64,000 nt of DNA from positions 2,774 to 66,773 of the forward strand of contig JANRIU010000095.1 of assembly GCA_033764615.1 (NCBI GenBank), in the 5' to 3' direction. The translations under genes and the position numbers were made by a program. This DNA comes from Gemmatimonadales bacterium (GTDB lineage: Bacteria > Gemmatimonadota > Gemmatimonadetes > Gemmatimonadales > GWC2-71-9). The notes under the pieces are model-generated. The model was not told where the DNA came from and made no database searches. It worked only from the letters and a program-made list of their open reading frames with translations. Below are positions 1-64,000 of the stretch, piece by piece (positions within the stretch are counted from its first letter, which is position 1; each line of letters begins with the position of its first letter).

Positions 1-482
1 GGTGATGACCTCGACCAGCGCGAGCACGTACGTCAGCGTGTAGTTCAGCTGCTGCAGCGGGTTGTGCCCGAGGTAGTGCGGCGCCTTCTCCGGCTGGATC
101 ATCATGTAGAACTTGATCATCCGGAACAGGTTGGCGAAGTCGCGCCCGCGCAGCGGGAACAGCGCCCGGATCCGCTCGAACCGGTTCCCCGCCACCAGCC
201 AGTAGATGCGCACCACGGCCGCCGTCGCGAGGGCCACGGCGGCGAGGAAGTGCACCTGGCGGAAGCGGGTCATGATCAGGCCCGAGGGATCGCTGCCGTG
301 GAAGAACGGCCAGCCGATGTAGAGGCCACTCACCACGAGCAGGGTGATCGCCGCCGCCGCGATCCAGTGCATCGCGCGGATCGGCAGCCCCCACAGGTAC
401 ACCCACTTGTAGTCGCCCTTGGGCGGCGGGATCCGCGCGCCGAGGAGCGATTCGGGCCCGGAGTCGGGCTTCATCGTCGCCG

Positions 483-486
<4 letters not shown>
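1..486 (-). CDS. Ni/Fe-hydrogenase b-type cytochrome subunit (HyaC/HupC-like); 3' end cut by the window edge
   Basis: Not in the ORF track because it runs off the edge. Manual minus-strand translation from the ATG at 486 gives MTATMKPDSGPESLLGARIPPPKGDYKWVYLWGLPIRAMHWIAAAAITLLVVSGLYIGW...RIYWLVAGNRFE...GHNPLQQ. This resembles conserved HyaC motifs (RIYW..GNR, GHNP). The start overlaps the large-subunit stop as ATGA. Confidence 0.75.
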
Positions 487-2195
<1,709 letters not shown>

Positions 2196-2209
2196 GGGGA
2201 TGTCCTCGC

Positions 2210-3403
2210 TCAGCCGGCTGACGGCGGCGCGCCGACGTCACCGCCCGCGGGCGGCTGCTGGCCGTAGATGGGAAGCTGCCGCCGCCGGGCGCGGTCGGCG
2301 AAGGTCCAGGCCGCGTGCACGGCGACGCCGCCCGCGGTCGCGCCGAGGAGCCCGAGGCCGATCGTGTCGACCGACTTCTCGATGCCGAACCCGGTGACGC
2401 CCGGGAGCCGCTGGTAGAAGGGGGACATGGTGTCCCAGAAGTACGGCTCCGTGCAGCCGATGCACGGGTGCCCCGCGCCGATCGGCCAGCTGGTCTTCTC
2501 GTTCCACATGAAGATCGGGCACGGCGAGAAGGTCTGCGGCCCCTTGCAGCCGACCTCGTACAGGCACCAGCCCTGCCGCGCGCCCGCGTCGTCGAAGGTG
2601 TGCGCGAACTGCCCCGCATCGAAGTGCCCGCGCCGCGGGCACTGGTCGTGGATGCGCGCCCCGTAGGCGAAGAGCGGACGGCCCTCGCTGTCGGCCTTCG
2701 GCAGCTTGCCGAAGGTGAGGAAGTGCACCACCGTCGCCACGATCACGTCCGGCACCGGCGGGCAGCCGGCGATGTTGAGCACCGGCCGGTCGGTGATGAT
2801 CTCCCGCACGCCCTTCGCGCCCGTCGGGTTCGGCTTCGCGGCCTGCACCGAGCCGAAGTGCGCGCACGCGCCGAGCGCGATGATCGCCGCGGCACCCTTG
2901 GCCGCCTCCACCAGGTGGTCGTGCGCCGTCCGCCCGGCGATCGTCGTGTACATGCCCCCCTCGAGCATCGGCACCGACCCGGTGACGATCAGGAGGTACT
3001 TGCCGAAGTTCTCCTTCATCGCCGTCTCGCGCGCGTGCTCGGCGGCGTCGCCGGCGGCGGCCATCAGCGTGTCGGAGTAGTCGAGCGAGACGACGTCGAG
3101 CAGGAGGTTGCCGAGCGTCGGCTCGTTGGCGCGCACCGTCGCCTCCACGCAGCCCGTGCACTCCTGCAGCTCCAGCCACACCACCGTCGGCTTCCGCTGC
3201 CGCTGCAGCGCCTTCGCCACGCTCGGCGTCAGCGCGGTGCCGACGCCCAGCGTCAACGCCACCTGGCCGCAGAACCGCGCGAAGTCGCGCCGCGAGACGC
3301 CGCGCCGCCGCAGGTGCTCCCCGAGGGTCTCCCCCGCGAGCCACGGGTCGGACTGCCGCGAGAGCAGCCCCTCGAACCCGAGCCCCGCCAGCCCGGCCGG
3401 CAT
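2210..3403 (-). CDS. [NiFe]-hydrogenase small subunit with Tat signal
   Basis: ORF 2210..3538 trimmed to Met46, whose ATG overlaps the stop of the upstream ORF (TGATG). It has a twin-arginine signal (VSRRDFARFCG), FeS-cluster Cys motifs (ECTGC, GACAHFGSVQAAKPNPTGA, CPRRGH, CIGC) and a C-terminal hydrophobic anchor (IGLGLLGATAGGVAVHAAW). Confidence 0.9.
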   Translation of the reverse strand: MPAGLAGLGFEGLLSRQSDPWLAGETLGEHLRRRGVSRRDFARFCGQVALTLGVGTALTPSVAKALQRQRKPTVVWLELQECTGCVEATVRANEPTLGNLLLDVVSLDYSDTLMAAAGDAAEHARETAMKENFGKYLLIVTGSVPMLEGGMYTTIAGRTAHDHLVEAAKGAAAIIALGACAHFGSVQAAKPNPTGAKGVREIITDRPVLNIAGCPPVPDVIVATVVHFLTFGKLPKADSEGRPLFAYGARIHDQCPRRGHFDAGQFAHTFDDAGARQGWCLYEVGCKGPQTFSPCPIFMWNEKTSWPIGAGHPCIGCTEPYFWDTMSPFYQRLPGVTGFGIEKSVDTIGLGLLGATAGGVAVHAAWTFADRARRRQLPIYGQQPPAGGDVGAPPSAG

Positions 3404-3786
3404 CAGCGGACCCGCCGCAGCGCGCGCACCTGCGCCGCCGGACGGTCCTCCACCGCGGGGTGATGATCCGCCTCGAACGCGCGCCCGCAGAGCGGGCAGC
3501 CCGCCGCGCGCGCACCCAGCCGCCACGCGACGGCGCACGCCGCCAGCACCACCGCCAGCAGCACGAGGCCGTCGGCCGCCGTGCCAAGCGTCAGGTGCGC
3601 GGCCCCGGCCGGCACCGCGTCGGCCCAGGGACGGTCATCCATCAGGAGCGCGAACAGGTCCCGCTGACCCGCGACGGGTGCGACGGGTTCAGCGACTGAG
3701 GCCGACAGCGGCCCGGTGATGGCCAGCGCCGTCAGGAGGAACCAGCGCCAGGCGGTCGGCGGCGGACGAAGAGGCATGAGAGGCAC
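3403..3786 (-). CDS. Hypothetical small membrane protein, first gene of the hydrogenase operon
   Basis: 127-aa ORF with a GTG start preceded by AAGGA 5 nt upstream. It has an N-terminal hydrophobic segment (WRWFLLTALAITGPLSA), a second TM (GLVLLAVVLAACAVAW) and a cytoplasmic tail containing CPLCG and HH. Its stop overlaps the small-subunit start. I recognise no family. Confidence 0.5.
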   Translation of the reverse strand: MPLMPLRPPPTAWRWFLLTALAITGPLSASVAEPVAPVAGQRDLFALLMDDRPWADAVPAGAAHLTLGTAADGLVLLAVVLAACAVAWRLGARAAGCPLCGRAFEADHHPAVEDRPAAQVRALRRVR

Positions 3787-3976
3787 CTCGGTCCTTAGAT
3801 TGAGGCAGCCTCAGGGCTGCCGATGCGGTGCAGGAGTGCAGGGACGTCCCCAATAAGCGCCGCCGTACATGAAGAAATCCTGAACGATAGTGGAATCGAC
3901 CGTGACGACGAACAACTTGTCTCATCACCCGCCGACGGTGCGCAGAATGCGTCGTTTATTCGCTTTGTGCACTGAG

Positions 3977-3998
3977 AATCGTTTCCTCTGCAACGATT
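3977..3998. promoter_or_regulatory. Inverted repeat AATCGTT-N8-AACGATT in the low-GC divergent intergenic region (hydrogenase operon / aminotransferase)
   Basis: 7-bp perfect arms read directly from the sequence. It lies inside the 276-bp, comparatively AT-rich spacer 3787..4062, between divergent operons. Candidate operator only. Confidence 0.25.
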
Positions 3999-4062
3999 TC
4001 GTAGCGTTAATGCGCACCTGCACTTATGATTCATCAGTTTTTCCCATGGAAGAAGCCTGACC

Positions 4063-5232
4063 GTGCTCACGGCCCCTATCAGCAGTCGCGTCGACGCCGT
4101 CGAGCCGTTCCACGCCGTGGTGCTCAACCAACGAGCGCTCGCGCTGGAAGCGGCGGGCCGCTCCATTCGGAAGCTCTCCATCGGCGAGCCCGATTTCCCC
4201 ACGCCCGATCTCGTGGTGCGCGCGGCCTTCGACGCGGCCCTCCGCGGCGAGACGCACTACACCGCGCCCCTCGGCATCCCTGCCCTCCGCACGGCCCTCG
4301 CCGAGCGGTATGGCCGGGTGGACGGGCTCGAGGTCGACCCGGCCCGGATCGCCGTCACGACCGGCGCCTCCGCCGCGCTGCTGGCCGCACTGGCCGTCCT
4401 GGCTGACTCGGGCGACGGCTTCCTGATGGCCGACCCGGGCTACCCATCCAACCGCGCGTTCCTGCAGATGGTCGGTGCCGTGCCGGAGCTGGTGCCGGTC
4501 GGCGCCGCAGAGCGGTGGCAGCTCACGCCGGAGCTGGTGGACGCGCACTGGACGCCGCGCACCCGCGGCGTGATCGTCGCGTCCCCCGGCAACCCGACGG
4601 GCACCGTCATCCCGGATGATGCACTGCGCGGCATCCTCGACGTGGTGCGCGTACGCGGCGGCACGCTGGTGGTCGACGAGATCTACGGCGGGCTGGTGTA
4701 CGGCGAGCGGCCACGCACGGCGCTCGGGCTGGGGGATGACGTGGTCGTGGTGAACAGCTTCTCGAAGTACCACTGCATGACCGGCTGGCGCATCGGCTGG
4801 ATGGTGGCGCCTCCGCCGATCCTCGCCGCTGCCGAGCGCCTCTGTCAGCACCTTTTCATCTCGCCACCCACACCGGCGCAGTACGCGGCGCTCGCGGCGC
4901 TCGGCCCCGAGGCGACCGCGATCTTCGAGGCGCGCCGCGCCGAGTTCATGCGCCGCCGGGATTACCTGGTGCCCGCGCTCGTCGGCGCCGGCTTCGGCGT
5001 GCCCGTGCGCCCCGACGGGGCCTTCTACGTGTACGCCGACTGCTCGGCGTTCGGCGCGAGCGAGGCGTTCGCCGCGGCGCTCCTCGAGGAGGCGGGCGTG
5101 GCGGTGACGCCAGGCCGCGACTTCGGGGTGCAGCAGGCCGACCGCCACGTGCGTATCGCCTACACATGCCCTCTCGACGACCTTGCGGACGCGGTGACCC
5201 GCATCCGTGCCTTCGCGGCCCGCGCCGCATGA
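4063..5232 (+). CDS. PLP-dependent aminotransferase, class I/II (aspartate/aromatic aminotransferase-like)
   Basis: 389-aa ORF with a GTG start. It has the PLP-lysine motif SFSKYHCMTGWRIGW and conserved elements (LSIGEPDFPTP, GNPTG, DEIY). Confidence 0.9.
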   Translation: MLTAPISSRVDAVEPFHAVVLNQRALALEAAGRSIRKLSIGEPDFPTPDLVVRAAFDAALRGETHYTAPLGIPALRTALAERYGRVDGLEVDPARIAVTTGASAALLAALAVLADSGDGFLMADPGYPSNRAFLQMVGAVPELVPVGAAERWQLTPELVDAHWTPRTRGVIVASPGNPTGTVIPDDALRGILDVVRVRGGTLVVDEIYGGLVYGERPRTALGLGDDVVVVNSFSKYHCMTGWRIGWMVAPPPILAAAERLCQHLFISPPTPAQYAALAALGPEATAIFEARRAEFMRRRDYLVPALVGAGFGVPVRPDGAFYVYADCSAFGASEAFAAALLEEAGVAVTPGRDFGVQQADRHVRIAYTCPLDDLADAVTRIRAFAARAA

Positions 5233-6740
5233 CCGACCTGCCGCCATCGGAGCCGCCCATGCCTCCCCTCATCGAGTCGTCCACGGACCAGACAGCCGGC
5301 GCGCCTGCGCCCGCCGACCCCGAAGGCGTCGCCGCCCTGCCCGCCCCGTCCGAGGCGACCGAGGCGACCGAGGCGACCGAGGCGAAGCCGACCGACCCGG
5401 CGTTCGACTGGGACGTTGCTGGCGTGCTCGCCGGGCTCTCGGTCAAGGCGAGCGAGATCGCGACCGCGCGCGCGCAGCCCGGCAGCATCCTCGTGCCGCT
5501 GCTCTGGCCGATCGTCGCGGATGCGCTGAGCGAGGATCCCGAGGTCGGCGAGGAGCTGCACCGCCGCGCCGAGGCGATGGGCGACTGGGGCCATCCGCGC
5601 GGCCCCGACACCGAGCCGGAGGCCGAGCAGTGGACCGCCGTCGGCGCCTTCGTGCTCGAGTACCAGGAGGCGGTGCATCGGCTCTTCCCCCCCGCCCTCG
5701 CGTTCGCCCGCGTCGAGCTCGACGTCGGCACGCTCGCGGCGGCGCGCGCGCGCCGCTACGCCGAGTGGCTGAAACAGAAGCCGGACCTGGTGGTCGCCGT
5801 GCTCGTGGCGCACGGCCTGATCGCGGATGCGCGGCAGAACCCGGCCGACCTCTTCCTCGCGCCGAAGAAGGATGCGAAGACGATCGCGCTGGCGCTCGCC
5901 GCGTACGTGAAGGAACTGCACGGCGCGGGGACGTGGCTCTCGTGGGACCAGGCGCTGCGCCTCGCGTCCGAAGCGTGGTGGTGGCGGGGCGGCTCGCGCG
6001 CGCTCACGGCCGAGCTCGCGCGCGAGTGCGGGCGCCTGCTGGCCCAGCGCGCCACGAGCGACCAGGAGCGGCTGGTGATGGAGAAGGAGCTGGCAGCGGC
6101 GCGCCGAAGACTGGAGAAGGGCGACGCCGTGGCCGAGCGCACCACCACGGAGCGGCTCGCCGAGGTGTCGGGCCTGCGCGAGGAGCTGGCGGCGGCGCGG
6201 CGGCAGCTCGCGGAGCTGACGCGCGAATCGGCGGAGCTGCGCCACGGCCGCGACCGGCACCGCGCGCGCGCGGAGGCGCTGGCCGAGGAGATGCGCCGCC
6301 ACGGCCTCGAGCCGGGCGCGACGCAGGAGGAGGAGGCGGAGCCCGCGCCCGCCCCGGCGGCGCCGGAGCCGGTCGCCGCGGCGCCCGCGGAGCCGGAGCT
6401 GCCGCCGGTGCCGGCGGATGTCTTCGCGGGACGGAAGGTGCTGCTCTTCACCGCCCACGAGCGCGGCATCGCGCGGCAGGACATGGCGCGCGCCTTCGAG
6501 CAGTTCGGCGCGGACGTGGAGGTCATCCACTCGCGCGAGAGCGCGAAGGGCCCGGAGCGCTACAAGCCGGAGACGATCGTGGTGCTGGAGGTGCGCTTCA
6601 TGCCGCACAAGACGTCGACGGTGCTCAAGGAGCGCGCGAAGGCGTCGGGCTGCTGGGTGATCGAGCTCCGGCACGGCTCCAACCTCGCCGCCGAGGTGGC
6701 GCAGCGGTGGTGGAAGGACCGGCACCTCAACGTGCGCTGA
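5229..6740 (+). CDS. Hypothetical protein: unknown N-terminal domain, central coiled coil, C-terminal DUF2325-like domain
   Basis: ORF 5166..6740 trimmed to Met22 (MTDLPP), whose ATG overlaps the aminotransferase stop (ATGA). It has a heptad-like Ala/Arg/Glu-rich segment (ELAAARRQLAELTRESAELRH...). The C-terminus VLLFTAHERG...ADVEVIH...IVVLEVRFMPHKTSTVLKERAKASGCWVIEL resembles DUF2325 as I recall it. Confidence 0.6.
   Translation: MTDLPPSEPPMPPLIESSTDQTAGAPAPADPEGVAALPAPSEATEATEATEAKPTDPAFDWDVAGVLAGLSVKASEIATARAQPGSILVPLLWPIVADALSEDPEVGEELHRRAEAMGDWGHPRGPDTEPEAEQWTAVGAFVLEYQEAVHRLFPPALAFARVELDVGTLAAARARRYAEWLKQKPDLVVAVLVAHGLIADARQNPADLFLAPKKDAKTIALALAAYVKELHGAGTWLSWDQALRLASEAWWWRGGSRALTAELARECGRLLAQRATSDQERLVMEKELAAARRRLEKGDAVAERTTTERLAEVSGLREELAAARRQLAELTRESAELRHGRDRHRARAEALAEEMRRHGLEPGATQEEEAEPAPAPAAPEPVAAAPAEPELPPVPADVFAGRKVLLFTAHERGIARQDMARAFEQFGADVEVIHSRESAKGPERYKPETIVVLEVRFMPHKTSTVLKERAKASGCWVIELRHGSNLAAEVAQRWWKDRHLNVR
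5352..5387 (+). repeat. Tandem 9-bp repeat GAGGCGACC x3 plus one degenerate copy, encoding (ATE)n
   Basis: Read directly: gaggcgacc gaggcgacc gaggcgacc gaggcgaag. It is in frame within CDS 5229..6740 (SEATEATEATEAK). Confidence 0.9.
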
Positions 6741-7872
6741 CCGCCGCGGGCCGTCCGTGCACGTCGATGAGCGCCGGCGCGACCCCGGGCAACCGGATGT
6801 CGAGCCGGCGCTCCGCGCGTGCGGGATCGACGTCGTAGCCGCGGTCGCGCAGGACGCCGACGGAGATCGCGCTGAGGCCGGCGAGCGGGTCGAGCATCGG
6901 CCGCATCAGGTCGTCGAGCGCGAGCGGGCCCGTCGCCCAGTGCGACGGGTCGCCGGCGAGCGGGATCGCCGCGGCGCCGCCGGCGACGGCGAGCGCCGCC
7001 GGGCCGGTCCAGCGCCACGGCTCGTCACGCGTGGCCGGCAGCAGCCAGCGCGCGTAGGGCGGTGCGCCGCGGTCGCTCGTCCACCCCGGCACGCCGGCCA
7101 GTCCGAGCACGTGTCCCATCTCGTGCAGTGCCACCGCCTCCACGAGCAGCGTGTCGAAGGCGCTCCCGTGCGCGAGCGTGCTGTCGCGCCAGCCGTCGCG
7201 GATGCGCACCACCCCGCCGAGCGCGCGCCCGCGCGCGTCCATCACGCACGGCATCCCCTCGCCCACCACGCCCGGCGCCGCCGAGACCCAGCGCGCCACG
7301 CGGACGAGGACGCCCTGCACCGGCTGGTCGGTGGGCAGGCCGCCGCAGAACTGCCCCGTGGGGCCGGCGAAGAGGAGCGACGCCGGCTCCGCGCGCTGCA
7401 CGACGCGCTGCAGCCGCGCGGCGGCGCGTTCGTACGCGATGCGCTCGCCCGCGAGCGGCGGCGTCGCGAAGCTGAAGCGGACGCGGAACGCGTCGGCCGG
7501 AGCGGGCGCGACGTCCACCGTGACCGCCTGGCGCTCTCCCTCCGCCCGCACCACGAGCTCGGCGGTGCCGGCGCGCCGCGGGAACAGGCGCCCGAAGCCG
7601 TCGACGTCGACGACCGACGTGTCGCTGGACCACCAGGTGAACGGCTCGGCGAGCGGCCGAGGCTCGCGCCACGTCGCGCGGAGACGTCCCGCCTCCCCCG
7701 CGACGAGCGGCGCGTCCGCGGCGAGGCGGATGACCCCCTCGGCGCTCGGCGCGGCGCGCGTATCGGCCAGGCGCGCGGGTGCACGGCCCTCGCTCGGCGT
7801 GGTGCCGCCACCGCCGCACGAGAGCGCGCCGACGAGGCTCGCCGCCAGCCCGACACGCCACCGATCCGCCAC
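6727..7872 (-). CDS. Secreted lipoprotein zinc metalloprotease (HExxH) with an Ig-like (Big_2-type) N-terminal domain
   Basis: 381-aa ORF. It has a lipobox-like signal (LVGALSCGGG), an Ig-like segment (VDVDGFGRLFPRRAGTAELVVRAEGERQAVTVDV) and the HExxH motif ALHEMGHVLGL. Confidence 0.7.
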   Translation of the reverse strand: MADRWRVGLAASLVGALSCGGGGTTPSEGRAPARLADTRAAPSAEGVIRLAADAPLVAGEAGRLRATWREPRPLAEPFTWWSSDTSVVDVDGFGRLFPRRAGTAELVVRAEGERQAVTVDVAPAPADAFRVRFSFATPPLAGERIAYERAAARLQRVVQRAEPASLLFAGPTGQFCGGLPTDQPVQGVLVRVARWVSAAPGVVGEGMPCVMDARGRALGGVVRIRDGWRDSTLAHGSAFDTLLVEAVALHEMGHVLGLAGVPGWTSDRGAPPYARWLLPATRDEPWRWTGPAALAVAGGAAAIPLAGDPSHWATGPLALDDLMRPMLDPLAGLSAISVGVLRDRGYDVDPARAERRLDIRLPGVAPALIDVHGRPAAVSAR

Positions 7873-8041
7873 CGCGCCTCCGCCCCCGGGGGAAGGGCGC
7901 GCACGCGATGATTGCGGCGCGGGGAGTCCCGGGCCTGCGGGTTATCGACGGGATGACGGGTAGCTGAAGCGGCCTCCAGCGCGCGCGCCACGTGCCGATA
8001 CTCGAAGGTCGGGCCCGCGCGTGGGCTGGGGCGCAAAGGAC

Positions 8042-8073
8042 GGACGCCCCCGGCCGTGGGGCCGGGGGCGTCC
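8042..8073 (-). terminator. Perfect 14-bp stem / 4-nt loop hairpin downstream of the tRNA cluster
   Basis: GGACGCCCCCGGCC-GTGG-GGCCGGGGGCGTCC. On the minus strand it directly follows tRNA-Lys and is followed by TTTGCG. Confidence 0.6.
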
Positions 8074-8078
8074 TGGGA

Positions 8079-8151
8079 TGCGGCGCGTAGGAATCGAACC
8101 TACAACCTAGTGATTAAGAGTCACTTGCTCTGCCAATTGAGCTAGCGCCGC
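8079..8151 (-). tRNA. tRNA-Lys (anticodon CUU)
   Basis: The manual cloverleaf has acceptor GCGGCGC/GCGCCGC. The anticodon arm is AGUGA-CUCUUAA-UCACU. The T arm is GUAGG-UUCGAUU-CCUAC. The discriminator is A and there is no encoded CCA. Confidence 0.85.
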
Positions 8152-8169
8152 TCAGCCGTCGACTCGCGA

Positions 8170-8241
8170 TAGCCCCAACGGGAATCGAACCCGTCTCTCG
8201 ACCTTGAAAGGGTCGCGTCCTGACCGATAGACGATGGGGCC
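8170..8241 (-). tRNA. tRNA-Glu (anticodon UUC)
   Basis: The manual cloverleaf begins GGCCCCA-UC-GUCU...GGAC. The anticodon arm is CGACC-CUUUCAA-GGUCG. The T arm is ACGGG-UUCGAUU-CCCGU. The acceptor closes with a G1-U72 wobble. Confidence 0.85.
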
Positions 8242-8269
8242 GGGGCTCCCTGCGGGCACCGCGATGTCA

Positions 8270-8342
<73 letters not shown>

Positions 8343-8378
8343 ACTGGCCCTGCTGTCCTGCGTCCTGCCCTGCACCGA

Positions 8379-8451
8379 CAGGCCCGGAGGGAATCGAACC
8401 CCCAACCCCCGGTTTTGGAGACCGGTGCTCTACCAATTGAGCTACGGACCT
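8379..8451 (-). tRNA. tRNA-Trp (anticodon CCA)
   Basis: AGGUCCGUAGCUCAAUUGGUAGAGCACCGGUCUCCAAAACCGGGGGUUGGGGGUUCGAUUCCCUCCGGGCCUG. It is close to the E. coli tRNA-Trp architecture. The anticodon loop is CUCCAAA. Confidence 0.9.
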
Positions 8452-8465
8452 TCAAACCGTACCAG

Positions 8466-8540
8466 GGTGGCTGACGGGGATCGAACCCGCGACCTCCGGA
8501 GCCACAGTCCGGCGCTCTAACCGTCTGAGCTACAGCCACC
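8466..8540 (-). tRNA. tRNA-His (anticodon GUG)
   Basis: GGUGGCUGUAGCUCAG... carries the extra 5' G(-1) typical of tRNA-His. The anticodon arm is CCGGA-CUGUGGC-UCCGG. The T arm is GCGGG-UUCGAUC-CCCGU. Confidence 0.9.
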
Positions 8541-8599
8541 ACGAGCGCGCCTAGCCCATCGGCGAGCGGCAGGGAAAGATAGGGGGCGAGGCGGCTCGG

Positions 8600-9244
8600 T
8601 CAAGCGGGCCAGAAGCGCCGAGCGAGCTCCTCAGTGCGGCGCGCGGGCGTCACCTTCCGCCCATCCACCGACGCCACCGGCACGACGCCTCGCGCCGCGT
8701 TCGCCAGGAAGAGCCCGTTGAGCAGCACCTCCGCGAGCACGGCGCGCTTCGGCACCACCGGCCCCATCAGTTCCTCGATGCGCAGGCGCGAGACCGAGTG
8801 CAGCACGCCGAGCGAGAAGTCCGGCGCGCCCACGCGGTCCCGCTCCCACCAGAACACCGACCAGACCGTCGCCTCGCAGAGGAAGCCCTGGCCCGAGAGG
8901 AAGAGCGCGTCGTCCGCGCCGACCGCGCTGACCTCCATCGTCGCCCGGTCGAACTGCGCCCGCTCGACCGTCTTGTGCGGGTACGGCACGAACGGCGTCT
9001 TCACGGTGATGAGCTGCACCGGGTCGGTCCGGCCCACCGGACGGTCGCCGGAGGTGACGCCGTCGACGCCGATCTCGAGGCGGCGCACGCGGTCCCCGGT
9101 GCCCGTCGGCACCTCCATCTCGGGCGGGATCGGCACGCCGAGGTCGCGCGCGCTCTCCGACATGCGGCGGAGGTGCAGGTGCCAGAGCGGCGCCTTCCCC
9201 CCGCGAATCCGGATCGTCTCGATCAGCCTCGGCGTCGTCCGCAT
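8600..9244 (-). CDS. Aminotransferase class IV family protein (aminodeoxychorismate lyase-like, short form)
   Basis: 214-aa ORF. It has a class IV-like layout, a candidate PLP lysine in PYPHKTVERAQ and a C-terminal GVVPVASVDGRKV motif typical of the fold. Confidence 0.65.
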   Translation of the reverse strand: MRTTPRLIETIRIRGGKAPLWHLHLRRMSESARDLGVPIPPEMEVPTGTGDRVRRLEIGVDGVTSGDRPVGRTDPVQLITVKTPFVPYPHKTVERAQFDRATMEVSAVGADDALFLSGQGFLCEATVWSVFWWERDRVGAPDFSLGVLHSVSRLRIEELMGPVVPKRAVLAEVLLNGLFLANAARGVVPVASVDGRKVTPARRTEELARRFWPA

Positions 9245-9251
9245 GCTCCGC

Positions 9252-10130
9252 TCACCCCTCCGCGTCGTCCGTCCGCGCCCCGGCGCGCATCGCGCGCCAG
9301 GTCGTCGCCCCCAGGATCAGCACGCCCCCCACCGCCGGCCACGCACCCGGCCGCTCGCCCAGGAGCAGCCACGACCACGCGGGGTTGAGCGCAGGCTCCA
9401 GCAGCAGCAGGAGCGATGCCTCGAGGGCGGGCACCTGCGTCATGCCCCGCGTCAGCAGGAAGTAGGCCAGCGCGATCTGCGCCACCCCGAGATACGTCAG
9501 CACCGCCCAATCGGTTGCGGTCGGCGCCATCGGCAGCGCGAACGGCAGGCACGCCGCAAATGCGAGCAGGTTCCCGAGGGCGACCGCCCCGACGCCGCTC
9601 GGCGGCGCCTCGCCGGGCGCGACCTTCCGGGTTCCCAACCAGCGCAGGCCGAGCAGCGTCACCGCGTACGCGAGCCCCGACGCCGCCGCGAGCGCGTTGC
9701 CGGTGGCCGGGTCGGGCGCGGTGCGCACCGGCGCGGCGCTGCCGAGCACCACGCACGCGAAGCCCGCGAGGACCGCGGCGGCGACGGCGAGGTCCGCGCG
9801 GCGCAGCCGCTCCCGCAGGAGCCACGGCCCGAGCAGGAGCAGGTAGAGCGGCGCCGTGGACTGCAGGAAGATGGCGTTGGCGCTGGTGGTGAGCTTGTTC
9901 GCGGCGACGAAGAGCGTGAGCGTCGCCGCGTACGCGGCGGCGACGAGCGCCGTCTCGCGGCGCCAGCCGCGGCGCGCCTGCGGCACGAGCAGCAGCAGCA
10001 CCAGGCCCGCGATGCCGCTGCGGAGCCCCGCGACGGGCCACGCGCCGAGGGTGGTCGCCTTGATGGCCGCGCCACCGGTGCTGAAGAGGAGCGCGGCGCC
10101 GAGCACCTCGAGGCGGCCCGCGGCGCGCAC
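9252..10130 (-). CDS. EamA/DMT family transporter
   Basis: 292-aa polytopic membrane ORF (about 10 hydrophobic segments) with two EamA-like halves. Its start lies 5 nt after the TolC-like stop. Confidence 0.8.
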   Translation of the reverse strand: MRAAGRLEVLGAALLFSTGGAAIKATTLGAWPVAGLRSGIAGLVLLLLVPQARRGWRRETALVAAAYAATLTLFVAANKLTTSANAIFLQSTAPLYLLLLGPWLLRERLRRADLAVAAAVLAGFACVVLGSAAPVRTAPDPATGNALAAASGLAYAVTLLGLRWLGTRKVAPGEAPPSGVGAVALGNLLAFAACLPFALPMAPTATDWAVLTYLGVAQIALAYFLLTRGMTQVPALEASLLLLLEPALNPAWSWLLLGERPGAWPAVGGVLILGATTWRAMRAGARTDDAEG

Positions 10131-10135
10131 CGCGG

Positions 10136-11602
10136 CTACTCGAGCGGGAGCGCCGCGGGGAAGCCGAGCGCCACGGCGAGCGCGGCGCGCGCGCCGGCGA
10201 GCTTCGCCCGCGCCGCCGCGAGCTTCACCGACTCGTCCAGGAGGAGCCGCTCGCGCAGGTTCACGACGAACAGCGTGCTCTCGCCGCTCTCGAAGCGGCG
10301 CACCTCGCCGTCACGCATCGCGCGCGCCTGCGTGACGGCGACGGCCTGCCGCGCCACGACCTGCTCGAACGTCTGCAGGTCGAACGCGGCCGCCGCGACG
10401 GCCAGGCGCACCTCCCGCGCGGCGAGCCCGCGGTCGAGCTCGGCGGACTCGAGCTTGGCGCGCGTGGCGCCGAGCTTCCCCCGCTCCTTCATGAGCAGCA
10501 GCGACTGCTTCCCCTCGAAGCCGAGCTTCTGGTTGCCCGCGAGGTCGGGCCACGGGCCGGTCCAGAAGCCCATCGAGTCGGCGCTGCCGAGCGCGCTGAA
10601 GGAGAGCGACGCCTCGGGCAGGAGCCCCTGCGCGGCGAGCAGCCGGTCGGCGCGGGCGCGCACGACCTTCGCGTCCGCCTTCAGGATCTCGGGGTGCCGG
10701 CGCAGCGCCTCGAGGAGCCACTGGTCGAGGCGCGCGGAGTCGGCGCGCTCGGCGCCCGGCACGTCGAGCGCGGGCTCGGTGCCGGCGACGAGCTCCAGCG
10801 GGCCGCCGTCGGCGTCCCAGAGGAAGAGGGCGACGGACTGGGTGGCCGAGAAGAACGCCGCGTCGGCCTCGAGGCGCGCCACGGTGCGGCGCTGCACCTC
10901 GAGCGCGGCCTCCACCGTGTCGAGCGCCGCGGCCTCGCCGTTGACGAAGCGGCTGCGCACGAGCCGCGCGCGCAGCTCGGCGAGCTCCTGGCCCTCGCGC
11001 GCGATGCGGCGGCGCTGGTCGGTCTCGTACCAGCCGGCGTACTCCTTGACCGCCGAGAAGAGCAGCTTGTTCACCGCGCCGAGCCGCTCGCCGATCGCCT
11101 GGTCGCGGAGCGCGGCGGCCTGCGCCACCGCGTTCCGGCGCTGGTCGGTGATGATGCCGCGCGCGAGCGGGATCGTCACCCCGGCGACGAACTGCCCGGA
11201 GTTCGGCGTCCCCGCCTCCGGGTTGATCGACGTGCCGCGCCCGCGCTCGAAGCCGAGCTTCACGTCGATGCCGATCGGCGTCGGCGCCTTGAGGCCCGCC
11301 TCGAGGTAGTCGTACGACGTCTTGCCGGTGAAGCGCTTGCGGTCGATGAGCAGGTACGCCGCGGGGTCGAAGAGCCCGCCGCGCGCGGCGAGCAGCTCCG
11401 CCTCGGCCTGGCGCTGCAGCAGCCGCGCCTGCCGCGCCACCGGGTGCCGCTCGAGGACGAGCGTGTAGAAGTCGCGGAGCGGCAGCTGCGGCGCCGACGC
11501 GAGCGTCGCGGTGGGGGCCGCCGGGGGGGCCGCCTGCGCGCCGAGCGGGGCGGCCGCGGCCGCCAGGGCCACGACCGCACGGCGGAGCGGACGCGCGCTC
11601 AC
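10136..11602 (-). CDS. TolC-family outer membrane efflux protein
   Basis: This is the C-terminal 488 aa of the 893-aa fused ORF. The GTG start at 11602 overlaps the HlyD stop (GTGA). It has a signal peptide (RRAVVALAAAAAPLGAQA) and two TolC-type repeat halves (LRDFYTLVLERHPVARQARLL..., coiled-coil Ala/Leu/Arg pattern). Confidence 0.8.
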   Translation of the reverse strand: MSARPLRRAVVALAAAAAPLGAQAAPPAAPTATLASAPQLPLRDFYTLVLERHPVARQARLLQRQAEAELLAARGGLFDPAAYLLIDRKRFTGKTSYDYLEAGLKAPTPIGIDVKLGFERGRGTSINPEAGTPNSGQFVAGVTIPLARGIITDQRRNAVAQAAALRDQAIGERLGAVNKLLFSAVKEYAGWYETDQRRRIAREGQELAELRARLVRSRFVNGEAAALDTVEAALEVQRRTVARLEADAAFFSATQSVALFLWDADGGPLELVAGTEPALDVPGAERADSARLDQWLLEALRRHPEILKADAKVVRARADRLLAAQGLLPEASLSFSALGSADSMGFWTGPWPDLAGNQKLGFEGKQSLLLMKERGKLGATRAKLESAELDRGLAAREVRLAVAAAAFDLQTFEQVVARQAVAVTQARAMRDGEVRRFESGESTLFVVNLRERLLLDESVKLAAARAKLAGARAALAVALGFPAALPLE

Positions 11603-12966
11603 TTCAGGTCGGTCTCGGCGGGCTTCGCCAGCGTCTGCGGCTCCGCGTCCTTCGCCTGGATGGCGGGCGGGAAGCCGTTCAGCTGCCGCCACAGCTCGAA
11701 CCAGACGCGCACCGTGTCGAGCATCGCCCAGCCGACGACGCGCGTCCCCATGCGCAGCTGCGCCGGCCACGGCGTGTCCTCCGGGTCGGGCGAGACGAGC
11801 ACGCGGAACTTCGCGTCCTTCGACTCCACCATGTCGATCGCCGTCACCACGCCGCCGAACGTGCCGACCGCCACCGACGGCCAGCCGATGAACTGCAGCG
11901 CCGGCCACCCCTCGAACTGGAGCCGCACCCGGCGCCCCTTCCGCAGGAGCGGGATGTCGTTCCCCTTCACGTACAGCTCCACCGCCTGCGACGGCGCCGC
12001 GGGGACGATCCGCACCACGGCGTCGCCCTCCTTGATCTGCTCGCCGATGCCGGCGCGCACCGCGCGCTGCACGTAGCCGTCCTGCGGCGCGTCGATGCGG
12101 TAGAAGCCCTGGCGCAGCTGGTAGCTCGTGTACTGGTTGCGCAGCTTCGCCACGTCGGCCCGCGCCTCCTGCACCTCCGACATCGTCTTGGCGCGGTCGG
12201 CCTCCGCCTTCGCCATCTTCTCGCGGTACTCGGCGGTGACGCCGTCGAGCTCGATGCGCGCGTTGATCAGCTCGTTGCGGGCCTTGAGCAGCTCGTTGCG
12301 CTTCTCCACCACCTTCGCGTCCGCCCCCTGCCGGCGGGCGACGAAGTTCTGGTACCGGTTCAGCGACTCCACGCCGTCCTTGTACATCGTCTCCATGCGG
12401 CGCGCCTGGTCGACGGCGAAGGCGGAGTCGACGAGCGCCTGCTCGAGCGACGCCGAATCCTTCTGCACGGCGAACTCCGCCTGCAGCAGCTTGTTGCGCG
12501 TCTGGCTCAGCTTGAGCTCGAGCGCCTGCTCCAGCGTCTGCACCTGCCGCAGCAGCGCCTCGGCGGTCTGCACCTTCGCCGAGATCGACCCCTCCTTGGC
12601 GGTCACCTGCTCGCCGAGGCGGTCGACCAGCTTCGGGTCGAGGTACGTCTCCTTCACCTCGGAGATCTGCAGGATCGGCGTCCCCTTGGTCACGAACTGC
12701 CCCTCGGCGACGAACCACTTCTCGATCCGCCCCGCGATCACGGTCGGGACGACCTGCGGGCGGTCCTGCGGGCGGAGCGCGCTCACCGTGCCGTCGGCCG
12801 AGATGTTCTGCTGCCACGGCAGGAAGAGCGCGACGATGAAGATGACGAGCAGCGCGCCCATCCAGCGCGCGAACTGGCGCTGGGCGTCGGAGGTGTTGAG
12901 CAGCCGGGCGGAGTAGACGCCGGCCGAGTCCAGGTCGAAGCCCGGACGGACCCCGGGCGCGCTCAT
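11599..12966 (-). CDS. HlyD-family membrane fusion / periplasmic adaptor protein
   Basis: This is the C-terminal 455 aa of the 1188-aa fused ORF. The ATG at 12966 overlaps the ABC stop (ATGA). It has an N-terminal TM (WMGALLVIFIVALFLPW), a lipoyl-like motif (GRIEKWFVAEGQFVTKGTPILQI), a long coiled coil and a beta-barrel domain (YRIDAPQDGYVQ...). Confidence 0.9.
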   Translation of the reverse strand: MSAPGVRPGFDLDSAGVYSARLLNTSDAQRQFARWMGALLVIFIVALFLPWQQNISADGTVSALRPQDRPQVVPTVIAGRIEKWFVAEGQFVTKGTPILQISEVKETYLDPKLVDRLGEQVTAKEGSISAKVQTAEALLRQVQTLEQALELKLSQTRNKLLQAEFAVQKDSASLEQALVDSAFAVDQARRMETMYKDGVESLNRYQNFVARRQGADAKVVEKRNELLKARNELINARIELDGVTAEYREKMAKAEADRAKTMSEVQEARADVAKLRNQYTSYQLRQGFYRIDAPQDGYVQRAVRAGIGEQIKEGDAVVRIVPAAPSQAVELYVKGNDIPLLRKGRRVRLQFEGWPALQFIGWPSVAVGTFGGVVTAIDMVESKDAKFRVLVSPDPEDTPWPAQLRMGTRVVGWAMLDTVRVWFELWRQLNGFPPAIQAKDAEPQTLAKPAETDLK

Positions 12967-15188
12967 CGGGCCTCCCCGCTGCGGTTGAGCTCCAGGGTCT
13001 GGCTGACGAGTGCGCGGAACGTCGCGTCCTCCATCAGCTCGGCGTACGTCCCCTCGCGCGCGACGCGGCCCCCCTCGAGCCAGAAGATCCAGTCGCACGC
13101 CGAGAGGTACATCGGGTCGTGCGTGGCGGCGAGCACCGTCCAGTCGCAGTCGCGGTCGGAGAGGAGGCGGATCACCTCGCGGCGGTAGCCGGGCTCGAGG
13201 TGCTCGAAGAGGTCGTCGATGATGAGCAGCTTCGGCCGCCCCGCGATCGCGCGCGCCAGCGCGATCTTCCGCACCATCGTCATCGGCAGCAGGCGGCCGC
13301 CGTTGGTGATCCGCGTGTCGATCCCCTCGGGCAGGAGCTGCACCTGCTCCGCGAGGCCGACGCGCTCGATGGCGAGCAGCACGTCCTCGGTGCGGATGCC
13401 GGTGCGGCCGAGCGAGATGTTCTCCTCGATCGTGCCCTCGAAGAGCTCCGGCGCCGCGAGCGTGCCGCCGACCTGCTGGCGGAACGAGAGCGGGTCCAGG
13501 TCGCGCAGGGAGACGCCGTTGTAGACGATGGCGCCGTGGTAGCCCGGCAGCATGCCGCCGAGCAGCTTGAGCAGCGTCGACTGCCCGGCGCCCTCGAGCC
13601 CCGTGACCGCCACCACCGCGCCGCCGTCCATCGAGAGCGAGACGTCGCGGATCGCCCAGTCGTCCGACTCCGGGTACCGGTACGACAGGCTCCGCGTCGT
13701 GACCTGCACGCCGGGCTCCTTGTCGTGCTCGGGGAGCAGCAGCCCCCCCGCCGCCTCGACCGGCAGGTCGGTGACGTGGCCCGACTTCTCGACGGCCACC
13801 AGCGCGTCGTACACCGTCGGCATCGTGAGGATCAGCTTCTCGATGCCGGCGAGGATCGTCACCACGATCACCTCCGACGCGACGAACTGGCCCAGGGTGA
13901 TCTGCTGGTCGCTCACCAGCACCATGCCGAGCACGAGCAGCGCCGCGGTGATCACCACCTTGAAGGCGACCATCCCCGTGCCCTGCGTCACCAGCACGCC
14001 GAAGTGGCCGCGGCGCGCCTTCAGGTAGTACGAGAGCTCGCGGTCCATCCGGTCGAGCGGCAGGTTGGAGCGGCCGGCGAGCTTCATGGTGCCGATGGTG
14101 CGCGCCATCTCCTCCAGCCAGTGCACGACGCGGTACTTGTACTTCGACTCCTTGAGGGCCGTGTCGAGGCCGCGCTGGTACGTCCAGCGCAGCAGCACGC
14201 CGAGCGAGACGACGAGGATGGCGGCGAAGCCCAGGAAGTACGGGTGGTAGAAGGCGAGCAGGACGAGGCCGAAGACGACCTGCAGGCCCGCCGCGAGGCC
14301 GTCCATCAGCAGCTTCGGGATCGACTTCTGGAGCGTGACGACCTCGAAGAAGCGGTTCATGAGCTCCGGGAGGTCCTCGGCGTTCACCGCCTCCACCTGC
14401 AGCCGCGGCACCCGCGTCGCGAACTCGAGGGCGATCCGCGCGAAGACGCGCTGCTGGATCACCTCCAGCACGTGCATCTCCGCGATCGTGAGCACGCCGC
14501 CGATCGCGGTCGCAATGACGACGAAGAGGATCAGCAGCGCCGCCGGCTGGATGATCTCGCGCGTCACCGCGAGCGAGGTGATCGCCTGCACCGCGAGCGG
14601 CAGCGCCAGCGAGAGCAGCGCGCTCACCACCGCGTAGAAGAGCGCGAGCAGGATCTCGCGCCGCTCCTGCCGCATCAGCAGCTTGAGCCGCTCGAACGCG
14701 GTCGGGTGCGCGTGGTCCGCCCCGTGGCCCGCGTCCAGCGACACCGACGGCGTCACGTTCACCGGCACGAGGCAGAGCGCGCCGCCCGCCGAGGCCGCGA
14801 GCGCCGCGAACGCGTCCACCGGCATCGGCACCTCCCGCGGCACCGCCCCCTCCGCGATCACCGTCACCTGCACGTCCCCGCCGTGCCGCCCGTGCGCGAG
14901 GTAGGCGATCGCGGGCTCGCCCGCCGCCGCGGCGGCGAGCACCAGCACGGGGAACGCCCCCTGCCGCGCCAGCTGCTCCAGCTCCTCGCGCTCCGCCGGC
15001 CGGTCGAGCCACGCCAGCTCGAACGGCGTGCCCGCCTGCAGCACCCGCTCGCGCGCCTGCGCCGGGTCGCCCGCAACGGCCGGCAGCTTCTTCAACACCT
15101 GCGCCCGGAGGTCCGGGTCCATCATGAGTCCCAGCCGCTTCGCGACCGCATCGGTCACGAGCCACGCCAGGGGCTGCGTCGTCGTCAC
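12963..15188 (-). CDS. T1SS-type ABC half-transporter with a C39-like N-terminal domain and degenerate ATPase motifs
   Basis: 741-aa ORF with a GTG start and a GGGAG RBS. It has an N-terminal domain of about 150 aa, a 6-TM ABC exporter domain and an NBD. By eye against HlyB, the NBD reads as follows: Walker A is GLEGAGQST (Lys to Gln); the Q-loop is TLAA (Gln lost); the signature LSGGQ is replaced by LPMTM; Walker B is LLIIDD (catalytic Glu to Asp); the H-loop His is retained (AATHD). Confidence 0.9.
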   Translation of the reverse strand: MTTTQPLAWLVTDAVAKRLGLMMDPDLRAQVLKKLPAVAGDPAQARERVLQAGTPFELAWLDRPAEREELEQLARQGAFPVLVLAAAAAGEPAIAYLAHGRHGGDVQVTVIAEGAVPREVPMPVDAFAALAASAGGALCLVPVNVTPSVSLDAGHGADHAHPTAFERLKLLMRQERREILLALFYAVVSALLSLALPLAVQAITSLAVTREIIQPAALLILFVVIATAIGGVLTIAEMHVLEVIQQRVFARIALEFATRVPRLQVEAVNAEDLPELMNRFFEVVTLQKSIPKLLMDGLAAGLQVVFGLVLLAFYHPYFLGFAAILVVSLGVLLRWTYQRGLDTALKESKYKYRVVHWLEEMARTIGTMKLAGRSNLPLDRMDRELSYYLKARRGHFGVLVTQGTGMVAFKVVITAALLVLGMVLVSDQQITLGQFVASEVIVVTILAGIEKLILTMPTVYDALVAVEKSGHVTDLPVEAAGGLLLPEHDKEPGVQVTTRSLSYRYPESDDWAIRDVSLSMDGGAVVAVTGLEGAGQSTLLKLLGGMLPGYHGAIVYNGVSLRDLDPLSFRQQVGGTLAAPELFEGTIEENISLGRTGIRTEDVLLAIERVGLAEQVQLLPEGIDTRITNGGRLLPMTMVRKIALARAIAGRPKLLIIDDLFEHLEPGYRREVIRLLSDRDCDWTVLAATHDPMYLSACDWIFWLEGGRVAREGTYAELMEDATFRALVSQTLELNRSGEAR

Positions 15189-15234
15189 TCGCCGTCTCCC
15201 TGATGGCCCCTAATCCCTAGGGCCTGAACGGGTT

Positions 15235-15269
15235 GGGCGAAACCCTACACCCGTCGTAGGATTTCGCCC
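15235..15269 (-). promoter_or_regulatory. Extended hairpin in the leader of the ABC/HlyD/TolC operon
   Basis: GGGCGAAA-C-CCTAC-ACCCGTC-GTAGG-A-TTTCGCCC gives 13 bp of stem. It lies between the ACOX stop (15321) and the ABC start (15188). No U-tract follows. Confidence 0.4.
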
Positions 15270-15299
15270 AAGCGATAATCATAGGTCAGCGTACCCGCC

Positions 15300-15315
15300 G
15301 GCACCATGCGGTGCC
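15300..15315 (-). terminator. Short GC hairpin directly after the acyl-CoA oxidase stop
   Basis: GGCACC-ATGC-GGTGCC, located 5 nt downstream of the stop at 15321..15323 on the minus strand. Confidence 0.35.
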
Positions 15316-15320
15316 GCTGC

Positions 15321-17225
15321 TCACCCGTCGCCGAGGGCGATCGGCGCGGCGAGCAGCGCGTCGGGGATGCCGAAGCCGTCCACGAGCGCGACGGCGTGCG
15401 GACGCAGCTCGGCGCACAGGGCGTTGACCTGCGCGCGGATCGCCTTCGCCTTCGGCGCCTCGAACAGGCCGTTGGCGAGGTACCACCCCTCGTGGCGCTC
15501 GAGCATGGAGAGCGCGTAGAGGTCGGCGAGGCGCAGCAGCGCCTCGCGCGTGCCGCCGCCGACCTGGGGGATGGCATCGCGGAACGCCTCATGGACGACC
15601 CGGTCGATGTGCGCGCCGGCGAGGTGGAGCAGGTGGTCCTGCACCTCGATGAGCGCGCCGAACGCGTCCATGCCGTCGTCCAGGCGCCCCTTGAGCCGCC
15701 GCGCCGCGGAGCGGAGCAGGCGCTCCTCGCGGTACCGGAGGGCGCCGAGCTGGAACGCCGGGTCGCGCAGGTGCTCCTCGTCGGTGAGGCGGCTCACCAC
15801 GGCGTTCCGCCGCGCGAGGCGCGTGCCGGTGGCGCGGGCGAGGTAGCGCACGAGGCCGGTGAAGCCGAGGCCGCCGAGGTGTTCGCGGTACCCGGTGAGG
15901 AGCCCCTTGGCGAGGAGCTGCATGAGGACGGTGTTGTCGCCCTCGAAGGTCTGGAAGATGTCGGTGTCGGCGCGGAGGACGCCGATGCGGTTCTCGGCGC
16001 GGTAGCCGACGCCGCCGCAGCACTCGCGGGCGAGCTGGAGCGTCTCGCCGGTGTGCCAGGTGGCGACCGCCTTGAGGCCCGCCGCGAGCCCCTCCATCTC
16101 GCGTTCGGTCGCCGCGGTGCGCCGCTGGAAGTCGCGCACGAGGCGCTTGATGCCGAAGTCGAGCGCATAGGTGCGCGCGAGCGGGAGGAGCAGGCGCCGC
16201 TGGTGCGTGAGGTAGTCGAGCAGCGGCACCTCCTGCCCGGGCTGCGGCCCGAACTGCCGCCGCCGCGCGCCGTAGCGCACCGCGATGGCGAGCCCGCTCT
16301 TCGCCGCCGAGAGCGCCGACGCGGCGATCGTGATGCGGCCGCCGACCAGCGTGGAGATCATGGTGAAGAAGCGCTTGCCGGGGTTGGCGATGGCGCTCTC
16401 GTACGTGCCGGCCTCGGTGACCCGGCCGAAGCGGTCGAGCAGCGCCTCGCGCGGGACGCGCACGTGGTCGAACGCGATCTGCCCGTTGTCGACGCCGTTC
16501 AGGCCGAGCTTCTCGCCCGAGTCGCGCACCTGCACGCCCGGCAGGAGGCGCCCCGCCTCGTCGCGCAGCGGCACCAGCAGGGCGTGCACGCCGTGGCAGG
16601 TGCCGCCCACGTGCAGCTGCGCGAAGACGGTCGCCATCCGCCCGTGCACCGCGGCGTTGCCGATCCACTCCTTCCACGCCGAGGCGTCGGGCGTGTGCAC
16701 CACGAACTCGCCGGCCGCCGCGTCCCACCGCGCCTCCGTGCGGATCTCGCGCACGTTGGAGCCGTGGCCGATCTCGGTCATGGCGAAGCAGCCGGGCAGC
16801 TCGCCGCTGCCGATGCGGGGCAGCACGGTGCGGTGGTGCCGCTCCGTGCCGAGCAGCGCGACGGAGCCGCCGAAGAGGCCGAACTGCACGCCGAACTTGA
16901 TGGTGAGCGAGAGGTCGTGGAACGCGATCGCCTCGAACGCCGCGAAGAACGCCGCCGGGTCGTCGTCGCCGCCGGCCACCTCCGGGTAGGCGAGCTTCCC
17001 GAGTCCCTCCGCCGCGAGGACCTGCAGCCACTCGTACACCAGCTCGCGGTACGCCTCCTTCGGCAGCCCGTACCGGTACGCGAAGCGCGGCTCGGCGAGC
17101 AGCTGCTTGATGCGCTCGCGAAGCGCGGCGTGCTCGCCATCGAGCAGGCGCTGGAGCGCGGCCGGGTCGGGCGTGAAGGCGGGAGCGGGGGACGGCGCGG
17201 GGCGGGCGGAGGCGGTCGCGGGCAT
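15321..17225 (-). CDS. Acyl-CoA oxidase / long acyl-CoA dehydrogenase family protein
   Basis: This is the C-terminal 634 aa of the 1212-aa fused ORF, starting at MPATASARP. It has ACOX-like motifs (CFAMTEIGHGSNV, GEKLGLNGVDNGQIAFDHVRVP, ECCGGVGY, TFEGDNTVL) and a long C-terminal ACOX-type helical domain. Confidence 0.85.
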   Translation of the reverse strand: MPATASARPAPSPAPAFTPDPAALQRLLDGEHAALRERIKQLLAEPRFAYRYGLPKEAYRELVYEWLQVLAAEGLGKLAYPEVAGGDDDPAAFFAAFEAIAFHDLSLTIKFGVQFGLFGGSVALLGTERHHRTVLPRIGSGELPGCFAMTEIGHGSNVREIRTEARWDAAAGEFVVHTPDASAWKEWIGNAAVHGRMATVFAQLHVGGTCHGVHALLVPLRDEAGRLLPGVQVRDSGEKLGLNGVDNGQIAFDHVRVPREALLDRFGRVTEAGTYESAIANPGKRFFTMISTLVGGRITIAASALSAAKSGLAIAVRYGARRRQFGPQPGQEVPLLDYLTHQRRLLLPLARTYALDFGIKRLVRDFQRRTAATEREMEGLAAGLKAVATWHTGETLQLARECCGGVGYRAENRIGVLRADTDIFQTFEGDNTVLMQLLAKGLLTGYREHLGGLGFTGLVRYLARATGTRLARRNAVVSRLTDEEHLRDPAFQLGALRYREERLLRSAARRLKGRLDDGMDAFGALIEVQDHLLHLAGAHIDRVVHEAFRDAIPQVGGGTREALLRLADLYALSMLERHEGWYLANGLFEAPKAKAIRAQVNALCAELRPHAVALVDGFGIPDALLAAPIALGDG

Positions 17226-17384
17226 GGGGGGAAAATACCCGGGAGCCGGGGGCGGGGGGCCAGGGGCCGGGGGCGACGGCGGGCGGGCAAACGGACGAAC
17301 GGCTAGGCTCCACCGCGGCGGCCCTCCCCGCCGACCCGCCTGCCCCCCTGCCCCCTTGCCCCCGGCCCCCAAGCCCCCGGCCCC
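17226..17384. promoter_or_regulatory. Divergent intergenic region with a mirrored G-run tract (17226..17288) and C-run tract (17321..17384)
   Basis: The sequence reads gggagccgggggcggggggccaggggccgggggcgacggcgggcggg ... ccctccccgccgacccgcctgcccccctgcccccttgcccccggcccccaagcccccggcccc, then the ATG. Both divergent mRNAs therefore have C-rich leaders with no obvious Shine-Dalgarno motif. Confidence 0.6.
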
Positions 17385-18775
<1,391 letters not shown>

Positions 18776-18791
<16 letters not shown>

Positions 18792-19279
18792 GCGTACGAC
18801 TCCTCGCGCTCGACCACGAAGCCGCGGCGGAGGTAGTTCGGCAGGGCGGACGGATGGTCGAGGGTGCAGGTGTTCAGGATGATCGCCGGCGGCGCGCTCC
18901 GCGCCGCCTCGGCGATCGCGAGGTCGAGCAGCGGTCCGCCCAGCCCGCGGCCGAGCCACGCGGGCAGCAGCCCGAAGTATGCGAGCTCCTCCGTGCCATC
19001 GGCGAGGCGGTCGAGCTGCACGAAGCCCGCGAGCGCGCCGTCGAGCTCGGCGAGGAAGACGCGGCGGCCCGGCTCCGCGAGGTAGGCATCCAGCCGGGCG
19101 TCATCCCACGCGAGCTTGTCGCGCCAGTGCCAGGGGCCGCCGACGTCGGCGTAGAGCCGCCGGTAGAGCGGCGCCGGGCACGGCGACACCGCGCGCAGGC
19201 CGAAGCCCGGCGGCGCGGGACGCGACGGGCGGTGGTCGCCGAGGCGGAGGTGCGTGCGCGTGACGGGGACGGTCGGCAT
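18776..19279 (-). CDS. GNAT family N-acetyltransferase
   Basis: This is the C-terminal 167 aa of the 293-aa ORF, starting at MPTVPV. It has a GNAT acetyl-CoA motif (LLPAWLGRGLGGPLLDLAI) and a C-terminal NYLRRGF. Its 3' end overlaps the convergent lyase gene by 16 nt. Confidence 0.75.
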
Positions 19280-19298
19280 GCCGTGTACTTTAGGCACG

Positions 19299-20483
19299 AT
19301 GCGCCGACTCGCCATCGCCGGGCTCCTCGCAGCCGCCGCGTGCGGCGGCCCGAGACGCACGCCCGAGGCCGCGCCCCCACCGCCCTTCAGCGCCATCACC
19401 GCCGGCGAATACCACACCTGCGCGCTCGACCGCGATGGCCTCGCCTGGTGCTGGGGCATCAACCAGTCGGGCCAGCTCGGCGACAGCACGATCACCGACC
19501 GGCTCCGCCCCGTGCGCGTGGCGGGCGGCATCCGCTTCGCCCTGCTCGAGGCGGGCGGGGCCCACACCTGCGGCCTCTCCGTGTCAGGCGAGCTCTGGTG
19601 CTGGGGGCGCAACGTGCACGGCGAGCTCGGCGACGGCACCGTCGAGATGCGCTCCACGCCGGTGCGCGCCGTGCCGGGCGAGCGCTTCCGCTCGCTCGCC
19701 GTCGGCTACGAGTTCACCTGCGGGCTCCGCACCGACTCGGTGCTGCTCTGCTGGGGCGCCGACGACACGGGCCAGCTCGGCGACGGCGACGAGCGCGTCG
19801 CGGAGCGGTACGCGCCGGTGACGGTGAAGGGGCCGCTCCGCGTCGGCCTCGCGCGCGCGGGGCGGCACCACGCCTGCGCGCTCGACACCGGCGGCCATGC
19901 GTGGTGCTGGGGCTCCGGCGGCCCGCTCGGCGACGGCACGCTCGAGACGCGACGGTCGCCCGTCCGCGTGAAGGGCGCCGTGCCGCTGACGCAGCTCGCG
20001 ATCGGCGCCGAGATCTCGTGCGGCATCGGCCGCGACGCACGCGCCTGGTGCTGGGGCCCGAACATCGACGGCCAGCTCGGCACCGGCCTCCTCCGGCCGA
20101 CGATCCTCACCCCCGGAGAGGTCGCCGGCCGGCACCGCTGGACGGCGCTGGCCGCCGGCCGCTACCGCGTCTGCGGGCTGGACGAGGGGAAGCGCGCGTG
20201 GTGCTGGGGCTCCAACTACCTCGGCGCCCTCGGCGACGGCAGCGGCCGCGACCACGACGTGCCGGTCCGCGTCGCGGCCGACCGGCGCTACGTCGCCATC
20301 ACGCTCGGCGAGACCCACGGCTGCGCGCTCGACACCGACGGCATCGCCTGGTGCTGGGGCATGAACGTGACGCCCGTCGGCGCGGGCATGCTGGGCGACG
20401 GGACGGGGCAGTCGAGGAGCGTGCCCGTCAGGGTGGGCGGCGCGCCGGAGGGACGGCCAGGAGGCCAGCCTCCCGCTCGCTGA
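19299..20483 (+). CDS. RCC1-repeat (beta-propeller) lipoprotein
   Basis: Trimmed to MRRLAIAGLLAAAACGG (lipobox). It has at least 7 repeats of the RCC1 signature (HTCAL..DG.AWCWG.N..GQLGDG). Alternative starts are GTG 19254 and ATG 19278. Confidence 0.8.
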   Translation: MRRLAIAGLLAAAACGGPRRTPEAAPPPPFSAITAGEYHTCALDRDGLAWCWGINQSGQLGDSTITDRLRPVRVAGGIRFALLEAGGAHTCGLSVSGELWCWGRNVHGELGDGTVEMRSTPVRAVPGERFRSLAVGYEFTCGLRTDSVLLCWGADDTGQLGDGDERVAERYAPVTVKGPLRVGLARAGRHHACALDTGGHAWCWGSGGPLGDGTLETRRSPVRVKGAVPLTQLAIGAEISCGIGRDARAWCWGPNIDGQLGTGLLRPTILTPGEVAGRHRWTALAAGRYRVCGLDEGKRAWCWGSNYLGALGDGSGRDHDVPVRVAADRRYVAITLGETHGCALDTDGIAWCWGMNVTPVGAGMLGDGTGQSRSVPVRVGGAPEGRPGGQPPAR

Positions 20484-20496
20484 CGGCTGGCCTCCT
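20459..20496. terminator. Bidirectional hairpin between convergent genes (RCC1 protein / acetoacetyl-CoA synthetase)
   Basis: AGGAGGCCAGCC-N14-GGCTGGCCTCCT gives a 12-bp stem. The loop contains the RCC1 gene stop codon. Confidence 0.5.
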
Positions 20497-20519
20497 TCCC
20501 GCCTGCCACCTCGCCGCCG

Positions 20520-22496
20520 TCATTGGGCCAGCTCCGCCCTCCCCCGGAACTCCTCCAGCGCCGCCGGGTTCGCGAGCGCCTCGGTGTTCGTCACGGGGCG
20601 GCCGTGGATCACCTCGCGCACGGCGAGCTCCGTGATCTTGCCGCTGATGGTGCGCGGGATGTCGCGCACCTGCAGGATCTTCCTCGGCACGTGATGCGGC
20701 GAGGCGCCGGTGCGGATGGCGTCGCGGAGGCGCTGGCGCAGCGCATCGTCGAGCACGAGCCCCTCGCGCAGCCGCACGAACAGCACCACCCGCACGTCGT
20801 CGCCCCACGCCTGCGCCACCGCCACCGACTCCAGCACCTCGGGCAGCGTCTCCACCTGGCGGTAGATCTCGGCCGTGCCGATGCGCACGCCGCCGGGGTT
20901 GAGCGTCGCGTCGCTGCGGCCGTGGATCACGAAGCCGCCGCGCGGCGTCCGCTCCACCCAGTCGCCGTGGGCCCACGTGCCGGGGAAGCGCGTGAAGTAC
21001 GCCGCGCGGTACTTCGCGCCATCCGCATCGTCCCAGAACGCCACCGGCATGCTCGGGAACGGGCGCGTGCAGACGAGCTCGCCCGGCTCGCCCACGTCTG
21101 CCGGCGTGCCGTCGGCGCGCCACACGTCGACGGCCATGCCGAGGCCCGGCGCCTGCAGCTCGCCGCGATGCACCGGGAGCGTCGGCACGCCGAGCAGGAA
21201 GCAGCTGATGATGTCGGTGCCGCCGCTGATCGAGGCGAGGTGCGCGTCCGGCGCGACGTCGCGCCACGTGTAGTCGAAGCTGGTGGCGGCGAGCGGCGAG
21301 CCCGTGGAGAGGATGGTGCGCACGCGATGCGCCGCGTGCGTCTCGCGCGGCCGGGCCCCCTCCTTCTCGAGCATCGCCAGGTACTTGGCGCTCGTGCCGA
21401 ACACGGTGACCCCCTCGGCGACGGCCAGGTCCCACAGCACGGTGGGCGGCGCGAGCGGCGCGCCGTCGTACAGGACGAGCGTCGCGCCGGAGGCGAGCCC
21501 GGTCACCAGCCAGTTCCACATCATCCACCCGCAGGTGGTGAAGTAGAAGAAGCGGTCGTCGGGCTGGAGGCCGACGTGCAGGCGGTGCTCCTTGAGGTGC
21601 TGCAGCAGCGTGCCGCCCGCGCCGTGCACCATCGCCTTCGGCAGGCCGGTGGTGCCGGACGAGTACATCACGTAGAGCGGATGGTCGAACGGGAGCCGCG
21701 TGAACGTGAGCGGCGCGTCGAGGTGGGAAGCGAGCCAGTCGCCCCAGGCGGTGGCGCCCACCGTGGATCCGCCCTCGCCGAGCCACGGCACCACGACCAC
21801 GCGCCGCAGCGTCGGCAGCGCGGCGGCGATCGCGTCGATCCGCCCGCCGAGCGGGATCGACTTCCCCGCGTAGCGGTAGCCGTCGACCGTCACCAGCACC
21901 GTCGGCGCCACCTGCCCGAAGCGGTCGAGCACGCCCTGCACGCCGAAGTCGGGCGAGCAGCTGCTCCACACCGCGCCGAGCGAGGCGGCGGCGAGCATGG
22001 CGATGATCGTCTCGGCGATGTTCGGCAGGTAGCCCACCACGCGGTCGCCGGGGCCGACACCGTCGTGCCGGAGCGCGGCGGCCGCGGCGGCGACGAGGCG
22101 GGAGAGCTCGCGCCACGAGACAGCGCGGCGGCGCCCCGTCTCGTCCCGGGACACGATGGCGAGCGCGTCGTCGCTTCGGTGCAGCAGGTTCTCGGCGAAG
22201 TTGAGCCGGGCACCGGCGAACCAGCGCGGCCCGAGCTGCGCATCGGGCGGCGCCATCCGGTCGCCACCGGTGAGCACCGCGTCCCACTGGCGGCCGCCGC
22301 CGAGGTCGGCGGCGATGACGCCCGCGTGCGCCCAGACGAGCGGCCAGAACCGCTCCGGGTGGCCGACCGACCAGCGGTGGAGCGCGGCGTAATCGCCCAC
22401 GACGCCCGCCGGTGCGCCCGCAGCGTGGGCGGCGGCGGCGAAGGCGACAAGCGGGGCGGCTGACGGCGAGGCCGGCTGGGCGGAAGGAGGTGTCAT
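20520..22496 (-). CDS. Acetoacetyl-CoA synthetase (acetoacetate-CoA ligase)
   Basis: ORF 20520..22703 trimmed to Met70 (MTPPSAQ), giving 658 aa. It has the AMP-binding motif [15 protein letters not shown] and the N-terminal HRWSV..PERFW...VW region typical of acetoacetyl-CoA synthetases rather than Acs. The C-terminus reads [10 protein letters not shown]. Confidence 0.8.
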
Positions 22497-22551
22497 GACG
22501 CGGTGGATGCTGCCGGGGCGTGGGCGGTGCGGCAAGGGGGCGGGAAACGGA

Positions 22552-22585
22552 AGCCCCCCGCGTCGCCGGGGCGACGCGGGGGGCT
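22552..22585 (-). terminator. Perfect 15-bp stem / 4-nt loop hairpin downstream of PEP-CTERM gene 1
   Basis: AGCCCCCCGCGTCGC-CGGG-GCGACGCGGGGGGCT, located 19 nt after the stop at 22604. On the minus strand it is followed by TCCGTTTCC. Confidence 0.6.
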
Positions 22586-22603
22586 CAGGCCACTGGGCCA
22601 GGA

Positions 22604-23299
22604 CTAGCGGCGACGGCGCGACGCGAGGACGAGGCCCACCGCGCCGCTCCCGAGCAGCACGAGGGTGGACGGCTCGGGCACGACCTGCCCCTGAGAGGTC
22701 CACGTCAGGTCGGTCAGGGCCGGGGACGGGTTGGCACCGTCAGGCGAGCCGAACTCGAAGCCCCAGATGTCGGCCGTCGCGCGGAGGATGCCGCGGAACT
22801 GGCCACCATTGAACGGCTGGCCGTTGATCGGCGCCAGCGCCACGAGGTCGTACTCCACCAGCGTGTTGCCCATCTGGTCGAGCGCACGGATGAACACCGG
22901 CAGGTTGAAGGTGCAGCAATCCGCGTAGCTCATGAGCCCGCCGACGCCCTGCATCGGCCCGTTCTGGAACCAGAACCGCGCCGTGCCCCACTGGTTGACG
23001 CCGACGAAGGGACGGTTCCAGCTGCCGTTTCCGGACAGGCCCCAGCCGGGGAACTGGCCGTAGTAGAGCCCCTGAGTGCCAGCGGTCTGGGTCATCCGCA
23101 CGTCCGCCCCGACAGGCGTACCCACCTGCACGAACGGGTCGCCAGTGTTCATCACCGTCCAGCCCGGCGTGAACTGGCTGAAGTTCACGACGCTCGTCGT
23201 GCCGAAGCCGGCCGTCGAGGTCACCAGCTGCGCGGACGCGGAGGGAGCGGCAGCAGCGGCAAGCAGCGCGGCGGCGGCGAGGGGGCGGAGCGCCTTCAT
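22604..23299 (-). CDS. PEP-CTERM sorting-domain secreted protein
   Basis: 231-aa ORF with a signal peptide ([10 protein letters not shown]) and a C-terminal [25 protein letters not shown] (PEP motif, TM and Arg cluster). A GAGG RBS is present. Confidence 0.85.
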
Positions 23300-23400
23300 T
23301 GGTGCCTCACAGTCATCGGGATTCGGGAGCGCTCGAAAAGCGGCGTGTTAGGCATCATCGCATGACGTGCCGCAGAACGCAAGCCCTCGTGTGAATAGCG

Positions 23401-24594
23401 CTACGACGTCGGCGGGTTGAACGCCGCGTGCTGCGCGTCCACCCACGTGCGGTGGTAGTTCGGCTCCTCGATCGGCAGCGCGGCCTTCGCCACCTTGAGC
23501 GGCCGGAACGAATCCATCATCACCGCCAGCTCGTTCGTGTACTTGGCGCCGATCGACGCCTCGGCGCGGCCCGGATGCGGCCCGTGCGGCAGGCCGTCGG
23601 GATGGTGCGTGATCGAGCCGTACTCGATCCCCTTCCGGCTCATGAACTCGCTCGACGCGTAGAAGAGCACCTCGTCCGAGTCGACGTTCGAGTGGTTGTA
23701 CGGCGCCGGCACCGCGTTCGGGTCGAAGTCGTACGGTCGCGGGCAGAACGAGCAGATCACGAAGCCATCGCCCTGGAACGTCTGGTGCACCGGCGGCGGC
23801 TGGTGGATCCGGCCGACGATCGGCTCGAAGTCGTGGATGTTGAAGATCCACGGGTAGAAGTAGCCATCCCACCCGACCACGTCGAACGGATGGTGGTCGA
23901 GGATCATCTCGTTGATGGCGTCGTACTGCTTCACGAGGATCGGGAAGTCACCCTGCTCGTCGTGCGGGCGCAGCTCGGCCGGGCGGCGGATGTCCCGCTC
24001 GCTGAACGGCGCGCCCTCGACGAGCTGGCCGAAGTCGTTCCGGTACCGCGACGGGAAGCGCACGTGCCCGCGGCTCTCGAAGACGACGAGCTTCGCGGGG
24101 CCCGCGGCGAGGTCGAAGCGCCAGCGGTGCAGGATGTTGCGATGGATGACGACGTAGTCGCCCTGGCGGAACGGCAGGTCGCCGAAGACGGACTCGAACG
24201 TCCCCGTGCCCTCGACGACGTACACCACCTCGTCCGCCTGCGAGTTCCGGTAGAAGTGCGCGTCCTGCTCGTCGGGCTCGACGTACAGCATCGCGATGTC
24301 GCTGTTGTAGAGCAGCGGGATGCGGTCGAGCGTGGGGCTCCCGCCCTTCCGCGCGAGGCGCGTGAGGAAGTGGCGATGCCGGAGCGAGGTGTCCTCGTCC
24401 GCCTCCCAGACGAGCTGCCGCAGCTTGCGGGCGGACTTGATCGTGGTCGGCGGATGGGTGTGGTACAGGAGCGACGACGTGCCGGTGAACCCCTCGTGCC
24501 CCATCAGCTCCTCGGCGTACAGCCCGCCGTCGGGCCGACGGAAGACCGTGTGGCGCTTGCGGGGGATCTGGCCGAGGGTGTGGTAGATGGGCAT
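23401..24594 (-). CDS. hmgA: Homogentisate 1,2-dioxygenase
   Basis: 397-aa ORF with a cupin-type HGD layout (MGHEGFTGTSSLLYH, HRNILHRW, PFDVVGWDGY.YP, HQPPPVHQTF, ITHHP.G.PHGPHPG). It clusters with hppD. Confidence 0.85.
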   Translation of the reverse strand: MPIYHTLGQIPRKRHTVFRRPDGGLYAEELMGHEGFTGTSSLLYHTHPPTTIKSARKLRQLVWEADEDTSLRHRHFLTRLARKGGSPTLDRIPLLYNSDIAMLYVEPDEQDAHFYRNSQADEVVYVVEGTGTFESVFGDLPFRQGDYVVIHRNILHRWRFDLAAGPAKLVVFESRGHVRFPSRYRNDFGQLVEGAPFSERDIRRPAELRPHDEQGDFPILVKQYDAINEMILDHHPFDVVGWDGYFYPWIFNIHDFEPIVGRIHQPPPVHQTFQGDGFVICSFCPRPYDFDPNAVPAPYNHSNVDSDEVLFYASSEFMSRKGIEYGSITHHPDGLPHGPHPGRAEASIGAKYTNELAVMMDSFRPLKVAKAALPIEEPNYHRTWVDAQHAAFNPPTS

Positions 24595-24690
24595 GGGCCG
24601 CGAGGTGGGAGACGGCCGAAAGATAAGGCGTCACGCGTCGCGGGTCGCGAGCCGCGGGACTGACCCGCGACCCACGACCCGCGCCCGCCC

Positions 24691-25455
24691 CTACGCCTGC
24701 CGGCGCCGCGCAGCCATCCCCACGAGCGCCAACCCCGACGCCATCAGCACGTACGTCGACGGCTCGGGCACCACCGTGCCGCGGTACACCTTCCAGTCGA
24801 AGCGCTGGCCCTCGTTGTTGCCGAACGAGGGGTCGAACTCGACGCGGCCGTTGACGAACCATGACGACGCCGAGTTGACCGTGAACCAGGCGTTGGCGAA
24901 CTGCTGGCTGCTGGCGCAGTTCGAGCTGATCGTGCCGGGCAGCAGGTTGGCTCCGCCGTTCACCGACATCGAGACGAGCCGTGCGGCGCCGAGCGACCCG
25001 CATCCGGTGCGTACGTCGAACAGGAGGCCGTTGAAGCTGCCCACGTTGATGACGCGGAACTGGTTGGCCGCGGGGTACGTCGCGTCCGCGAAGCTGCCGC
25101 CGGTCGCGCCCGTCACGTTGAAGTCCCCGTCGGGGAACGTCATCGTGAGATGGTTGTTGAGGTGGTCCCAATCGACGCGGAAGTCGATCTGGCGGATCCC
25201 GCTGGTCAGCGACCAGTCGCTGGCGTTCCCCTGCACCTGGCGGCGATTGCCGGCCACGCCCAGGTCGCCCTTGCCCCAGAAGAAGTTCTGGTTGGCATTG
25301 GCGTCGGTCATGTTGCGGCCGCGGAACGAGGCGAGCGGGCCGACACGGGTGAGGAAGGGGTCGGTGCCGCCGGCGTACGTGACCTGGGCAGGCAGCTCCG
25401 CAGCCGCGGCGAACGCCAGCAGCGCGAGGGGACGGACAAGTCGAGAGACGGACAT
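24691..25455 (-). CDS. PEP-CTERM sorting-domain secreted protein
   Basis: ORF 24691..25521 trimmed to Met23 (MSVSRLVRPLALLAFAAAA signal, GGAG RBS). The C-terminus is VPEPSTYVLMASGLALVGMAARRRQA. Confidence 0.8.
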   Translation of the reverse strand: MSVSRLVRPLALLAFAAAAELPAQVTYAGGTDPFLTRVGPLASFRGRNMTDANANQNFFWGKGDLGVAGNRRQVQGNASDWSLTSGIRQIDFRVDWDHLNNHLTMTFPDGDFNVTGATGGSFADATYPAANQFRVINVGSFNGLLFDVRTGCGSLGAARLVSMSVNGGANLLPGTISSNCASSQQFANAWFTVNSASSWFVNGRVEFDPSFGNNEGQRFDWKVYRGTVVPEPSTYVLMASGLALVGMAARRRQA

Positions 25456-25802
25456 CGGTCGATGCTCCAGTTCGGCGTAGGTCCTCGGCGCGTTCCCGAG
25501 GAGTGCCTCTCGACAAGGCAACGCCCATGCCAGCCATCGCGAATCGCCACGTGTCTCGGAACCCGCCAGATGTCACCTTCGGAGACAGGCCGGAAGAAAA
25601 TCGGACAGTGCCCCGCAACCTGTTTGACGGAAACAGTTTGCGACGCTTCACTCCACGTCACTGGCCCCGCGCCCCTCCGCCCGCGACCCTCCCAAACGAC
25701 AACGGCGACGCAACACCGTTGCGCCGCCGCCACACCAGCACCCTCTGCCTCGCGGCCCGCGACCCCAGACCCGACTCCCTCGGCCCCCGGCCCCAACAGC
25801 CC

Positions 25803-29233
<3,431 letters not shown>

Positions 29234-29310
29234 GGGATCATTGTCGGCGCGGGGATGGCACAGGTTGAGTCACCCCGCGCCTTCGCCGTGCCCTCGCCCC
29301 GCCCGCCCGC

Positions 29311-30546
29311 CTACCGGCACCCCTCCCGCACCACCTCGCCGCGGATGACCACGGCGCAGACGTGCGTCGCGTACTCGAACGGGTCGCCGTCGAAGAGCGC
29401 GAGGTCGCCGTCCTTGCCCGGCTCCAGCGTTCCGATGCGCGCGCCCTGCCCGATGATCGTCGCGGCGTCGCGCGTGATGGCGCCGAGGGCGGCGTCGCGG
29501 TCGAGCCCGTTCGCCGCCGCCACCGCCGCCTCGAAGAGCACCACGCGCGTCTTCGGCACGTACCCCTCGAAGCCCGACTGCAGCGCAAACGGGATCCCCG
29601 CGCGCCTGAGCAGCGCCGCCGTCTCCAGCGACGCATTCGCCGTGGCGCCGCTCGTGCGCACCATCGTCGGGTGCAGGATGACGGGCACGCCCGCCTGCCG
29701 GATGGCGTCCACCACCTGGTACGCCTCGGCGGCGCCGTCGAGCACCAGACGGAAGCCGAACTCGCGCTGGAGGCGCAGCGCGCCCAGGATCTCGACCGCG
29801 CCCTGCGCGGTGATGAGCGCCGGCAGCCGCCGGTCGAGCACGAGGCCGAGCGTCTCGAGGCCGAGGTCGCGCGGGGGGAGCTTCGCCGCGTCGCCGGCGG
29901 CGGCGCGCACCTTCCGCTGGTACTCCTGCGCCTTGATGAACTCGCCGCGCAGCATCGCCACCGCCTTCGCGCGGGTGCCCGGCGGCTTCGGCGCGAAGGT
30001 GGCCGGCACCTCCGGCCCGAGGTGCATCGCCACCATCGTCACCGAGTCCACGAGGGCGTCGGCGACGGTCTGGCCGCGCGTCTTCGCGACCATCGTCTGG
30101 CCGCTCACCAGCGCGCCCGGGCCGTGGCCGGTGTGCACCGTCGTCACGCCGAGGGAGCGCACCCACTCCACGAGCCGTTCGCGGGCGTTGTAGCTGTCGA
30201 ACGCGCGCAGTTCGGGCTGGATCGGGTCGCTCTTATCCAGCTGGTCCTGGTCGGTCGCCTCGTTGTACTGGCCCGCGAGGCCCACCACGGTATGCGCATC
30301 GACCAGGCCCGGCGTGACGACGCGCGCCGCCAGCGTGCGCGTCCCCGAGGGGATCCGCACGCGCGCCGCCGGTCCCACCTGCTGGATGGCGCCGTCCCGC
30401 CCGATGAGCACGACGCCGTTGACGATCGGCGCGCCGGCCATCGTCCACACCGTGTCGGCGCGGACGGCGAGCTGGGCCGCCAGGTGGGCGGACGGGCGGA
30501 CGGGCGCACCGGCGGCCACCAGCAGCAGCATCCCCGCGACCCGCAT
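29311..30546 (-). CDS. Periplasmic amidohydrolase family protein (metal-dependent hydrolase, dipeptidase-like)
   Basis: This is the C-terminal 411 aa of the 1639-aa fused ORF, starting at MRVAGMLLLVAAG (signal). It has PGLVDAHT, a TIM-barrel amidohydrolase layout and a C-terminal GTLEPGKDGDLALFDGDP. Confidence 0.85.
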   Translation of the reverse strand: MRVAGMLLLVAAGAPVRPSAHLAAQLAVRADTVWTMAGAPIVNGVVLIGRDGAIQQVGPAARVRIPSGTRTLAARVVTPGLVDAHTVVGLAGQYNEATDQDQLDKSDPIQPELRAFDSYNARERLVEWVRSLGVTTVHTGHGPGALVSGQTMVAKTRGQTVADALVDSVTMVAMHLGPEVPATFAPKPPGTRAKAVAMLRGEFIKAQEYQRKVRAAAGDAAKLPPRDLGLETLGLVLDRRLPALITAQGAVEILGALRLQREFGFRLVLDGAAEAYQVVDAIRQAGVPVILHPTMVRTSGATANASLETAALLRRAGIPFALQSGFEGYVPKTRVVLFEAAVAAANGLDRDAALGAITRDAATIIGQGARIGTLEPGKDGDLALFDGDPFEYATHVCAVVIRGEVVREGCR

Positions 30547-30554
30547 GCGCGCGC

Positions 30555-31856
30555 TCACCGCTCGTCCTCCCATTCCGAGGTGTGCTCGTGCCGGTCGTTG
30601 AAGACGCCGTAGCCGCCGAGCTGGTACGGCCGCTGCGCGGGATCGGCGCGGTCGAACACCTTCCGCCCCTCCACCCACGTCTGCTCGACGTGCGTGTAGG
30701 TGGAGAACGGGTCGCCCGAGAGCACGACGAAATCCGCGTCCTTGCCGGCCTCGAGCGTCCCGACGCGGCGGTCGACGTCGAGCATGCGCGCGCCGGCGAT
30801 GGTCAGCGCCTCGAGCGCCTTCTGACGGCTCATCCCCGCGCGCACGGCGAGCACCGCGGAGCGCAGGAAGAAGCGCGAGTCCGTGATGCCGTCGTCGGTG
30901 TGGAAGCCGACCTCGGCGCCGGCCTCGTCCAGCGCCCTGCCGTTCTCCATCGACACGTCGATCGCCTCCTGCTTGCCGCCGGGGCTGTCGAGCACGATCA
31001 CGCTGCTGGGCACCTTCGCGGCGGCGATCTCGCGCGCGACCTTCCATGCGTCGCTCACGTGGTGCAGCACCACGCGGAAGCCGAACTCCTGCTTCAGGCG
31101 GAGCACGGTGAGGATGTCGTCGTGGCGGTGCGTGTGGAAGTGGACCGTGCGGCGCCCGTCGAGCACCTCCCCCAGCGCCTCGAGCTCGGGGTCGCGCGCG
31201 GGGCGCTTCGCGCTGTCCTGCCCGGCGGCGCGCAGCTTCGCGCGGTGCTCGACGGCCTTGAGGAACTTCTCGCGCACGATCGCCGCGGCCTTGGCCCGGG
31301 TGCCCGGGCGCGGCGGCGCGCCGCGCGGGTTGGTGCCGTTGGCCATCTTGATGCCGCCGCAGATGCCGGTGAGCGGGTCCTCGCAGCTGAGCAGCAGCTC
31401 GTCGAGCGTCCGGCCGTCGCGCAGCTTCAGGTAGGCGGTCTGCCCGCTCAGCAGCAGGCCGGAGCCGGGCATCACGTTCACCGTGGTGATGCCGCCGGCG
31501 CGGGCGCGGCGGATGTTGTCGGATCGGACGTCGATGGCGTCGAGGACGCGCACGTCCGGGTGCATCGGCGCCGAGGCGTCGCCGCCGTCGCCCTGGCCGA
31601 TGTGGCTGTGCGTGTCGACGAGCCCGGGCAGCAGCACCTTCCCCGCGAGCCGCACCTCCTCGGCGCCGGCCGGGACGCGCACCGCGCCGGCCCGGCCGAC
31701 GGCGACGATGCGGGCGCCGTCGGTGACGAGCACGCCGTCGTCGATCGGCGGGCCGCTGACCGGGAGGATGCGGGCGCCGGTGAAGGCGCGCACCTGGGCG
31801 GCGGCCGGCGCGGCAAGCGCCAGCAGGAGGGCAAGGGCCTTCGGCAATTGCATCAT
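30555..31856 (-). CDS. Periplasmic amidohydrolase family protein, paralog of 29311..30546
   Basis: ORF trimmed to MMQLPKALALLLALAAPAAAQ (signal), giving 433 aa. It has PGLVDTHSHIG, FHTHR.DDI and GTLEAGKDADFVVLSGDP. Confidence 0.85.
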   Translation of the reverse strand: MMQLPKALALLLALAAPAAAQVRAFTGARILPVSGPPIDDGVLVTDGARIVAVGRAGAVRVPAGAEEVRLAGKVLLPGLVDTHSHIGQGDGGDASAPMHPDVRVLDAIDVRSDNIRRARAGGITTVNVMPGSGLLLSGQTAYLKLRDGRTLDELLLSCEDPLTGICGGIKMANGTNPRGAPPRPGTRAKAAAIVREKFLKAVEHRAKLRAAGQDSAKRPARDPELEALGEVLDGRRTVHFHTHRHDDILTVLRLKQEFGFRVVLHHVSDAWKVAREIAAAKVPSSVIVLDSPGGKQEAIDVSMENGRALDEAGAEVGFHTDDGITDSRFFLRSAVLAVRAGMSRQKALEALTIAGARMLDVDRRVGTLEAGKDADFVVLSGDPFSTYTHVEQTWVEGRKVFDRADPAQRPYQLGGYGVFNDRHEHTSEWEDER

Positions 31857-31884
31857 GGGGTCCGCGACCGCACTTTTCAAGGCT

Positions 31885-34086
31885 ATGCCGAAGCCTACCC
31901 CGTGCCGTGCCGCCGCGCTCGTCCTGGCGTGCGCCATCCCGACCATCGCCCTCGCCCAGCAGGCGCCGTCCCCTCGTGTCCGGGCCGCGCGCGACTCCGC
32001 CGTGGCCGACACCACGCGGCTCCAGCAGCTGAAGGAGATCTCCGTCTCCGTCACGCTCTCGGAGCAGTCCCTGCAGCGGACGCCCGCGGCGGCGGCCGTG
32101 GTGGACCAGGACGCCATCCGGCGCGGCCAGGCGACGATGGGCCTCGACGAGGCGCTCAACTCGGTGCCGGGCGTCTACGTGGCCAACCGGTACAACTTCG
32201 CGCAGGAGGCGCGGATCTCCATCCGCGGTGCAGGCAGCCGCGCGCCGTTCGGCACGCGCGGCATCCGCATCATCGTCGACGGGATCCCGCAGACGGCGCC
32301 GGACGGCCAGAGCCAGTTCACGAACCTCGAGCTCGCGAACACCGGCCGCATCGAGGTGCTGAAGGGCGCCGCCGGCTCGCTCTACGGCAACGCGTCGGGC
32401 GGCGTGCTGAGCATCACCAGCGAGCGGGCGCCCGCGGCGCCGTTCGCGCAGGGCTTCCTCGTGCAGGGCGGCAGCTTCGGGATGTTCAAGGCGCAGTCGC
32501 GGACGGCGGTGCGGCAGGGGGCGTTCTCGGCGACGGCGTCGCTGAGCTACCTCTCGTGGGAGGGGCCGCGCCAGTGGAGCGACACCGACCAGCGCGCCCT
32601 GAACCTGGGCTTCGAGTACCTGCTGTCGGGGAACACCGTGCTCACCGGCCGCGTGAACGCGGCGGCGTGGCCGCTCTCGCGCAACGCGGGCGCGCTGACC
32701 GCCCGCGAGTGGGCCCGCAATCCCGACTCGGCGGCGGCGAACAACATCCTCCGCGCCTCCAACGAGGACACCGACCAGCAGCAGGCCGGCTTCGCGCTCA
32801 AGCACACCACCGACGCCGGCGAGCAGTGGGAGGCCTCCGTCTTCGCGTGGCGCCGCTCGGTGGACAACGCGCTGGCGACGCCGAGCACGGTGCAGCCCGG
32901 GCCGACCGTGGGGCAGTTCACCGAGTTCCGCCGCACCACGGCCGGCGTCCGGCTCAGCGGCCAGAAGCGCCTCCGGCCGTCCGACAGCGCACCGCTCGTG
33001 ACGTTCGGCCTCGACGCGCAGCTGAGCCGCGACACGCGCCTCAACCTGCGCTCGCTGGCGGGCGTGCCGTCCACCCCGCGCACGGTGCTGCTCGACCAGG
33101 ACGAGGACGTCGACCAGCTCGCGCCGTTCGCGCAGGTCGCCTGGCGGCCCGACGCCCGCTGGCAGTTCCAGGCGGGCGGGCGGTACGACCGGCTCACCTT
33201 CCGCGCGACCGACCGCGTGCTCACCGACGGCGACAACGGCGGCGCGCGCACGCTCGCGAGCTGGAGCGGCAACGCCGGCGCGAGCTACGTCGTGAGCGAC
33301 GCCTTCGTGCCGTACGCGAACCTCTCGACGTCGTTCGAGACGCCGACGACGACCGAGCTCGCGATCCGCGCCGACCTCCTCGGCGGCTTCAACCCCGACC
33401 TGCAGCCGCAGCGCTCGGTGAACCTCGAGTTCGGCGCCCGCGGCCTCCTCGGCCGCGCGGCGCAGCTCAGCTGGACGGCGACCGCGTTCCGCGTCTGGAT
33501 CCGCGACGCGATCGTGCAGTTCCAGAACATCGACCAGCGGAACTTCTTCACCAACGCCGGCCGCGTGCAGAACCAGGGCCTCGAACTCGGCCTCCAGTTC
33601 CGTCCGGTGGAGCGGCTCCAGTTCAACGTGGCCTACACGTACGCGGACTACCAGTTCACCGACTACAAGGTGCGCCGCGGCGCCGTGGTCGACACGCTGG
33701 ACGGGCGGGTGCTGCCCGGCATCCCGAAGCACTTCCTGCGGCTCGAGCTCCGCACCCGGATCGCGGACCAGCTCCGCCTCGACGTCGACCAGACGATCTC
33801 GAGCTCGATCTTCACCGACGACCGCAACACCGCGACGCCGTGCGCCCAGGCCGCGACGGCGCCGACCGCGGCCGCGTGCGTGGTGGACGGGTGGGCGACG
33901 ACCAACCTGCGGCTGACCTGGAGCGGCACCCGCGGCGACGCGCGGGTGCAGCCGTTCCTCGGCATCTACAACGCCTTCAACACCCTGTACGTGCCGTCGG
34001 TGATCATCAACGGCGGCTTCGGGCGGATCCTCGAGCCGGCGCCGCGCCGGAACTTCTACGCCGGCATGCAGGTCAACTACCGTTAG
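31885..34086 (+). CDS. TonB-dependent outer membrane receptor
   Basis: ORF trimmed to MPKPTPCRAAALVLACAIPTIALAQQ, giving 733 aa. It has plug-domain motifs (DEALNSVPGV, ISIRG, GRIEVLKGAAGSLYG) and a C-terminal beta-barrel ending RRNFYAGMQVNYR. Confidence 0.9.
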   Translation: MPKPTPCRAAALVLACAIPTIALAQQAPSPRVRAARDSAVADTTRLQQLKEISVSVTLSEQSLQRTPAAAAVVDQDAIRRGQATMGLDEALNSVPGVYVANRYNFAQEARISIRGAGSRAPFGTRGIRIIVDGIPQTAPDGQSQFTNLELANTGRIEVLKGAAGSLYGNASGGVLSITSERAPAAPFAQGFLVQGGSFGMFKAQSRTAVRQGAFSATASLSYLSWEGPRQWSDTDQRALNLGFEYLLSGNTVLTGRVNAAAWPLSRNAGALTAREWARNPDSAAANNILRASNEDTDQQQAGFALKHTTDAGEQWEASVFAWRRSVDNALATPSTVQPGPTVGQFTEFRRTTAGVRLSGQKRLRPSDSAPLVTFGLDAQLSRDTRLNLRSLAGVPSTPRTVLLDQDEDVDQLAPFAQVAWRPDARWQFQAGGRYDRLTFRATDRVLTDGDNGGARTLASWSGNAGASYVVSDAFVPYANLSTSFETPTTTELAIRADLLGGFNPDLQPQRSVNLEFGARGLLGRAAQLSWTATAFRVWIRDAIVQFQNIDQRNFFTNAGRVQNQGLELGLQFRPVERLQFNVAYTYADYQFTDYKVRRGAVVDTLDGRVLPGIPKHFLRLELRTRIADQLRLDVDQTISSSIFTDDRNTATPCAQAATAPTAAACVVDGWATTNLRLTWSGTRGDARVQPFLGIYNAFNTLYVPSVIINGGFGRILEPAPRRNFYAGMQVNYR

Positions 34087-34120
34087 GCGGCTGCACAGCC
34101 CCGACCCCTGGACGGAGACC

Positions 34121-34327
34121 ATGGCGCACATCAACGACTGCATCCCCGGCCGCTCCGCCAAGCTGCTCGCGAGCGGCGTGGCCCGCGTGACGGGCAAGAG
34201 CGGCACCATCGTGGAGGTGGTGCGCACCAAGCGCGGGAGCGATGCGCTGGAGGACCGGGTGACGGTGGACGTGCCCGGGCACGGCGAGATCGTGGTGGGC
34301 CCGGCGGACCTCGAGATCCAGGGCTGA
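34121..34327 (+). CDS. Hypothetical small protein (68 aa), possibly an SH3/KOW-like beta fold
   Basis: ATG preceded by GGAG at -6. The composition is balanced, unlike the Arg-rich shadow ORFs. I recognise no family. Confidence 0.5.
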   Translation: MAHINDCIPGRSAKLLASGVARVTGKSGTIVEVVRTKRGSDALEDRVTVDVPGHGEIVVGPADLEIQG

Positions 34328-34415
34328 CCGGCGCCGCGGCGACGCCTTAACGGGCGGGCGCCGACGCCGTCTTCCGGCTGTTCGCCGGTTCGTCACCCCA
34401 CTGCCGGAGGTTCCC

Positions 34416-34829
34416 ATGTCCCGCGTCGCCCTCACCCTGATCGGCCTCGCCCTCGTGGCGGGCCCCGTCGCCGCCCAGGGCCCCGGCCCCGCGGCCGGCG
34501 GTCGTCCCCCGTTCGCCGGCGCCGAGGGGCGCGAGGCGTTGCGGGAGCGCATGCGCACCATGTCGCCCGAGGAGCGCCGGGCGCTCCGCGACCAGATGCG
34601 CGAGCGCCGGCAGAACCTCACGCCGGAACAGCGCGCGCAGCTCCAGCAGCGCCGCGAGGAGCGCCTCGCCGCCCTGCCGCCGGAGCGGCGCGCGTACGTC
34701 CAGCAGCTGCAGGCGGAGCGGGCGCGGCTGCGGGCGCAGGTCGAGGCGGGCCAGCTCGACCGTCGCTCGGCGGGCCAGGAGCTGCGGCAGTGGCGGCAGG
34801 CGAACCGCCCGCCGCGGCCGAACGGGTAA
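34416..34829 (+). CDS. Secreted LTxxQ-motif protein (Spy/CpxP-like periplasmic protein)
   Basis: 137-aa ORF with a GGAGG RBS and a signal peptide (LIGLALVAGPVAAQ). It is helical and Arg/Glu/Gln-rich with LTPEQRAQL and MSPEERRAL motifs. Confidence 0.5.
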   Translation: MSRVALTLIGLALVAGPVAAQGPGPAAGGRPPFAGAEGREALRERMRTMSPEERRALRDQMRERRQNLTPEQRAQLQQRREERLAALPPERRAYVQQLQAERARLRAQVEAGQLDRRSAGQELRQWRQANRPPRPNG

Positions 34830-36062
34830 GTGCGGCGGCGACCGCACCTCGCCGTCGCCGTCCTCGCGCTGCTGGGCGCCCCGCTCGGGGCCCAGCAGCG
34901 CGACAGCGTTGCGGCCCGGATCACCCAGGCGGAGATCGACTCGATCGATGCCCTCCTCGACTCGGTCCTGCCGCCGGCGCGGGTGCGTCATCGGCTGAGC
35001 CTGCAGGGGATCGGCCGGCAGTACGACGTCGGCACCACCCGCGTCACCGAGATCGCGAGCCCCATCACCTACTCGGCGACGGGCACCCGCTGGCGGCTGC
35101 GCCTCGCCGGCGCGCCGCTGCGGTACGAGGCCCCGGGCCGCCGGCTCGACGGCACCACGCCGATCAGCGGCCGCTTCGACTGGCGGCTCCGCCCGGGCGA
35201 CACCCTCACGGTCCTCGTCCAGTCGGCCTCGCGGCCCGCGCAGCTCGACTCGCTCGACGCGCTGGCCATCGGTGCCGCCGGCACCTCGACCCTCGACCTG
35301 CTCGCCTTCGGCCTCGCGCTGCCGGCCCAGGCGGCCGTGCGCGGCGCCTTCGCGTTCCCGACGGGCGACGTGGTGCTGAACGTGCGGCTGGCCGTCGAAC
35401 AGCAGCGGCAGCCGACCGTGACGACCCGGGACGTCTTCTACCGCGGCACCACGGTGCGGGGCGGGCTGGGCGTGTGGGGGTACTCGGGGCGCACGCGGCT
35501 GGGCGCGGGGCTGGAGGTGGCGCGGAGCTGGGCCGACTCGCTCGGCGGGCGGAACCTCTTCCCGGGCGGCGGCATCTTCACGCTCGACGCGCTGCTCGAG
35601 ACGCCCGTCGGCGACGAGGGACTGCTGAACCTCTCGGGCTTCTACAGCCGCCCGTTCGACAACGTGCGCAACGACCAGCCCAACCGCCTCATCCCGATCG
35701 GCGACTTCGCGGGCGTGTTCGGCACGCTCTCGCTGCCGGCCGGGCCGGTCATCCTCCTGCCCTCCGCGCAGCTCCTGCGCGAGTCGTCGAGCGCCACGGT
35801 GCGCCAGGGCGGCCCGATCGCGGTCACGACCAGCAACTTCTCGGGCCAGGGCTGGTCGCTGGGCGGGAGCCTGGCCGTGGAGCTGCCGATCGGCGGCGGG
35901 CTCTCGCTGACGCCCGAGGTGGGGGCGCTGGTGGGGCGCATCTCGCAGACGTTCACGACGGCGGTGCAGCGGCGCGGGCGCCCTCCGGTCGGGCGGGCGC
36001 AGACGATCGGCGAGCGTTCGACGGGCGCGTGGGCGGCGCTGGAGCTCGCGATCAGGTTCTGA
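34830..36062 (+). CDS. Hypothetical outer-membrane beta-barrel protein
   Basis: 410-aa ORF. Its GTG start directly abuts the upstream TAA. It has a signal peptide (LAVAVLALLGAPLGAQQ), an alternating beta-strand pattern and a C-terminal LELAIRF (terminal Phe). Confidence 0.55.
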   Translation: MRRRPHLAVAVLALLGAPLGAQQRDSVAARITQAEIDSIDALLDSVLPPARVRHRLSLQGIGRQYDVGTTRVTEIASPITYSATGTRWRLRLAGAPLRYEAPGRRLDGTTPISGRFDWRLRPGDTLTVLVQSASRPAQLDSLDALAIGAAGTSTLDLLAFGLALPAQAAVRGAFAFPTGDVVLNVRLAVEQQRQPTVTTRDVFYRGTTVRGGLGVWGYSGRTRLGAGLEVARSWADSLGGRNLFPGGGIFTLDALLETPVGDEGLLNLSGFYSRPFDNVRNDQPNRLIPIGDFAGVFGTLSLPAGPVILLPSAQLLRESSSATVRQGGPIAVTTSNFSGQGWSLGGSLAVELPIGGGLSLTPEVGALVGRISQTFTTAVQRRGRPPVGRAQTIGERSTGAWAALELAIRF

Positions 36063-38631
36063 CGTTCGCGGGTTCCAGCGCGGCGAGGCAGCGCTCGAGG
36101 TCCGCGAGCAGCACCGGCTTCCAGAGCACGGCGCGAAGCCCCTGGGCGAGCGCGGCGTCCGCGGAGAGGCGCTCGACGAAGCCGGTGCAGAGCACCACCG
36201 GCAGCCCGGGCCGGAGTTCCTGCAGCAACCGCGCGACCTCCAGCCCCGTCATCCCCGGCATGCTCCCGTCCACCAGCACCACGTCCACGCGCCGGGGGTC
36301 CTCCGCCACCCAGGCGAGGGCCGCGACCGGGTCGGCGAAGGCCGTGACCACGTGCCCGAGCCGCCGGCACTGCGCGGCGGTGAGGTCGAGGACGGCGGTG
36401 TCGTCGTCCACGGCGAGCACGCGCAGCCCGCGGGCGCCCGACGGCGCGCGACCCGCCGCGTCGCGCGGCTCGGGCGACACGCCGACGACGTGGCGCGGCA
36501 GCTCGAGGCGGGCCGTGGTGCCGCGCCCGGGCTCGCTCTCGATGACGAGGCGTCCGCCGCACGCGCTGGCGACGCCATGCACCATCGCGAGCCCGAGTCC
36601 GGTGCCCTCGCCCGGCGCCTTGGTCGTGAAGTACGGCTCGGTGCAGCGCTGCAGGACGTCGGGCGTCATGCCCGGGCCCTCGTCGCGCACCTCGAGGTGC
36701 ACGCTCGCGCGGCCGTCGCCGCTCGCGGTCGCACGCGCGGCGAGGCGCACGCTGCCGACGCGCCCGCGCATCGCGTGCCACGCATTGGCGACGAGGTTGA
36801 GCAGCGCCTGCGACAGCTGCGTCGGGTCGCCGAGCACGACGACCGGCGTCGCGGGCACGTCGACGACGAGCAGCAGGCCGGGCGGCAGGGAGGGCCGGAG
36901 CAGCAGCTCCGTCTCGCGCAGCAGGGTCGCGACGTCCACCGGCACGAGCTCGCCGGTGCTGTCGGCCCGGCTGAAGGTCATGATGCGCTTCACCAGCTCG
37001 CGCGCCCGCTGTCCGGCCGTGATGATCTGGCGCGCCGACTCCGCGACCTCGGGGTCGGGCTCGCCAAGCCGCAGCAGCTCCGCGTGCCCGAGGATCGCGG
37101 AGAGGTAGTTGTTGAAGTCGTGGGCGATGCCTCCCGCCAGCGTGCCGAGGGCCTCCATCTTCTGGTGCTGGCGCAGCGCCGCCTCGCGGCGCCGGTCCTC
37201 CGTCACGTCCACCTTGGTACCGGCGACGCCGAACGGCCGGCCGGCCGCGTCACGAAGCAGGTGTCCGCGGACGCGCATCCAGCGCACGTCGCCGTCGGCG
37301 ACGACCTCGCGGATCTCCACGTCCATCGGGACACCCTCGCTGCGCAGCCGGGCGCGGTGCCGGTCGAAGGCCACGCGGTCGTCCGGATGGACGAGCCGCG
37401 TCCACCCGTGGCCCATCCGCTCCTCCGGCCGCAGGCCGTCGATCCGCTCGAGCGCCGCGTTGCCGTAGAGCACGTTGCCCTGCATGTCGCTGAGGAAGAT
37501 CCCGACGTCGATCGCGTCGGCGAGCATGCGCATCTGTCCGAGCGTGGCGGAGGTGTCGCGGAGGGCGGTGACGTCGACGGCCGCGCCCGAGACGCCGAGG
37601 AGCGTGCCATCCGCGTCGTGCAGCGGCGCGACCCAGAGATCGTACCAGCGGCTGCCGGCCGCGCCCGGCACCTCCACCACCTCGTTGCGCGTCTTGCCCG
37701 AGGCGAGCACCTCGCGCTTCACCCGGACGAGCCCCCCGGCGGGCTCGCCGAGGAGCTGCGTGTCGGTGCGGCCCAGCACGTCGTCGGCGGCCAGGCCGAG
37801 CTGGGCGTTGAGGATCCAGATGTAGCGCAGGTCGAGGTCCTGCGCGAAGAGCACCATCCCCGAGCCGCGGAGCGCGGCGCCGAACAGCTCGTAGCTGCGG
37901 CGGGCCTCGGTGTCGTCCTGCAGCGTGGCGAGGAAACCGAGCGGCTCGCCGTCGAGGTCGCGCGCCACCACAGCGCGGAAGCGCAGCCACCGCTCGCCGG
38001 TGACACCGCGGATGCGGAAGTCGCGGCGGAACGACTCCGGCACGTCGCGGCGACCGCCGGCGACCTCGGCCAGGGCGGCGCGATCCGCCTCGTGGATCAC
38101 CGACCACCACTGTTCGCCGACGAGCCGGGCCAGCGGCTGCCCCAGCAGGCGCTCTCCCTCGGGGTCGACGAACAGCAGGCCGCCCGAGAGGTCGAGCGCG
38201 ACGAGCGCCACGCCCTCGTCCGGCCCGTCGGCGGCGTCGAGGTCGGTCGCCGCGCCGAACACGCGCACCACCCGCCCCGCGGCATCGCGCGCGGGCGCAA
38301 GCGCGAGCCGGTACCGGCGCACCCGGCCGCCGGCGACGCCGACGAAGTCGAACGCCTCGCCGTGGCCGGACTCGAGGACACGGCGCTTGAGGCTGACGAG
38401 CGTGGCGGCTTCGTGCCGACCCCACAGCTCGGCGTCCGTGCGCCGGAGCAATGGGAGCTCCTCGAAGCCATGCTGCGGATTGAGCACCCACTGGTAGCGA
38501 AGCTCCTCATCCTGCGCGAACAGCGTGGTGGCGCTGGCCGTCGTCGCGCCGACGATGCGCCGCCAGATGTCGGCCTGCGGCAGCGTGACGGACGGCGGCG
38601 TGGCGCGCGAGTGCTCATGACTGGAGTTCAT
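36052..38631 (-). CDS. Hybrid sensor histidine kinase (multiple PAS domains, HisKA, HATPase, C-terminal receiver)
   Basis: 859-aa ORF. The H-box is [22 protein letters not shown] and G boxes are present ([25 protein letters not shown]). The receiver reads LRVLAVDDD...[12 protein letters not shown]. Several PAS-like repeats precede these. Confidence 0.9.
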
Positions 38632-38699
38632 GAAAGGAATGCTTACCCGCCATGCGCCCGATTGTCATGGCGAACTCCGCCCGAAACACGAATCGGATC

Positions 38700-39398
38700 T
38701 CACCGAATCACCCAGGCGGTGGCGAGCAGCGCGGTGTGTTCGGCGAGGTCGGGCTGGCCCGGCCGAGCGCGCAGCAGCCGGTGTTGGTAGCCCGCCTCCA
38801 GCTGCACGGCGCCGAGGCGCCAGCGCGAGAGGAACTGGAAGCGGTTCTGGTTCCAGCCGTTCCCCTCCAGCGAGATGAACGCCTCCTGGCTCACGACGAG
38901 CGAGAGCGCGCCGCGCAGGGGCACGATCGCCTGCGCCTGCCAGCGCGTGCGCCATTCGCCGACGCCCTCGTCGCCGGCGCGGCGCAGCAGGTCGAGCCGC
39001 GCGCGCCCGGTCAGCGTGACGCGCCCCGCCTGCGCGCGACGCAGGGCGCCGAGCGAGAGGTTCCACTGCGTGGAGCCGCGCGGCTGGTCGAGGAACTGCA
39101 CCTCGGGCTGCAGGAACGTCCCGTTCGCGATCGGCAGGTTGGCGCCGGCGCGCCACACCACGGCCTGGAAGCCGGGCCCGCTCGGCACGGTGCGGAGCTG
39201 CGTGTCGAGCCACGCGCTGCCCGACCAGCGGCGCGGCTGCAGCAGCGCGCCGGTGCGCGACCACGACGCGAGCTCCTGGCGGTCGATGCCGAATTGCGCG
39301 GCGGCGGGACGGACGGCAAGCAGGAGGAGGGGGACGAGCGACCACGGGACCGCCGAGGCGCGCGGGCGAGGGGGAGGGAGCGGATGGGCGCGGCGCAC
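38700..39398 (-). CDS. Hypothetical secreted/outer-membrane protein, DUF2490-like
   Basis: This is the C-terminal 232 aa of the 949-aa fused ORF, with an in-frame GTG start at 39398. It has a signal peptide (WSLVPLLLLAVRPAAAQ). The pattern EAFISLEGNGWNQNRFQF...LEAGYQHR resembles DUF2490 as I recall it. Confidence 0.45.
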   Translation of the reverse strand: MRRAHPLPPPRPRASAVPWSLVPLLLLAVRPAAAQFGIDRQELASWSRTGALLQPRRWSGSAWLDTQLRTVPSGPGFQAVVWRAGANLPIANGTFLQPEVQFLDQPRGSTQWNLSLGALRRAQAGRVTLTGRARLDLLRRAGDEGVGEWRTRWQAQAIVPLRGALSLVVSQEAFISLEGNGWNQNRFQFLSRWRLGAVQLEAGYQHRLLRARPGQPDLAEHTALLATAWVIR

Positions 39399-39479
39399 GC
39401 GTGGAAGATGGCGAGGGGCACGCCGGTGGGCCACCGGCCCGGCAGGGGCACGGCGGGTACGCCGGCGGTAGCGTTCGGC

Positions 39480-40349
39480 ATGGCAGACGACCCGTCCACC
39501 GCCGCCGGGCCCGAGGCGCCGCTCGTCCACCCGCACGCGCTCCGCCGCCTGGGGCGCGCGGCGCCGCTCACGGCGCATCCGGCGATGCGCTGGCGCGACG
39601 GCGAGGCGAGCGCCTGCGAGGAACAGCTCGCCGAGGAGACGCCCGTCACGCTGGTGTACAACGCGGTGCCCCACGTCGTGATGATGCTCACGCCCGCCGA
39701 CCTCGAGGCGTTCGCGCTCGGCTTCAGCTACACGGAGGGGCTCATCACCTCGCCGGACGACGTGCGGGAGGTGACGGTCGTGCCGCACAGCCGCGGCATC
39801 GACGTGAACCTGACGGTGGGCGACGCGGCGTTCGCGATCGTGGAGGGGCGCGCCCGGCGGATGTCCGGGCGCACCGGCTGCGGCGTGTGCGGCACGGACA
39901 ACGTGGACAGCGTGCTGCGGCCGCTCGCGCCGGTCGGGCCGGGGGTGACGGTGCGCGGCAGCGCGATCCATCGCGCGCTGGACGGGCTGGAGGCGCGGCA
40001 GGCGCTCAACGCGGCGGCGCACGCGGTGCATGCGGCGGGCTGGGCCGATCCTTCGGGCGAGCTGCGGCTGGCACGCGAGGACGTGGGCCGGCATAACGCG
40101 CTGGACAAGCTCATCGGCGCGCTGCTGCTGGAGCGGGCCGACCCGCAGGCCGGCTTCCTCGTGATCACGAGCCGCGCGTCGTTCGAGATGGTGCACAAGG
40201 CGGCGTCGTTCGGCACGGGGCTGCTCGCCGCCGTGGGCGGGGCGACGGCGCTTGCGGTGCGGCTCGCGCATGCCTCGCGGCTCACGCTCGCGGGCTTCGT
40301 GCGGCGGGGCGGGCACGTGGTGTACAGCTGGCCGGAGCGGGTGACGTAG
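39480..40349 (+). CDS. fdhD: Formate dehydrogenase accessory sulfurtransferase FdhD
   Basis: ORF trimmed to MADDPST, giving 289 aa. It has conserved FdhD elements (EETPVTLVYN, MLTPADLEAFALGFSYTEG, GRTGCGVCG, EDVGRHNALDKLIG, SRASFEMVHKAA). Confidence 0.9.
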   Translation: MADDPSTAAGPEAPLVHPHALRRLGRAAPLTAHPAMRWRDGEASACEEQLAEETPVTLVYNAVPHVVMMLTPADLEAFALGFSYTEGLITSPDDVREVTVVPHSRGIDVNLTVGDAAFAIVEGRARRMSGRTGCGVCGTDNVDSVLRPLAPVGPGVTVRGSAIHRALDGLEARQALNAAAHAVHAAGWADPSGELRLAREDVGRHNALDKLIGALLLERADPQAGFLVITSRASFEMVHKAASFGTGLLAAVGGATALAVRLAHASRLTLAGFVRRGGHVVYSWPERVT

Positions 40350-40392
40350 GGGGGCAGGGCGGCCGGCGGGCCAGGGGCCGGACTGCAACTGG

Positions 40393-40417
40393 CCTCCGGC
40401 CCGCTCGCCCTCCTGCC
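40393..40417 (+). repeat. Copy A of a 25-nt C-rich motif CCTCCGGCCCGCYYGCCCTCCTGCC, following a GGCCGG(A)...(T)CCGGCC hairpin
   Basis: 23/25 identical to 46130..46154. Both copies sit just downstream of plus-strand stop codons. Confidence 0.7.
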
Positions 40418-40423
40418 CTCCTG

Positions 40424-43400
40424 CTACGTGCTCCCCAGCACCACCGTCCCCTTCCGTTCCAGCACGCCCCAGCCGCGCGCGCGCCCGGCGATCGCCGTCG
40501 CCACCGCCTGCAGCACCGCGAGGTACAGCACCTGCCGGTAGGCGATGCGCTGCGGGATCACGAGCAGGGCCTGCCGCGGGTCCTCGCCGGGCTCGAGCAG
40601 CAGGCCGAGCAGCGCGGCCGCGGCATCCACCACGACGAACACGAGGTACCAGGGCAGCAGCGTCGCGAGCTGGCTCCACGCCGCCGCGCCGCCCTCGGCG
40701 TGCCACGCCCAGCCTGCGCGCCCGAGCGCCACGAGCAGCAGCAGGTCGGCCACGGGGGCGACGAGCGGGAAGAGGAGCTGGAAGAGCCACACGTTCGGCA
40801 GCGCCACCCAGCCGAGCGGGCCGCCGCGCCGCCGCAGGAGCGGCGCGCGGTGCTTCCACGCGCACTGCAGCGTGCCGAACGTCCAGCGGAAGCGCTGGCG
40901 CAGCAGCGAGCGCAGCGTGTCCGGCGCCTCGGTGAGGGCGACCGCCTCCTCCGCGTACGCCACGCGGTACCCGGCCCGGAGCAGCGTCATCGTCAGGTCC
41001 TGGTCCTCGGCGAGCGTGGCGCCGCTGAAGCCGCCGACGACGCGGATCGCCTCGCGGCGCCACGCGCCGATCGCGCCGGGCACGACGGTGATGCAGCCGA
41101 GCTGCGAGAAGGCGCGGCGGTCGAGGTTCTGGCTCGTGACGTACTCGATCGCCTGCCAGCGCGTCACGAGGTTCACGCGGTTGCCGACCTTCGCGTTGCC
41201 CGCCACGGCCCCGACGCGCGGGTCGGCGAGCGGCCGCACGAGCGCGGCGAGCGCGCCCGGGGGGAAGAGCGTGTCGGCATCGACGGCGACGATGAGCTCG
41301 CCCGTGGCGATGGCGACGCCCGCGTTGAGCGCGCTCGCCTTGCCGCCGTTGGCCTGGCGCACGAGCCGGAAGCGCGGGTCGTCGCCGGCCGCGGCGGCGG
41401 CCGCCGCGGCGGTGCCGTCCGGCGAGCCGTCGTCCACCACGATCACCTCGAGGCCGGGCAGCGCCTGGTCGAGCAGCGAGCGCACGGTCCGCGCGATCGT
41501 CTTCTCCTCGCGGAACGCCGGCACCACCACGGAGACCGTCGGCACCCACGCGGCGTCGGCCGCGCGCCGGGCGTAGGGCGCCGCGCGCCGCTGCCGCACC
41601 GCGAGCCCGCCGACCAGCAGGAGCCGGAGCGACCCGAGCACGACGGCGAGCGTGAAGAGCGACGCGAAGACGAGCTCGGTGCCCGAGAGCAGCGAGAAGC
41701 TGGCGAGGTCGAGCCAGCGGCGCACCGCCTGCGCGGGCGGCACGGGCGGCATCGCGCGCGCCGCGGGGATGCCTGCGAGGCCCGAGACCGTCTCGAGCCG
41801 GAGGCCGCGCGCCCGCAGCGAGTCGACGAGCGGGCCGACGGCGGCGAGCGTCGCCGCGCGGTCGCCGCCGCCATCATGCAGCAGGATCACGCGGCCGCGC
41901 GGGAGGTCGTCGAGCGCGCCGCGCACGATCGCCGCGGGCGTCCGGCCGCGCTCCCAGTCGCGCGGGTCGATCTCGAGCGCCGCGGTGAGGTAGCCGAGCT
42001 CGTCGGCGACGCGCATCGGCAGCAGGCGCGACGCGGTGCGCGGCTCCGCGTCGCCGATGTACGGCGGGCGGAAGAGGGTCATCTGGCGGCCGGTGACCGC
42101 CTCGACGAGGCGCTCGGTGGCCGAGAGCTCGAGGCGCACCTGCGCCTCGCCGACGGCGCCGAGGTCGGGGTGGCTGAAGGTGTGGTTGCCGACCTCGTGC
42201 CCCTCGCGCACCATGCGGCGCAGCAGGTCGGGTTGGCGCTGCGCGGCGCGGCCGATGACGAAGAAGGTGGCGCGCGCGTCGTGCGCGGCGAGCGTGTCGA
42301 GGATGGCGCCGGTCCATGCGCCGCCGGGACCGTCGTCGAAGCTGAGGGCGACGGCGTCGGCGGCCCCCGCCGCGCGCTCGACGGCGTAGCCGGTCGGCAG
42401 CGACGTGACGGCGCTGGCCTCGACCCGGCCGTCCGGCGCGAGCGTGACGGTGCGCGCGCCCGGGCGCGCGCTCGACGTGACACGGATCAGCTCCCCGCGG
42501 CCCGCGAGCGCGAGCGCGCCGGTGCTCGGCAGCGCCTCTAGGCCCGTGGCATCGGGCCGCACGCCGTCGCGGCCCAGCACGCGCCAGAGCGTCGGGTCCT
42601 CGGAGCCGAGGCGCCAGAGCGCCGCGCCCGCCGTGCCCGCCGCCTGCGCGAGGCGGAGCTGGTTGTACGCGGTCGTCGCGTCGAGGAACCACGCCGCGTG
42701 CTCGCCATCGGCGGCGGTCCAGCGGAGCACCGGCGTGCGCGACGCCGGGTCGGTCGCGGGCAGGAGGCCGAGGCCGCGGGCGAGCTGCCACGCCTCGGGC
42801 ACGCCGATGTCGCGGCCGCGGCCCGCCGCGCCCGGCGCCCAGTGGTAGCCGTACTGGCCGACGCCCGCGAGCAGCTTCGCCGCGGGGACGCGCGCCGCGA
42901 ACGCCGCGAGCCGTTCCGCGTACCACCCCTCGCCCGCCACCGGCCCCGCATCGTCGAGCCCCGAGTGCTCGTCGTAGAGCATCGGCACCACGTAGTCGAG
43001 CGCCGCGCCGTACGCCTCGAGCGGCCAGTCGGCGAGGTCGACCGGCACGGCCGCGCTCACGACGCTGCCCGCGGGGAGCGCGGCGCGGAGCGCGGCGGCG
43101 AACGCGAGCACCGGCGCGTGCAGCTCGCGCGGGAGGCGCTCGAAGTCGAGCATCACGCCGCCGGCACCCCACGCGCGCGCGCTGTCGGCCACGAGGCGCG
43201 CCGCGGCGTCGCGCACGGCCGCGTCACCGACGAGGCGCGCGACCGCATCGGGGTCGAAGCGACCGCCGGTGAAGTTGGTGAGCATGACGTGCAGCGCGGG
43301 GGCGCCGTCGGTCGCGCGGAGGAGCTCGAGCAGCGCGTCGTCGCGCTCCAGCCGGAGCGGCGGCGCGCCGCGTGCGCCGAGGAAGCCCGTCTCGGCGACG

Positions 43401-43750
43401 ACCCAGTCGAGGCGGTCGGCGTGCTCGCGCACGGTGGCGAGCGCATCCGCGTCCCACGAGACGTAGAAGCCGGCGGTGATCGGGTCGGGGGTGCGGCGGC
43501 CGGCGGGGAGCGGCGGGAGCGGGGCGCGCGGGCCGTCGGCGAGCGCGTCGGGATGGCGTGGCAGCGCGGCGCGCCCGGGCCCGCCCGGGAGCGCGGGGAC
43601 CGGGCGCGGCGGCGGTCGGAGCACGCCCGTGAGCAGCGAGCCGAGCAGCAGCACGACCGCGAGCCCCAGCACGCCGACGGCCGCGCGCACGCGGGGCGCG
43701 CGCCGGCCGGTCGGGTCGTGGAAGACCTGCGGTGCGTGCCCGCCGGTCAC
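40424..43750 (-). CDS. Multidomain exopolysaccharide synthase: TM, GH18-like domain, CE4 polysaccharide deacetylase, family-2 glycosyltransferase (PgaC/NodC-like) with a C-terminal TM bundle
   Basis: This is the C-terminal 1108 aa of the 1414-aa fused ORF. The GTG start at 43750 overlaps the upstream stop (GTGA). The GH18-like TIM-barrel motif is GGVMLDFE. CE4 motifs are SFDDGP, HTFSHP, RPPY and LLHDGG. GT2 motifs are VVVPAFREE, VVDDGSPDGT, AVDADT, AEDQDLT and QRFRW. Confidence 0.85.
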   Translation of the reverse strand: MTGGHAPQVFHDPTGRRAPRVRAAVGVLGLAVVLLLGSLLTGVLRPPPRPVPALPGGPGRAALPRHPDALADGPRAPLPPLPAGRRTPDPITAGFYVSWDADALATVREHADRLDWVVAETGFLGARGAPPLRLERDDALLELLRATDGAPALHVMLTNFTGGRFDPDAVARLVGDAAVRDAAARLVADSARAWGAGGVMLDFERLPRELHAPVLAFAAALRAALPAGSVVSAAVPVDLADWPLEAYGAALDYVVPMLYDEHSGLDDAGPVAGEGWYAERLAAFAARVPAAKLLAGVGQYGYHWAPGAAGRGRDIGVPEAWQLARGLGLLPATDPASRTPVLRWTAADGEHAAWFLDATTAYNQLRLAQAAGTAGAALWRLGSEDPTLWRVLGRDGVRPDATGLEALPSTGALALAGRGELIRVTSSARPGARTVTLAPDGRVEASAVTSLPTGYAVERAAGAADAVALSFDDGPGGAWTGAILDTLAAHDARATFFVIGRAAQRQPDLLRRMVREGHEVGNHTFSHPDLGAVGEAQVRLELSATERLVEAVTGRQMTLFRPPYIGDAEPRTASRLLPMRVADELGYLTAALEIDPRDWERGRTPAAIVRGALDDLPRGRVILLHDGGGDRAATLAAVGPLVDSLRARGLRLETVSGLAGIPAARAMPPVPPAQAVRRWLDLASFSLLSGTELVFASLFTLAVVLGSLRLLLVGGLAVRQRRAAPYARRAADAAWVPTVSVVVPAFREEKTIARTVRSLLDQALPGLEVIVVDDGSPDGTAAAAAAAAGDDPRFRLVRQANGGKASALNAGVAIATGELIVAVDADTLFPPGALAALVRPLADPRVGAVAGNAKVGNRVNLVTRWQAIEYVTSQNLDRRAFSQLGCITVVPGAIGAWRREAIRVVGGFSGATLAEDQDLTMTLLRAGYRVAYAEEAVALTEAPDTLRSLLRQRFRWTFGTLQCAWKHRAPLLRRRGGPLGWVALPNVWLFQLLFPLVAPVADLLLLVALGRAGWAWHAEGGAAAWSQLATLLPWYLVFVVVDAAAALLGLLLEPGEDPRQALLVIPQRIAYRQVLYLAVLQAVATAIAGRARGWGVLERKGTVVLGST

Positions 43751-43950
43751 GTCGCGCGCAGCGCCGTCACCAGCTCCGCCGTCCGGCCGAAGAGGCCGAG
43801 GGCATCGCCCTCCTCCTCGCCCTCGTCGGTGGAGAGCGCCGGCGCGGCGGGAACGGGCTCGAGCTCGCCGCGCGCGTTCGCCTGGAACGTGCGACCGGTG
43901 AACGGGCAGCGGACGATGGAACCGGGTGCGTAGCTGGGCTTGCGGAACAT
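43747..43950 (-). CDS. Hypothetical 67-aa acidic protein translationally coupled to the EPS synthase
   Basis: ATG with a GGAGG RBS about 9 nt upstream. Its stop overlaps the synthase GTG. The sequence is MFRKPSYAPGSIVRCPFTGRTFQ...DEGEEEGDALGLFGRTAELVTALRAT. No TM segment and no family recognised. Confidence 0.55.
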   Translation of the reverse strand: MFRKPSYAPGSIVRCPFTGRTFQANARGELEPVPAAPALSTDEGEEEGDALGLFGRTAELVTALRAT

Positions 43951-43998
43951 GGGGGCGGCCTCCGTGCCGGAGCGGGTCCCCTGATGTTCGGGAACTCC

Positions 43999-44658
43999 TC
44001 ACGATTCCTTGAGCGGCTCGAGGCACCGCGCATCGTCGTGAGTAGGCGCGTTCACGAAGGTGGAGACGGGCCAGGAGGCGAGAGCCGGGGGCTGGGGGCC
44101 TGGGGCCGGAGGCTGGGGGCCGGGGGCGAGCCAGCGGGGCCACTCGGTCTCCTCCACGATCACCGGCATCCGCGCGTGGATGTGGGCCACCGCATCCTGG
44201 GCGTCCATCGTCAGGATGGCGCACGTCTCGAGCGGCGCACCGTCCGGTCCGCGCCACGACTCCCAGAGCGCCCCGAAGGCGAGCACGTCGCCGTCGGCGC
44301 GGGCGATCGCCCACGGCTGCTTCGCCCTCTGCCCCGGCACGACCTGCCACTCGTAGTACGCATCGGCCAGCACGAGGCAGCGCCGCGCCTTCCACGCCGA
44401 GCGGAACGACGGCTTCTCGTGCGCGGTTTCCACCCTCGCGTTGGCCAGCCGGTCGCCGATGGACGGATCCTTCGCCCACGACGGGACGAGCCCCCACCGC
44501 AGCATCGCCACCTCGCGCCCCGCGCCCGCGGCACGCAACACCGCCACGTCGCTGCCGGGCGCGATGTTCCAGCGCGGCACAAGCGGCGGCAGCGCCACCA
44601 CGCCGAGGCGGCGTGCATCGATCTCTCCGGGCTTGCCGAGGGAGTAGCGACCGCACAT
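43999..44658 (-). CDS. SOS response-associated peptidase (SRAP, YedK/HMCES family)
   Basis: ORF trimmed to the invariant MCGRY N-terminus (Met7). It has conserved RWNIAP, MLRWGLVPSWAKD, NARVET, C.VLADAYYEW, TMDA and HARMPVI. Confidence 0.9.
   Translation of the reverse strand: MCGRYSLGKPGEIDARRLGVVALPPLVPRWNIAPGSDVAVLRAAGAGREVAMLRWGLVPSWAKDPSIGDRLANARVETAHEKPSFRSAWKARRCLVLADAYYEWQVVPGQRAKQPWAIARADGDVLAFGALWESWRGPDGAPLETCAILTMDAQDAVAHIHARMPVIVEETEWPRWLAPGPQPPAPGPQPPALASWPVSTFVNAPTHDDARCLEPLKES
44090..44131 (-). repeat. Imperfect 21-bp tandem duplication inside the SRAP gene, encoding PGPQPPA x2
   Basis: ggctgggggcctggggccgga / ggctgggggccgggggcgagc (17/21 identical). Its composition resembles the intergenic G-run tracts at 17240..17290 and 40349..40381. 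Confidence 0.7.
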
Positions 44659-44759
44659 GGGGCGGCAAGATGGCATGCGGGCCGGGGGGCAGGAAGGGTG
44701 GGCCGAACGGGTGACGTGGCGGGTAGGAGTCCCCGCGGGTTCCCGTCTACCGTTCAGGC

Positions 44760-45719
44760 ATGTCGCCCCCGTCCCTCACCGGCCTCCACCACGTGACCGC
44801 CGTCTCGGCGTCGATCCGCGAGAACCTGCGCTTCTACACGCAGGGCCTGGGGCTCCGGCTCGTGAAGCGGTCGGTCAACCAGGATGACGTCTCCGCGTAC
44901 CACCTCTTCTACGCCGACGCGAAGGGGAGCCCGGGGACCGACCTCACCTTCTTCGACTGGCGCGTCCCGCCCGAGCGGCGCGGCACGCGGTCGATCACGC
45001 GCACGATGCTGCGCGTCGCGGGCGCCGCCGCGCTCGACTACTGGACGGCACGCCTTCGCGGGCTCGGCGTGCGCACGGAGCCGGTGACGGAGCGCGACGG
45101 CCGCCTCACGCTCGACTTCGAGGACGCGGAGGGCCAGCGCCTCTCCCTCGTGGACGACGGCGGCGCGGGCGATGCGCATCCGTGGGACCGGAGCCCCGTC
45201 CCCGCCGACCACCAGGTGCGCGGCCTCGGCCCGGTCATGCTCAGCGTCCCCCGGCTCGCGCCGACGGCGCTCGTGCTGGAGGAGCTGCTCGGCATGCGCC
45301 GGGTGCGCACCTATCCGCACCCCGAGGCGGTGCGGCACATCGTGCACGTCTTCGAGATGGGCGCGGGCGGCCCCGCCGCGGAGCTGCACGTCGCCGAGCA
45401 GGCCGACCTGCCGGCCGCGCGCGCCGGCGCGGGCGGCGTGCACCACCTGGCACTCCGGACGACGACGTTCAGCGACTACGAGGCGTGGGCCGACCACCTC
45501 GTGAACGTGGGCATGCCGAACAGCGGCCGAGTGGACCGCTACTGGTTCCGCAGCCTCTACTTCCGCGAGCCCAACGGCATCCTGTTCGAGATCGCGAGTG
45601 ACGGTCCCGGCTTCGCCGTGGACGAGGACGAGGCGACGCTCGGCGAGAAGGTGACGCTCGCGCCGTTCCTCGAGCCGCGCCGCGCGGAGATCGAGGCCGG
45701 CCTCGTGCCGCTCGACTGA
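44760..45719 (+). CDS. Ring-cleaving dioxygenase, glyoxalase/VOC family (MhqO/YfiE-like, two-module)
   Basis: 319-aa ORF. It has GLHHVTAVS...[18 protein letters not shown]...[16 protein letters not shown], and a second module with VHHLA.R, DR.YF.S.YFREP.GILFEIA.D.PGF. Confidence 0.85.
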
Positions 45720-45745
45720 GCCCCACCCTCCAGCCGGGACCCTCC

Positions 45746-46120
45746 ATGCCTGCCAACGCGCTCCGCGGTGTCGTGCCCATGCTTCACGTCGTCGACGTCG
45801 CCGCCAGCGCCGCCTGGTACGCGCACCTCGGCTTCAGCGTGCAGAACCGCGTCCACGGCCCGGACGGCGGGCTGAGCTGGGTGTGGCTGCAGGGAGGCGA
45901 CGCCGCGCTGATGCTCGCACGCGCGAGCGGGACGGTGGATGCGGGGATGCAGGCCGCGTTGCTCTACGTGTATGTGACCGAGCTCGTCGCACTGCACGAG
46001 ACGCTCGGGACCGAAGGCCTGGGGCCGGGGGAGATCTGCACGCCGTTCTACGCCCCCAGGGGCGAGTTCCGCCTGACCGACCCGGACGGCTGGACCGTCA
46101 TGGTCATGCAGGCCGGCTGA
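45746..46120 (+). CDS. VOC/glyoxalase/bleomycin-resistance family protein (single module)
   Basis: 124-aa ORF with VPMLHVVDVAASAAWYA.LGF and a C-terminal GEFRLTDPDGWTVMV. Confidence 0.75.
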   Translation: MPANALRGVVPMLHVVDVAASAAWYAHLGFSVQNRVHGPDGGLSWVWLQGGDAALMLARASGTVDAGMQAALLYVYVTELVALHETLGTEGLGPGEICTPFYAPRGEFRLTDPDGWTVMVMQAG

Positions 46121-46129
46121 TCCGACTGT

Positions 46130-46154
46130 CCTCCGGCCCGCCTGCCCTCCTGCC
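46130..46154 (+). repeat. Copy B of the 25-nt C-rich motif CCTCCGGCCCGCYYGCCCTCCTGCC
   Basis: It starts 10 nt after the VOC gene stop and is preceded by a GGCCGG...CCGGCC stem. See copy A at 40393..40417. Confidence 0.7.
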
Positions 46155-46196
46155 TCCGCCCCTTCACTTTCGCCCCCAGCCCACCGATACACGAAT

Positions 46197-46219
46197 CGAC
46201 GAATCCGCTATATTCGTCG
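46197..46219. promoter_or_regulatory. Inverted repeat CGACGAAT-N7-ATTCGTCG overlapping a TATATT box, upstream of a small membrane protein gene
   Basis: Perfect 8-bp arms in a locally AT-richer stretch, about 50 nt upstream of the ATG at 46271. An adjacent direct repeat ACGAAT-CG-ACGAAT is present. Candidate operator/promoter. Confidence 0.35.
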
Positions 46220-46270
46220 GCTCGGGTTTGCGACTCGTGAACGTTTTCACAAGACAAAGGACTCTCCCGC

Positions 46271-46525
46271 ATGCGCGGTGCGATCACCCTCTTCATCTCC
46301 GCCCTCGGCTTCGCGCTCAGCTGGTTCACGGTGCGCGGCGCGGGCGAGACCATCTTCTTCGGCTCCTGGTCCGCGGCGATGACGTCGATCCTCGGCGTGC
46401 TGACGATCGTGACGGCGGTCAGCCTGTACACGATCTCGAAGTTCGTGGACATGGACGACGAGCTCTCGGCGTGGCCTGAAGCCCAGGCGACCGCCGAGGC
46501 CCCGCAGGTCGCGAAGGCCGCGTAA
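46271..46525 (+). CDS. Hypothetical small membrane protein (2 TM)
   Basis: 84-aa ORF with two hydrophobic segments (ITLFISALGFALSWF, MTSILGVLTIVTAVSLY) and an acidic tail. Confidence 0.5.
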   Translation: MRGAITLFISALGFALSWFTVRGAGETIFFGSWSAAMTSILGVLTIVTAVSLYTISKFVDMDDELSAWPEAQATAEAPQVAKAA

Positions 46526-46529
46526 GCCC

Positions 46530-47285
46530 GTGCGACGGGCAGCCCGGAGCGCCGCGTTCGCGGCGCTCTTCTGCTTTGGCGTATCGATATCGCCTTTGCA
46601 GGCGCAATCGCTCATCGTCGGCATCCCCAGCGCCAGTATCACCGAGCCGGGGCACTTCGTGCTCGCCCACGAGTCGCAGCTGAACGTGTGGGACGGCGCG
46701 AACGCGTACTGGAACAGCTTCACCTTCGCGACGTACGGCATCGGCGCGCGCACCGAGCTCGCCAGTTCGCTCTACGGGCTCAGCAACCCCGGCTCGGGGA
46801 ACCTCGCGCTCGGCATCGGCGTGAAGCACTCGCTGCCGCTCCTGGCGCCGGGGCGGAGCCGCTGGGAGCCGACGCTCACAGGCGGGTTCATGGTGCCGGT
46901 CTCGTTCTCGGGGCGCGCCACGGGCATCTGGACGTACGGCATGGCGTCGGCGCGCGTGCCGGCGCTGCGGAACACGCGGCTCACCGGCGGCATCAGCTAC
47001 GGCACGGAGCAGATCTTCGGGCGCCGGGTGACGGCGGCGATGGTGGGCGTCGAGGCACCGCTCTCGCGGAGGTTCTCGATCTTCGCGGACTGGCTCTCGG
47101 GCACGCATGACCTCGCGGCGCTCATCGCGGCGGTCGGCTGGCAGGCGAACCGCCATTTCCTGCTCATCATCGGCCCCAAGATCCCGAACAACGCGGCGAG
47201 CGGCCGCCCGGCGCTCATCATCGAGGCGGCGTACGACTTCGGCCCGGTGGGGCCGGCGTTCGGGCGGCGCCGGGGCTCGCACTAG
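46530..47285 (+). CDS. Hypothetical secreted protein, beta-barrel-like
   Basis: 251-aa ORF with a GTG start, a signal peptide (FAALFCFGVSISPLQAQ) and an alternating beta pattern. I recognise no family. Confidence 0.5.
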   Translation: MRRAARSAAFAALFCFGVSISPLQAQSLIVGIPSASITEPGHFVLAHESQLNVWDGANAYWNSFTFATYGIGARTELASSLYGLSNPGSGNLALGIGVKHSLPLLAPGRSRWEPTLTGGFMVPVSFSGRATGIWTYGMASARVPALRNTRLTGGISYGTEQIFGRRVTAAMVGVEAPLSRRFSIFADWLSGTHDLAALIAAVGWQANRHFLLIIGPKIPNNAASGRPALIIEAAYDFGPVGPAFGRRRGSH

Positions 47286-47322
47286 CGGTCCGCCCCGGCG
47301 CGCATCGCCTTACGTTGGAACG

Positions 47323-48678
47323 ATGCCCGCCGCCGACCTCCGCACCCTGCTCGCACACGCGAGCGCCGAGAAGTCGGGCGACCGGCTCGCGGGGCTCGCG
47401 GCGCCGAGCATGGAAGCACGGGTGCGCGCCCAGATGGCGCTCGCCGAGGTACCGCTCAGGCGCTTCCTCTCCGAGCCGGTCGTCCCGTACGAGGCGGACG
47501 AGGTGACGCGGCTCATCCTCGACACGCACGACGCCGCGGCGTTCGCGCCCGTCGCGCACCTGACCGTCGGCGACTTCCGCGACTGGCTCCTTTCCGACGC
47601 CGCCGACGAGCCGGCGCTGGCCGCCGTCGCCCCCGGCCTCATGCCCGAGATGGTGGCGGCGGCGGTGAAGCTGATGCGGCTGCAGGACCTCGTGCTCGTG
47701 GCACGGAAGTGCCGCGTCGTCACGCGCTTCCGCACGACGCTCGGCCTCCCCGGCCGGCTGGCGACACGGCTCCAGCCCAACCACCCCACCGACGACCCGC
47801 TCGCCATCGCCGCCGCGATCCTCGACGGCCTGCGGCTCGGCAGCGGCGATGCCACGATCGGCATCAACCCCGCCACCGATTCGCCCGCGCGCATGCGGCT
47901 CCTGCTCGACCTGCTCGAGCAGCTGCGCCTGCACTGGGCGCTGCCGGTGCAGTCCTGCGTGCTGGCGCACGTCACGACGGCGCTCCGCGTGATGGCGGAC
48001 GGCGCGCCGGTCGACCTGGTGTTCCAGTCGGTGGCGGGGACGGAGGCGGCGAACCGCGGCTTCGGGATCTCGCTCGCGCTGCTCGACGAGGCGCACGCGG
48101 CCGCCCGCGCGCTGGGCCGCGTGCCCGCGGACGGCCACTGCATGTACTTCGAGACGGGCCAGGGGAGCGCGCTCTCGGCCGGTGCGCACCACGGTGTCGA
48201 CCAGCAGACGTGCGAAGCACGCGCGTACGCCGTGGCCCGGCGGTACCGGCCGCTGCTCGTGAACACTGTGGTCGGCTTCATCGGCCCGGAGTACCTGGCC
48301 GACGGGCGGCAGATCATCCGCGCCGGCCTCGAGGACCACTGCACCGGCAAGCTCCTCGGCCTGCCGATGGGGTGCGATGCGTGCTACACGAACCACGCCG
48401 ACGCCGACCAGGACGACATGGACGCGCTGCTCACGCTGCTCGGCGCGGCGGGCGTCACCTACATCATGGGCGTGCCCGGCGCCGACGACATCATGCTCGG
48501 CTACCAGAGCAGCTCGTTCCACGATGCGCTGTACCTGCGCCGCGCGCTGGGGCTCCGTCCGGCGCCGGAGTTCGAGGCGTGGCTCGCCGACACGGGCGTG
48601 CTCGACGCGCAACTCCGGCTCGCGCGCGACGGCCGCCTCGCGCTGCCACCCGCCGTGCGCGCGCTGGCCCCCGGATGA
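47323..48678 (+). CDS. eutB: Ethanolamine ammonia-lyase large subunit
   Basis: ORF trimmed to MPAADLRTLL, giving 451 aa. EutB motifs run throughout (SGDRLAG, RLQPNHPTDD, IGINPATDS, VFQS.AGTE.AN..FG, YFETGQGS, NTVVGFIGPEY, GCD.CYTNHA). Confidence 0.95.
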   Translation: MPAADLRTLLAHASAEKSGDRLAGLAAPSMEARVRAQMALAEVPLRRFLSEPVVPYEADEVTRLILDTHDAAAFAPVAHLTVGDFRDWLLSDAADEPALAAVAPGLMPEMVAAAVKLMRLQDLVLVARKCRVVTRFRTTLGLPGRLATRLQPNHPTDDPLAIAAAILDGLRLGSGDATIGINPATDSPARMRLLLDLLEQLRLHWALPVQSCVLAHVTTALRVMADGAPVDLVFQSVAGTEAANRGFGISLALLDEAHAAARALGRVPADGHCMYFETGQGSALSAGAHHGVDQQTCEARAYAVARRYRPLLVNTVVGFIGPEYLADGRQIIRAGLEDHCTGKLLGLPMGCDACYTNHADADQDDMDALLTLLGAAGVTYIMGVPGADDIMLGYQSSSFHDALYLRRALGLRPAPEFEAWLADTGVLDAQLRLARDGRLALPPAVRALAPG

Positions 48679-49415
48679 CGCTCCCCGACCTCCGCGCGCT
48701 GACTGCCGCGCGGCTCGACCTCGGCGCCACGGGCGTGAGCGTCCCGCTCCGCGCCGAGCTCGACTTCCGGCTCGCGCACGCCCGCGCGCGCGACGCCGTC
48801 GCGCGCGAGCTCGATGTGCCGGCGCTCTGCGCGGCCCTCGCCGACGCCGGCCTGCACTCGCGCACGGCGCGCAGTCGAGTCGGCGACCGGCGCGAGCACC
48901 TGCTGCGCCCCGACCTCGGCCGCCGCCTCGCGGCCGATGACGCCGCGGCGCTCGACGCGCTGAACGCGGCGGACGGCTGGGACCTCGCCTGCGTCGTCGC
49001 CGACGGGCTCGCGGCCCTGGCCGCGGAGCGTCACGCCGTTCCGCTGCTCTCCGCACTGCTGCCGTCGCTCCGCGCCGAGGGGTGGCGCATCGCGCCGATC
49101 ATCGTGGCGACGGGTGGACGCGTGGCGCTCGGCGACGACGTCGGCGAACGGCTCGGTGCGCGGCTCGTGCTGGTGCTGCTCGGCGAGCGGCCCGGCCTCG
49201 GCGCGCCCGACTCGCTCGGCGCGTACCTCACGTGGGCGCCGCGCGTCGGCACGCTGGACAGCGAGCGGAACTGCGTGTCGAACATCCGGCCCGGGGGGCT
49301 GCCGCCCGCGCAGGCGGCGATGACGCTCGGGTGGCTGCTTCGCGAGGCGCGTCGCCGCGCGGTGAGCGGCGTGACGCTCAAGGACGAGGCGGGCGAGGCG
49401 CTGCCGCCCGGCTGA
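48675..49415 (+). CDS. eutC: Ethanolamine ammonia-lyase small subunit
   Basis: 246 aa, with an ATGA overlap onto the eutB stop. It has conserved EutC elements (TAARLDLG..G, DFRLAHA.ARDAV, VADGLAA, LLGERPGL...SLGAYLT, ERNC.SNIRP.GL). Confidence 0.9.
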   Translation: MTLPDLRALTAARLDLGATGVSVPLRAELDFRLAHARARDAVARELDVPALCAALADAGLHSRTARSRVGDRREHLLRPDLGRRLAADDAAALDALNAADGWDLACVVADGLAALAAERHAVPLLSALLPSLRAEGWRIAPIIVATGGRVALGDDVGERLGARLVLVLLGERPGLGAPDSLGAYLTWAPRVGTLDSERNCVSNIRPGGLPPAQAAMTLGWLLREARRRAVSGVTLKDEAGEALPPG

Positions 49416-49438
49416 GCCGCTGGGGCACGCCGACGGCC

Positions 49439-50167
49439 TCAGCTGCCGATGCGCCGGAGCGCTTCCTCCGCGCGGGCACGGACATCCGGATGGTCGCTCG
49501 TGCGTGCCCGCTCGAGCGCGGGCGCGGCGCTCGTCGCGGCGGCGCCCCATCCACCGAGCACGATTGCCGCGCGCGTCTGGCACCAGGGATCCCCGCTCGA
49601 GACCAGTGCGGTCAGCGCCGGCAGCGCCTCGGGCACCGGTCGGCCCAGCTCGCCCAGCGCTACCGCGGCCTCGGCGCGCGCCAGCATCGGCCCCTCACCC
49701 AGCGCCCGCACGAGCGCCGGCACCGCGGGCTCGAGATGCGGCCCGAGGCGCGCGAGCGCGAGCGCCGCCCAGAACTGGCGCGCGGTATCCGGCAGCGCCG
49801 CCGCGAGCGGTGGCACGGCGGCCGCCCCCACCCGGCCGAGCGCCGCGGCGACGCGTGACCGCGCGAAGCGGTCGCTGGTGAAGAGCGCATCGACGAGCGC
49901 GGGGACGGCCGGCGCGGCCCCGGCCCCCATGCGGCCGAGCGCCTCCGCCGCCCAGTAGCGGCGCTCATGCACGGGGTCGCCGAGGAGCGGCACCAGCGCC
50001 GGGATCGCGTCGGCGGCGAGCGCGGCGAGCGAGTCGGCGGCGGCCTGACGCGCGGTGTTGGCGGGATCGGCGAAGCGGGCGATGAGCGCCGCGACGCGGT
50101 CGCCCTGCGCGGCGAGCGGCGCGGGCAGGACACCCGCGAGTGCGAGGAGCAGGAGGGTGCGACGCAT
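49439..50167 (-). CDS. Secreted HEAT-repeat protein
   Basis: 242-aa ORF with a signal peptide ([17 protein letters not shown]). It has repeated about 30-aa HEAT/PBS-lyase-like units (A.PALV.AL.D....R..AA.ALG..G). Confidence 0.75.
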
Positions 50168-50246
50168 GCGCGGATGCTACTCGGTGCGCGGGCCGGCGGT
50201 TCCATCCGTCGCTGACAGCGCCTGCCCCGCCCCCTACCTTCCGCAG

Positions 50247-51905
50247 ATGCCCCCCGAGCCCGGTCCCCGCGTCGTCCGCGCGCCGCGCGGCGCCGACCGC
50301 TCCTGCCGCACGTGGCAGGCGGAGGCGGCGCTCCGCCTCCTGATGAACAACCTCGACCCCGACGTCGCCGAGCGGCCCGACGACCTCGTCGTGTACGGCG
50401 GCCGGGGACAGGCGGTGCGCTCATGGGCCGCGTTCGACGCCATCGTCGCCACGCTCCGCGACCTCGCCCCGGACGAGACGCTGCTCGTGCAGTCGGGGAA
50501 GCCGGTCGGCGTCGTGCGCACCCATGCGGAGGCGCCGCGCGTGCTGATCGCCAACAGCAACCTCGTGCCCCACTGGGCCACGCAGGCGCACTTCGACGCG
50601 CTCTGCGCCCAAGGGCTCATGATGTACGGCCAGATGACGGCCGGCAGCTGGATCTACATCGGCACGCAGGGCATCGTGCAGGGCACGTACGAGACGTTCG
50701 CCGAGTGCGGGCGCCGGCACTTTGGCGGCTCGCTCGCCGGGCGGCTGGTGGTGACGGCGGGGTGCGGCGGCATGGGCGGGGCCCAGCCGCTCGCGGCGGT
50801 GATGGCGGGCGGCACGTGCCTGATCGCCGACGTCGACGCGACGCGGCTCGAACGCCGCGTGCACGACCGCTACCTCGACACGGTCGCGCCGACGGTCGAC
50901 GCCGCGATCACCGCCGCGATGGGCCACGCCGAGCGGGGCGAGGCGGTGTCGGTGGGCGTGTGCGCGAATGCGACCGAACTGCTGCAGCGGCTCGTGCAGC
51001 GGCATGTGACGCCCGACGTGCTCACCGACCAGACGAGCGCGCACGACGAACTCAGCTACGTCCCCGACGACCTGCCGCTCGCCGCCGCCGTCGCCCTGCG
51101 CGCGGACGACCCCGCGGCGTACGCGCGCCGGGCGCGCGCGACGATGGCACGGCATGTCCGCCTCATGCTGCAGCTCATGCACCGCGGTGCCGCCACCTTC
51201 GACTACGGCAACAACCTGCGCCAGCGCGCGCGCGACGAGGGCGTGGAGGAGGCGTTCGCCTTCCCGGGCTTCGTGCCCGCGTACATCCGGCCGCAGTTCA
51301 GCGTGGGGCGCGGGCCGTTCCGCTGGGTGGCGCTCTCGGGCGACCCGGACGACATCCGCGCCACGGACGATGCGCTCCTCGCGCTCTTCCCGGAGGACGC
51401 GGGGCTCGCGCGCTGGCTCCACCTCGCCCGCGAGCGGATCGCGTTCCAGGGGCTCCCGGCGCGCATCTGCTGGCTCGGGCAGGGAGCGCGCGCGCGGGCG
51501 GGGCTGCTGTTCAACCGGCTCGTCGCCGAGGGGCGGGTGCGCGCGCCGATCGCCATCGGGCGGGACCACCTGGACTGCGGCTCCGTCGCGTCGCCCAACC
51601 GCGAGACGGAGGCGATGCGTGACGGCACCGACGCGGTGAGCGACTGGGCGCTGCTCAACGCGATGGTGAACGTCGCGAGCGGCGCCAGCTGGGTGAGCTT
51701 CCACCACGGCGGCGGCGTCGGGATCGGCTTCAGCCAGCACGCCGGCCAGGTGGTGGTGGCCGACGGCACGCCGGAGGCCGCGGCGCGACTCGAGCGCGTG
51801 CTGACCAACGATCCCGCCCTCGGCGTCTTCCGCCACGCCGACGCCGGCTACGACGACGCGGTGGCCTGCGCGGCGCGTGAGGGGCTGCGGCGGCCGCTCG
51901 CGTGA
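50247..51905 (+). CDS. hutU: Urocanate hydratase
   Basis: ORF trimmed to MPPEPGP, giving 552 aa. It has HutU motifs ([73 protein letters not shown]). Confidence 0.95.
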
Positions 51906-52819
51906 TCCCGCACGTCGCCCCGGCCACGTGGCACGTCGCGCCGCGTCCCGGCTCGTTCGCGGCCGCGCTCCGCAGCGACGCGCCCGACGGCTGCCGCGTC
52001 GCGCTGCTCGGCTGCCCGGACGACGAGGGTGTGCGCCTGAACGGCGGTCGGGTCGGCGCCGGCCGCGGGCCGACGGCGCTGCGCGATGCGCTGGCGCGCT
52101 ATGGCGTGCAGGACGCGGCGGCGCTCGGCCCGGCGGCGTGGCCCGCCGTCTTCGACGCCGGCAACGTCGTCGCCGCCGACACCCTCGCGGCGACGCACGC
52201 CCGCGTGGAGGCCGCCGCCGATGCGCTGCACGCCCGCGGCCTGCTCGTCATCGGCCTGGGCGGCGGGCACGACCTCACGCTGCCGCTCGCGCGCGCGGCC
52301 TCGCGCGCCGCGCGTGCCGCCGACCCCGCGCGCTCCGTCCACCTCGCGTACCTCGACGCCCACCTGGATGTCCGCCCGGAGCCGGGCAGCGGCATGGCGG
52401 TGCGCCGCCTGCTGGAGGAGCGTGCCATCACGAGCGCCGCCGTGCACGGGCTCGACCCGTTCGTGACCACGCGCGAACAGCTGCGCTGGTTCACCAGCCA
52501 CGGCGGCCGCGTCGACGAGGCGCTGCGGCCGCCCGAGCCCGGTGTCGCGCTCTACCTCAGCGTCGACCTCGACGTGCTCGACGCCGCGCACGCGCCGGCC
52601 GTGAGCGCCATGCACCCGGACGGCTGGACGCCCGCGCGCGCCGCCGCCGCGTGCCGGGCTGCCGGCCGCCAGCCCGACCTCGTCGGCGCGGACATCATGG
52701 AGCTGAACGGCGCGCTCGACACCGACGGCCGCACGGCGCGCCTCGCCGCGCACCTCCTGCTGCAGCTGCTCCTCGGCATCGCCGAGCGGGAGGCGGACGC
52801 CGCCGGTGCCGCGCGCTGA
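51902..52819 (+). CDS. hutG: Formimidoylglutamase (arginase/ureohydrolase family)
   Basis: 305-aa ORF. Its GTG start overlaps the hutU stop (GTGA). It has ureohydrolase metal-binding motifs ([22 protein letters not shown]). The hut operon context supports the call. Confidence 0.8.
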
Positions 52820-54029
52820 CCTCGTCATCCGCGATGCGCGCGTCGTCTCGCTCGCGACCGGTCCGCGGCCGCGGCGCGGCGCGGCGATGCGCGAACTCGG
52901 CGTCGTGCCGCGGGCGGACGTGGTGGTCCGCGGCGACACGATCGATGCCGTGCTCCCGCGCTACGAGGGCGCGGCCGCGCGCGAGCTCGACGCCCGCGGG
53001 CGCGTGCTCCTGCCGGGCCTCGTCGACTGCCACACGCACGCCTGCTGGACCGGCAGCCGCGTCGACGAGTGGGAGCGCACCCTCGCGGGCGCGACGTACC
53101 TGGAGGTGCAGGCCGCCGGCGGCGGCATCATGGCGACCGTGCGCGCCGTGCGTGCCGCCCCGTGCGACGCGCTCGCCGACGCCACCCGACGGCGGCTCGA
53201 CGCGATGCTGGCCCACGGCGCGACGACGATCGAGGTGAAGACGGGCTACGGCCTCACCGCCGAGGGCGAGCTGCACATGCTGGCGGCGATCCGCGCCGCC
53301 GCCGGGGGCTTCCCGGGCACCGTGGTCCCGACCGCGCTGCTGGGCCACGCCATCGACCCCGAGCGGCGCCGCTTCCTCGACGAGACGACCGGCGCCACGC
53401 TGGACGCCATCCACGCCGCCGCGCCCGGCATCGCGATCGATGCCTTCTGCGAGCGCGGCGCGTGGTCGGTCGACGACACCTCGCGCCTGCTCGCACGCGC
53501 CCGGGCGCTGGGCCACCCCGTGCGCGTGCATGCCGACCAGTTCACGTCGCTCGGCATGGTGGAGGCCGCGCTCGGCCTCGGCGCCGCGAGCGTCGACCAT
53601 CTCGAGGCGAGCACGCCCGCCACGCTCGCCCGCCTCGCCGCGTCGTCGGCGATCGCGGTGCTGCTCCCCGCCTGCGGCTTCCACCTCGACGGCCGCTTTG
53701 CCGACGGCCGCTCGCTGGTGGACCGGGGCGCCGCCGTCGCGGTCGCGAGCAACGCGAACCCCGGCTCGGCGCCGGGGGGCAGCCTGCCGTTCGCGCTGGC
53801 ACTCGCGGTGCGCCACAACCGGCTCACCGCCGCGGAGGCGCTCACCGCCGCGACCGTCAACGCCGCCTGCGTGCTGGGCCTCGATGATCGCGGGAGCATC
53901 GCGCCGGGGCAGCGGGCCGACCTGCTGCTGCTCGATACCGACGACGAGCGGGAGCTGGCCTGGGCCGCCGGCCTGCCCCCCGTGCGAACGGTGGTGGCGG
54001 GCGGGCGCGTGGTGCGCACCGCCGCCTGA
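52806..54029 (+). CDS. hutI: Imidazolonepropionase
   Basis: 407-aa ORF overlapping hutG by 14 nt. It has PGLVDCHTH, GGGI..TV.A.R, TT.EVK.GYGL, HADQF and NANPGS. Confidence 0.9.
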   Translation: MPRADLVIRDARVVSLATGPRPRRGAAMRELGVVPRADVVVRGDTIDAVLPRYEGAAARELDARGRVLLPGLVDCHTHACWTGSRVDEWERTLAGATYLEVQAAGGGIMATVRAVRAAPCDALADATRRRLDAMLAHGATTIEVKTGYGLTAEGELHMLAAIRAAAGGFPGTVVPTALLGHAIDPERRRFLDETTGATLDAIHAAAPGIAIDAFCERGAWSVDDTSRLLARARALGHPVRVHADQFTSLGMVEAALGLGAASVDHLEASTPATLARLAASSAIAVLLPACGFHLDGRFADGRSLVDRGAAVAVASNANPGSAPGGSLPFALALAVRHNRLTAAEALTAATVNAACVLGLDDRGSIAPGQRADLLLLDTDDERELAWAAGLPPVRTVVAGGRVVRTAA

Positions 54030-54107
54030 CAGCGCGCCCATCGGGCCGTGACACGATGTTGACGGTGTGTGTAGAGCTTTGCCGCTTCCCTGCCTGCCGA
54101 GCGCACC

Positions 54108-54935
54108 ATGTGGTCCCCCGAGGAAGCGCCGCCCGAGCGCATCCAGTGCTTCAAGTGCGGCACGGTGGTGCCGATCGGCGAAGCCGTCGACTACCTCGAC
54201 CAGCTCTGGTGCCCGAGCTGCTCCACGGCGGAGTACGAGTACCGCCGCCGGATCCGCTCGCGCACGCACCGGATGCTCGTCGGCGCCATGTCGGATGCAC
54301 CGCCGAGCGAGCGGCCGTGGGCCGGCCTCGACGGCGACGGGGACGGCGACACCGCGGTACCCGCGATCACGCTCCCGCGCGAGCCCGAGCGGCCGGTCGC
54401 GGAGCCGGTGGCTGCCGCGGCGACGGCCGTGCCGCCGCGGACGCCCGATGCACCGGCGCCCGCGGTGACGCCTGCGCCGCGCACGGGCGAGTCGACGAAG
54501 GGGCTGGAGGAGGACGCGGCGGCACTCCGGCGCCTGCTGCAGGGGCTGCTTGCCGAGCAGGCGCTGCGCGGGCTGCTCCGCGCCATCAACGACGAGCGGT
54601 GGGACGAGGTGGCCGGCGCGCTCGCCACGCACGTGCGGCTCGACCTGTCGGCCTTCTCGGGCGACGCGCCGGCCGACCTGCCGGCGGGCACCGTACCGGC
54701 CGTGCTGCGCGACCGGCTCGCCGGCGGCGGGCGGACGCGCCTGCTGCTCACGGACGTCGCGCCCCTGGTGGACGGCCGCCGCGCGCGCCTGGTGGGCGAC
54801 CTCGTGGCGGTGAGCGCGACGCGCACGCCCGCGGGCGGCGCGGAGCGTTGGAGCGTCGGCACGCTCGAGGCGACGCTCGCCCGCCGCGGCAGCGGTTGGG
54901 CCATCGACGCACTGCGCCTCGCCCTCACCCCCTGA
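54108..54935 (+). CDS. Hypothetical protein: N-terminal zinc ribbon, disordered Pro/Ala linker, C-terminal NTF2/SnoaL-like domain
   Basis: 275-aa ORF with CFKCG...CPSC (a C-x2-C...C-x2-C pattern). The NTF2-like call for the C-terminal part (about 120 aa) is a weak impression only. Confidence 0.5.
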   Translation: MWSPEEAPPERIQCFKCGTVVPIGEAVDYLDQLWCPSCSTAEYEYRRRIRSRTHRMLVGAMSDAPPSERPWAGLDGDGDGDTAVPAITLPREPERPVAEPVAAAATAVPPRTPDAPAPAVTPAPRTGESTKGLEEDAAALRRLLQGLLAEQALRGLLRAINDERWDEVAGALATHVRLDLSAFSGDAPADLPAGTVPAVLRDRLAGGGRTRLLLTDVAPLVDGRRARLVGDLVAVSATRTPAGGAERWSVGTLEATLARRGSGWAIDALRLALTP

Positions 54936-55085
54936 GCGACCGCCGACCGTCGGATTGCTCGATTCCCTCGCGGAATGCGGCGTCGTCACGCGCTCGATAC
55001 ACGACAGTCACCCTTCGGTGATTCCCGAGGGCAACTTCCCGCCGTTCGTTCCGTTGACATCGCTCATCACGCAAGAGAGGACCTC

Positions 55086-56561
55086 GTGCGCCGCCTCACC
55101 CAGGGCGCGGCCGCCATCGCCATGATGGCGCTCGCCGCCTGTTCGTCCGACCGCGCCACCGAACCGCAGCTCACGCCCACCGACGACAAGGCCGCCGAGT
55201 CCGCGGTCGGCTGGGCCGTCCGCGTCACCAACAGCAATGACGACGGCCCGGGCTCGCTCCGCGCCGCGATCGCCGTCGTCAACGGCAGCACGCGCACGAG
55301 CGTCATCCAGTTCGATGCCGGCCTCGCGCCGATCCTGCTGCTCTCGCCGGTCACCTACACCGGGCCGCAGCCGCTCACGCTGCTTGGCCGCGGCGTCGTG
55401 CTGGACGGCACCAGCACCGGCGGCGACGTGTTCGTCGCCACGGGCGGCGGGAACCTGACGCTGCAGGACATCACCGTGCAGAAGGGGACGCGCCACGGCG
55501 TGCTGATCCTCGTGCCCGCCACGCGCACCGGCACGCAGTCGCTGCGGCTCGCGAATGCCCACATCCTCGACAACCGGCTCCACGGCGTCTACATGCAGGA
55601 CCAGGTGCTCGACCCGGCGCTCGTGGTCGACCAGGCGCCGAACGCGTTCGACAGCCCGGCGAGCCTGCAGGTGACGGTGGTCGGCGGCAGCGTGCTGCGC
55701 AACGGCCTGGCGCCCGGGCGCTCGGACTTCGACGGCATCCGCATCAACGAGGGCGGCGCCGGCGACCTCCGCTTCAGCATCAGCGGCACCGTCGTGAAGT
55801 TCAACGGCGCGGACGGCATCGAGACCGACGAGCGGGGCACCGGCTCCGTCATCGCGTCGGCCTCCAGCACCACGTTCGACCAGAACGGCCCGAACGACCC
55901 GCTCGACCCGGATGACGGCTGGGACATCGACGAGGCGGGCGAGGGCGACATCAACGCGACGGTGTCGGGCAGCACGTTCAACGGCAACTTCGATGAGGGG
56001 CTCGACGTGACCGAGCTCGATGGCGGCAGCATCCTCGCCAGCGTCACCGACGTCGTCGCCAACGGGAACACGGACGAAGGCGTCAAGTTCACCGAGAGCG
56101 CCGGCGGCGACCTGACGGTGAACCTCACCCGCGTGACGAACAACGACACGGTGGAGGAGGAGGGGATCCAGGTCGAGGAGCTCGGCGAGGGGAACGTCGT
56201 CGTGACCTTCACCGACGTGACGGCACTGCGCAACGGCGCGAGCCATCCCTCGGCGGAGATCAAGGAGAACATCGACATCCGCGAGCGGGACGGCGGCAAC
56301 CTGACGGCCACGTGGCTGCGGGTGGCGGCGAACGCGAGCGCAAACGACGATGGCGCGGTGATCGACGAGCGCGGTGCCGGCAACCTCTCGGCGTCCATCA
56401 CCAGCTCGGAGTTCCGGAACAACGCGCTGCAGTCGCTGGAGCTGCGGGAGTCGGACGCCGGCACGGGCGCGGCCACGCTCACCAGCGTGATCCGCACCGG
56501 CAACCTCGTCAGCGACGCCGTGCGCAACACCGGCGGCGTGACGATCACGATCGTGCCGTAG
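55086..56561 (+). CDS. Acidic lipoprotein with right-handed parallel beta-helix repeats
   Basis: ORF trimmed to a GTG at 55086 (GAGAGG RBS), giving MRRLTQGAAAIAMMALAAC (lipobox). It has more than 8 degenerate repeats of about 30 aa (..N.ADGIE.DE.G.G.L......), very rich in Asp/Glu/Asn/Gly. Confidence 0.65.
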   Translation: MRRLTQGAAAIAMMALAACSSDRATEPQLTPTDDKAAESAVGWAVRVTNSNDDGPGSLRAAIAVVNGSTRTSVIQFDAGLAPILLLSPVTYTGPQPLTLLGRGVVLDGTSTGGDVFVATGGGNLTLQDITVQKGTRHGVLILVPATRTGTQSLRLANAHILDNRLHGVYMQDQVLDPALVVDQAPNAFDSPASLQVTVVGGSVLRNGLAPGRSDFDGIRINEGGAGDLRFSISGTVVKFNGADGIETDERGTGSVIASASSTTFDQNGPNDPLDPDDGWDIDEAGEGDINATVSGSTFNGNFDEGLDVTELDGGSILASVTDVVANGNTDEGVKFTESAGGDLTVNLTRVTNNDTVEEEGIQVEELGEGNVVVTFTDVTALRNGASHPSAEIKENIDIRERDGGNLTATWLRVAANASANDDGAVIDERGAGNLSASITSSEFRNNALQSLELRESDAGTGAATLTSVIRTGNLVSDAVRNTGGVTITIVP

Positions 56562-56585
56562 CGGCGGGAGCCGGGGTCCGGGAGC

Positions 56586-56607
56586 CCGGGGGCGCGATCG
56601 CCCCCGG
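56586..56607. terminator. Bidirectional GC hairpin between convergent genes
   Basis: CCGGGGGCG-CGAT-CGCCCCCGG gives a 9-bp stem. It lies between the stops at 56561 (+) and 56618 (-). Confidence 0.5.
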
Positions 56608-56617
56608 CCTCCGGCCC

Positions 56618-57901
56618 TCAGCCGACCTTCATGCCCGGGAACGGCTCCTGGATGCCGACGCTCAGGTCGGTGAAGAACCGGGGGCCGTTCTCCGTCACCA
56701 CCAGGCAGTCCTCGAAGCGGACGCCGAACTCGCCGTAGATGGCGATCGTCGGCTCGTCCGAGAAGCACATCCCCGGCTGCAGCCGGGTCATGTTCCCCTT
56801 CACGAAGTTGGTCCACTCGTGGCCGTCCATGCCGATGCCGTGGCCGGTCCGGTGCGGGAGGCCGGGCAGCTTGTAGCCCGGGCCGAAGCCCGCCGCCTCG
56901 ATCACGCCGCGCGCCGCGCGGTCCACCGCATCGCACGTGTTGCCGACGCGCACCGCGGCGGCCGCCGCGTTCTGCGCCCGCTGCTCCAGCGCCCAGATCT
57001 CGCGCTGGCGCGCCGTCGGCGCGCCGAACACCACGGTGCGCGTGACGTCCGACTGGTACCCCTCCACGCTGCAGCCGATGTCCATCAGCACCGTGTCTCC
57101 CTCGCGCAGCAGGCGCGGCTTCGTCGTCCCGTGCGGGAATGCCGAGGCCTCGCCGAAGAGCACCAGCGCCCACGGGTTGGACCCGCCGAGCTTCCGGTGC
57201 GCCGCGCCGAACAGGCCCGACACCTCCTCGGGCGCCATCCCCTCCTTGAGCTTCGGCAGCACCTCGCGGAACGCGCCGACGGTGACGTCGTTCGCCGCCT
57301 GCAGGAGTGCCAGCTCCGCCGGCGACTTGAACATGCGGCAGCCGGCCGTCACCGCATCGGCGCTCACGACCTGGACGCCGGGCGCGGCGAGCCGCACCCC
57401 GTCGGCGATGAAGAAGCGGACCCGCTCCTCCACGCCGAGCTTGCCCGTCTTCATGCCGCGGTCGGCGAGGATGCGCGCCACCTGGCGGTACGGCGACTCG
57501 TCCTCCTGCCAGACGCGCACGTCCGCCTGCTCGCCCGTGAGCTCGCGCGCGCGCGCCTCCTCGAACGCGGGGCAGACCCACGCGGGCTCGCCGCGCGCCG
57601 GCAGCACGAGCAGGAACGGCCGCTCCGAGAGCCCCCAGCGCACGCCCGCGAAGTACGACATGCTCGTGCCCGGCTCGAGCAGGATCGCGCCGAGGCCGTT
57701 CTCGCGCATGAGGCGCCGCGCCTTCTCCACGCGCTGGGCGCGCTCCTCGGCGGTGATCGGCTGGGGGGCGGCGCGGCCGGCGGCCGCCGGCCGGGGGCCG
57801 GGAGCGTGGCGCTCGTCGGCGGCGGCGAGGGGAGGCATCGCGGCGCCCAGCAGGCTGGCGGCGAGCGTCGCGGAGAAGTCGCGGCGGGAGAGATCGGACA
57901 T
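56618..57901 (-). CDS. M24 family metallopeptidase (Xaa-Pro dipeptidase/aminopeptidase-like) with a Tat signal
   Basis: 427-aa ORF with an N-terminal SRRDFSATLAASLLGAAMPPLAAA twin-arginine signal. It has M24 metal ligand motifs (DIGCSVEGYQSDVTRT, HRTGHGIGMDGHE, FSDEP, RFED). Confidence 0.85.
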   Translation of the reverse strand: MSDLSRRDFSATLAASLLGAAMPPLAAADERHAPGPRPAAAGRAAPQPITAEERAQRVEKARRLMRENGLGAILLEPGTSMSYFAGVRWGLSERPFLLVLPARGEPAWVCPAFEEARARELTGEQADVRVWQEDESPYRQVARILADRGMKTGKLGVEERVRFFIADGVRLAAPGVQVVSADAVTAGCRMFKSPAELALLQAANDVTVGAFREVLPKLKEGMAPEEVSGLFGAAHRKLGGSNPWALVLFGEASAFPHGTTKPRLLREGDTVLMDIGCSVEGYQSDVTRTVVFGAPTARQREIWALEQRAQNAAAAAVRVGNTCDAVDRAARGVIEAAGFGPGYKLPGLPHRTGHGIGMDGHEWTNFVKGNMTRLQPGMCFSDEPTIAIYGEFGVRFEDCLVVTENGPRFFTDLSVGIQEPFPGMKVG

Positions 57902-57943
57902 GGGCGGACCGTCGTGGAGTGGAGACGCGCGCAGCGCGGACGC

Positions 57944-58744
57944 TCAACGATACGCGGGAGGCAGCAGCCGCGAAGGGCGCGGCGCCACGGGCCTGTCGGC
58001 CCCGGGTGCGGCGTCGGTGGCGTACGCCGCGTCCGGCGGCGCGTCGCCCCGCGGGTAGTCCCGGTGCTTGCGGGGGAAGTCCTGCCGCGGCTGCGCGTTG
58101 ATGTACGCCGCCACGTCATGTGCCTGCTGCGGCGTCAGCGAGCCCGGCCGGTCGAACGGCATGTTGGCCTGGATGAACGCCGCGGCGGTGTAGAGCCGCG
58201 CCATCCCGGCGCCGATGTTGTACGCGCCCGCACCCCACACGGCCGTGGCGAGCGCCGTCCCCGCGCCGTCGGCGCCGTGGCAGCGCGCGCACTCGGCGGC
58301 ATAGAGCGCGCGGCCCCGCGCCGTGTCAGGCACGAGCGGCGCGAGCCGCCGCGTCCCCGCGCCGATCGCCTCCGGGCCCGCGCCCGCCGGCTGCGCGAGC
58401 GTGCCGAAGTACGCGACGATGTCCCGCATGTCACGGCCCCCGGGCGGCAGCGCACGCCCCGCGAGGGAGCGCTCGATGCAGCCGTTCACGCGCGCCTCGA
58501 TCGACACCTCGCGCGCCTCGCGCGGGCGCACCTGCGGGTAGCGCCCGAGCACCCCCACCCACGGCATCGCATGGGGCCGCCGCCCGTCGTCCAGGTGGCA
58601 GCTCGTGCAGCGCAGCGCATTGCCGACGTGGCCGGGAAGGCTGTCCTTCGTGGCGGTGAGGAGCGCGCGGCCGCGGACCGGATCGCCCGGCGGCGGCGCG
58701 GGCGGCGGGCCACCCGCGAGCGCCGCCCACACCAGCAGGATCAC
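57944..58744 (-). CDS. Diheme c-type cytochrome, TsdA (thiosulfate dehydrogenase)-like
   Basis: This is the C-terminal 266 aa of the 443-aa fused ORF. Its GTG start overlaps the upstream stop (GTGA). It has two CxxCH sites (CTSCH, CARCH) and a Cys in RVNGCIERS between them (candidate heme ligand). The second half, VWGAGAYNIGAGMARLYTAAAFIQANMPF...LTPQQAHDVAAYI, resembles TsdA/SoxA-type cytochromes as I recall them. Confidence 0.7.
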   Translation of the reverse strand: MILLVWAALAGGPPPAPPPGDPVRGRALLTATKDSLPGHVGNALRCTSCHLDDGRRPHAMPWVGVLGRYPQVRPREAREVSIEARVNGCIERSLAGRALPPGGRDMRDIVAYFGTLAQPAGAGPEAIGAGTRRLAPLVPDTARGRALYAAECARCHGADGAGTALATAVWGAGAYNIGAGMARLYTAAAFIQANMPFDRPGSLTPQQAHDVAAYINAQPRQDFPRKHRDYPRGDAPPDAAYATDAAPGADRPVAPRPSRLLPPAYR

Positions 58745-59433
58745 CCGACGCCCTTCACGTACGTGCAGCCGTGGTGCTGCGCGCGGCTGATCGCGGAGAC
58801 GGCGGCGGGCACGATGCGGCAGCCGGGCGCGAGGTTCCGCTCGTAGTCGGCCAGCACCTCCGCCGGATCGATCCCGCTCGCGCGGGCGGAGCGGCCGGCG
58901 ACGCGCTTCGTGGCGTTGTGGCAGACGAGGATGATGGTGCCGCGCGCCTGCAGCTGCTGCATCGCATCCTCGAGCGCGAGCCCGTGCTCGGGGTCGCCCG
59001 CGTACCACGCGTTGCGCAGCGCCGGCGCCCTGGTGGCGGGGTCGGTGAGCTTGAGCGCATCGCCCACCTTGTACTTCGCCCAGATCGCGTCGTTGAACGC
59101 GAACTCCGTCGCCGAGCCATGCAGGATCGCCACGGCCTGCACCTCGGCGGGCTTGATCCCCCACCCCTCGGTCCAGCCGTTGAGGAAGCGCCGCAGGAAG
59201 CCCCACGCCTGCCCGTCCGCGTGCGACGAGATGTCGAACGCCTGCCGCACGGGGGCGCGCAGCTCCCGGAGCCACGACTCGTCGTAGGTCGTGGTGACCT
59301 TCGGCTCCTTCCAGCCCGTGGCGGATGCCGGCGTGGCGGAAGCGGCGGACGGCAGCGAGACGAGGGCCGCGAGGCTGGCACCCGCACGCGCCAGGAAGCC
59401 GCGACGCGGGGCGGAGTCGGGGGAGAGGGGCAT
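58741..59433 (-). CDS. Tat-exported protein, DsrE/DsrF-like (COG1416-type) candidate
   Basis: ORF trimmed to Met55 (MPLSPDSAPRRGFLARAGASLAALVSLPSAASA, a twin-arginine signal), giving 230 aa. The pattern VAILHGSATEF...L.ARGTIILVCHNAT...IVPAAVSAISRAQHHGCTYVK resembles DsrE-like proteins (vahG.g...GV.f.vC.n....vpsgv..l..lq..Gy.Yik). Confidence 0.5.
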   Translation of the reverse strand: MPLSPDSAPRRGFLARAGASLAALVSLPSAASATPASATGWKEPKVTTTYDESWLRELRAPVRQAFDISSHADGQAWGFLRRFLNGWTEGWGIKPAEVQAVAILHGSATEFAFNDAIWAKYKVGDALKLTDPATRAPALRNAWYAGDPEHGLALEDAMQQLQARGTIILVCHNATKRVAGRSARASGIDPAEVLADYERNLAPGCRIVPAAVSAISRAQHHGCTYVKGVG

Positions 59434-59443
59434 GGATGAGTAT

Positions 59444-59571
59444 AGGCGGACGGGCGGACGAGCGGTCAGGCGGAAGAGGCAGCGGCTTGTCCCCTGCGAC
59501 TGTCGCCGCCTCACCGAGGAGACGGTAGCCCGACGAACCGTCCGCCTGACCGCTCGTCCGCCCTTCCGCCT
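59444..59571. repeat. 128-bp element: 31-bp terminal inverted repeats (30/31 match) around a 66-nt spacer, flanked by TA on both sides
   Basis: The left arm (59444..59474) is aggcggacgggcggacgagcggtcaggcgga. The reverse complement of the right arm (59541..59571) is aggcggaagggcggacgagcggtcaggcgga. It lies between the NMO stop and the DsrE-like start, and its right end contributes to the NMO TAG stop. Confidence 0.85.
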
Positions 59572-60976
59572 ACGCGAGCAGGTACTCCAGCACATCCCCC
59601 GCCGTGTACGCCGTCCGCCCGTCGAGGAACGTCCCCGCCGCGAGCAGGCCGTCGCCGCTCGTGAGGAGGGGCGGCTCCACGCGGCCGTCGGGGCGCACCT
59701 GGCCGAGCGCGATGTCGGCCATCAGGACGTTGCAGAGGCAGCGGCGGCCGCACGTCTCGGCCTCCTCGCCCCCCTTCTGCACGAAGGCGCGTACCGGCTC
59801 CGCGGCGCAGCGGTAGCCGAGCCGGCCGTCGTCGCGGTGGTAGACGACGCGGAGATAGCCGAGGTCGCAGATGCGCTCGCGCTCGGTGGACGGCGCCTCC
59901 GGCCAGCGCACCACCTTGAACGGGTACCCCGTGGGCGAGGCCTGCGCGTCGGTGTAGACGTCCACCTCGCCACGCTGCACCGCCTCCAGCACCGAGCGCT
60001 TGAGCGACGCCTCGAGCCCGCTCTCCTCGGCGTAGGCGAAGAGCGTCCCCACCTGGATGCCGGCCGCGCCCGCGGCGAGCGCGGCCCGCCGCTCCGCCGG
60101 CCCGCCCGCGCCCCCCGCCACCCAGAACGGCAGCCCGAGCTCCGCGAGCGCCGCGAGGTCGACCGCGTCCCGCGGGCCGTAGAGGGGCTCGCCGCGCTCG
60201 TTGAACACCGGCGTGCCCCGCGGCGGCGCGTTGTGCCCGCCGGCCGTGGCACCTTCCACCACGAAGCCGTCCACGCGGCCGTTGGCCTTGCGCGCGAGCA
60301 TCGTCGCGAGCGAGTTGCTGGAGACGATCGGGAAGAACGCGGGGCGCGCGAGCGGCGCGGGCAGCTCCGTCCAGCACGCCGACGGGTCGAGCGAGAGGTA
60401 GACCGGCTCCGCCGCGCCGCCGCCGATCGTCTCGAGCCGCATTCTCGCCGGCCGGTGCTCCGCGAAGGCGTCGAGCACGCCGGGCACCTCGCGCGGGATG
60501 CCGGCGCCCATGATGACCACGTCCACGCCGGCCAGCATCGCGCCGTAGAGGCTCGCGAGCGTCGGGAACTGCACCTTCGTGAGGAGGTTCATGCCGACGA
60601 CGCCGTCGTGCCCCTCCTTCGCCAGCGCCACCTCGCAGAACGCCGCGAGCATCGTCAGCTGCTCGCGCGCGAGCGGCACGCCGACGTGGTACATCGGCAG
60701 CAGGCGGTACGGCGCATCCGGCGCCCGGCCGCCCTCGATGAACCAGTCACGCTCCGCGTCCTCCGCCACCTCGGCCATCGGGAAGCGCGCCATCACGCGC
60801 CGCAGGTCGCCGTCCGGGTCGCCGTCCTGCAGGCGCCGCACGAAGACCGTGTCGATCCCCGTGCCGGAGACCACGCCGAGCTGCCCGCGCGACGCGACGG
60901 CGCGCGCGAGCCGCCAGTCGGAGATGCCGATCCCCATGCCGCCCTGGATCACCTGTGGCCATGCGCCAGTGTGCAT
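59570..60976 (-). CDS. Nitronate monooxygenase / 2-nitropropane dioxygenase family FMN enzyme (long form)
   Basis: This is the C-terminal 468 aa of the 1256-aa fused ORF, starting at MHTGAWPQ with a GAGGAGG RBS. It has VIQGGMGIGIS, GVDVVIMGAGIP, FVVEGATAGGHN and AAGIQVGT. Confidence 0.8.
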   Translation of the reverse strand: MHTGAWPQVIQGGMGIGISDWRLARAVASRGQLGVVSGTGIDTVFVRRLQDGDPDGDLRRVMARFPMAEVAEDAERDWFIEGGRAPDAPYRLLPMYHVGVPLAREQLTMLAAFCEVALAKEGHDGVVGMNLLTKVQFPTLASLYGAMLAGVDVVIMGAGIPREVPGVLDAFAEHRPARMRLETIGGGAAEPVYLSLDPSACWTELPAPLARPAFFPIVSSNSLATMLARKANGRVDGFVVEGATAGGHNAPPRGTPVFNERGEPLYGPRDAVDLAALAELGLPFWVAGGAGGPAERRAALAAGAAGIQVGTLFAYAEESGLEASLKRSVLEAVQRGEVDVYTDAQASPTGYPFKVVRWPEAPSTERERICDLGYLRVVYHRDDGRLGYRCAAEPVRAFVQKGGEEAETCGRRCLCNVLMADIALGQVRPDGRVEPPLLTSGDGLLAAGTFLDGRTAYTAGDVLEYLLA

Positions 60977-61109
60977 CACCGCCTCCTCGAGGTGCCGAAC
61001 GCGAAGGACCCGCACCAGCCCTGCCGGTGCGGGTCCCATCGAACCTACGGGACGCAGCCTGAACGCGCCCCACGAAAACGATGAAGATGGCGTGAAGGGC
61101 CGCGGGCGC

Positions 61110-61131
61110 ACGGGCGGACCCGTCCGCCCGT
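61110..61131 (-). terminator. GC hairpin downstream of the LVIVD-repeat gene
   Basis: ACGGGCGGAC-CC-GTCCGCCCGT, located 7 nt after the stop at 61138. It shares the GGGCGGAC core with the 59444 inverted repeat. Confidence 0.45.
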
Positions 61132-61137
61132 CCGCCC

Positions 61138-63174
61138 TCAGGGCGTCAGGTTCTGCTTCGGCTCCAGCTTTGCCGACCAGAGGCCGGTGTTGAAGTCGGT
61201 GAAGAGCACGTGCCCCTTCCACGGCATCGCGTTCATCACGAACGCGGCGTTCGGCGTGTACCCCTTCGGATCGTACGGCTTGAAGACGGCGATCTCGCGG
61301 TTCTGGTCGGCGAGGTTGCCGAGCAGCTCGCCCGAGACGTCGACCACGCGGACGCCACCCTCGTAGTACGCCTGGTACAGCACGTCGTCCTCGACGATGA
61401 TGTCGTGGGCGCCGAAGTCCTCGAGGTGGTAGCGGCCGACGCCCTTCGGCTTCATCGGGTCGGTGAAGTCGACGATGTGCACGTAGCCGCCGGAGGTCTG
61501 CGGCACGCCGCCGGGCGTGAACATCTGGTTGCGGTAGTTCGTGCCCTCCCAGGTGCGGCCCTGCCGGTTCATCTCCTCGTCGCCGATGAACAGGTACGTC
61601 TTCCCCGTCGCCTTCTGGAAGTAGGGGAAGATCTCGTGGCCGGAGTTCACGTTGTAGACGTTGATGAGCTTCGGCTTCTCGATCGTGCCGCCCCACTTGC
61701 CGTTGCCGACGTCGACCACGACCGTGCCGGCGCCGCCCTGCGCGGAGTACGCGATGCCGTCGCGCACCCACAGGTCGTGCAGGCGCGCGCCGGGGTGGCG
61801 GTACTCGCTCACGTACTTCGGCTTGTAGATGTCGCGCACGTCGATGATGACGTACTTCTGGCCGCCGGAGACGGCGAACAGGTAGTCGTTCGTCGCGAAC
61901 ATGTTGTGGACGCCGCCGGTCAGCTCCTGGTCGAACGTGGCGGCGACCTTGGGGTGCGCGGGGTTGGCGAGGTCGAGGATGACCACGCCGTTCACGCGGT
62001 TCGACGCGCCCTCGCGCGAGAGCGCGCCGTAGCGGCCGTCGGGCGAGACGGTGACGTCGTTGATGGTGCGCGCGTCCACCTTCACCGAGTCGGTGCGGAC
62101 GATGTTGTTGAGGTCGGTGATGTCGAAGACGATCCCCCACCCGTCGCCGCCCCACGTGCCGACGAGGCAGTAGTCGCGCCCGTCCTTGCCCGTCCACGGC
62201 CAGAGGTCGGAGGTGTGCGTGTTCGTGATGGAGCCGCGGCTCGTGACGGAGATGCGCCGGCGGACGTCGCGCGGCGTCACCTCGAGCGTCGTCTCGGCGA
62301 TCGCGGTGCCCGAGCGGGCGGCGATCGTGTACCGGCCGGGATGGTTGCCGGTGAAGAGGCCGTACTGGATGATCCCCGCGCCGCCCGGGACGCCCGGCGC
62401 GACGAGCGAGTCGTCCGGCTCGTAGCTGTACGTCCACGTGATCGGCGCATCCTTCACCTCGGCGCCGTTCGCCCGCTTCGCCGACGCCTTCAGCGCGACC
62501 ACGTCGCCCGTGCGGAGCGCCTGCTGCGGGATCGCGAGGTCGATGCGCGTCACCGGGTTCGCCACCACGGTGTAGGCGAGCGTCCCCTTCTGCCCCTCGG
62601 CCTCGGCGGTGATCGTCACGGCGCCGGGCTTGAAGGCGCGGACGTTGCCGAACCTGTCCACCTGCGCGATGGCCGGGTTCGAGCTCCGCCAGGTGCCCGT
62701 CAGGCCGGGCCGCTCGCTGCCGTCCGCCTGCACGCCGACCAGCTTGTGGCCGATCGTGACGCCGGTGTAGAGCTTCCCCTCCGTGGCCGCGACGACCTTG
62801 AGCCCGTTCAGCTGCGGCCAGGTGATCGTGACCGGGATCTCGAGCGTGACCGGCGGGGCGCCCGCCGCCCCGACGGCGCTGGCGATCGCCTTGTAGCTGC
62901 CCGCCTTGTACGCCTTGAGCTGCCCGTTGCCGTAGCCGAACGCCTGGCGCGGCCCCGCCACGCGGACGACCGCCAGCGGGAGCTCGGCACCCTTCGCGTC
63001 GTAGGCCATCACGCGGAGGTTCACCGTCTCGCCCGCCTTCATCGTGACACTGGCCGGGTCGGCGACGAGCTTCGCGACCGGGGGCGGCTCCTGGGCCGCG
63101 AGCGGCGCGGCGAGGGCCGTCACGAGGGCGAGGACCGGCGTGACGCGCCGGACGGCACGCATTACAATCCGCAT
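61138..63174 (-). CDS. Secreted protein with N-terminal Big_2 Ig-like domains and a C-terminal LVIVD-repeat beta-propeller
   Basis: 678-aa ORF with a signal peptide (VLALVTALAAPLAAQ). It has three Ig-like segments (e.g. WRSSNPAIAQVDRFGNVRAFKPGAVTITAEA). LVIVD-type repeats are present (VVILDL, YVIIDV, VVVDV, VHIVDF, VRVVDV). Confidence 0.85.
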   Translation of the reverse strand: MRIVMRAVRRVTPVLALVTALAAPLAAQEPPPVAKLVADPASVTMKAGETVNLRVMAYDAKGAELPLAVVRVAGPRQAFGYGNGQLKAYKAGSYKAIASAVGAAGAPPVTLEIPVTITWPQLNGLKVVAATEGKLYTGVTIGHKLVGVQADGSERPGLTGTWRSSNPAIAQVDRFGNVRAFKPGAVTITAEAEGQKGTLAYTVVANPVTRIDLAIPQQALRTGDVVALKASAKRANGAEVKDAPITWTYSYEPDDSLVAPGVPGGAGIIQYGLFTGNHPGRYTIAARSGTAIAETTLEVTPRDVRRRISVTSRGSITNTHTSDLWPWTGKDGRDYCLVGTWGGDGWGIVFDITDLNNIVRTDSVKVDARTINDVTVSPDGRYGALSREGASNRVNGVVILDLANPAHPKVAATFDQELTGGVHNMFATNDYLFAVSGGQKYVIIDVRDIYKPKYVSEYRHPGARLHDLWVRDGIAYSAQGGAGTVVVDVGNGKWGGTIEKPKLINVYNVNSGHEIFPYFQKATGKTYLFIGDEEMNRQGRTWEGTNYRNQMFTPGGVPQTSGGYVHIVDFTDPMKPKGVGRYHLEDFGAHDIIVEDDVLYQAYYEGGVRVVDVSGELLGNLADQNREIAVFKPYDPKGYTPNAAFVMNAMPWKGHVLFTDFNTGLWSAKLEPKQNLTP

Positions 63175-63224
63175 GACCCACCTTCCATCGATTGTTCGGG
63201 CGAGAGAAACGGGAGCGACTGCCC

Positions 63225-64000
63225 ATGATGACGCACTCCGGCCTCCGGCGCAAGACGACGCTCGCCGCGGCGCTCGCGCTGCTCGCCCCCGCGGCGCTCG
63301 CGGGGCAGGCGGCGGCCCGGCCCGAGCCGCCCACCCGCACCTACTGGGTGTACGTCGGCGCCGAGTCGGCCGACCTGCTCCACCGCATCCGCTTCGGCCC
63401 CGGCGGCGCCGTGGTCGAGAAGACGTTCGAGGTCGGCGAGCAGGCCGCCGAGATGGAGGGGCCGCACGGGCTCCAGGTCTCGCCGGACGGGAAGTTCCTG
63501 TTCATGACCACCGGCCACGGCGCGCCGGACGGGAAGTTCTGGAAGTACGCCATCCCCGCCGACACGCTCGTCGGGCCCGGCATCTTCCTCGGGAACTTCC
63601 CCGCCTCCATCGACGTCACGCCGGACGGCCTCTACGCCATCTCGGCGAACTTCAACGCGCACGGCGACATGGTGCCGTCCTCGCAGTCGGTGGTCTACAC
63701 GCCCGACAACGTGGAGGTGGCGCGCATCGTGACGTGCGTGATGCCGCATGGCAGCCGCGTCTCGCCCGACGGGCGGCGGCAGTACTCGGGCTGCATGATG
63801 GACGACCAGCTCGTCGAGATCGACATGGTGAACTTCCGCGTCTCGCGCCGCTTCTCCCTCGCGAAGGGGAAGGAGGGGCCGATCAGCATGGCGGGCGACG
63901 CGCCGATGGCCACGGCGCACACGCACGCGAACGGCCGGTCGCACCAGCACGACGCGCCCGCCGCGCCGACCGGCTCGGCACCCGCCGCTCCCGTCGTCGA
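63225..64000 (+). CDS. Secreted YVTN/lactonase-type beta-propeller repeat protein; 3' end cut by the window edge
   Basis: Not in the ORF track because there is no stop inside the window. Manual translation gives MMTHSGLRRKTTLAAALALLAPAALAGQ...PHGLQVSPDGKFLFMT...IDVTPDGLYAISANF...PHGSRVSPDGRRQYSG...ATAHTHANGRSHQHD. A GGGAG RBS is present. Confidence 0.65.
   Translation, partial: MMTHSGLRRKTTLAAALALLAPAALAGQAAARPEPPTRTYWVYVGAESADLLHRIRFGPGGAVVEKTFEVGEQAAEMEGPHGLQVSPDGKFLFMTTGHGAPDGKFWKYAIPADTLVGPGIFLGNFPASIDVTPDGLYAISANFNAHGDMVPSSQSVVYTPDNVEVARIVTCVMPHGSRVSPDGRRQYSGCMMDDQLVEIDMVNFRVSRRFSLAKGKEGPISMAGDAPMATAHTHANGRSHQHDAPAAPTGSAPAAPVV

What the first reader, a model, noticed from the sequence alone, without database searches (positions are those of the whole stretch)
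10136..15188. T1SS-like ABC/HlyD/TolC operon whose only ABC protein has lost most catalytic ATPase residues
Seen in sequence:
- Three tightly coupled genes (ATGA and GTGA overlaps) encode a C39-like-domain ABC half-transporter, an HlyD adaptor and a TolC-like channel.
- Aligned by eye to HlyB, the NBD reads GLEGAGQST at Walker A (invariant Lys replaced by Gln).
- The Q-loop reads TLAA (Gln absent).
- LPMTM stands where LSGGQ should be.
- Walker B reads LLIIDD (catalytic Glu replaced by Asp).
- The H-loop His is kept.

Established knowledge: T1SS ABC proteins act as homodimers, so both composite ATP sites would be degenerate. Known asymmetric ABC exporters degenerate only one site and need a competent partner.

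Inference: this could be a non-hydrolysing scaffold or gate, a partner of an ABC protein encoded elsewhere, or a transporter energised differently. No candidate substrate (RTX protein, GG-leader peptide) is visible nearby. The operon continues into an EamA transporter and a class IV aminotransferase-like gene.
Basis: partly seen in the sequence, partly recalled or inferred. Interest (0 to 1): 0.75.

Follow-up and report, generated by a model that had tools for sequence, protein, structure and literature searches.

The report
ABC-type export pump with dead ATPase
This three-gene envelope-spanning export pump is built around an ABC-transporter protein that has lost the residues needed to burn ATP, and the loss is conserved across hundreds of bacterial species, so how the pump is powered is an open question.

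Summary
Window 10136-15188 (- strand) encodes an ABC half-transporter (741 aa), an HlyD-like adaptor (455 aa) and a TolC-like channel (488 aa), joined by ATGA and GTGA overlaps. HMMER alignment to canonical ABC domains confirms every substitution: Walker A K->Q, Q-loop Gln lost, LSGGQ->LPMTM, Walker B E->D, H-loop His kept.

It is neither an error nor a pseudogene. The window is from a Gemmatimonadales MAG. Its 110 closest homologs share the degeneracy. A wider family, matched in at least 600 stretches of species-representative genomes (mostly Bacteroidota and Gemmatimonadota), lacks the Q-loop Gln, the signature and usually the catalytic Glu. The ATPase-like domain is under purifying selection (dN/dS about 0.07-0.24), yet the membrane domain is more conserved (46% against 29% identity).

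Gene order ABC-adaptor-channel is near-universal. No second ABC gene lies nearby in 83 of 87 loci. About half the loci have a TetR regulator immediately upstream. A sister clade with near-canonical motifs has the same operon.

My best reading is a functional homodimeric tripartite exporter that does not depend on ATP hydrolysis. Substrate and energy source are unknown, and proton coupling is only an inference. Ten literature searches found no prior description. The C39-like label rests on fold evidence only.

The parts
12963..15188 (-). ABC half-transporter-like protein, 741 aa (N-terminal domain, six-helix type IV exporter membrane domain, degenerate nucleotide-binding domain)
   Evidence: ORF. 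Pfam ABC_membrane and ABC_tran. 100% identical to an NCBI Gemmatimonadales MAG protein. AF2 model pLDDT 88, pTM 0.87. Foldseek best matches are PCAT1 and HlyB, E 1e-28 to 1e-27.
14709..15188 (-). N-terminal domain, residues 1-160: mixed alpha/beta, no catalytic Cys/His; possibly C39-like in fold
   Evidence: No Pfam, PDB-profile or hhalign signal. Modelled confidently. Foldseek E-values are about 1e4 better for PCAT1/HlyB chains that include the peptidase or C39-like domain than for chains that lack it. It is the least conserved domain (15-31% identity) and is absent from many family members.
13764..14696 (-). Membrane domain plus intracellular helices, residues 165-475; the most conserved part of the family
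   Evidence: Mean pairwise identity 45.7% against 29.0% for the nucleotide-binding domain. Near-invariant residues: E242, H315, K410, E439, plus the motifs PEL.NRFF, ESKYKY..WLEE and GQFVASE.
12966..13706 (-). Degenerate nucleotide-binding domain, residues 495-741
   Evidence: PF00005 59.2 bits. Alignment to canonical domains. pLDDT 90-98. dN/dS 0.07-0.24 in close ortholog pairs.
13575..13601 (-). Walker A GLEGAGQST (Lys->Gln536)
   Evidence: Among 110 close homologs this position reads Q55 R33 E11 S3 K3.
13455..13457 (-). Q-loop position, Ala578 in place of Gln
   Evidence: Gln is not among the seven commonest residues here in the 150 representatives, and it occurs in 4 of the 88 locus sequences.
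13275..13289 (-). LPMTM in place of the LSGGQ signature
   Evidence: The family consensus is L[SP]x[SGH][VIL].
13212..13229 (-). Walker B LLIIDD (catalytic Glu->Asp659)
   Evidence: Asp at 95 of 110 close homologs.
13119..13121 (-). H-loop His690, retained
   Evidence: His in 95 of 110 close homologs, but Asn in most Bacteroidota members.
11599..12966 (-). HlyD-like periplasmic adaptor, 455 aa, with a short cytoplasmic N-terminus and one transmembrane helix
   Evidence: HlyD_3 41.2 bits, HlyD_D23, Biotin_lipoyl_2. Weak best PDB match is HlyD 8dck_C. It follows the ABC gene in nearly all loci with enough downstream sequence and is 40-54% identical across phyla.
10136..11602 (-). TolC-like outer-membrane factor, 488 aa, with a signal peptide and no lipobox Cys
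   Evidence: OEP 114 bits, two repeats. Follows the adaptor gene in nearly all loci with enough downstream sequence.
9252..10130 (-). EamA (DMT) transporter, 5 nt downstream of the channel gene; lineage-specific operon extension
   Evidence: Pfam EamA. Same arrangement in the closest relative, L090. Absent from the other loci.
8600..9244 (-). Class IV aminotransferase-fold protein (PabC-like), 7 nt downstream of EamA
   Evidence: Pfam Aminotran_4; weak NCBIfam matches to aminodeoxychorismate lyase. Conserved in L090.
15189..15320 (-). Structured intergenic leader between the acyl-CoA oxidase gene and the ABC gene, with a GGAGA ribosome-binding site 6 nt before the GTG start
   Evidence: Sequence read. 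RNA fold -64.6 kcal/mol, z -3.7, with a 17-bp hairpin.

Best explanation
This is a functional member of a large, so far uncharacterised family of tripartite envelope-spanning exporters (inner-membrane ABC-fold protein, HlyD-like adaptor, TolC-like channel). The ABC-fold component descends from T1SS/peptide-exporter ABC proteins but has lost ATP-hydrolysis chemistry.

Shown:
- The catalytic motifs are degenerate here and throughout the family.
- The gene is under purifying selection.
- The membrane domain, not the nucleotide-binding domain, is the most constrained part.
- The three genes are syntenic across phyla without a second ABC gene.
- An ATPase-motif-bearing sister clade has the same operon.

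Inferred:
- The protein works as a homodimer with two dead composite sites.
- The nucleotide-binding domain survives as a structural, dimerising or ligand-sensing module. It holds the coupling helices and may still bind nucleotide in most of the family: the A-loop aromatic residue and P-loop glycines are conserved, and the Walker A Lys is kept outside the Gemmatimonadota clade.
- Transport through the conserved membrane domain is driven by something other than ATP hydrolysis, most plausibly the proton-motive force or the substrate gradient. This follows the examples of SbmA/BacA and of LmrA without its nucleotide-binding domain.
- The substrate is probably a small molecule, amphiphile or peptide rather than an RTX protein, because a TetR regulator is built into the operon in about half the loci.
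For: Motif degeneracy:
- Confirmed by alignment and translation.
- Shared by the 110 closest homologs.
- Of 150 representatives of 50%-identity clusters, 136 keep 5 or fewer of 10 canonical catalytic positions.

Selection and conservation:
- dN/dS is 0.07-0.24 for the nucleotide-binding domain and 0.02-0.16 for the membrane domain.
- Within-family identity is 45.7% for the membrane domain and 29.0% for the nucleotide-binding domain; the membrane domain is higher in 99.7% of pairs.
- At equal membrane-domain divergence, nucleotide-binding-domain identity is 29% in the degenerate clade and 39% in the near-canonical sister clade.

Synteny and partners:
- ABC, adaptor and channel genes occur in that order in nearly all of 87 loci.
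- Only 4 of 87 loci have another ABC nucleotide-binding domain within about 6 kb, and the window has none.
- A TetR_N gene lies directly upstream on the same strand in 42 of 84 loci.
- The sister clade, with K..LSxGQ..DE..H motifs, is one clade on a tree built from the membrane domain alone and has the same operon.

Structure:
- The confident AF2 model has the type IV exporter fold with an intact nucleotide-binding-domain fold.
- Near-invariant charged or polar membrane-domain residues: E242, E439 (TM6), H315, K410.

Precedents for ion-coupled transport by ABC-fold membrane domains: SbmA (PMC8442886, PMC13316013), MsbA (PMC4979069), LmrA E314 in TM6 and LmrA-MD (PMC6155054).
Against: - No biochemical data exist. 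ATPase loss is inferred from motifs only.
- Most of the wider family keeps the Walker A Lys, and 32 of 150 keep Glu at the catalytic position. Some members may therefore bind or slowly hydrolyse ATP.
- E242 and E439 are also conserved in the near-canonical sister clade. They are not a signature of a switch to proton coupling. Only K410 and E450 are specific to the degenerate clade.
- Whole genomes could not be scanned, so a distant partner ABC protein is not excluded.
- No substrate was identified. TetR linkage is absent in Gemmatimonadota, including this window.
- dS values are near saturation, so the dN/dS values are rough.
Confidence: 0.55

Rival explanations
1. Heterodimer model: the degenerate protein pairs with a canonical ABC half-transporter encoded elsewhere in the genome, which supplies ATP hydrolysis, as in TM287/288, TmrAB or the NHLP ABC1/ABC2 systems.
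For: The best NCBIfam match is NHLM_micro_ABC2 (TIGR03797, 178.6 bits), a subunit of a two-ABC system. Whole genomes could not be searched.
Against: No second ABC gene lies near the module in 83 of 87 loci or in the 64-kb window. The score is far below the TIGR03797 cut-off of 709. The Walker A/B, Q-loop and H-loop side and the signature and D-loop side are degenerate in the same chain. No consensus site could therefore form even with a perfect partner. In known asymmetric exporters the degenerate subunit keeps a canonical signature.
Confidence: 0.1
2. Non-canonical but real ATPase or ATP-gated device: the domain still binds ATP, and binding or slow hydrolysis by unconventional residues gates or drives export, as in the degenerate site of CFTR.
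For: The A-loop aromatic residue is conserved (Y107 of 110 close homologs; Y or F in 113 of 150 representatives), as are the P-loop glycines, Thr538 and Asp658. The Walker A Lys is kept in 113 of 150 wider family members, and Arg replaces it in 33 of 110 close homologs. The domain is under purifying selection.
Against: In this protein and its clade the Walker A Lys is Gln, Glu or Ser in most members. The signature that clamps the gamma-phosphate across the dimer is absent family-wide. The Walker B Asp itself drifts to Glu or Asn in Bacteroidota (D25 E24 N23 of 88). The H-loop is Asn in most. No catalytic position is constrained across the family.
Confidence: 0.2
3. Static scaffold: the ABC-like protein does not transport anything. 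It only anchors the adaptor-channel duct in the inner membrane, for an envelope tether or a periplasm-to-outside route.
For: The adaptor is the most conserved component across phyla (40-54% identity). Conserved motifs sit at the periplasmic face (FYHP loop, GQFVASE, LGIQA).
Against: The cytoplasmic coupling-helix and helix-bundle regions are as strongly conserved as the periplasmic face. The nucleotide-binding domain is retained under selection. A pure anchor would not need this. TetR linkage suggests a ligand-responsive efflux function.
Confidence: 0.1
4. Decaying pseudogene or sequencing/assembly artefact.
For: None beyond the unusual motifs.
Against: The 741-codon ORF is intact with GC3 of 0.99. 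It is identical to an independent NCBI protein call. The degeneracy is conserved in hundreds of species, with dN/dS well below 1.
Confidence: 0.01

Closest known systems
Type I secretion systems (HlyB-HlyD-TolC) and peptidase-containing ABC transporters (PCAT1, ComA)
   Same: Three-component ABC, adaptor and outer-membrane-factor operon. Type IV exporter fold. Closest structural matches are PCAT1 and HlyB. The best-scoring curated families are T1SS and peptide exporters. The adaptor has an N-terminal transmembrane helix. The N-terminal domain may have a C39-like fold.
   Different: All curated family cut-offs are missed by a factor of four or more. The Walker A Lys, Q-loop Gln, LSGGQ and catalytic Glu are absent. 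No C39 sequence signal and no catalytic Cys/His. No RTX or GG-leader substrate nearby. The membrane domain is more conserved than the nucleotide-binding domain. The operon is often headed by a TetR gene.
Heterodimeric ABC exporters with one degenerate site (TM287/288, TmrAB, MsRv1273c/72c, TAP1/2)
   Same: Walker B Glu->Asp and non-canonical motifs, tolerated under selection.
   Different: Those degenerate only one composite site, keep a canonical signature in the degenerate chain, and are encoded next to their partner. Here every motif class in a single chain is degenerate and no partner gene is present.
SbmA/BacA (SLiPT) and LmrA lacking its nucleotide-binding domain
   Same: An ABC-exporter-type membrane domain working without ATP hydrolysis, proton-coupled (PMC8442886, PMC13316013, PMC6155054). 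A conserved TM6 carboxylate (E439 here, E314 in LmrA).
   Different: SbmA has no nucleotide-binding domain, is an importer and has no adaptor or channel partners. Here a folded, selected but catalytically degenerate domain is retained, and the protein sits in a tripartite exporter. Equivalence of E439 and E314 was not tested.
TetR-regulated tripartite drug-efflux pumps (AcrR-AcrAB-TolC, EmrAB-TolC, MacAB-TolC)
   Same: Adaptor plus outer-membrane-factor duct, with a TetR-family gene attached to the operon in about half the loci.
   Different: The inner-membrane component has neither the RND, MFS nor MacB fold. It is a type IV ABC exporter fold with a dead nucleotide-binding domain.

Membership tests
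ABC transporter superfamily, type IV exporter (PF00664 + PF00005) | Six-helix ABC_membrane domain followed by an ABC_tran fold | tested here: met
   PF00664 45.3 bits (cut-off 28) and PF00005 59.2 bits (cut-off 25). AF2 model plus Foldseek match to PCAT1, HlyB and TM287/288.
ABC transporter superfamily (catalytically competent ATPase) | Walker A GxxGxGK[ST] with the invariant Lys | tested here: not met
   GLEGAGQST, with Gln536 at the Lys position.
ABC transporter superfamily (catalytically competent ATPase) | LSGGQ signature motif | tested here: not met
   LPMTM aligns to LSGGQ. The family consensus has no GGQ.
ABC transporter superfamily (catalytically competent ATPase) | Walker B hhhhDE with the catalytic Glu, and the Q-loop Gln | tested here: not met
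   LLIIDD with Asp659; Ala578 at the Gln position.
ABC transporter superfamily (catalytically competent ATPase) | H-loop His | tested here: met
   ATHDP, His690.
Type I secretion system | ABC, MFP and OMF genes in one operon | tested here: met
   Overlapping genes. Synteny in nearly all of 87 loci.
Type I secretion system | ABC component reaches curated T1SS family thresholds (TIGR01846 HlyB, TIGR03375 LssB, TIGR01842 PrtD) | tested here: not met
   155.9 against 725.55, 172.1 against 693.1, and 152 against 510.15 bits.
Type I secretion system | Cognate secreted substrate (RTX, C-terminal-signal protein) encoded nearby | tested here: inconclusive
   None was seen among the neighbours scanned. 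No conserved neighbour apart from TetR across 84 loci. The scan of the window was not exhaustive.
Peptidase-containing ABC transporters (PCAT) / C39-like-domain T1SS ABC proteins | N-terminal Peptidase_C39 domain (Cys/His dyad) or a C39-like domain recognisable by homology | tested here: inconclusive
   No Pfam C39 hit in 22 family N-terminal domains at E<=10. No hit in a PDB profile search. hhalign against the HlyB C39-like domain gives probability 0.14%. No conserved Cys or His. The fold signal is indirect: Foldseek E-values improve about 1e4-fold for targets that include the peptidase or C39-like domain.
Heterodimeric ABC exporters with one degenerate site | Adjacent partner gene, with the degenerate chain keeping a canonical signature so that one consensus site remains | tested here: not met
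   No second nucleotide-binding domain in 83 of 87 loci. The signature is degenerate in the same chain.
SbmA/BacA-like (SLiPT) secondary transporters | ABC-type membrane domain without a nucleotide-binding domain; proton-driven | tested here: not met
   A nucleotide-binding domain is present and confidently folded. Proton coupling is not testable with these tools.

The most novel reading that the evidence does not exclude
A widespread family of envelope-spanning exporters, found mainly in Bacteroidota and Gemmatimonadota, in which an ABC exporter has switched from ATP hydrolysis to ion-gradient or ATP-binding-only energisation while keeping a vestigial, selected nucleotide-binding domain. It would be a natural intermediate between primary and secondary active transport, and a fourth energetic class of TolC-type tripartite pump.
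Probability: 0.3. Interest if true: 0.85.

Novelty: new variant of a known kind. Interest (0 to 1): 0.72.

Why it matters
ABC exporters are defined by ATP hydrolysis, and the known degenerate cases always keep one working site. A homodimeric, doubly dead ABC protein at the core of a tripartite pump, conserved for long periods in hundreds of species, would show one of two things. Either the ABC membrane fold can be driven another way in nature, which so far has been shown mainly for the NBD-less SbmA and for engineered truncations. Or nucleotide-binding domains have a non-catalytic role important enough to be preserved.

The family also comes with a built-in comparison: a near-canonical sister clade with the same operon. 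Cultured hosts are available (Gemmatimonas, Pontibacter, Adhaeribacter, Arcicella, Salegentibacter). The energetic question is therefore directly testable. The module is also a common, currently mis-annotated gene in soil and aquatic Bacteroidota; sources name it 'bacteriocin exporter with peptidase domain'.

Tried and rejected
- A single-sequence AF2 run gave an unusable model (pLDDT 38). It was replaced by an alignment-based run.
- Sequence tests for a C39 or C39-like N-terminal domain were all negative: Pfam on the domain, Pfam on 22 family members, a PDB profile search, and hhalign against the HlyB C39-like domain.
- Ten literature searches found no description of this family. The Chem Rev tripartite-pump review does not mention it.
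- I looked for proton-coupling residues specific to the degenerate clade. E242 and E439 turned out to be shared with the ATPase-motif sister clade, so they do not mark a switch. Only K410 and E450 are clade-specific.
- A roughly 250-aa putative beta-barrel outer-membrane protein lies next to the module in three Gemmatimonas loci. It is absent from the window.
- The pseudogene or artefact reading was rejected.
- The adaptor and channel have no informative close relatives with solved structures.

Full report
**1. What is at the locus**

On the minus strand the window carries five tightly packed genes:
- an ABC half-transporter-like gene (12963-15188, 741 aa);
- an HlyD-like adaptor (11599-12966, 455 aa);
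- a TolC-like outer-membrane factor (10136-11602, 488 aa);
- an EamA transporter (9252-10130);
- a class IV aminotransferase-fold gene (8600-9244).

The ATGA and GTGA overlaps at the first two junctions were read directly. Pfam gives ABC_membrane plus ABC_tran for the first gene, HlyD_3, HlyD_D23 and Biotin_lipoyl_2 for the second, OEP for the third, and EamA and Aminotran_4 for the last two. The ABC protein is 100% identical to a protein of a Gemmatimonadales MAG. The window has about 73% G+C, and the ORF has GC3 of 0.99.

**2. The motif claims**

phmmer against PDB sequences aligns residues 495-731 to canonical nucleotide-binding domains of Pgp-1, ABCB1 and others. I checked the coordinates by translation.

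| Motif | Canonical | This protein |
|---|---|---|
| Walker A | GSSGCGKST | GLEGAGQST (Lys->Gln536) |
| Q-loop | VSQEPALF | TLAAPELF (Gln->Ala578) |
| Signature | LSGGQ | LPMTM |
| Walker B | ILLLDE | LLIIDD (Glu->Asp659) |
| D-loop | SALD | EHLE |
| H-loop | IAHRL | ATHDP (His690 kept) |

The best curated families are T1SS and peptide exporters (NHLM_micro_ABC2 178.6 bits, LssB 172.1, HlyB 155.9, PrtD 152). All scores are four-fold or more below the family cut-offs.

**3. The degeneracy is a family trait**

The 120 closest homologs are 40-59% identical and carry mostly Gemmatimonadota names. They show the same pattern. In the 110 that I aligned:
- Walker A Lys position: Q55 R33 E11 S3 K3;
- signature: LP[ATS][HTS][LV];
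- catalytic position: D95 E12;
- H-loop: H95.

An exhaustive HMMER search of 1.84 billion cluster representatives returned a much wider family. Among the 150 best representatives (358 bits or more), 136 keep 5 or fewer of 10 canonical catalytic positions. The Q-loop Gln is not among the commonest residues at its aligned position. The signature reads L[SP]x[SG][VI]. The Walker B pair drifts among D, E and N. The H-loop is Asn in 74 and His in 31. The Walker A Lys, however, is kept in 113 of 150.

This window therefore belongs to a sub-clade that additionally lost the Lys. Oddly, that sub-clade kept the His that most Bacteroidota members lost.

**4. Distribution and synteny**

A scan of one genome per species used two family-specific membrane-domain peptide patterns. 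The 80 best loci come from Gemmatimonadota and many Bacteroidota lineages: Cytophagales, Cyclobacteriaceae, Saprospiraceae, Chitinophagales and Flavobacteriales. Cultured hosts include Adhaeribacter aquaticus, Pontibacter spp., Arcicella, Salegentibacter, Ohtaekwangia and Chryseolinea. Kapabacteria and Ignavibacteria members also exist.

tblastn with the three window proteins shows the order ABC, adaptor, channel in nearly every locus with enough downstream sequence. The adaptor is the best conserved of the three across phyla, at 40-54% identity. Contexts of individual proteins agree.

A canonical nucleotide-binding domain used as tblastn probe finds only the family's own domain in 83 of 87 loci, and only one hit in the whole 64-kb window. 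Clustering all neighbouring ORFs reveals one further conserved neighbour. It is a TetR_N regulator in 42 of 84 loci, usually directly upstream on the same strand with a 2-13 bp gap or an overlap. It is absent in Gemmatimonadota.

In this lineage the module is instead flanked by beta-eliminating lyase and acyl-CoA oxidase genes upstream and by EamA and Aminotran_4 downstream. The closest relative (59% identity, L090) has the same arrangement.

**5. Selection**

| Comparison | Membrane domain | Nucleotide-binding domain | N-terminal domain |
|---|---|---|---|
| Pairwise identity, wide family | 45.7% | 29.0% | 15% |
| Pairwise identity, degenerate clade | 47% | 29% | not computed |
| Pairwise identity, sister clade | 47% | 39% | not computed |
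| Nei-Gojobori dN/dS, pairs where dS could be estimated | 0.02-0.16 | 0.07-0.24 | not computed |

- The membrane domain is the more conserved in 99.7% of 2846 pairs. This inverts the usual ABC pattern, a statement that rests on established knowledge of the superfamily.
- dS is about 1-2 and near saturation, so the dN/dS ratios are rough. dN of the nucleotide-binding domain is consistently 1.3- to 5-fold higher than that of the membrane domain.
- The domain is therefore selected, not decaying, but relaxed.
- The sister-clade comparison at equal membrane-domain divergence shows that the relaxation goes with motif loss.

**6. A sister clade**

Fourteen of the 150 representatives keep 6-8 of the 10 canonical positions (K..LSxGQ..DE..H). 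Thirteen of them form a single clade in a neighbour-joining tree built from the membrane domain alone. Two that I examined have the same ABC-adaptor-channel operon (L088, L089).

The simplest reading is one ancestral ATP-driven tripartite exporter. Its catalytic motifs were lost once, and the module has been retained for a long time since.

**7. Structure**

With a 110-sequence alignment, AF2 gives pLDDT 88.2 and pTM 0.87. The nucleotide-binding domain is at 90-98 and the N-terminal domain at 84-97. Foldseek against the PDB ranks PCAT1 and HlyB first (E 1e-28 to 5e-27), followed by TM287/288, ABCB8, MsbA and others.

PCAT1 and HlyB chains that include the peptidase or C39-like domain align over about 730-750 columns. 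Their E-values are about 1e4 better than those of the same proteins without that domain. This is the only support for a C39-like fold. All sequence tests are negative, and no Cys or His is conserved. Many family members, about 560-580 aa long, lack the domain entirely.

**8. What is conserved instead**

The strongest family motifs lie in three places:
- the intracellular coupling regions: PEL.NRFF[DE]..T.QK, ESKYKY..WLEE.AR....FK, YL..R..HF, EK......YD.LT..EK;
- the periplasmic face: LPLGIQA, FYHP, LGQFVASE;
- single charged or polar residues: E242 (147 of 150), E439 in TM6 (148 of 150), H315 (136), K410 (132) and Q201 (137), all.

E242 and E439 are shared with the sister clade. K410 and E450 are specific to the degenerate clade, at 95-96% against 27%.

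**9. Mechanism**

Shown: a conserved, selected tripartite module whose ABC-fold component lacks the residues known to be needed for ATP hydrolysis, with no partner gene nearby.

Inferred from established ABC enzymology:
- Walker A Lys->Gln, loss of the signature and Glu->Asp each cripple hydrolysis.
- Both sides of the composite site are degenerate in one chain, so neither a homodimer nor a heterodimer could contain a consensus site.

I therefore favour a homodimeric exporter that does not depend on hydrolysis. The nucleotide-binding domain would be kept as a structural or regulatory module; in much of the family it could still bind nucleotide. The energy source is unknown. Proton or substrate-gradient coupling is the most plausible candidate by analogy with three cases:
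- SbmA (PMC8442886, PMC13316013);
- proton-coupled MsbA (PMC4979069);
- LmrA, whose membrane domain alone acts as a secondary translocator dependent on the TM6 carboxylate E314 (PMC6155054).

The present data do not specifically support a switch to proton coupling, because E439 predates the motif loss. TetR coupling suggests ligand-inducible efflux of a small molecule, amphiphile or peptide. No substrate gene is conserved nearby.

**10. Novelty**

Ten full-text searches and the main review of tripartite systems gave no description of such a family. NCBIfam has no model that it reaches. Sources label members generically, for example 'peptidase domain-containing ABC transporter'. I cannot exclude a description in literature outside the held library.

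I class it as a new variant of a known kind, a tripartite ABC-type exporter, with fairly high interest.

Noticed in passing
window 8079-8539 (-): Cluster of five tRNA genes (His-GTG, Trp-CCA, Glu-CTC, Glu-TTC, Lys-CTT) immediately downstream of the Aminotran_4 gene on the same strand. The only sigma-70-like promoter match of the region lies at 8603-8576.
   Followed up: partly
window 15189-15320 (-): The 132-nt spacer between the acyl-CoA oxidase stop and the ABC start is strongly structured (-64.6 kcal/mol, z -3.7). It contains a near-perfect 17-bp hairpin (TTGGGCGAAATCCTAC...GTAGGGTTTCGCCCAA) without a T-tract. It could be a terminator for the upstream gene or an operator or leader for the pump operon.
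   Followed up: partly
L090 1-10817 and window 8600-18791: The gene order beta-eliminating lyase, acyl-CoA oxidase, ABC, adaptor, channel, EamA, Aminotran_4 is conserved between the window and its closest relative (59% identical ABC protein). The EamA and PabC-like genes are therefore a stable lineage-specific extension of the operon. Their link to the pump is unexplained.
   Followed up: partly
family alignments: Reciprocal pattern between clades. Gemmatimonadota-type members lost the Walker A Lys (3 of 110 keep it) but keep the H-loop His (95 of 110). The locus set, mostly Bacteroidota, keeps the Lys (75 of 88) but has Asn at the H-loop (His in 13 of 88). K410 and E450 are conserved only in the degenerate clade (95-96% against 27% in the sister clade).
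   Followed up: partly
L001 8504-9247, L008 10954-11709, L011 10615-11370: A roughly 250-aa protein with a signal peptide and a C-terminal aromatic residue, probably a small beta-barrel outer-membrane protein. It lies next to the module in three Gemmatimonas-type loci and has no Pfam match. It is absent from the window.
   Followed up: partly
window 17385-27239: Genes of aromatic amino-acid breakdown lie near the operon: a beta-eliminating lyase (tryptophanase or tyrosine phenol-lyase type), a homogentisate-dioxygenase-like cupin and an HPPD-like glyoxalase-fold protein, together with an AMP-binding acyl/acetyl-CoA synthetase.
   Followed up: no
window 19254-20483 (+): A 409-aa predicted lipoprotein made of RCC1-like repeats (recurring WCWG.N..GQLGDG). 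It has a Sec/lipobox-type N-terminus, so it is not a T1SS-type substrate.
   Followed up: no
window 40424-44746 (-), 483-2237 (-): A very long open frame combines a polysaccharide deacetylase and family-2 glycosyltransferase domains (Pga/chitin-synthase-like; possibly several genes read through). A [NiFe]-hydrogenase large subunit lies at the start of the window.
   Followed up: no

Follow-up and report, generated by a model that had tools for sequence, protein, structure and literature searches.

The MatAB system of Streptomyces (SCO2963/SCO2962) makes poly-N-acetylglucosamine (PNAG), which serves hyphal aggregation (PMC4391728, PMC5972031). MatB consists of an extracellular NodB-type CE4 domain, a transmembrane (TM) segment and an intracellular PgaC-like GT2 domain (PMC5972031), and MatA is a membrane protein with no known domain (PMC4391728, PMC5972031). 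The stop codon of matA overlaps the start codon of matB (PMC4391728). In the PgaBCD system of Escherichia coli, PgaB is composed of a deacetylase and a glycoside hydrolase domain (PMC5933820), the hydrolase lying C-terminal to the deacetylase (PMC7112194, PMC5933820). Gram-negative clades in which PgaB is fused to glycosyltransferase domains, encoded in operons without pgaA and pgaD, have also been described (Bundalovic-Torma et al. 2020, PMC7112194). Among GH18 enzymes, Bacillus anthracis SleL (YaaH) is reported to be an active N-acetylglucosaminidase (PMC10653849).

Here, we describe a gene in a window of 64,000 nucleotides from a Gemmatimonadales bacterium (contig JANRIU010000095.1) whose product, judged by its sequence, is a member of a widespread, unstudied variant of the MatAB system. 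We consider it probable that this protein is a self-contained inner-membrane MatAB-type exopolysaccharide enzyme. The gene and the parts of its product are as follows.

40424..43750, minus strand: intact gene encoding the tri-domain synthase (1108 aa), from the GTG at 43750 to the stop codon at 40424-40426
43619..43723, minus strand: residues 10-44, MatA-like module composed of the Arg-rich motif FHDPTGRRAPRVR on the cytoplasmic side and then TM1 (conservation, hhalign, hydropathy)
42575..43489, minus strand: residues ~88-392, GH18-fold (beta/alpha)8 domain in the periplasm, carrying the D202-x-E204 pair (Pfam, phmmer, Foldseek)
42371..42511, minus strand: residues ~414-460, linker domain built of beta strands, between GH18 and CE4 (DSSP strands in the AF2 model)
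41777..42361, minus strand: residues 464-658, periplasmic CE4/NodB de-N-acetylase with all five motifs (Pfam, NCBIfam, PDB, Foldseek)
41582..41737, minus strand: residues ~672-723, long helix that includes TM2 and leads the polypeptide back into the cytoplasm (hydropathy, model helix)
40853..41542, minus strand: residues 737-966, cytoplasmic processive GT2 catalytic domain with DDGS, DAD, EDQD and QRFRW (Pfam, NCBIfam, Foldseek)
40487..40831, minus strand: residues 974-1088, C-terminal TM helix bundle (presumed translocation channel), then a conserved GWGxLER tail (hydropathy, model)

Read mechanically, the minus-strand frame that ends at 40424 stays open for 1414 aa. This longer reading was rejected as a high-GC artefact because its upstream portion overlaps, in a different frame, the gene for an SRAP protein (43999-44676). 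Homologues start 5-13 residues ahead of a conserved FxDPxGRR motif, no in-frame start other than the GTG at 43750 keeps this motif, and the NCBI product (P0001) is identical at 1108 aa; the start was therefore assigned to this GTG. The full-length AF2 model of the protein is of high confidence (pLDDT 91.3, pTM 0.81), and hydropathy together with positive-inside charges predicts that the GH18 and CE4 domains are periplasmic and the GT2 domain cytoplasmic. Domain, fold and topology analyses thus agree with the first-pass annotation, which had read from the sequence a single 1108-aa polypeptide bearing a TM segment, a GH18-like region, CE4, GT2 and a TM bundle. Every motif that it had listed for the three enzymatic regions was recovered, with key residues that do not vary among the 104 homologues in which conservation was scored. 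Its view that synthase, deacetylase and GH18 fold reside on one self-contained chain is also upheld: the topology is consistent with processing of the nascent chain, and no PgaA, PgaD or IcaD gene was found near the synthase.

Profile searches identified the GT2 and CE4 domains clearly. The Pfam GT2 match spans residues 737-1008 (E about 1e-34), with invariant key residues in DDGS (773-776), DAD (824-826), E915-D-x-D918 and Q952-R-x-R-W956, and Foldseek matches this domain to hyaluronan synthase, PcManGT and BcsA. Among NCBIfam models PgaC_IcaA scores highest, at 176 bits against an equivalog cut-off of 422, and NodC scores 122 bits against a cut-off of 550; because both scores fall far under the cut-offs, substrate and linkage are a matter of inference. 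In the tail that follows the TM bundle, W1094, G1095, K1096, L1097 and R1099 are near-invariant. The CE4 domain matches Pfam PF01522 over residues 464-564 (E about 1e-33), NCBIfam NodB at 126 bits, and PdaC/Bc1960 in the PDB at 1e-28 (Foldseek TM 0.83). Its invariant motif residues lie in FDDGP, H523/H527, R561-P-P563 and L623-L-H-D626. TM2 follows, with a hydropathy peak at 687-715 inside a model helix of 672-723. Residues 469-1103 of the window protein align with a MatB-type protein of Kitasatospora/Streptomyces at 43% identity over 640 aa (E 2e-130). The annotation of that protein reads 'bifunctional polysaccharide deacetylase/glycosyltransferase family 2 protein'.

The GH18 region scores below the Pfam cut-off (PF00704, residues 162-382, E 1.3e-5, 25.5 bits against 29.6). 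Its assignment is nevertheless secure, since phmmer against solved structures recovers 5jh8 (1.4e-19), SleL (4s3j, 1.4e-14), YdhD and YaaH, and Foldseek on the model (pLDDT 91) recovers SleL (8e-19) and 5jh8 (TM 0.81). D202-F-E204, M257, D260 and W379 are invariant in the 104 homologues, and conservation of Y259 reaches 90% or more; in the linker behind this domain G419, E420, G431 and R433 are likewise invariant. The reduced motif had led to the suggestion that the domain binds rather than cleaves glycan. The invariance of the D-x-E pair, and its occurrence in identical reduced form in the alignment of the structurally closest GH18s (SleL, reported to be active in B. anthracis, YaaH and 5jh8), argue against this suggestion, and on our analysis the domain more probably hydrolyses glycan than only binds it.

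GH18 enzymes cleave beta-1,4 GlcNAc linkages, a specificity that fits poorly with a beta-1,6 PNAG product, and the D-x-E pair of this domain is intact. The enzyme might instead be a chitin/chitosan synthase, its product being a chitin-like beta-1,4 poly-GlcNAc that becomes chitosan-like after CE4 action and whose length or release is set by GH18. The CE4 domain, which is nearest to NodB, PgdA, PdaC and chitin deacetylases, Chitin_synth Pfam hits, matches to hyaluronan/chitin synthases and the lack of PgaB and IcaB models among the best 25 NCBIfam hits all favor such a product. Published bioinformatics of MatB was undecided between 1,4 and 1,6 linkages (PMC5972031). We nevertheless regard this alternative as rather unlikely: PgaC_IcaA outscores NodC, mAb F598, dispersin B and periodate identified the polymer of the 43%-identical MatB type as PNAG, and the mutant showed no loss of calcofluor staining (PMC5972031). 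A second alternative is that the two periplasmic domains act on peptidoglycan, deacetylating and cutting the sacculus locally to let the chain made by GT2 through or to allow its anchoring. For both domains, the nearest relatives of solved structure act on peptidoglycan (SleL, YaaH and YdhD for GH18; PdaC, Bc1960 and PgdA for CE4), and the family neighbourhoods contain no outer-membrane or periplasmic export partner. The CE4 domains of the MatB, PgaB and IcaB systems, however, work on the polymer (PMC5972031, PMC7112194), and MatB-type proteins function without a GH18 domain; on this analysis a role in peptidoglycan processing appears improbable.

The full-length architecture, from the N-terminal motif and TM1 through the GH18 fold, CE4, TM2 and the processive GT2 to the C-terminal bundle, was found in at least 589 species genomes of many phyla, and by this sequence survey it is widespread rather than unusual. 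Family members stand alone in neighbourhoods that vary without conservation, and no biochemical data on any tri-domain member were found in the literature searched. The N-terminal motif FxDPxGRRxxRxR is conserved across the whole family, and the module is modelled with a pLDDT of 88-95. At four loci, small proteins encoded 15-45 nt ahead of genes for CE4-GT2 proteins of ~720 aa possess an invariant PVFVDxSGRRxR..R motif plus a TM segment, and hhalign relates the actinomycete small-protein family A3 to residues 4-47 of the window protein (probability 94%, E 1.4e-7). At the level of sequence, then, the first ~47 residues of the synthase are homologous to the small membrane protein in the MatA position of actinomycete MatB loci. 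The equivalence of that protein with MatA is based on position, size and description rather than on the SCO2963 sequence, the size of MatA (~237 aa) being an estimate from a frameshift at Leu165, 216 bp before matB. Because the N-terminus matches the conserved core of the MatA-position proteins, an accessory element is probably built into the synthase polypeptide, and the motif with TM1 appears a better candidate for an accessory role than the small open reading frame, orf67, that precedes the gene.

Upstream of the synthase lie the following features.

43747..43950, minus strand: orf67, 67-aa soluble, mildly acidic orphan (coding signature, searches, single-sequence AF2 model)
43959..43963, minus strand: GGAGG Shine-Dalgarno-like site, 8-nt spacer to the orf67 ATG
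43999..44676, minus strand: upstream gene, on the same strand, for an SRAP/YedK-type protein (Pfam PF02586, 3.6e-63)

The coordinates confirm the 67-aa frame, the GGAGG site and the GTGA overlap noted by the first-pass annotation: the synthase GTG occupies 43750-43748 and the orf67 TGA 43749-43747. The product had been called soluble and acidic; hydropathy reveals no hydrophobic or TM segment, but the acidity is only mild (pI 4.9, 9 D+E against 7 K+R). At 78% GC the length of this frame is unsurprising, as each of the three minus frames is open in this stretch, and the 248-nt spacer between SRAP and synthase could be an untranslated leader or promoter in which orf67 arose by chance, as the plain intergenic spacers of 100-430 nt in relatives and the lack of homologues would allow. 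We find this distinctly unlikely. The GC content of orf67 at the three codon positions (.71/.59/.91) is the coding signature of the genome, as in SRAP (.72/.58/.90); its codon usage ranks first among the 92 short ORFs of the window, only four of which score positive; GGAGG at its spacing has a chance expectation of about 2%; residues 4-24 match a genuine repeat motif found in Ser/Thr-kinase proteins, with whole-library E-values of 3.5e-10 and 9e-4; and no Rfam family, promoter or terminator was found in the spacer.

The first-pass annotation had further proposed that the 67-aa protein could be a new accessory or regulatory subunit that takes the place of PgaD. On this reading the protein would be dedicated to the synthase and might dock on its cytoplasmic face, for example on the Arg-rich motif or GT2, by way of the acidic patch or the C-terminal helix. 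The overlap, reminiscent of that of matA and matB (PMC4391728), the strong coding signature with its GGAGG site, and an acidic stretch that may be charge-complementary to the Arg-rich N-terminus of the family accord with this proposal, as does the absence of a separate Shine-Dalgarno site before the synthase GTG. However, orf67 is a singleton in every search: 5.8 billion proteins, a set of 1.84 billion representatives scored exhaustively, metagenome DNA and 80 related loci yielded no full-length homologue; no positional equivalent occurs in the 40 relatives with a placeable start or in the closest relative (58% identity). Furthermore, the synthase is a stand-alone gene in hundreds of species, a TM segment, present in PgaD and IcaD, is missing from orf67, and hhalign gives a probability of 0.1% that orf67 is related to the MatA-like family. 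The annotation had itself made this role depend on conservation in relatives, and the proposal thus fails on its own terms; we hold it to be very improbable. By these sequence comparisons orf67 is a real but lineage-specific orphan rather than a conserved partner, although the tight overlap and the missing Shine-Dalgarno site are compatible with a genuine functional link to the synthase within this lineage. The SRAP gene may be co-transcribed with orf67 and the synthase, to which it is functionally unrelated.

In the mechanism that we propose, the cytoplasmic GT2 domain would polymerise a UDP-sugar, most probably UDP-GlcNAc, and push the chain out through the protein's own C-terminal TM bundle. 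The periplasmic CE4 domain, tethered by TM2, would partially de-N-acetylate the emerging chain, and GH18, tethered by TM1, most likely hydrolyses a GlcNAc-containing glycan with its SleL-type D-x-E pair, either trimming or releasing the product or opening peptidoglycan locally. By homology, the Arg-rich motif and TM1 would be the fused counterpart of the MatA-position protein and probably take an accessory or activating role of the PgaD/IcaD/MatA type. The product of orf67 would be a small cytoplasmic protein confined to this lineage and tied to the synthase by position; as the synthase lacks its own Shine-Dalgarno site, its translation probably depends on ribosomes completing orf67.

Each described system shares part of this design. 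The SleL/YaaH/YdhD subgroup of GH18 and the 'probable chitinase' 5jh8 are the best sequence and structure matches of the window GH18 and share a D-x-E without the two upstream Asp residues, yet these enzymes (the former being spore-cortex N-acetylglucosaminidases) are soluble or LysM-anchored and stand-alone, and their identity to the window domain is only about 20-26%. With PgaBCD/IcaADB the window protein shares a processive GT2 with D, DxD, ED and QxxRW motifs, for which PgaC_IcaA is the best NCBIfam match, and a CE4 domain for polymer de-N-acetylation. It differs in scoring far under the PgaC and PgaB family cut-offs, in holding its enzymes at the inner membrane instead of acting at the outer one, and in the lack of a PgaA porin and of PgaD or IcaD. 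The hydrolase domain of PgaB is GH153, whereas that of the window protein is GH18 and precedes CE4 instead of following it, such that the label 'PgaB-like' of the first-pass annotation holds loosely, for the pairing of CE4 with a hydrolase but not for its order. The deacetylase-glycosyltransferase fusions without pgaA and pgaD of Bundalovic-Torma et al. resemble the window gene by description; GH18 has 0 occurrences in that paper and the N-terminal motif is not mentioned there either (PMC7112194).

Streptomyces MatAB agrees with the window protein in the published CE4-TM-GT2 topology of MatB, in the PVFxDxxGRRxxRxR plus TM core of the MatA-position protein, in having no PgaA, PgaD or IcaD homologue, and in a start codon overlapped by the stop of an upstream gene. 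In the diderm Gemmatimonadales host, however, the overlapping gene (orf67) is unrelated to the MatA-like family, and no icaC-like acyltransferase adjoins the synthase. Additionally, the MatA-like core, CE4 and GT2 are on one chain, and ~300 residues of GH18 plus the beta linker are inserted between TM1 and CE4, adding a hydrolase domain that Streptomyces MatAB lacks.

The synthase gene occupies positions 40424-43750 on the minus strand of the window, and its 1108-aa product, initiated at a GTG codon at 43750, is identical to an NCBI entry (P0001) from a Gemmatimonadales metagenome-assembled genome. Nearly all homologues begin with the motif FxDPxGRR; in the synthase, the GTG at 43750 lies nine codons ahead of this motif, and none of the alternative in-frame starts retains it. 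Taken mechanically, the minus-strand frame that ends at 40424 is open for 1414 codons, and the upstream third of this frame overlaps an SRAP/YedK gene in another frame (43999-44676, Pfam E 3.6e-63). The GC content of the window is ~75%, and the 1414-aa mechanical ORF is a misleading high-GC artefact. The 306 further open codons upstream of the synthase start (43751-44668, minus strand) run across both the SRAP gene and orf67, a 67-aa ORF at 43747-43950 (minus strand) that is preceded by GGAGG at a distance of 8 nt and ends in a GTGA overlap with the synthase start. The locus thus has the features described in the first-pass annotation, with the domains, the motifs, orf67 at its coordinates, the GGAGG and the overlap all recovered. 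Its neighbors in the window encode FdhD, a DUF2490 protein, a hybrid histidine kinase, SRAP and glyoxalase-family proteins. The DUF2490 (outer-membrane-like) gene (38703-39422, minus strand) and the fdhD gene (39384-40349, plus strand) are arranged head to head, their 5' ends apparently overlapping, and the latter is convergent with the 3' end of the synthase gene across a 74-nt gap; neither is related to polysaccharide synthesis.

Pfam assigns a CE4 deacetylase domain to residues 464-564 of the synthase (E 1.4e-33) and a GT2 domain to residues 737-1008 (E ~1e-34), and places GH18 (PF00704) at residues 162-382 with a score below its cut-off (E 1.3e-5; 25.5 bits against 29.6). When compared with solved structures by phmmer, the GH18 domain matches 5jh8 (1.4e-19) and SleL (4s3j, 1.4e-14), as well as YdhD and YaaH. 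An AlphaFold2 model of the synthase, built from 104 homologues (pLDDT 91.3, pTM 0.81), was searched with Foldseek. Its N-terminal domain matches SleL (8e-19) and 5jh8 (TM 0.81), with GH18 TM values in the range 0.6-0.8, its CE4 part matches Bc1960 and PdaC, and its GT2 part matches hyaluronan synthase, PcManGT and BcsA. The GH18 assignment of the N-terminal domain is therefore firm on the phmmer and Foldseek results despite the sub-cut-off Pfam score.

Hydropathy analysis places TM1 at residues ~24-44, TM2 at ~687-715 and a C-terminal bundle from ~985. Taking the arginine-rich N-terminus to be inside, GH18 and CE4 are predicted to be periplasmic and the GT2 domain cytoplasmic, in agreement with the published topology of MatB (PMC5972031). 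A conserved all-beta linker domain (residues 414-460, window 42371-42511) separates GH18 from CE4; it has no Pfam match, and its residues G419, E420, G431 and R433 are invariant. After the TM bundle the protein ends in a near-invariant tail, GWGKLERKGTV (residues ~1094-1105, window 40436-40471), which may resemble WGT(R/K), the gating-loop motif known from hyaluronan and chitin synthases.

The motifs that had been listed for the GT2 and CE4 domains all occur in the synthase, with key residues that do not vary among the 104 homologues. Those of a processive GT2 are complete (DDGS 773-776, DAD 824-826, EDQD 915-918 and QRFRW 952-956) and are followed by the TM bundle. Among NCBIfam models the best is PgaC_IcaA (TIGR03937, the PgaC/IcaA equivalog), which scores 175.8 bits over residues 728-975 and does not reach its cut-off of 422.3; the NodC model scores 122 against a cut-off of 550 bits. 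The five motifs that define CE4/NodB enzymes (TFDDG, H(S/T)xxH, RxPY, DxxDW and LxH) are likewise all found, as SFDDGP 470-475, HTFSH 523-527, RPPY 561-564, DPRDW 595-599 and LLHD 623-626. The GH18 catalytic motif DxxDxDxE is incomplete, with only D202-x-E204 kept (GGVMLDFE), and it had been proposed that this domain may bind rather than cleave. In the phmmer alignments the closest solved GH18 proteins have the same reduced motif, DIHFDFE in SleL and GINVDFE in 5jh8. D202, E204, M257, D260 and W379 are invariant among the 104 homologues, and Y259 is conserved in at least 90% of them. Such conservation suggests that the site is catalytic and not a remnant that only binds. Work on B. anthracis SleL is the basis for listing YaaH/SleL as a glucosaminidase cutting small peptidoglycan fragments (PMC10653849).

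Among characterised systems, the closest is MatAB of Streptomyces. MatB, together with MatA, makes PNAG (PMC4391728, PMC5972031). A tblastn search of plasmid records identified a protein annotated as [quoted passage not shown] on plasmid pKVP1 of Streptomyces viridifaciens (Kitasatospora), which aligns with residues 469-1103 of the synthase (43% identity, 640 aa, E 2e-130), an alignment that takes in CE4, TM2, GT2 and the C-terminal bundle. The synthase thus has the make-up of a MatB-type enzyme: an extracytoplasmic CE4 domain, one TM segment and a cytoplasmic PgaC-like GT2 domain, with homology from end to end. MatA, a membrane protein in which no domain is recognised, is encoded in stop/start overlap with matB (PMC4391728); its length of ~237 aa is an estimate from a frameshift at Leu165, 216 bp ahead of matB. 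Directly upstream of the pKVP1 gene is a gene for a 255-aa hypothetical protein, which matches the tri-domain family solely in the N-terminal motif and TM1 (hhalign probability 88%). In eighteen relatives of this protein the motif PVFVDxSGRRxR..R is invariant and precedes a TM helix, the remainder being disordered. Profile-profile comparison of the small-protein family with the tri-domain family gave a probability of 94% and E 1.4e-7 over synthase residues 4-47. In four independent loci the small genes lie 15-45 nt upstream of CE4-GT2 genes of ~720 codons.

MatA-like module of the synthase and the small genes upstream of MatB-type genes in Streptomyces and Kitasatospora loci
Window 43619-43741, minus strand: MatA-like module of the synthase (FxDPxGRRxxRxR and TM1), residues 4-44, homologous to the small-protein core
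Locus L087 (pKVP1), 2891-3658: upstream small-protein gene
Locus L088, ~2069: upstream small-protein gene
Locus L089, 4001-4798: upstream small-protein gene
Locus L090, 4001-4516: upstream small-protein gene

FxDPxGRRxxRxR and TM1 correspond to the sole conserved part of the small proteins encoded in the MatA position. All of these actinomycete proteins are annotated "hypothetical protein", so that naming could not confirm them as MatA; judged by position and published description rather than by the SCO2963 sequence, MatA fits the family. The N-terminal residues of the synthase have pLDDT values of 88-95, which suggests that they would be packed rather than free. An equation of MatA with the GH18 domain was also considered and was dropped, after the hhalign matches, for the N-terminal motif and TM1; a tblastn search of plasmids with the GH18 region for a split gene beside Streptomyces MatB genes gave no Streptomyces match. 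We read the tri-domain protein as a probable fusion of a MatA-like core and MatB, with an added GH18 domain, and consider it likely that the synthase is a poly-GlcNAc synthase/deacetylase of the MatAB type.

MatAB-type synthases with the fused accessory motif and the added GH18 domain are widespread. At an E-value of 1e-20 or lower, a protein search with the synthase gave 450 matches; of the 120 best that were listed, almost every one has the same three Pfam domain types. A genome scan confirmed at least 589 stretches from species-representative genomes, ranging over Gemmatimonadota, Acidobacteriota, Alpha- and Gammaproteobacteria, Actinomycetota, Aneurinibacillus, one cyanobacterium and one CPR bacterium. 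Members are also present in plasmid records of Sphingobium, Deinococcus, Bacillus mycoides and Prevotella, annotated in all cases as "glycosyltransferase". Gene neighborhoods differ in every locus inspected, and the synthase gene thus stands alone, with no export or accessory partner conserved beside it. Some homologues carry an extra PF06057 domain (AcvB/VirJ, lysyl-phosphatidylglycerol hydrolase-like), among them P0066 (1367 aa) and P0070 of Gemmatimonas groenlandica (1382 aa), which takes its NCBI name from that domain. At a Gemmatimonas aurantiaca locus (L081, 9527-12963) the genes after the synthase encode first a 908-aa LTD-domain protein and then a protein that matches PEP-CTERM (exosortase-sorting) faintly, an arrangement absent from the window and the other loci inspected.

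The first-pass annotation had drawn its claim of novelty from orf67, proposed as an accessory subunit that replaces PgaD. All three minus-strand frames are open at orf67, so an ORF of this size could arise by chance. The GC content of its frame at the three codon positions (.71/.59/.91) resembles that of real genes, its codon-usage log-odds score ranks first among 92 short ORFs of the window, a set with only four positive scores, and GGAGG at this spacing has a chance expectation of ~2%; on these grounds we think that orf67 is a real gene. Two further short ORFs with positive codon-usage scores (34121-34327 and 46271-46525, both plus strand; 68 and 84 aa) may also be real small genes. The GTG of the synthase has no Shine-Dalgarno site of its own, which makes translational coupling to orf67 plausible in this genome. 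Scans for sigma-70 promoters and intrinsic terminators (43500-44900) identified none, nor did an Rfam scan (43400-44900, E up to 1) reveal a leader or a riboswitch, for example of the c-di-GMP type.

The accessory-subunit proposal is not supported by homology, synteny or topology. PgaD and IcaD are small membrane proteins conserved with their synthases, whereas orf67 lacks a TM segment (19-residue hydropathy maximum 0.57), homologues and conserved synteny. In an index of 5.8 billion proteins it is a singleton; it has no Pfam or NCBIfam match at E up to 10, and found only itself by tblastn against the window and 80 related loci; a search of metagenome DNA identified no relatives. At the synthase start of 40 relatives, and of the closest relative (58% identity), there is no adjoining small ORF of any kind that could be recognised. 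Two 126-aa genes upstream of homologues (L084 and L085) are unrelated to each other and to orf67, and orf67 is unrelated to the MatA-like family. Apart from orf67 itself, an exhaustive phmmer search of 1.84 billion representatives matched only long Ser/Thr-kinase proteins and one 383-aa protein. Residues 4-24 (window 43879-43941) are one copy of a motif, W/Y-x-PG-x-x-V-R-CP-x-TG-R-x-F(-R-L/V-P), that is repeated ~20 times in a 2791-aa Ser/Thr-kinase protein (P0122); a regular-expression search for PGxxVxCPxTG in the related loci found none. The motif also occurs several times in the other kinase-linked proteins and the 383-aa protein (set P0122-P0125), and Pfam gives only a faint DUF2093 match on P0122; looking up the clusters of the kinase-repeat proteins yielded neither names nor taxonomy. 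A single-sequence model of orf67 has a small three-stranded sheet (residues 12-32, pLDDT ~85), joined by an acidic linker without structure to a helix (residues 51-65). As a lineage-specific orphan whose linkage to the synthase is not conserved, orf67 adds little to the interest of the locus.

The nature of the polymer is the point on which the domains pull in different directions. Homology to MatB points toward PNAG, the beta-1,6-linked poly-GlcNAc, and the relationships of the GH18 domain and the NodB-type CE4 domain suggest beta-1,4 GlcNAc substrates or peptidoglycan; within the MatAB-type poly-GlcNAc reading, the choice of linkage would be close to even. A bolder and rather unlikely proposal is that the family constitutes a one-protein bacterial machine for a chitin/chitosan-type polymer (beta-1,4 poly-GlcNAc/GlcN), in which the GH18 domain would cut or release its own chain and the arginine-rich N-terminal motif would serve as a built-in MatA/PgaD/IcaD-like activation switch. 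The family has members across soil Gemmatimonadota, Acidobacteriota, Alpha- and Gammaproteobacteria, Bacillus and further groups. For work on biofilm polysaccharides, the GH18 domain poses a testable question, PNAG versus a chitin/chitosan-like polymer, within what we take to be a MatAB-type synthase, and the N-terminal motif offers a first functional handle on MatA.

The idea of a single polypeptide with synthase, deacetylase and GH18 domains is supported, and that of orf67 as its subunit is not. CE4-GT2 fusions are known experimentally, from MatB, and bioinformatically in Gram-negative bacteria, where deacetylase-GT domain fusions occur in operons without pgaA and pgaD (Bundalovic-Torma et al., PMC7112194), a study that does not mention GH18. 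None of the literature searched contains the form that has a GH18 domain and the N-terminal motif fused on, yet hundreds of species have it, including many bacteria that are abundant in soil. The synthase also differs from PgaB, a protein of the periplasmic/outer-membrane side in which the CE4 domain is followed by a C-terminal hydrolase: here a hydrolase-like GH18 domain is N-terminal to CE4, and no PgaB chains are among the best 50 Foldseek matches of the synthase model. The hydrolase domain of PgaB belongs to GH153. By tethering both a deacetylase and a hydrolase to its synthase part, the tri-domain protein would represent the logic of PgaB remade with a different hydrolase family.

Follow-up and report, generated by a model that had tools for sequence, protein, structure and literature searches.

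TsdA is the textbook enzyme of thiosulfate/tetrathionate interconversion and is regarded as needing just an electron-transfer partner. The partners described for it, TsdB, HiPIP or cytochrome c, do not include a DsrE-fold protein, and TsdA studied in vitro works alone, which counts against a required helper. The Sox system combines a SoxA-family enzyme carrying a His/Cys-ligated heme (SoxAX) with a separately exported protein that has a single reactive Cys, namely SoxY of the SoxYZ pair. SoxY is exported via the Tat pathway and needs thiol-reducing helpers, its Cys being kept reduced by SoxV/SoxW/SoxS. A further system is the heme-free thiosulfate dehydrogenase (TSD) of acidophiles, for which we know of no cofactor, no electron acceptor and no solved structure. 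At the chemical level, TsdA acts via a Cys-S-thiosulfonate and has served as a model for SoxA (PMC4423706), and the same adduct, Cys-S-thiosulfonate, is formed when DsrE3A reacts with tetrathionate (PMC4175335). For purified TSD, the passages of PMC6335251 that cite Kikumoto et al. 2013 state that it forms tetrathionate and that it reduces neither ubiquinone nor horse cytochrome c. Our literature searches returned no published description of a pairing between TsdA and a DsrE-like, Tat-exported or periplasmic protein.

Such a pairing is encoded in the window analysed here, a stretch of 64,000 nucleotides from a soil bacterium of the Gemmatimonadales. Gene A (58741..59433, minus strand) specifies a 230-aa protein with a Tat signal and a predicted DsrE-like fold, and its open reading frame corresponds to the NCBI product P0001, which has the same 230 aa. 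Gene B (57944..58744, minus strand) specifies a 266-aa TsdA-type diheme cytochrome c (thiosulfate dehydrogenase / tetrathionate reductase). It begins with a GTG at 58744 and stops at 57944-57946, and the start used by NCBI is identical (MDX2194500.1, ‘c-type cytochrome’). The TGA stop of A (58741-58743) and the GTG start of B (58742-58744) overlap in a GTGA (58741..58744, minus strand), which indicates that the two genes are probably coupled in translation. The initial annotation had described both proteins with these lengths, the twin-arginine signal of A and the GTGA overlap, and all of this agrees with the NCBI records and our own reading. It had also pointed to a Tat-signal M24 peptidase 42 nt downstream on the same strand. 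Indeed, an M24 (Xaa-Pro) peptidase gene (56618..57901, minus strand; Pfam PF00557 and PF01321, M24/Creatinase_N) starts at 57901, 42 nt past the stop of gene B, and its product has a Tat-like SRRDF motif. This gene is possibly co-transcribed with A and B. It was rejected as a member of the module, with a homologue present in 0 of 166 related loci. No paralogues of A, no further cytochromes or sulfur genes and no TsdB were found in the 64-kb window.

The product of gene B matches the TsdA of Allochromatium vinosum (A. vinosum; PDB 4WQ7/4WQC) with an E-value of 4e-41 over 205 aligned residues (21-225 versus 24-239), and it is assigned by Pfam to PF21342 with 28.1 bits (cutoff 27), as well as to PF13442/PF00034. 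The motif of heme 1, CTSCH, comprises residues 46-50 (58595..58609, minus strand), and that of heme 2, CARCH, residues 152-156 (58277..58291, minus strand). Between them lies Cys89 (codon 58478..58480, minus strand) within RVNGCIERS, the predicted sixth ligand of the active-site heme. The counterpart of this Cys in A. vinosum TsdA lies within RIGDCFERS, and comparison of RVNGCIERSLAGRAL from B with RIGDCFERSLNGRAL from A. vinosum TsdA places the Cys ligand in register with a posterior of 9/*. The predicted Met ligand of heme 2 is found in Asn194-Met195 (58160..58165, minus strand), where FIKHKMP aligns with FIQANMP. In this respect B resembles TsdA of Campylobacter jejuni (C. jejuni), since an Asn precedes the heme 2 Met in both, whereas A. 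vinosum TsdA has a Lys. A role has been described for Asn254/Met255 of C. jejuni TsdA, and the heme 2 Met is strictly conserved in TsdA (PMC5146829). All 30 TsdA proteins encoded next to an A-family gene retain both CxxCH motifs, Cys89, R75, R85, R92, S93 and M195-P196. B differs from characterised TsdA proteins by its short N-terminal region and by a Pro-rich C-terminal tail that is specific for its clade. Its N-terminus (M-ILLVWAALAGG-PPP) has a hydrophobic core and no basic n-region, and the signal is clearer in the related TsdA of locus L086. Judged from its sequence, B is a genuine TsdA in which the predicted catalytic residues are conserved, so that the two CxxCH motifs, the intervening Cys and the TsdA-like character that had been assigned by eye were all recovered by alignment.

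Protein A carries a Tat signal peptide (residues 1-33; 59335..59433, minus strand) that reads MPLSPDSAPRRGFLARAG...AASA, followed by TP. It contains the motif SAPRRGFLA, and cleavage is predicted at A-S-A. All 18 aligned homologues share the twin arginine, and some members of the family match TIGR01409 or formate_TAT. The candidate active-site or carrier residue is Cys171 (codon 58921..58923, minus strand; VCHNA), which is conserved in 124 of the 125 family members that were classified and invariant in alignment A1. The Cys in IILVCHNAT, singled out in the initial annotation, is thus highly conserved. We take Cys171 to be equivalent, from the motifs, to Cys78 of DsrE/TusD. In the AlphaFold model (pLDDT 86, pTM 0.77), it is located where the strand 167-171 ends and the helix 172-186 starts.

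When this model was compared with the PDB using Foldseek, DsrE/YchN-like structures were the only significant matches, with E-values from 7e-5 to 2e-2. They included MTH1491, ST0148, Swol_2425 (‘DsrE’) and SSO1126, and the entries with E≤0.02 were 1L1S, 2PD2, 8UJA (a designed cage), 3PNX, 2QS7 and 2FB6, with no others. The best structural matches were MTH1491 (1L1S; E-value of 7e-5, TM of 0.74) and ST0148 (2PD2; E-value of 1e-4, TM of 0.68), the TM values being normalised to the target, and the weak sequence similarity to these proteins includes an aligned Cys. Indeed, a profile of the C-terminal half of the A family had MTH1491 as its top match (E-value of 0.006), with Cys171 aligned to the Cys of its ACSN motif. 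When the PDB was searched by sequence, A alone and a full-length profile gave chance matches only. Likewise, Pfam assigned A to no family at E≤1, PF02635 included, and homologues of A had no precomputed Pfam domains, although many of them are labelled ‘intracellular sulfur oxidation DsrE/DsrF family protein’ by JGI. A thus belongs to the DsrE superfamily through its fold and not through a Pfam sequence family, and the predicted DsrE-like fold, which had been proposed for this protein beforehand, is borne out by the structure comparison and the alignment of Cys171 despite the absent PF02635 match. The family is large: 2373 cluster representatives (50% identity) matched at E≤1e-3, and thousands of members occur in soil Acidobacteriota and Gemmatimonadota.

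The likeness of A to described proteins with this fold has clear limits. DsrE3A, DsrE and TusD share with A the fold class and the Cys at a strand-to-helix junction. However, they are cytoplasmic and match PF02635, whereas A has a Tat signal, an insertion of about 45 residues (residues ~113-157) and the family-specific motif NDAIWAKY. MTH1491 and ST0148 are of the COG1416 type, comprise about 110 residues and lack a signal peptide, whereas A is twice as long. SoxY and A may be compared in mechanism only, since SoxY has an unrelated Ig-like fold and a C-terminal GGCGG arm that bears its Cys, whereas A combines the predicted DsrE fold with an internal Cys and a C-terminus reading ...HHGCTYVKGVG.

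A known relative that had been overlooked in the initial annotation is heme-free TSD. A matches NCBIfam NF052225 with an E-value of 2.4e-13 and 50 bits, at profile positions 98-259 only, and all 18 homologues of A match this profile as well. In contrast, bona fide NF052225 proteins score 371-421 bits and the curated equivalog cutoff is 300 bits, which excludes A from membership and means that TSD function cannot be transferred to A. At the sequence level, A is nonetheless best regarded as a remote homologue of NF052225, the heme-free TSD of Acidithiobacillus ferrooxidans (A. ferrooxidans; AFE_0042). That NF052225 corresponds to the AFE_0042 type appears probable from synteny and annotation rather than from the AFE_0042 sequence: the A. 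ferrooxidans cluster AFE_0041-0044 comprises the same types of genes as the TSD clusters of Gluconobacter and Kozakia. In alignment A4, the twin arginine, WxKY, G165, C171 (CHNA), P209, Q219 and G222 are invariant in the A group and bona fide TSD, although the identity of A to TSD amounts to 24-29% and A lacks an N-terminal segment of about 35 residues (PRRRDFKTVPM...WD). Like A, TSD has a Tat signal, a size of about 25 kDa, a periplasmic location and a gene that lies beside that of a thiosulfate-oxidising redox enzyme. The view that DsrE-family proteins are cytoplasmic, on which the initial annotation relied, holds for DsrE3A and its kin, but it is too strong as a general statement, since A belongs to the superfamily of the periplasmic, Tat-exported TSD.

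This homology raises the possibility that A itself oxidises thiosulfate in the manner of A. ferrooxidans TSD, with TsdA mainly accepting its electrons or relaying them to the respiratory chain. The label of NF052225 as a thiosulfate dehydrogenase is in line with such a role, and so are the reported formation of tetrathionate by TSD with neither ubiquinone nor horse cytochrome c as acceptor, in the source passages mentioned above, and the placement of TSD genes next to those of the redox partners DoxD or TsdB/TsdA. Moreover, no c-type cytochrome besides gene B was found in the 64-kb window. However, the catalytic site of the adjacent TsdA proteins is complete throughout, with Cys ligand and Arg pocket, and would be dispensable if they only carried electrons. 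The score of A, moreover, lies far below the NF052225 cutoff. In addition, a protein with one Cys and no cofactor could pass two electrons to a heme only by way of a covalent intermediate, which leads back to A as a carrier. We therefore consider it unlikely that A is the thiosulfate-oxidising enzyme.

We also examined how often A-family and TsdA genes are neighbours. A TsdA gene was adjacent in 23 of the 80 closest metagenomic relatives of A, and the count was 14 of 36 when only those related metagenomic loci that had 1 kb or more of sequence on each side were considered. The latter figure compares with a chance expectation of about 0.03 adjacencies, assuming one TsdA gene per 4-Mb genome, and represents an enrichment of several hundred-fold. 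The closest relatives of A (P0002 and P0009) adjoin TsdA proteins that are 54-56% identical to B. Altogether, three orientations of the pair were observed, and the TsdA partners fall into two subclades that are merely 33-57% identical to B. Seen from the side of TsdA, an A-family gene is located directly downstream in 4 of the 7 nearest relatives of B, at a distance of 58-72 nt or with a 4-nt overlap, and is missing in the other 3, which implies that TsdA does not need A. No fusions of A and TsdA were observed among 23 same-strand pairs. Across 30 loci with both genes, no third conserved gene was found, sensor kinase/NtrC-type genes being present in just 3-5 loci, so that A and TsdA form a two-gene unit.

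The opposite view would be that the adjacency is meaningless here, A being a general periplasmic protein unrelated to thiosulfate with TsdA as its neighbour through local synteny. Most A-family genes are indeed not located beside TsdA. Of 70 GTDB loci retrieved with the NDAIWAK motif, only 4 showed adjacency. The underlying scan, which was seeded on [FYV]NDAIWAK and is biased to one branch of the family, gave 4 TsdA-linked loci out of 84 and alone would wrongly suggest an absence of conservation. For most members the neighbours are unrelated to sulfur and vary, including genes for amidohydrolases, beta-lactamase-like proteins, NHL proteins and peptidases. Furthermore, the genes surrounding the pair in the window belong to histidine and ethanolamine catabolism, and a similar amidohydrolase/SnoaL/arginase set flanks an A homologue that is not linked to TsdA. 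Against this view, Gemmatimonadota, Acidobacteriota and Proteobacteria all show the adjacency, which is found in three gene orders and with divergent TsdA subclades and is several hundred-fold enriched over the random expectation, and the 4-nt overlap is seen both here and in locus L179. A meaningless adjacency is therefore very unlikely. The prediction that the two genes are kept as neighbours was thus correct for several phyla, with the qualification that the pairing is conserved but facultative. Its recurrence across phyla suggests that A is an undescribed helper or carrier for TsdA.

The TSD genes of Proteobacteria provide a second view of the superfamily. Ten proteobacterial loci carrying bona fide TSD genes were sampled, and in 8 of them an SBP_bac_11 gene was annotated directly downstream, the other 2 being unannotated. 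tsdA or tsdBA was also present in 5 of these 10 loci and DoxD in two others. The TSD genes of Paraburkholderia, Burkholderia, Caballeronia and Bosea are located 1-2.5 kb from tsdA or tsdBA, and those of Gluconobacter and Kozakia lie within a cluster encoding a Tat protein, an SBP and DoxD. In Gluconobacter, a TDT-family transporter is also encoded about 4 kb upstream. TSD genes are thus followed by a binding-protein gene and DoxD or TsdB/TsdA, whereas no binding-protein gene adjoining A was found in the window. Proteobacterial TSD clusters also contain genes for the periplasmic thiol reductants DsbA, DsbC, DsbD, TlpA and thioredoxin, and in this they may be likened to SoxY with its requirement for thiol-reducing helpers.

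These neighbourhoods bear on the idea that A maintains or matures the Cys ligand of TsdA, either by removing dead-end adducts (persulfide, sulfonate or thiosulfonate) or by loading sulfane sulfur. The Cys ligands of TsdA and SoxA appear chemically modified in crystal structures, which would favour this idea. The tight coupling of the two-gene unit, the facultative association, which suits an accessory role, and the nature of DsrE-fold proteins as sulfur transferases, as exemplified by the match to the ‘sulfurtransferase DsrE’ Swol_2425, point in the same direction. However, DoxD, a non-homologous enzyme without a heme-ligating Cys, is found paired with the TSD branch as well, and this argues for a role at the level of the substrate rather than of a specific enzyme. 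In addition, activity of recombinant TSD alone is reported in the relevant passage of PMC6335251. Altogether, we regard a maintenance or maturation function as quite unlikely.

The reading that we prefer, and to which we assign an even chance, is that A and B form a self-contained, two-gene periplasmic module for thiosulfate/tetrathionate in which the Cys of A would carry thiosulfate, in analogy to SoxYZ as the partner of SoxAX. The His/Cys-ligated heme 1 of B would oxidise thiosulfate through a Cys-S-thiosulfonate intermediate, and the His/Met-ligated heme 2 would hand electrons onward. A would be exported in a folded state via Tat, with its DsrE fold, no predicted cofactor and one near-invariant Cys, and Cys171 would cycle between the thiolate and the S-thiosulfonate (Cys-S-S-SO3-). 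This adduct could arise by two routes. In the first, TsdA would couple thiosulfate oxidatively to Cys171 in the way that the related SoxAX acts on SoxY. In the second, A would react with tetrathionate that is made or consumed by TsdA, as the cytoplasmic DsrE3A does. The adduct might then be resolved by a second thiosulfate or by electrons from TsdA. This scheme presupposes a physical interaction of A with TsdA and thiosulfonate chemistry on A, both of which, like the direction of the reaction, we infer. It should be noted that no SoxB or SoxCD is encoded near the pair, and that the absence of a nearby SoxB-like enzyme for processing a carrier-bound thiosulfonate counts against A as a carrier. 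The signal peptide of B, in which a charged n-region is missing, also speaks against the module. More tentatively, the whole Tat-exported DsrE-fold family, TSD included, might provide a periplasmic Cys carrier or co-substrate for both TsdA and the unrelated DoxDA, a generalisation that we consider possible, though doubtful. The enzyme served, a tetrathionate-forming thiosulfate oxidoreductase in either case, would then be TsdA in the Gemmatimonadota, the Acidobacteriota and the Burkholderiaceae, whereas in Acidithiobacillus and the Acetobacteraceae it would be DoxDA.

Genes for TsdA and members of the TSD superfamily stand side by side in many genomes from at least three phyla. With its DsrE-like sulfur-transferase fold, as predicted for A, and a single invariant Cys, this superfamily joins the puzzles posed by TsdA and TSD. 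The hypothesis is open to genetics in the cultivated organisms Bosea sp. AS-1, Paraburkholderia fungorum and Gluconobacter oxydans 621H. It would change how matches to tsdA in soil metagenomes are read. If the generalisation to the whole family is true, it would explain the missing electron acceptor of TSD, and it would mean that a second, Sox-independent route of thiosulfate oxidation with a carrier protein is widespread in soil bacteria.

Gene A (window 58741-59433, minus strand) encodes a 230-aa protein with a twin-arginine N-terminus (MPLSPDSAPRRGFLARAG...AASA/TP), and its TGA stop codon overlaps, within a GTGA, the GTG start of gene B (57944-58744, minus strand), which encodes a 266-aa protein with CTSCH and CARCH motifs and a Cys in RVNGCIERS. 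Starting 42 nt beyond B is the gene of an M24/Creatinase_N peptidase (56618-57901, minus strand), which has a Tat-like SRRDF motif. Every one of these details, as described in the initial annotation, was confirmed by the ORFs and by the NCBI annotation of this Gemmatimonadales MAG, in which the products agree (A, hypothetical protein NW201_14240; B, c-type cytochrome MDX2194500.1). The M24 peptidase had no homologue in any of the 166 related loci and, therefore, we do not count it as belonging to the module; finding an Xaa-Pro-type peptidase with an export signal is unusual in its own right. Elsewhere, the window carries histidine-utilisation, EutB, NMO-like, FdhD-family, chemotaxis and polysaccharide genes, and no other cytochrome or sulfur-oxidation gene was found within the window. 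The FdhD/NarQ-family sulfurtransferase domain is C-terminal in a long open frame (38634-40349, plus strand), and a frame of ~1440 codons (40424-44746, minus strand) carries polysaccharide deacetylase and GT2 glycosyltransferase domains; in this high-GC DNA both sets of coordinates denote the frame, not the start codon. The histidine-utilisation-like cluster (50049-54935, plus strand) comprises urocanase, an arginase-family protein, an imidazolonepropionase-like amidohydrolase and a SnoaL-like protein. At a locus of another Gemmatimonadales MAG (L001, 3279-8638), amidohydrolase, SnoaL, arginase and amino-acid permease genes directly flank P0008, an A homologue without a TsdA link. The presence of such a set near A-family genes in both MAGs could be due to local synteny, or the family may have a second functional context.

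Judged by its sequence, B is a real TsdA, in line with the TsdA-like assignment of the initial annotation. It matched the solved TsdA of Allochromatium vinosum (4WQ7/4WQC) over residues 21-225 with an E-value of 4e-41, the catalytic Cys of TsdA is in register with B (RVNGCIERSLAGRAL vs RIGDCFERSLNGRAL), and the Pfam SoxA/TsdA domain scored 28.1 bits (threshold of 27). The complete catalytic site was kept in all 30 of the 30 A-adjacent TsdA proteins. Heme 2 of B has an Asn-Met site, as in Campylobacter jejuni TsdA, whereas A. vinosum has Lys-Met. In the C. jejuni enzyme, Met255 is the ligand and the preceding residue tunes the reaction direction (PMC5146829). The heme 2 site of B thus resembles that of the reduction-biased C. 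jejuni TsdA, but the host is probably an aerobic heterotroph, and B may act in thiosulfate oxidation or in tetrathionate reduction. The signal peptide of B is weak and has no basic n-region, but its start matches that of NCBI and of a similarly short relative. The TsdA clade of B also has a Pro-rich C-terminal tail (residues ~226-266; window 57947-58069, minus strand) with the conserved D[FW]P.K..D[YW]P.GDAP.D.AY, which is absent from A. vinosum TsdA.

A Pfam search with A returned zero matches, and a PDB sequence search nothing significant. AlphaFold2, given 18 homologues of A, produced a confident model (pLDDT 86, pTM 0.77), whose only meaningful Foldseek matches among solved structures were the DsrE/YchN-like proteins MTH1491, ST0148, Swol_2425 ('putative sulfurtransferase DsrE'), SSO1126 ('DsrE/DsrF-like') and BT1422 (E-values of 7e-5 to 2e-2; target-normalised TM-scores of at most 0.74). 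MTH1491 also ranked first when PDB sequences were searched with a profile of the C-terminal half of A (E 0.006), and this alignment sets Cys171 of A on the ACSN cysteine of MTH1491. The DsrE-like nature assigned to A at the outset is thus supported, and A is predicted to have a DsrE-like fold. Cys171, located at a strand end and helix start, is the sole cysteine conserved family-wide (124 of 125 classified sequences); W54, D67, W118-x-K120-Y121, N141, G165, Q219 and G222 are conserved as well. Arg140, one residue before the invariant Asn141, was present in 24 of the 30 TsdA-adjacent members versus 40 of the 95 non-adjacent ones, and might determine the specificity for an anionic substrate or for the partner. 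The family comprises 2373 representatives of 50%-identity clusters (E ≤ 1e-3), mostly from Acidobacteriota and Gemmatimonadota, and many members carry the JGI label 'intracellular sulfur oxidation DsrE/DsrF family protein'.

The NCBIfam profile NF052225 ('thiosulfate dehydrogenase') was matched by A and all 18 aligned homologues well under its cutoff (50 bits vs 300). A tblastn search of plasmids and chromids retrieved proteobacterial A homologues labelled 'transcriptional initiation protein Tat', and the three tested (L167, L168 and L169) scored 371-421 bits with NF052225. This label, which the homologues in L172, L173 and L174 bear too, is a stale misannotation that conceals the NF052225 family in isolate genomes. 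In Gluconobacter oxydans 621H and Kozakia, NF052225-type genes are located inside a Tat protein-SBP-DoxD cluster, with a TDT-family transporter ~4 kb upstream in Gluconobacter. The gene types of this cluster are those of Acidithiobacillus ferrooxidans AFE_0041-0044, and we therefore infer, from gene types and not from the AFE_0042 sequence, that NF052225 is the family of the heme-free thiosulfate dehydrogenase TSD (AFE_0042). A and the NF052225 proteins share the RR signal, WxKY, G165, an identical CHNA cysteine motif, P209, Q219 and G222, whereas the N-terminal PRRRDFKTVPM segment of the TSD proteins is lacking in A. A is thus only remotely homologous to TSD and falls outside the TSD family. 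The initial reading of A holds, but it did not mention that thiosulfate dehydrogenase activity had already been reported for a periplasmic relative. That A is itself a TSD-like enzyme with TsdA as acceptor appears unlikely.

In a first scan of GTDB genomes seeded with the motif [FYV]NDAIWAK, TsdA was found within 4 kb at only 4 of 84 loci, and the other neighbours were heterogeneous. The picture was different for the closest relatives of A. P0002 (36% identical to A) is encoded behind a TsdA 54% identical to B, with a second A paralogue in between, and P0009 (38% identical to A) lies 6 nt after a TsdA 56% identical to B. A directly adjacent TsdA homologue was present in 23 of the 80 metagenomic loci that resemble A most, and in 14 of the 36 loci with flanks of 1 kb or more on either side. 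In three arrangements, dispersed across the A tree, TsdA precedes A in the same orientation (TsdA 51-57% identical to B), follows A in the same orientation (33-41%), or is convergent with A (33-39%). Beside the seven nearest relatives of B (59-65% identical), the A gene was located 58-72 nt downstream or with a 4-nt overlap in four cases and was missing in three. Bona fide TSD genes of cultured Proteobacteria are found 1-2.5 kb from tsdA in Paraburkholderia fungorum (gene order TSD-SBP-TsdB-like-TsdA), Burkholderia arboris and Caballeronia, and a four-heme TsdBA fusion is immediately upstream of the TSD gene in Bosea sp. AS-1. Together, these data from the A side, the TsdA side and the Proteobacteria show that the association is real, old or recurrent, and facultative; conservation of the pair as neighbours, on which the proposed module depended, is borne out in this facultative form. 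An adjacency devoid of functional meaning is very unlikely. No third gene was conserved in the 30 loci that contain both genes, and 23 same-strand pairs included no A-TsdA fusion; the lack of fusions fits separate export routes (Tat for A, Sec for TsdA).

Several related loci deserve separate mention. The plasmid of the cultured strain Bosea sp. AS-1 carries a compact sulfur island, in which the TsdB-TsdA fusion (545 aa; L174, 3089-4726) is preceded farther upstream by SQR-like FAD oxidoreductase, Blh and YeeE genes, and SBP, TlpA and thioredoxin genes lie downstream of the TSD-type gene. In P. fungorum, a small separate PF02635 DsrE-family gene between DsbC and TlpA genes (L170, 1568-2068; L173, 2567-3067) lies just upstream of TSD-SBP-TsdB-TsdA, resulting in two different DsrE-fold proteins per thiosulfate cluster. 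In two Vicinamibacterales loci (L061, 4640-8440; L080, 4544-8413), the genes of a cbb3-type oxidase (CcoN and a three-heme CcoO/P-like protein) lie between an A homologue and a downstream TsdA, an order suggesting that electrons pass directly from TsdA to the oxidase in these Acidobacteriota. The order metK-TsdA-(A) is conserved in the Gemmatimonadaceae loci L180-L183, with A present in L181 and L183 and missing from L182 and from L180, where TsdA is followed by toxin-antitoxin genes. This pattern suggests that A was gained or lost recently.

The cysteine heme ligand of TsdA, an enzyme that serves as a model for SoxA, becomes a Cys-S-thiosulfonate (PMC4423706), and DsrE3A reacts with tetrathionate to form a Cys-S-thiosulfonate (PMC4175335). 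The TSD/A superfamily recurs next to TsdA and DoxD, which both form tetrathionate but are not related to each other, and in Proteobacteria genes for periplasmic thiol reductants (DsbA, DsbC, DsbD, TlpA and thioredoxin) are close to TSD/A genes. The recurrence beside DoxD speaks against a role of A in repair or maturation of the reactive cysteine of TsdA, which we regard as quite improbable. In the searchable literature, we found no description of the pairing of TsdA with the A family or of a DsrE-like fold in the A/TSD family. The simplest unifying reading, to which we give about an even chance, is that the cysteine of the superfamily handles substrate, not electrons: thiosulfate would be held on Cys171 of A as S-thiosulfonate and exchanged with TsdA, much like the carrier exchange of SoxY/SoxAX. 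With the predicted fold, the TsdA identity of B and the recurrent adjacency, the initial interpretation stands, and the exported DsrE-like protein and TsdA would, through such chemistry, constitute a periplasmic thiosulfate/tetrathionate module.
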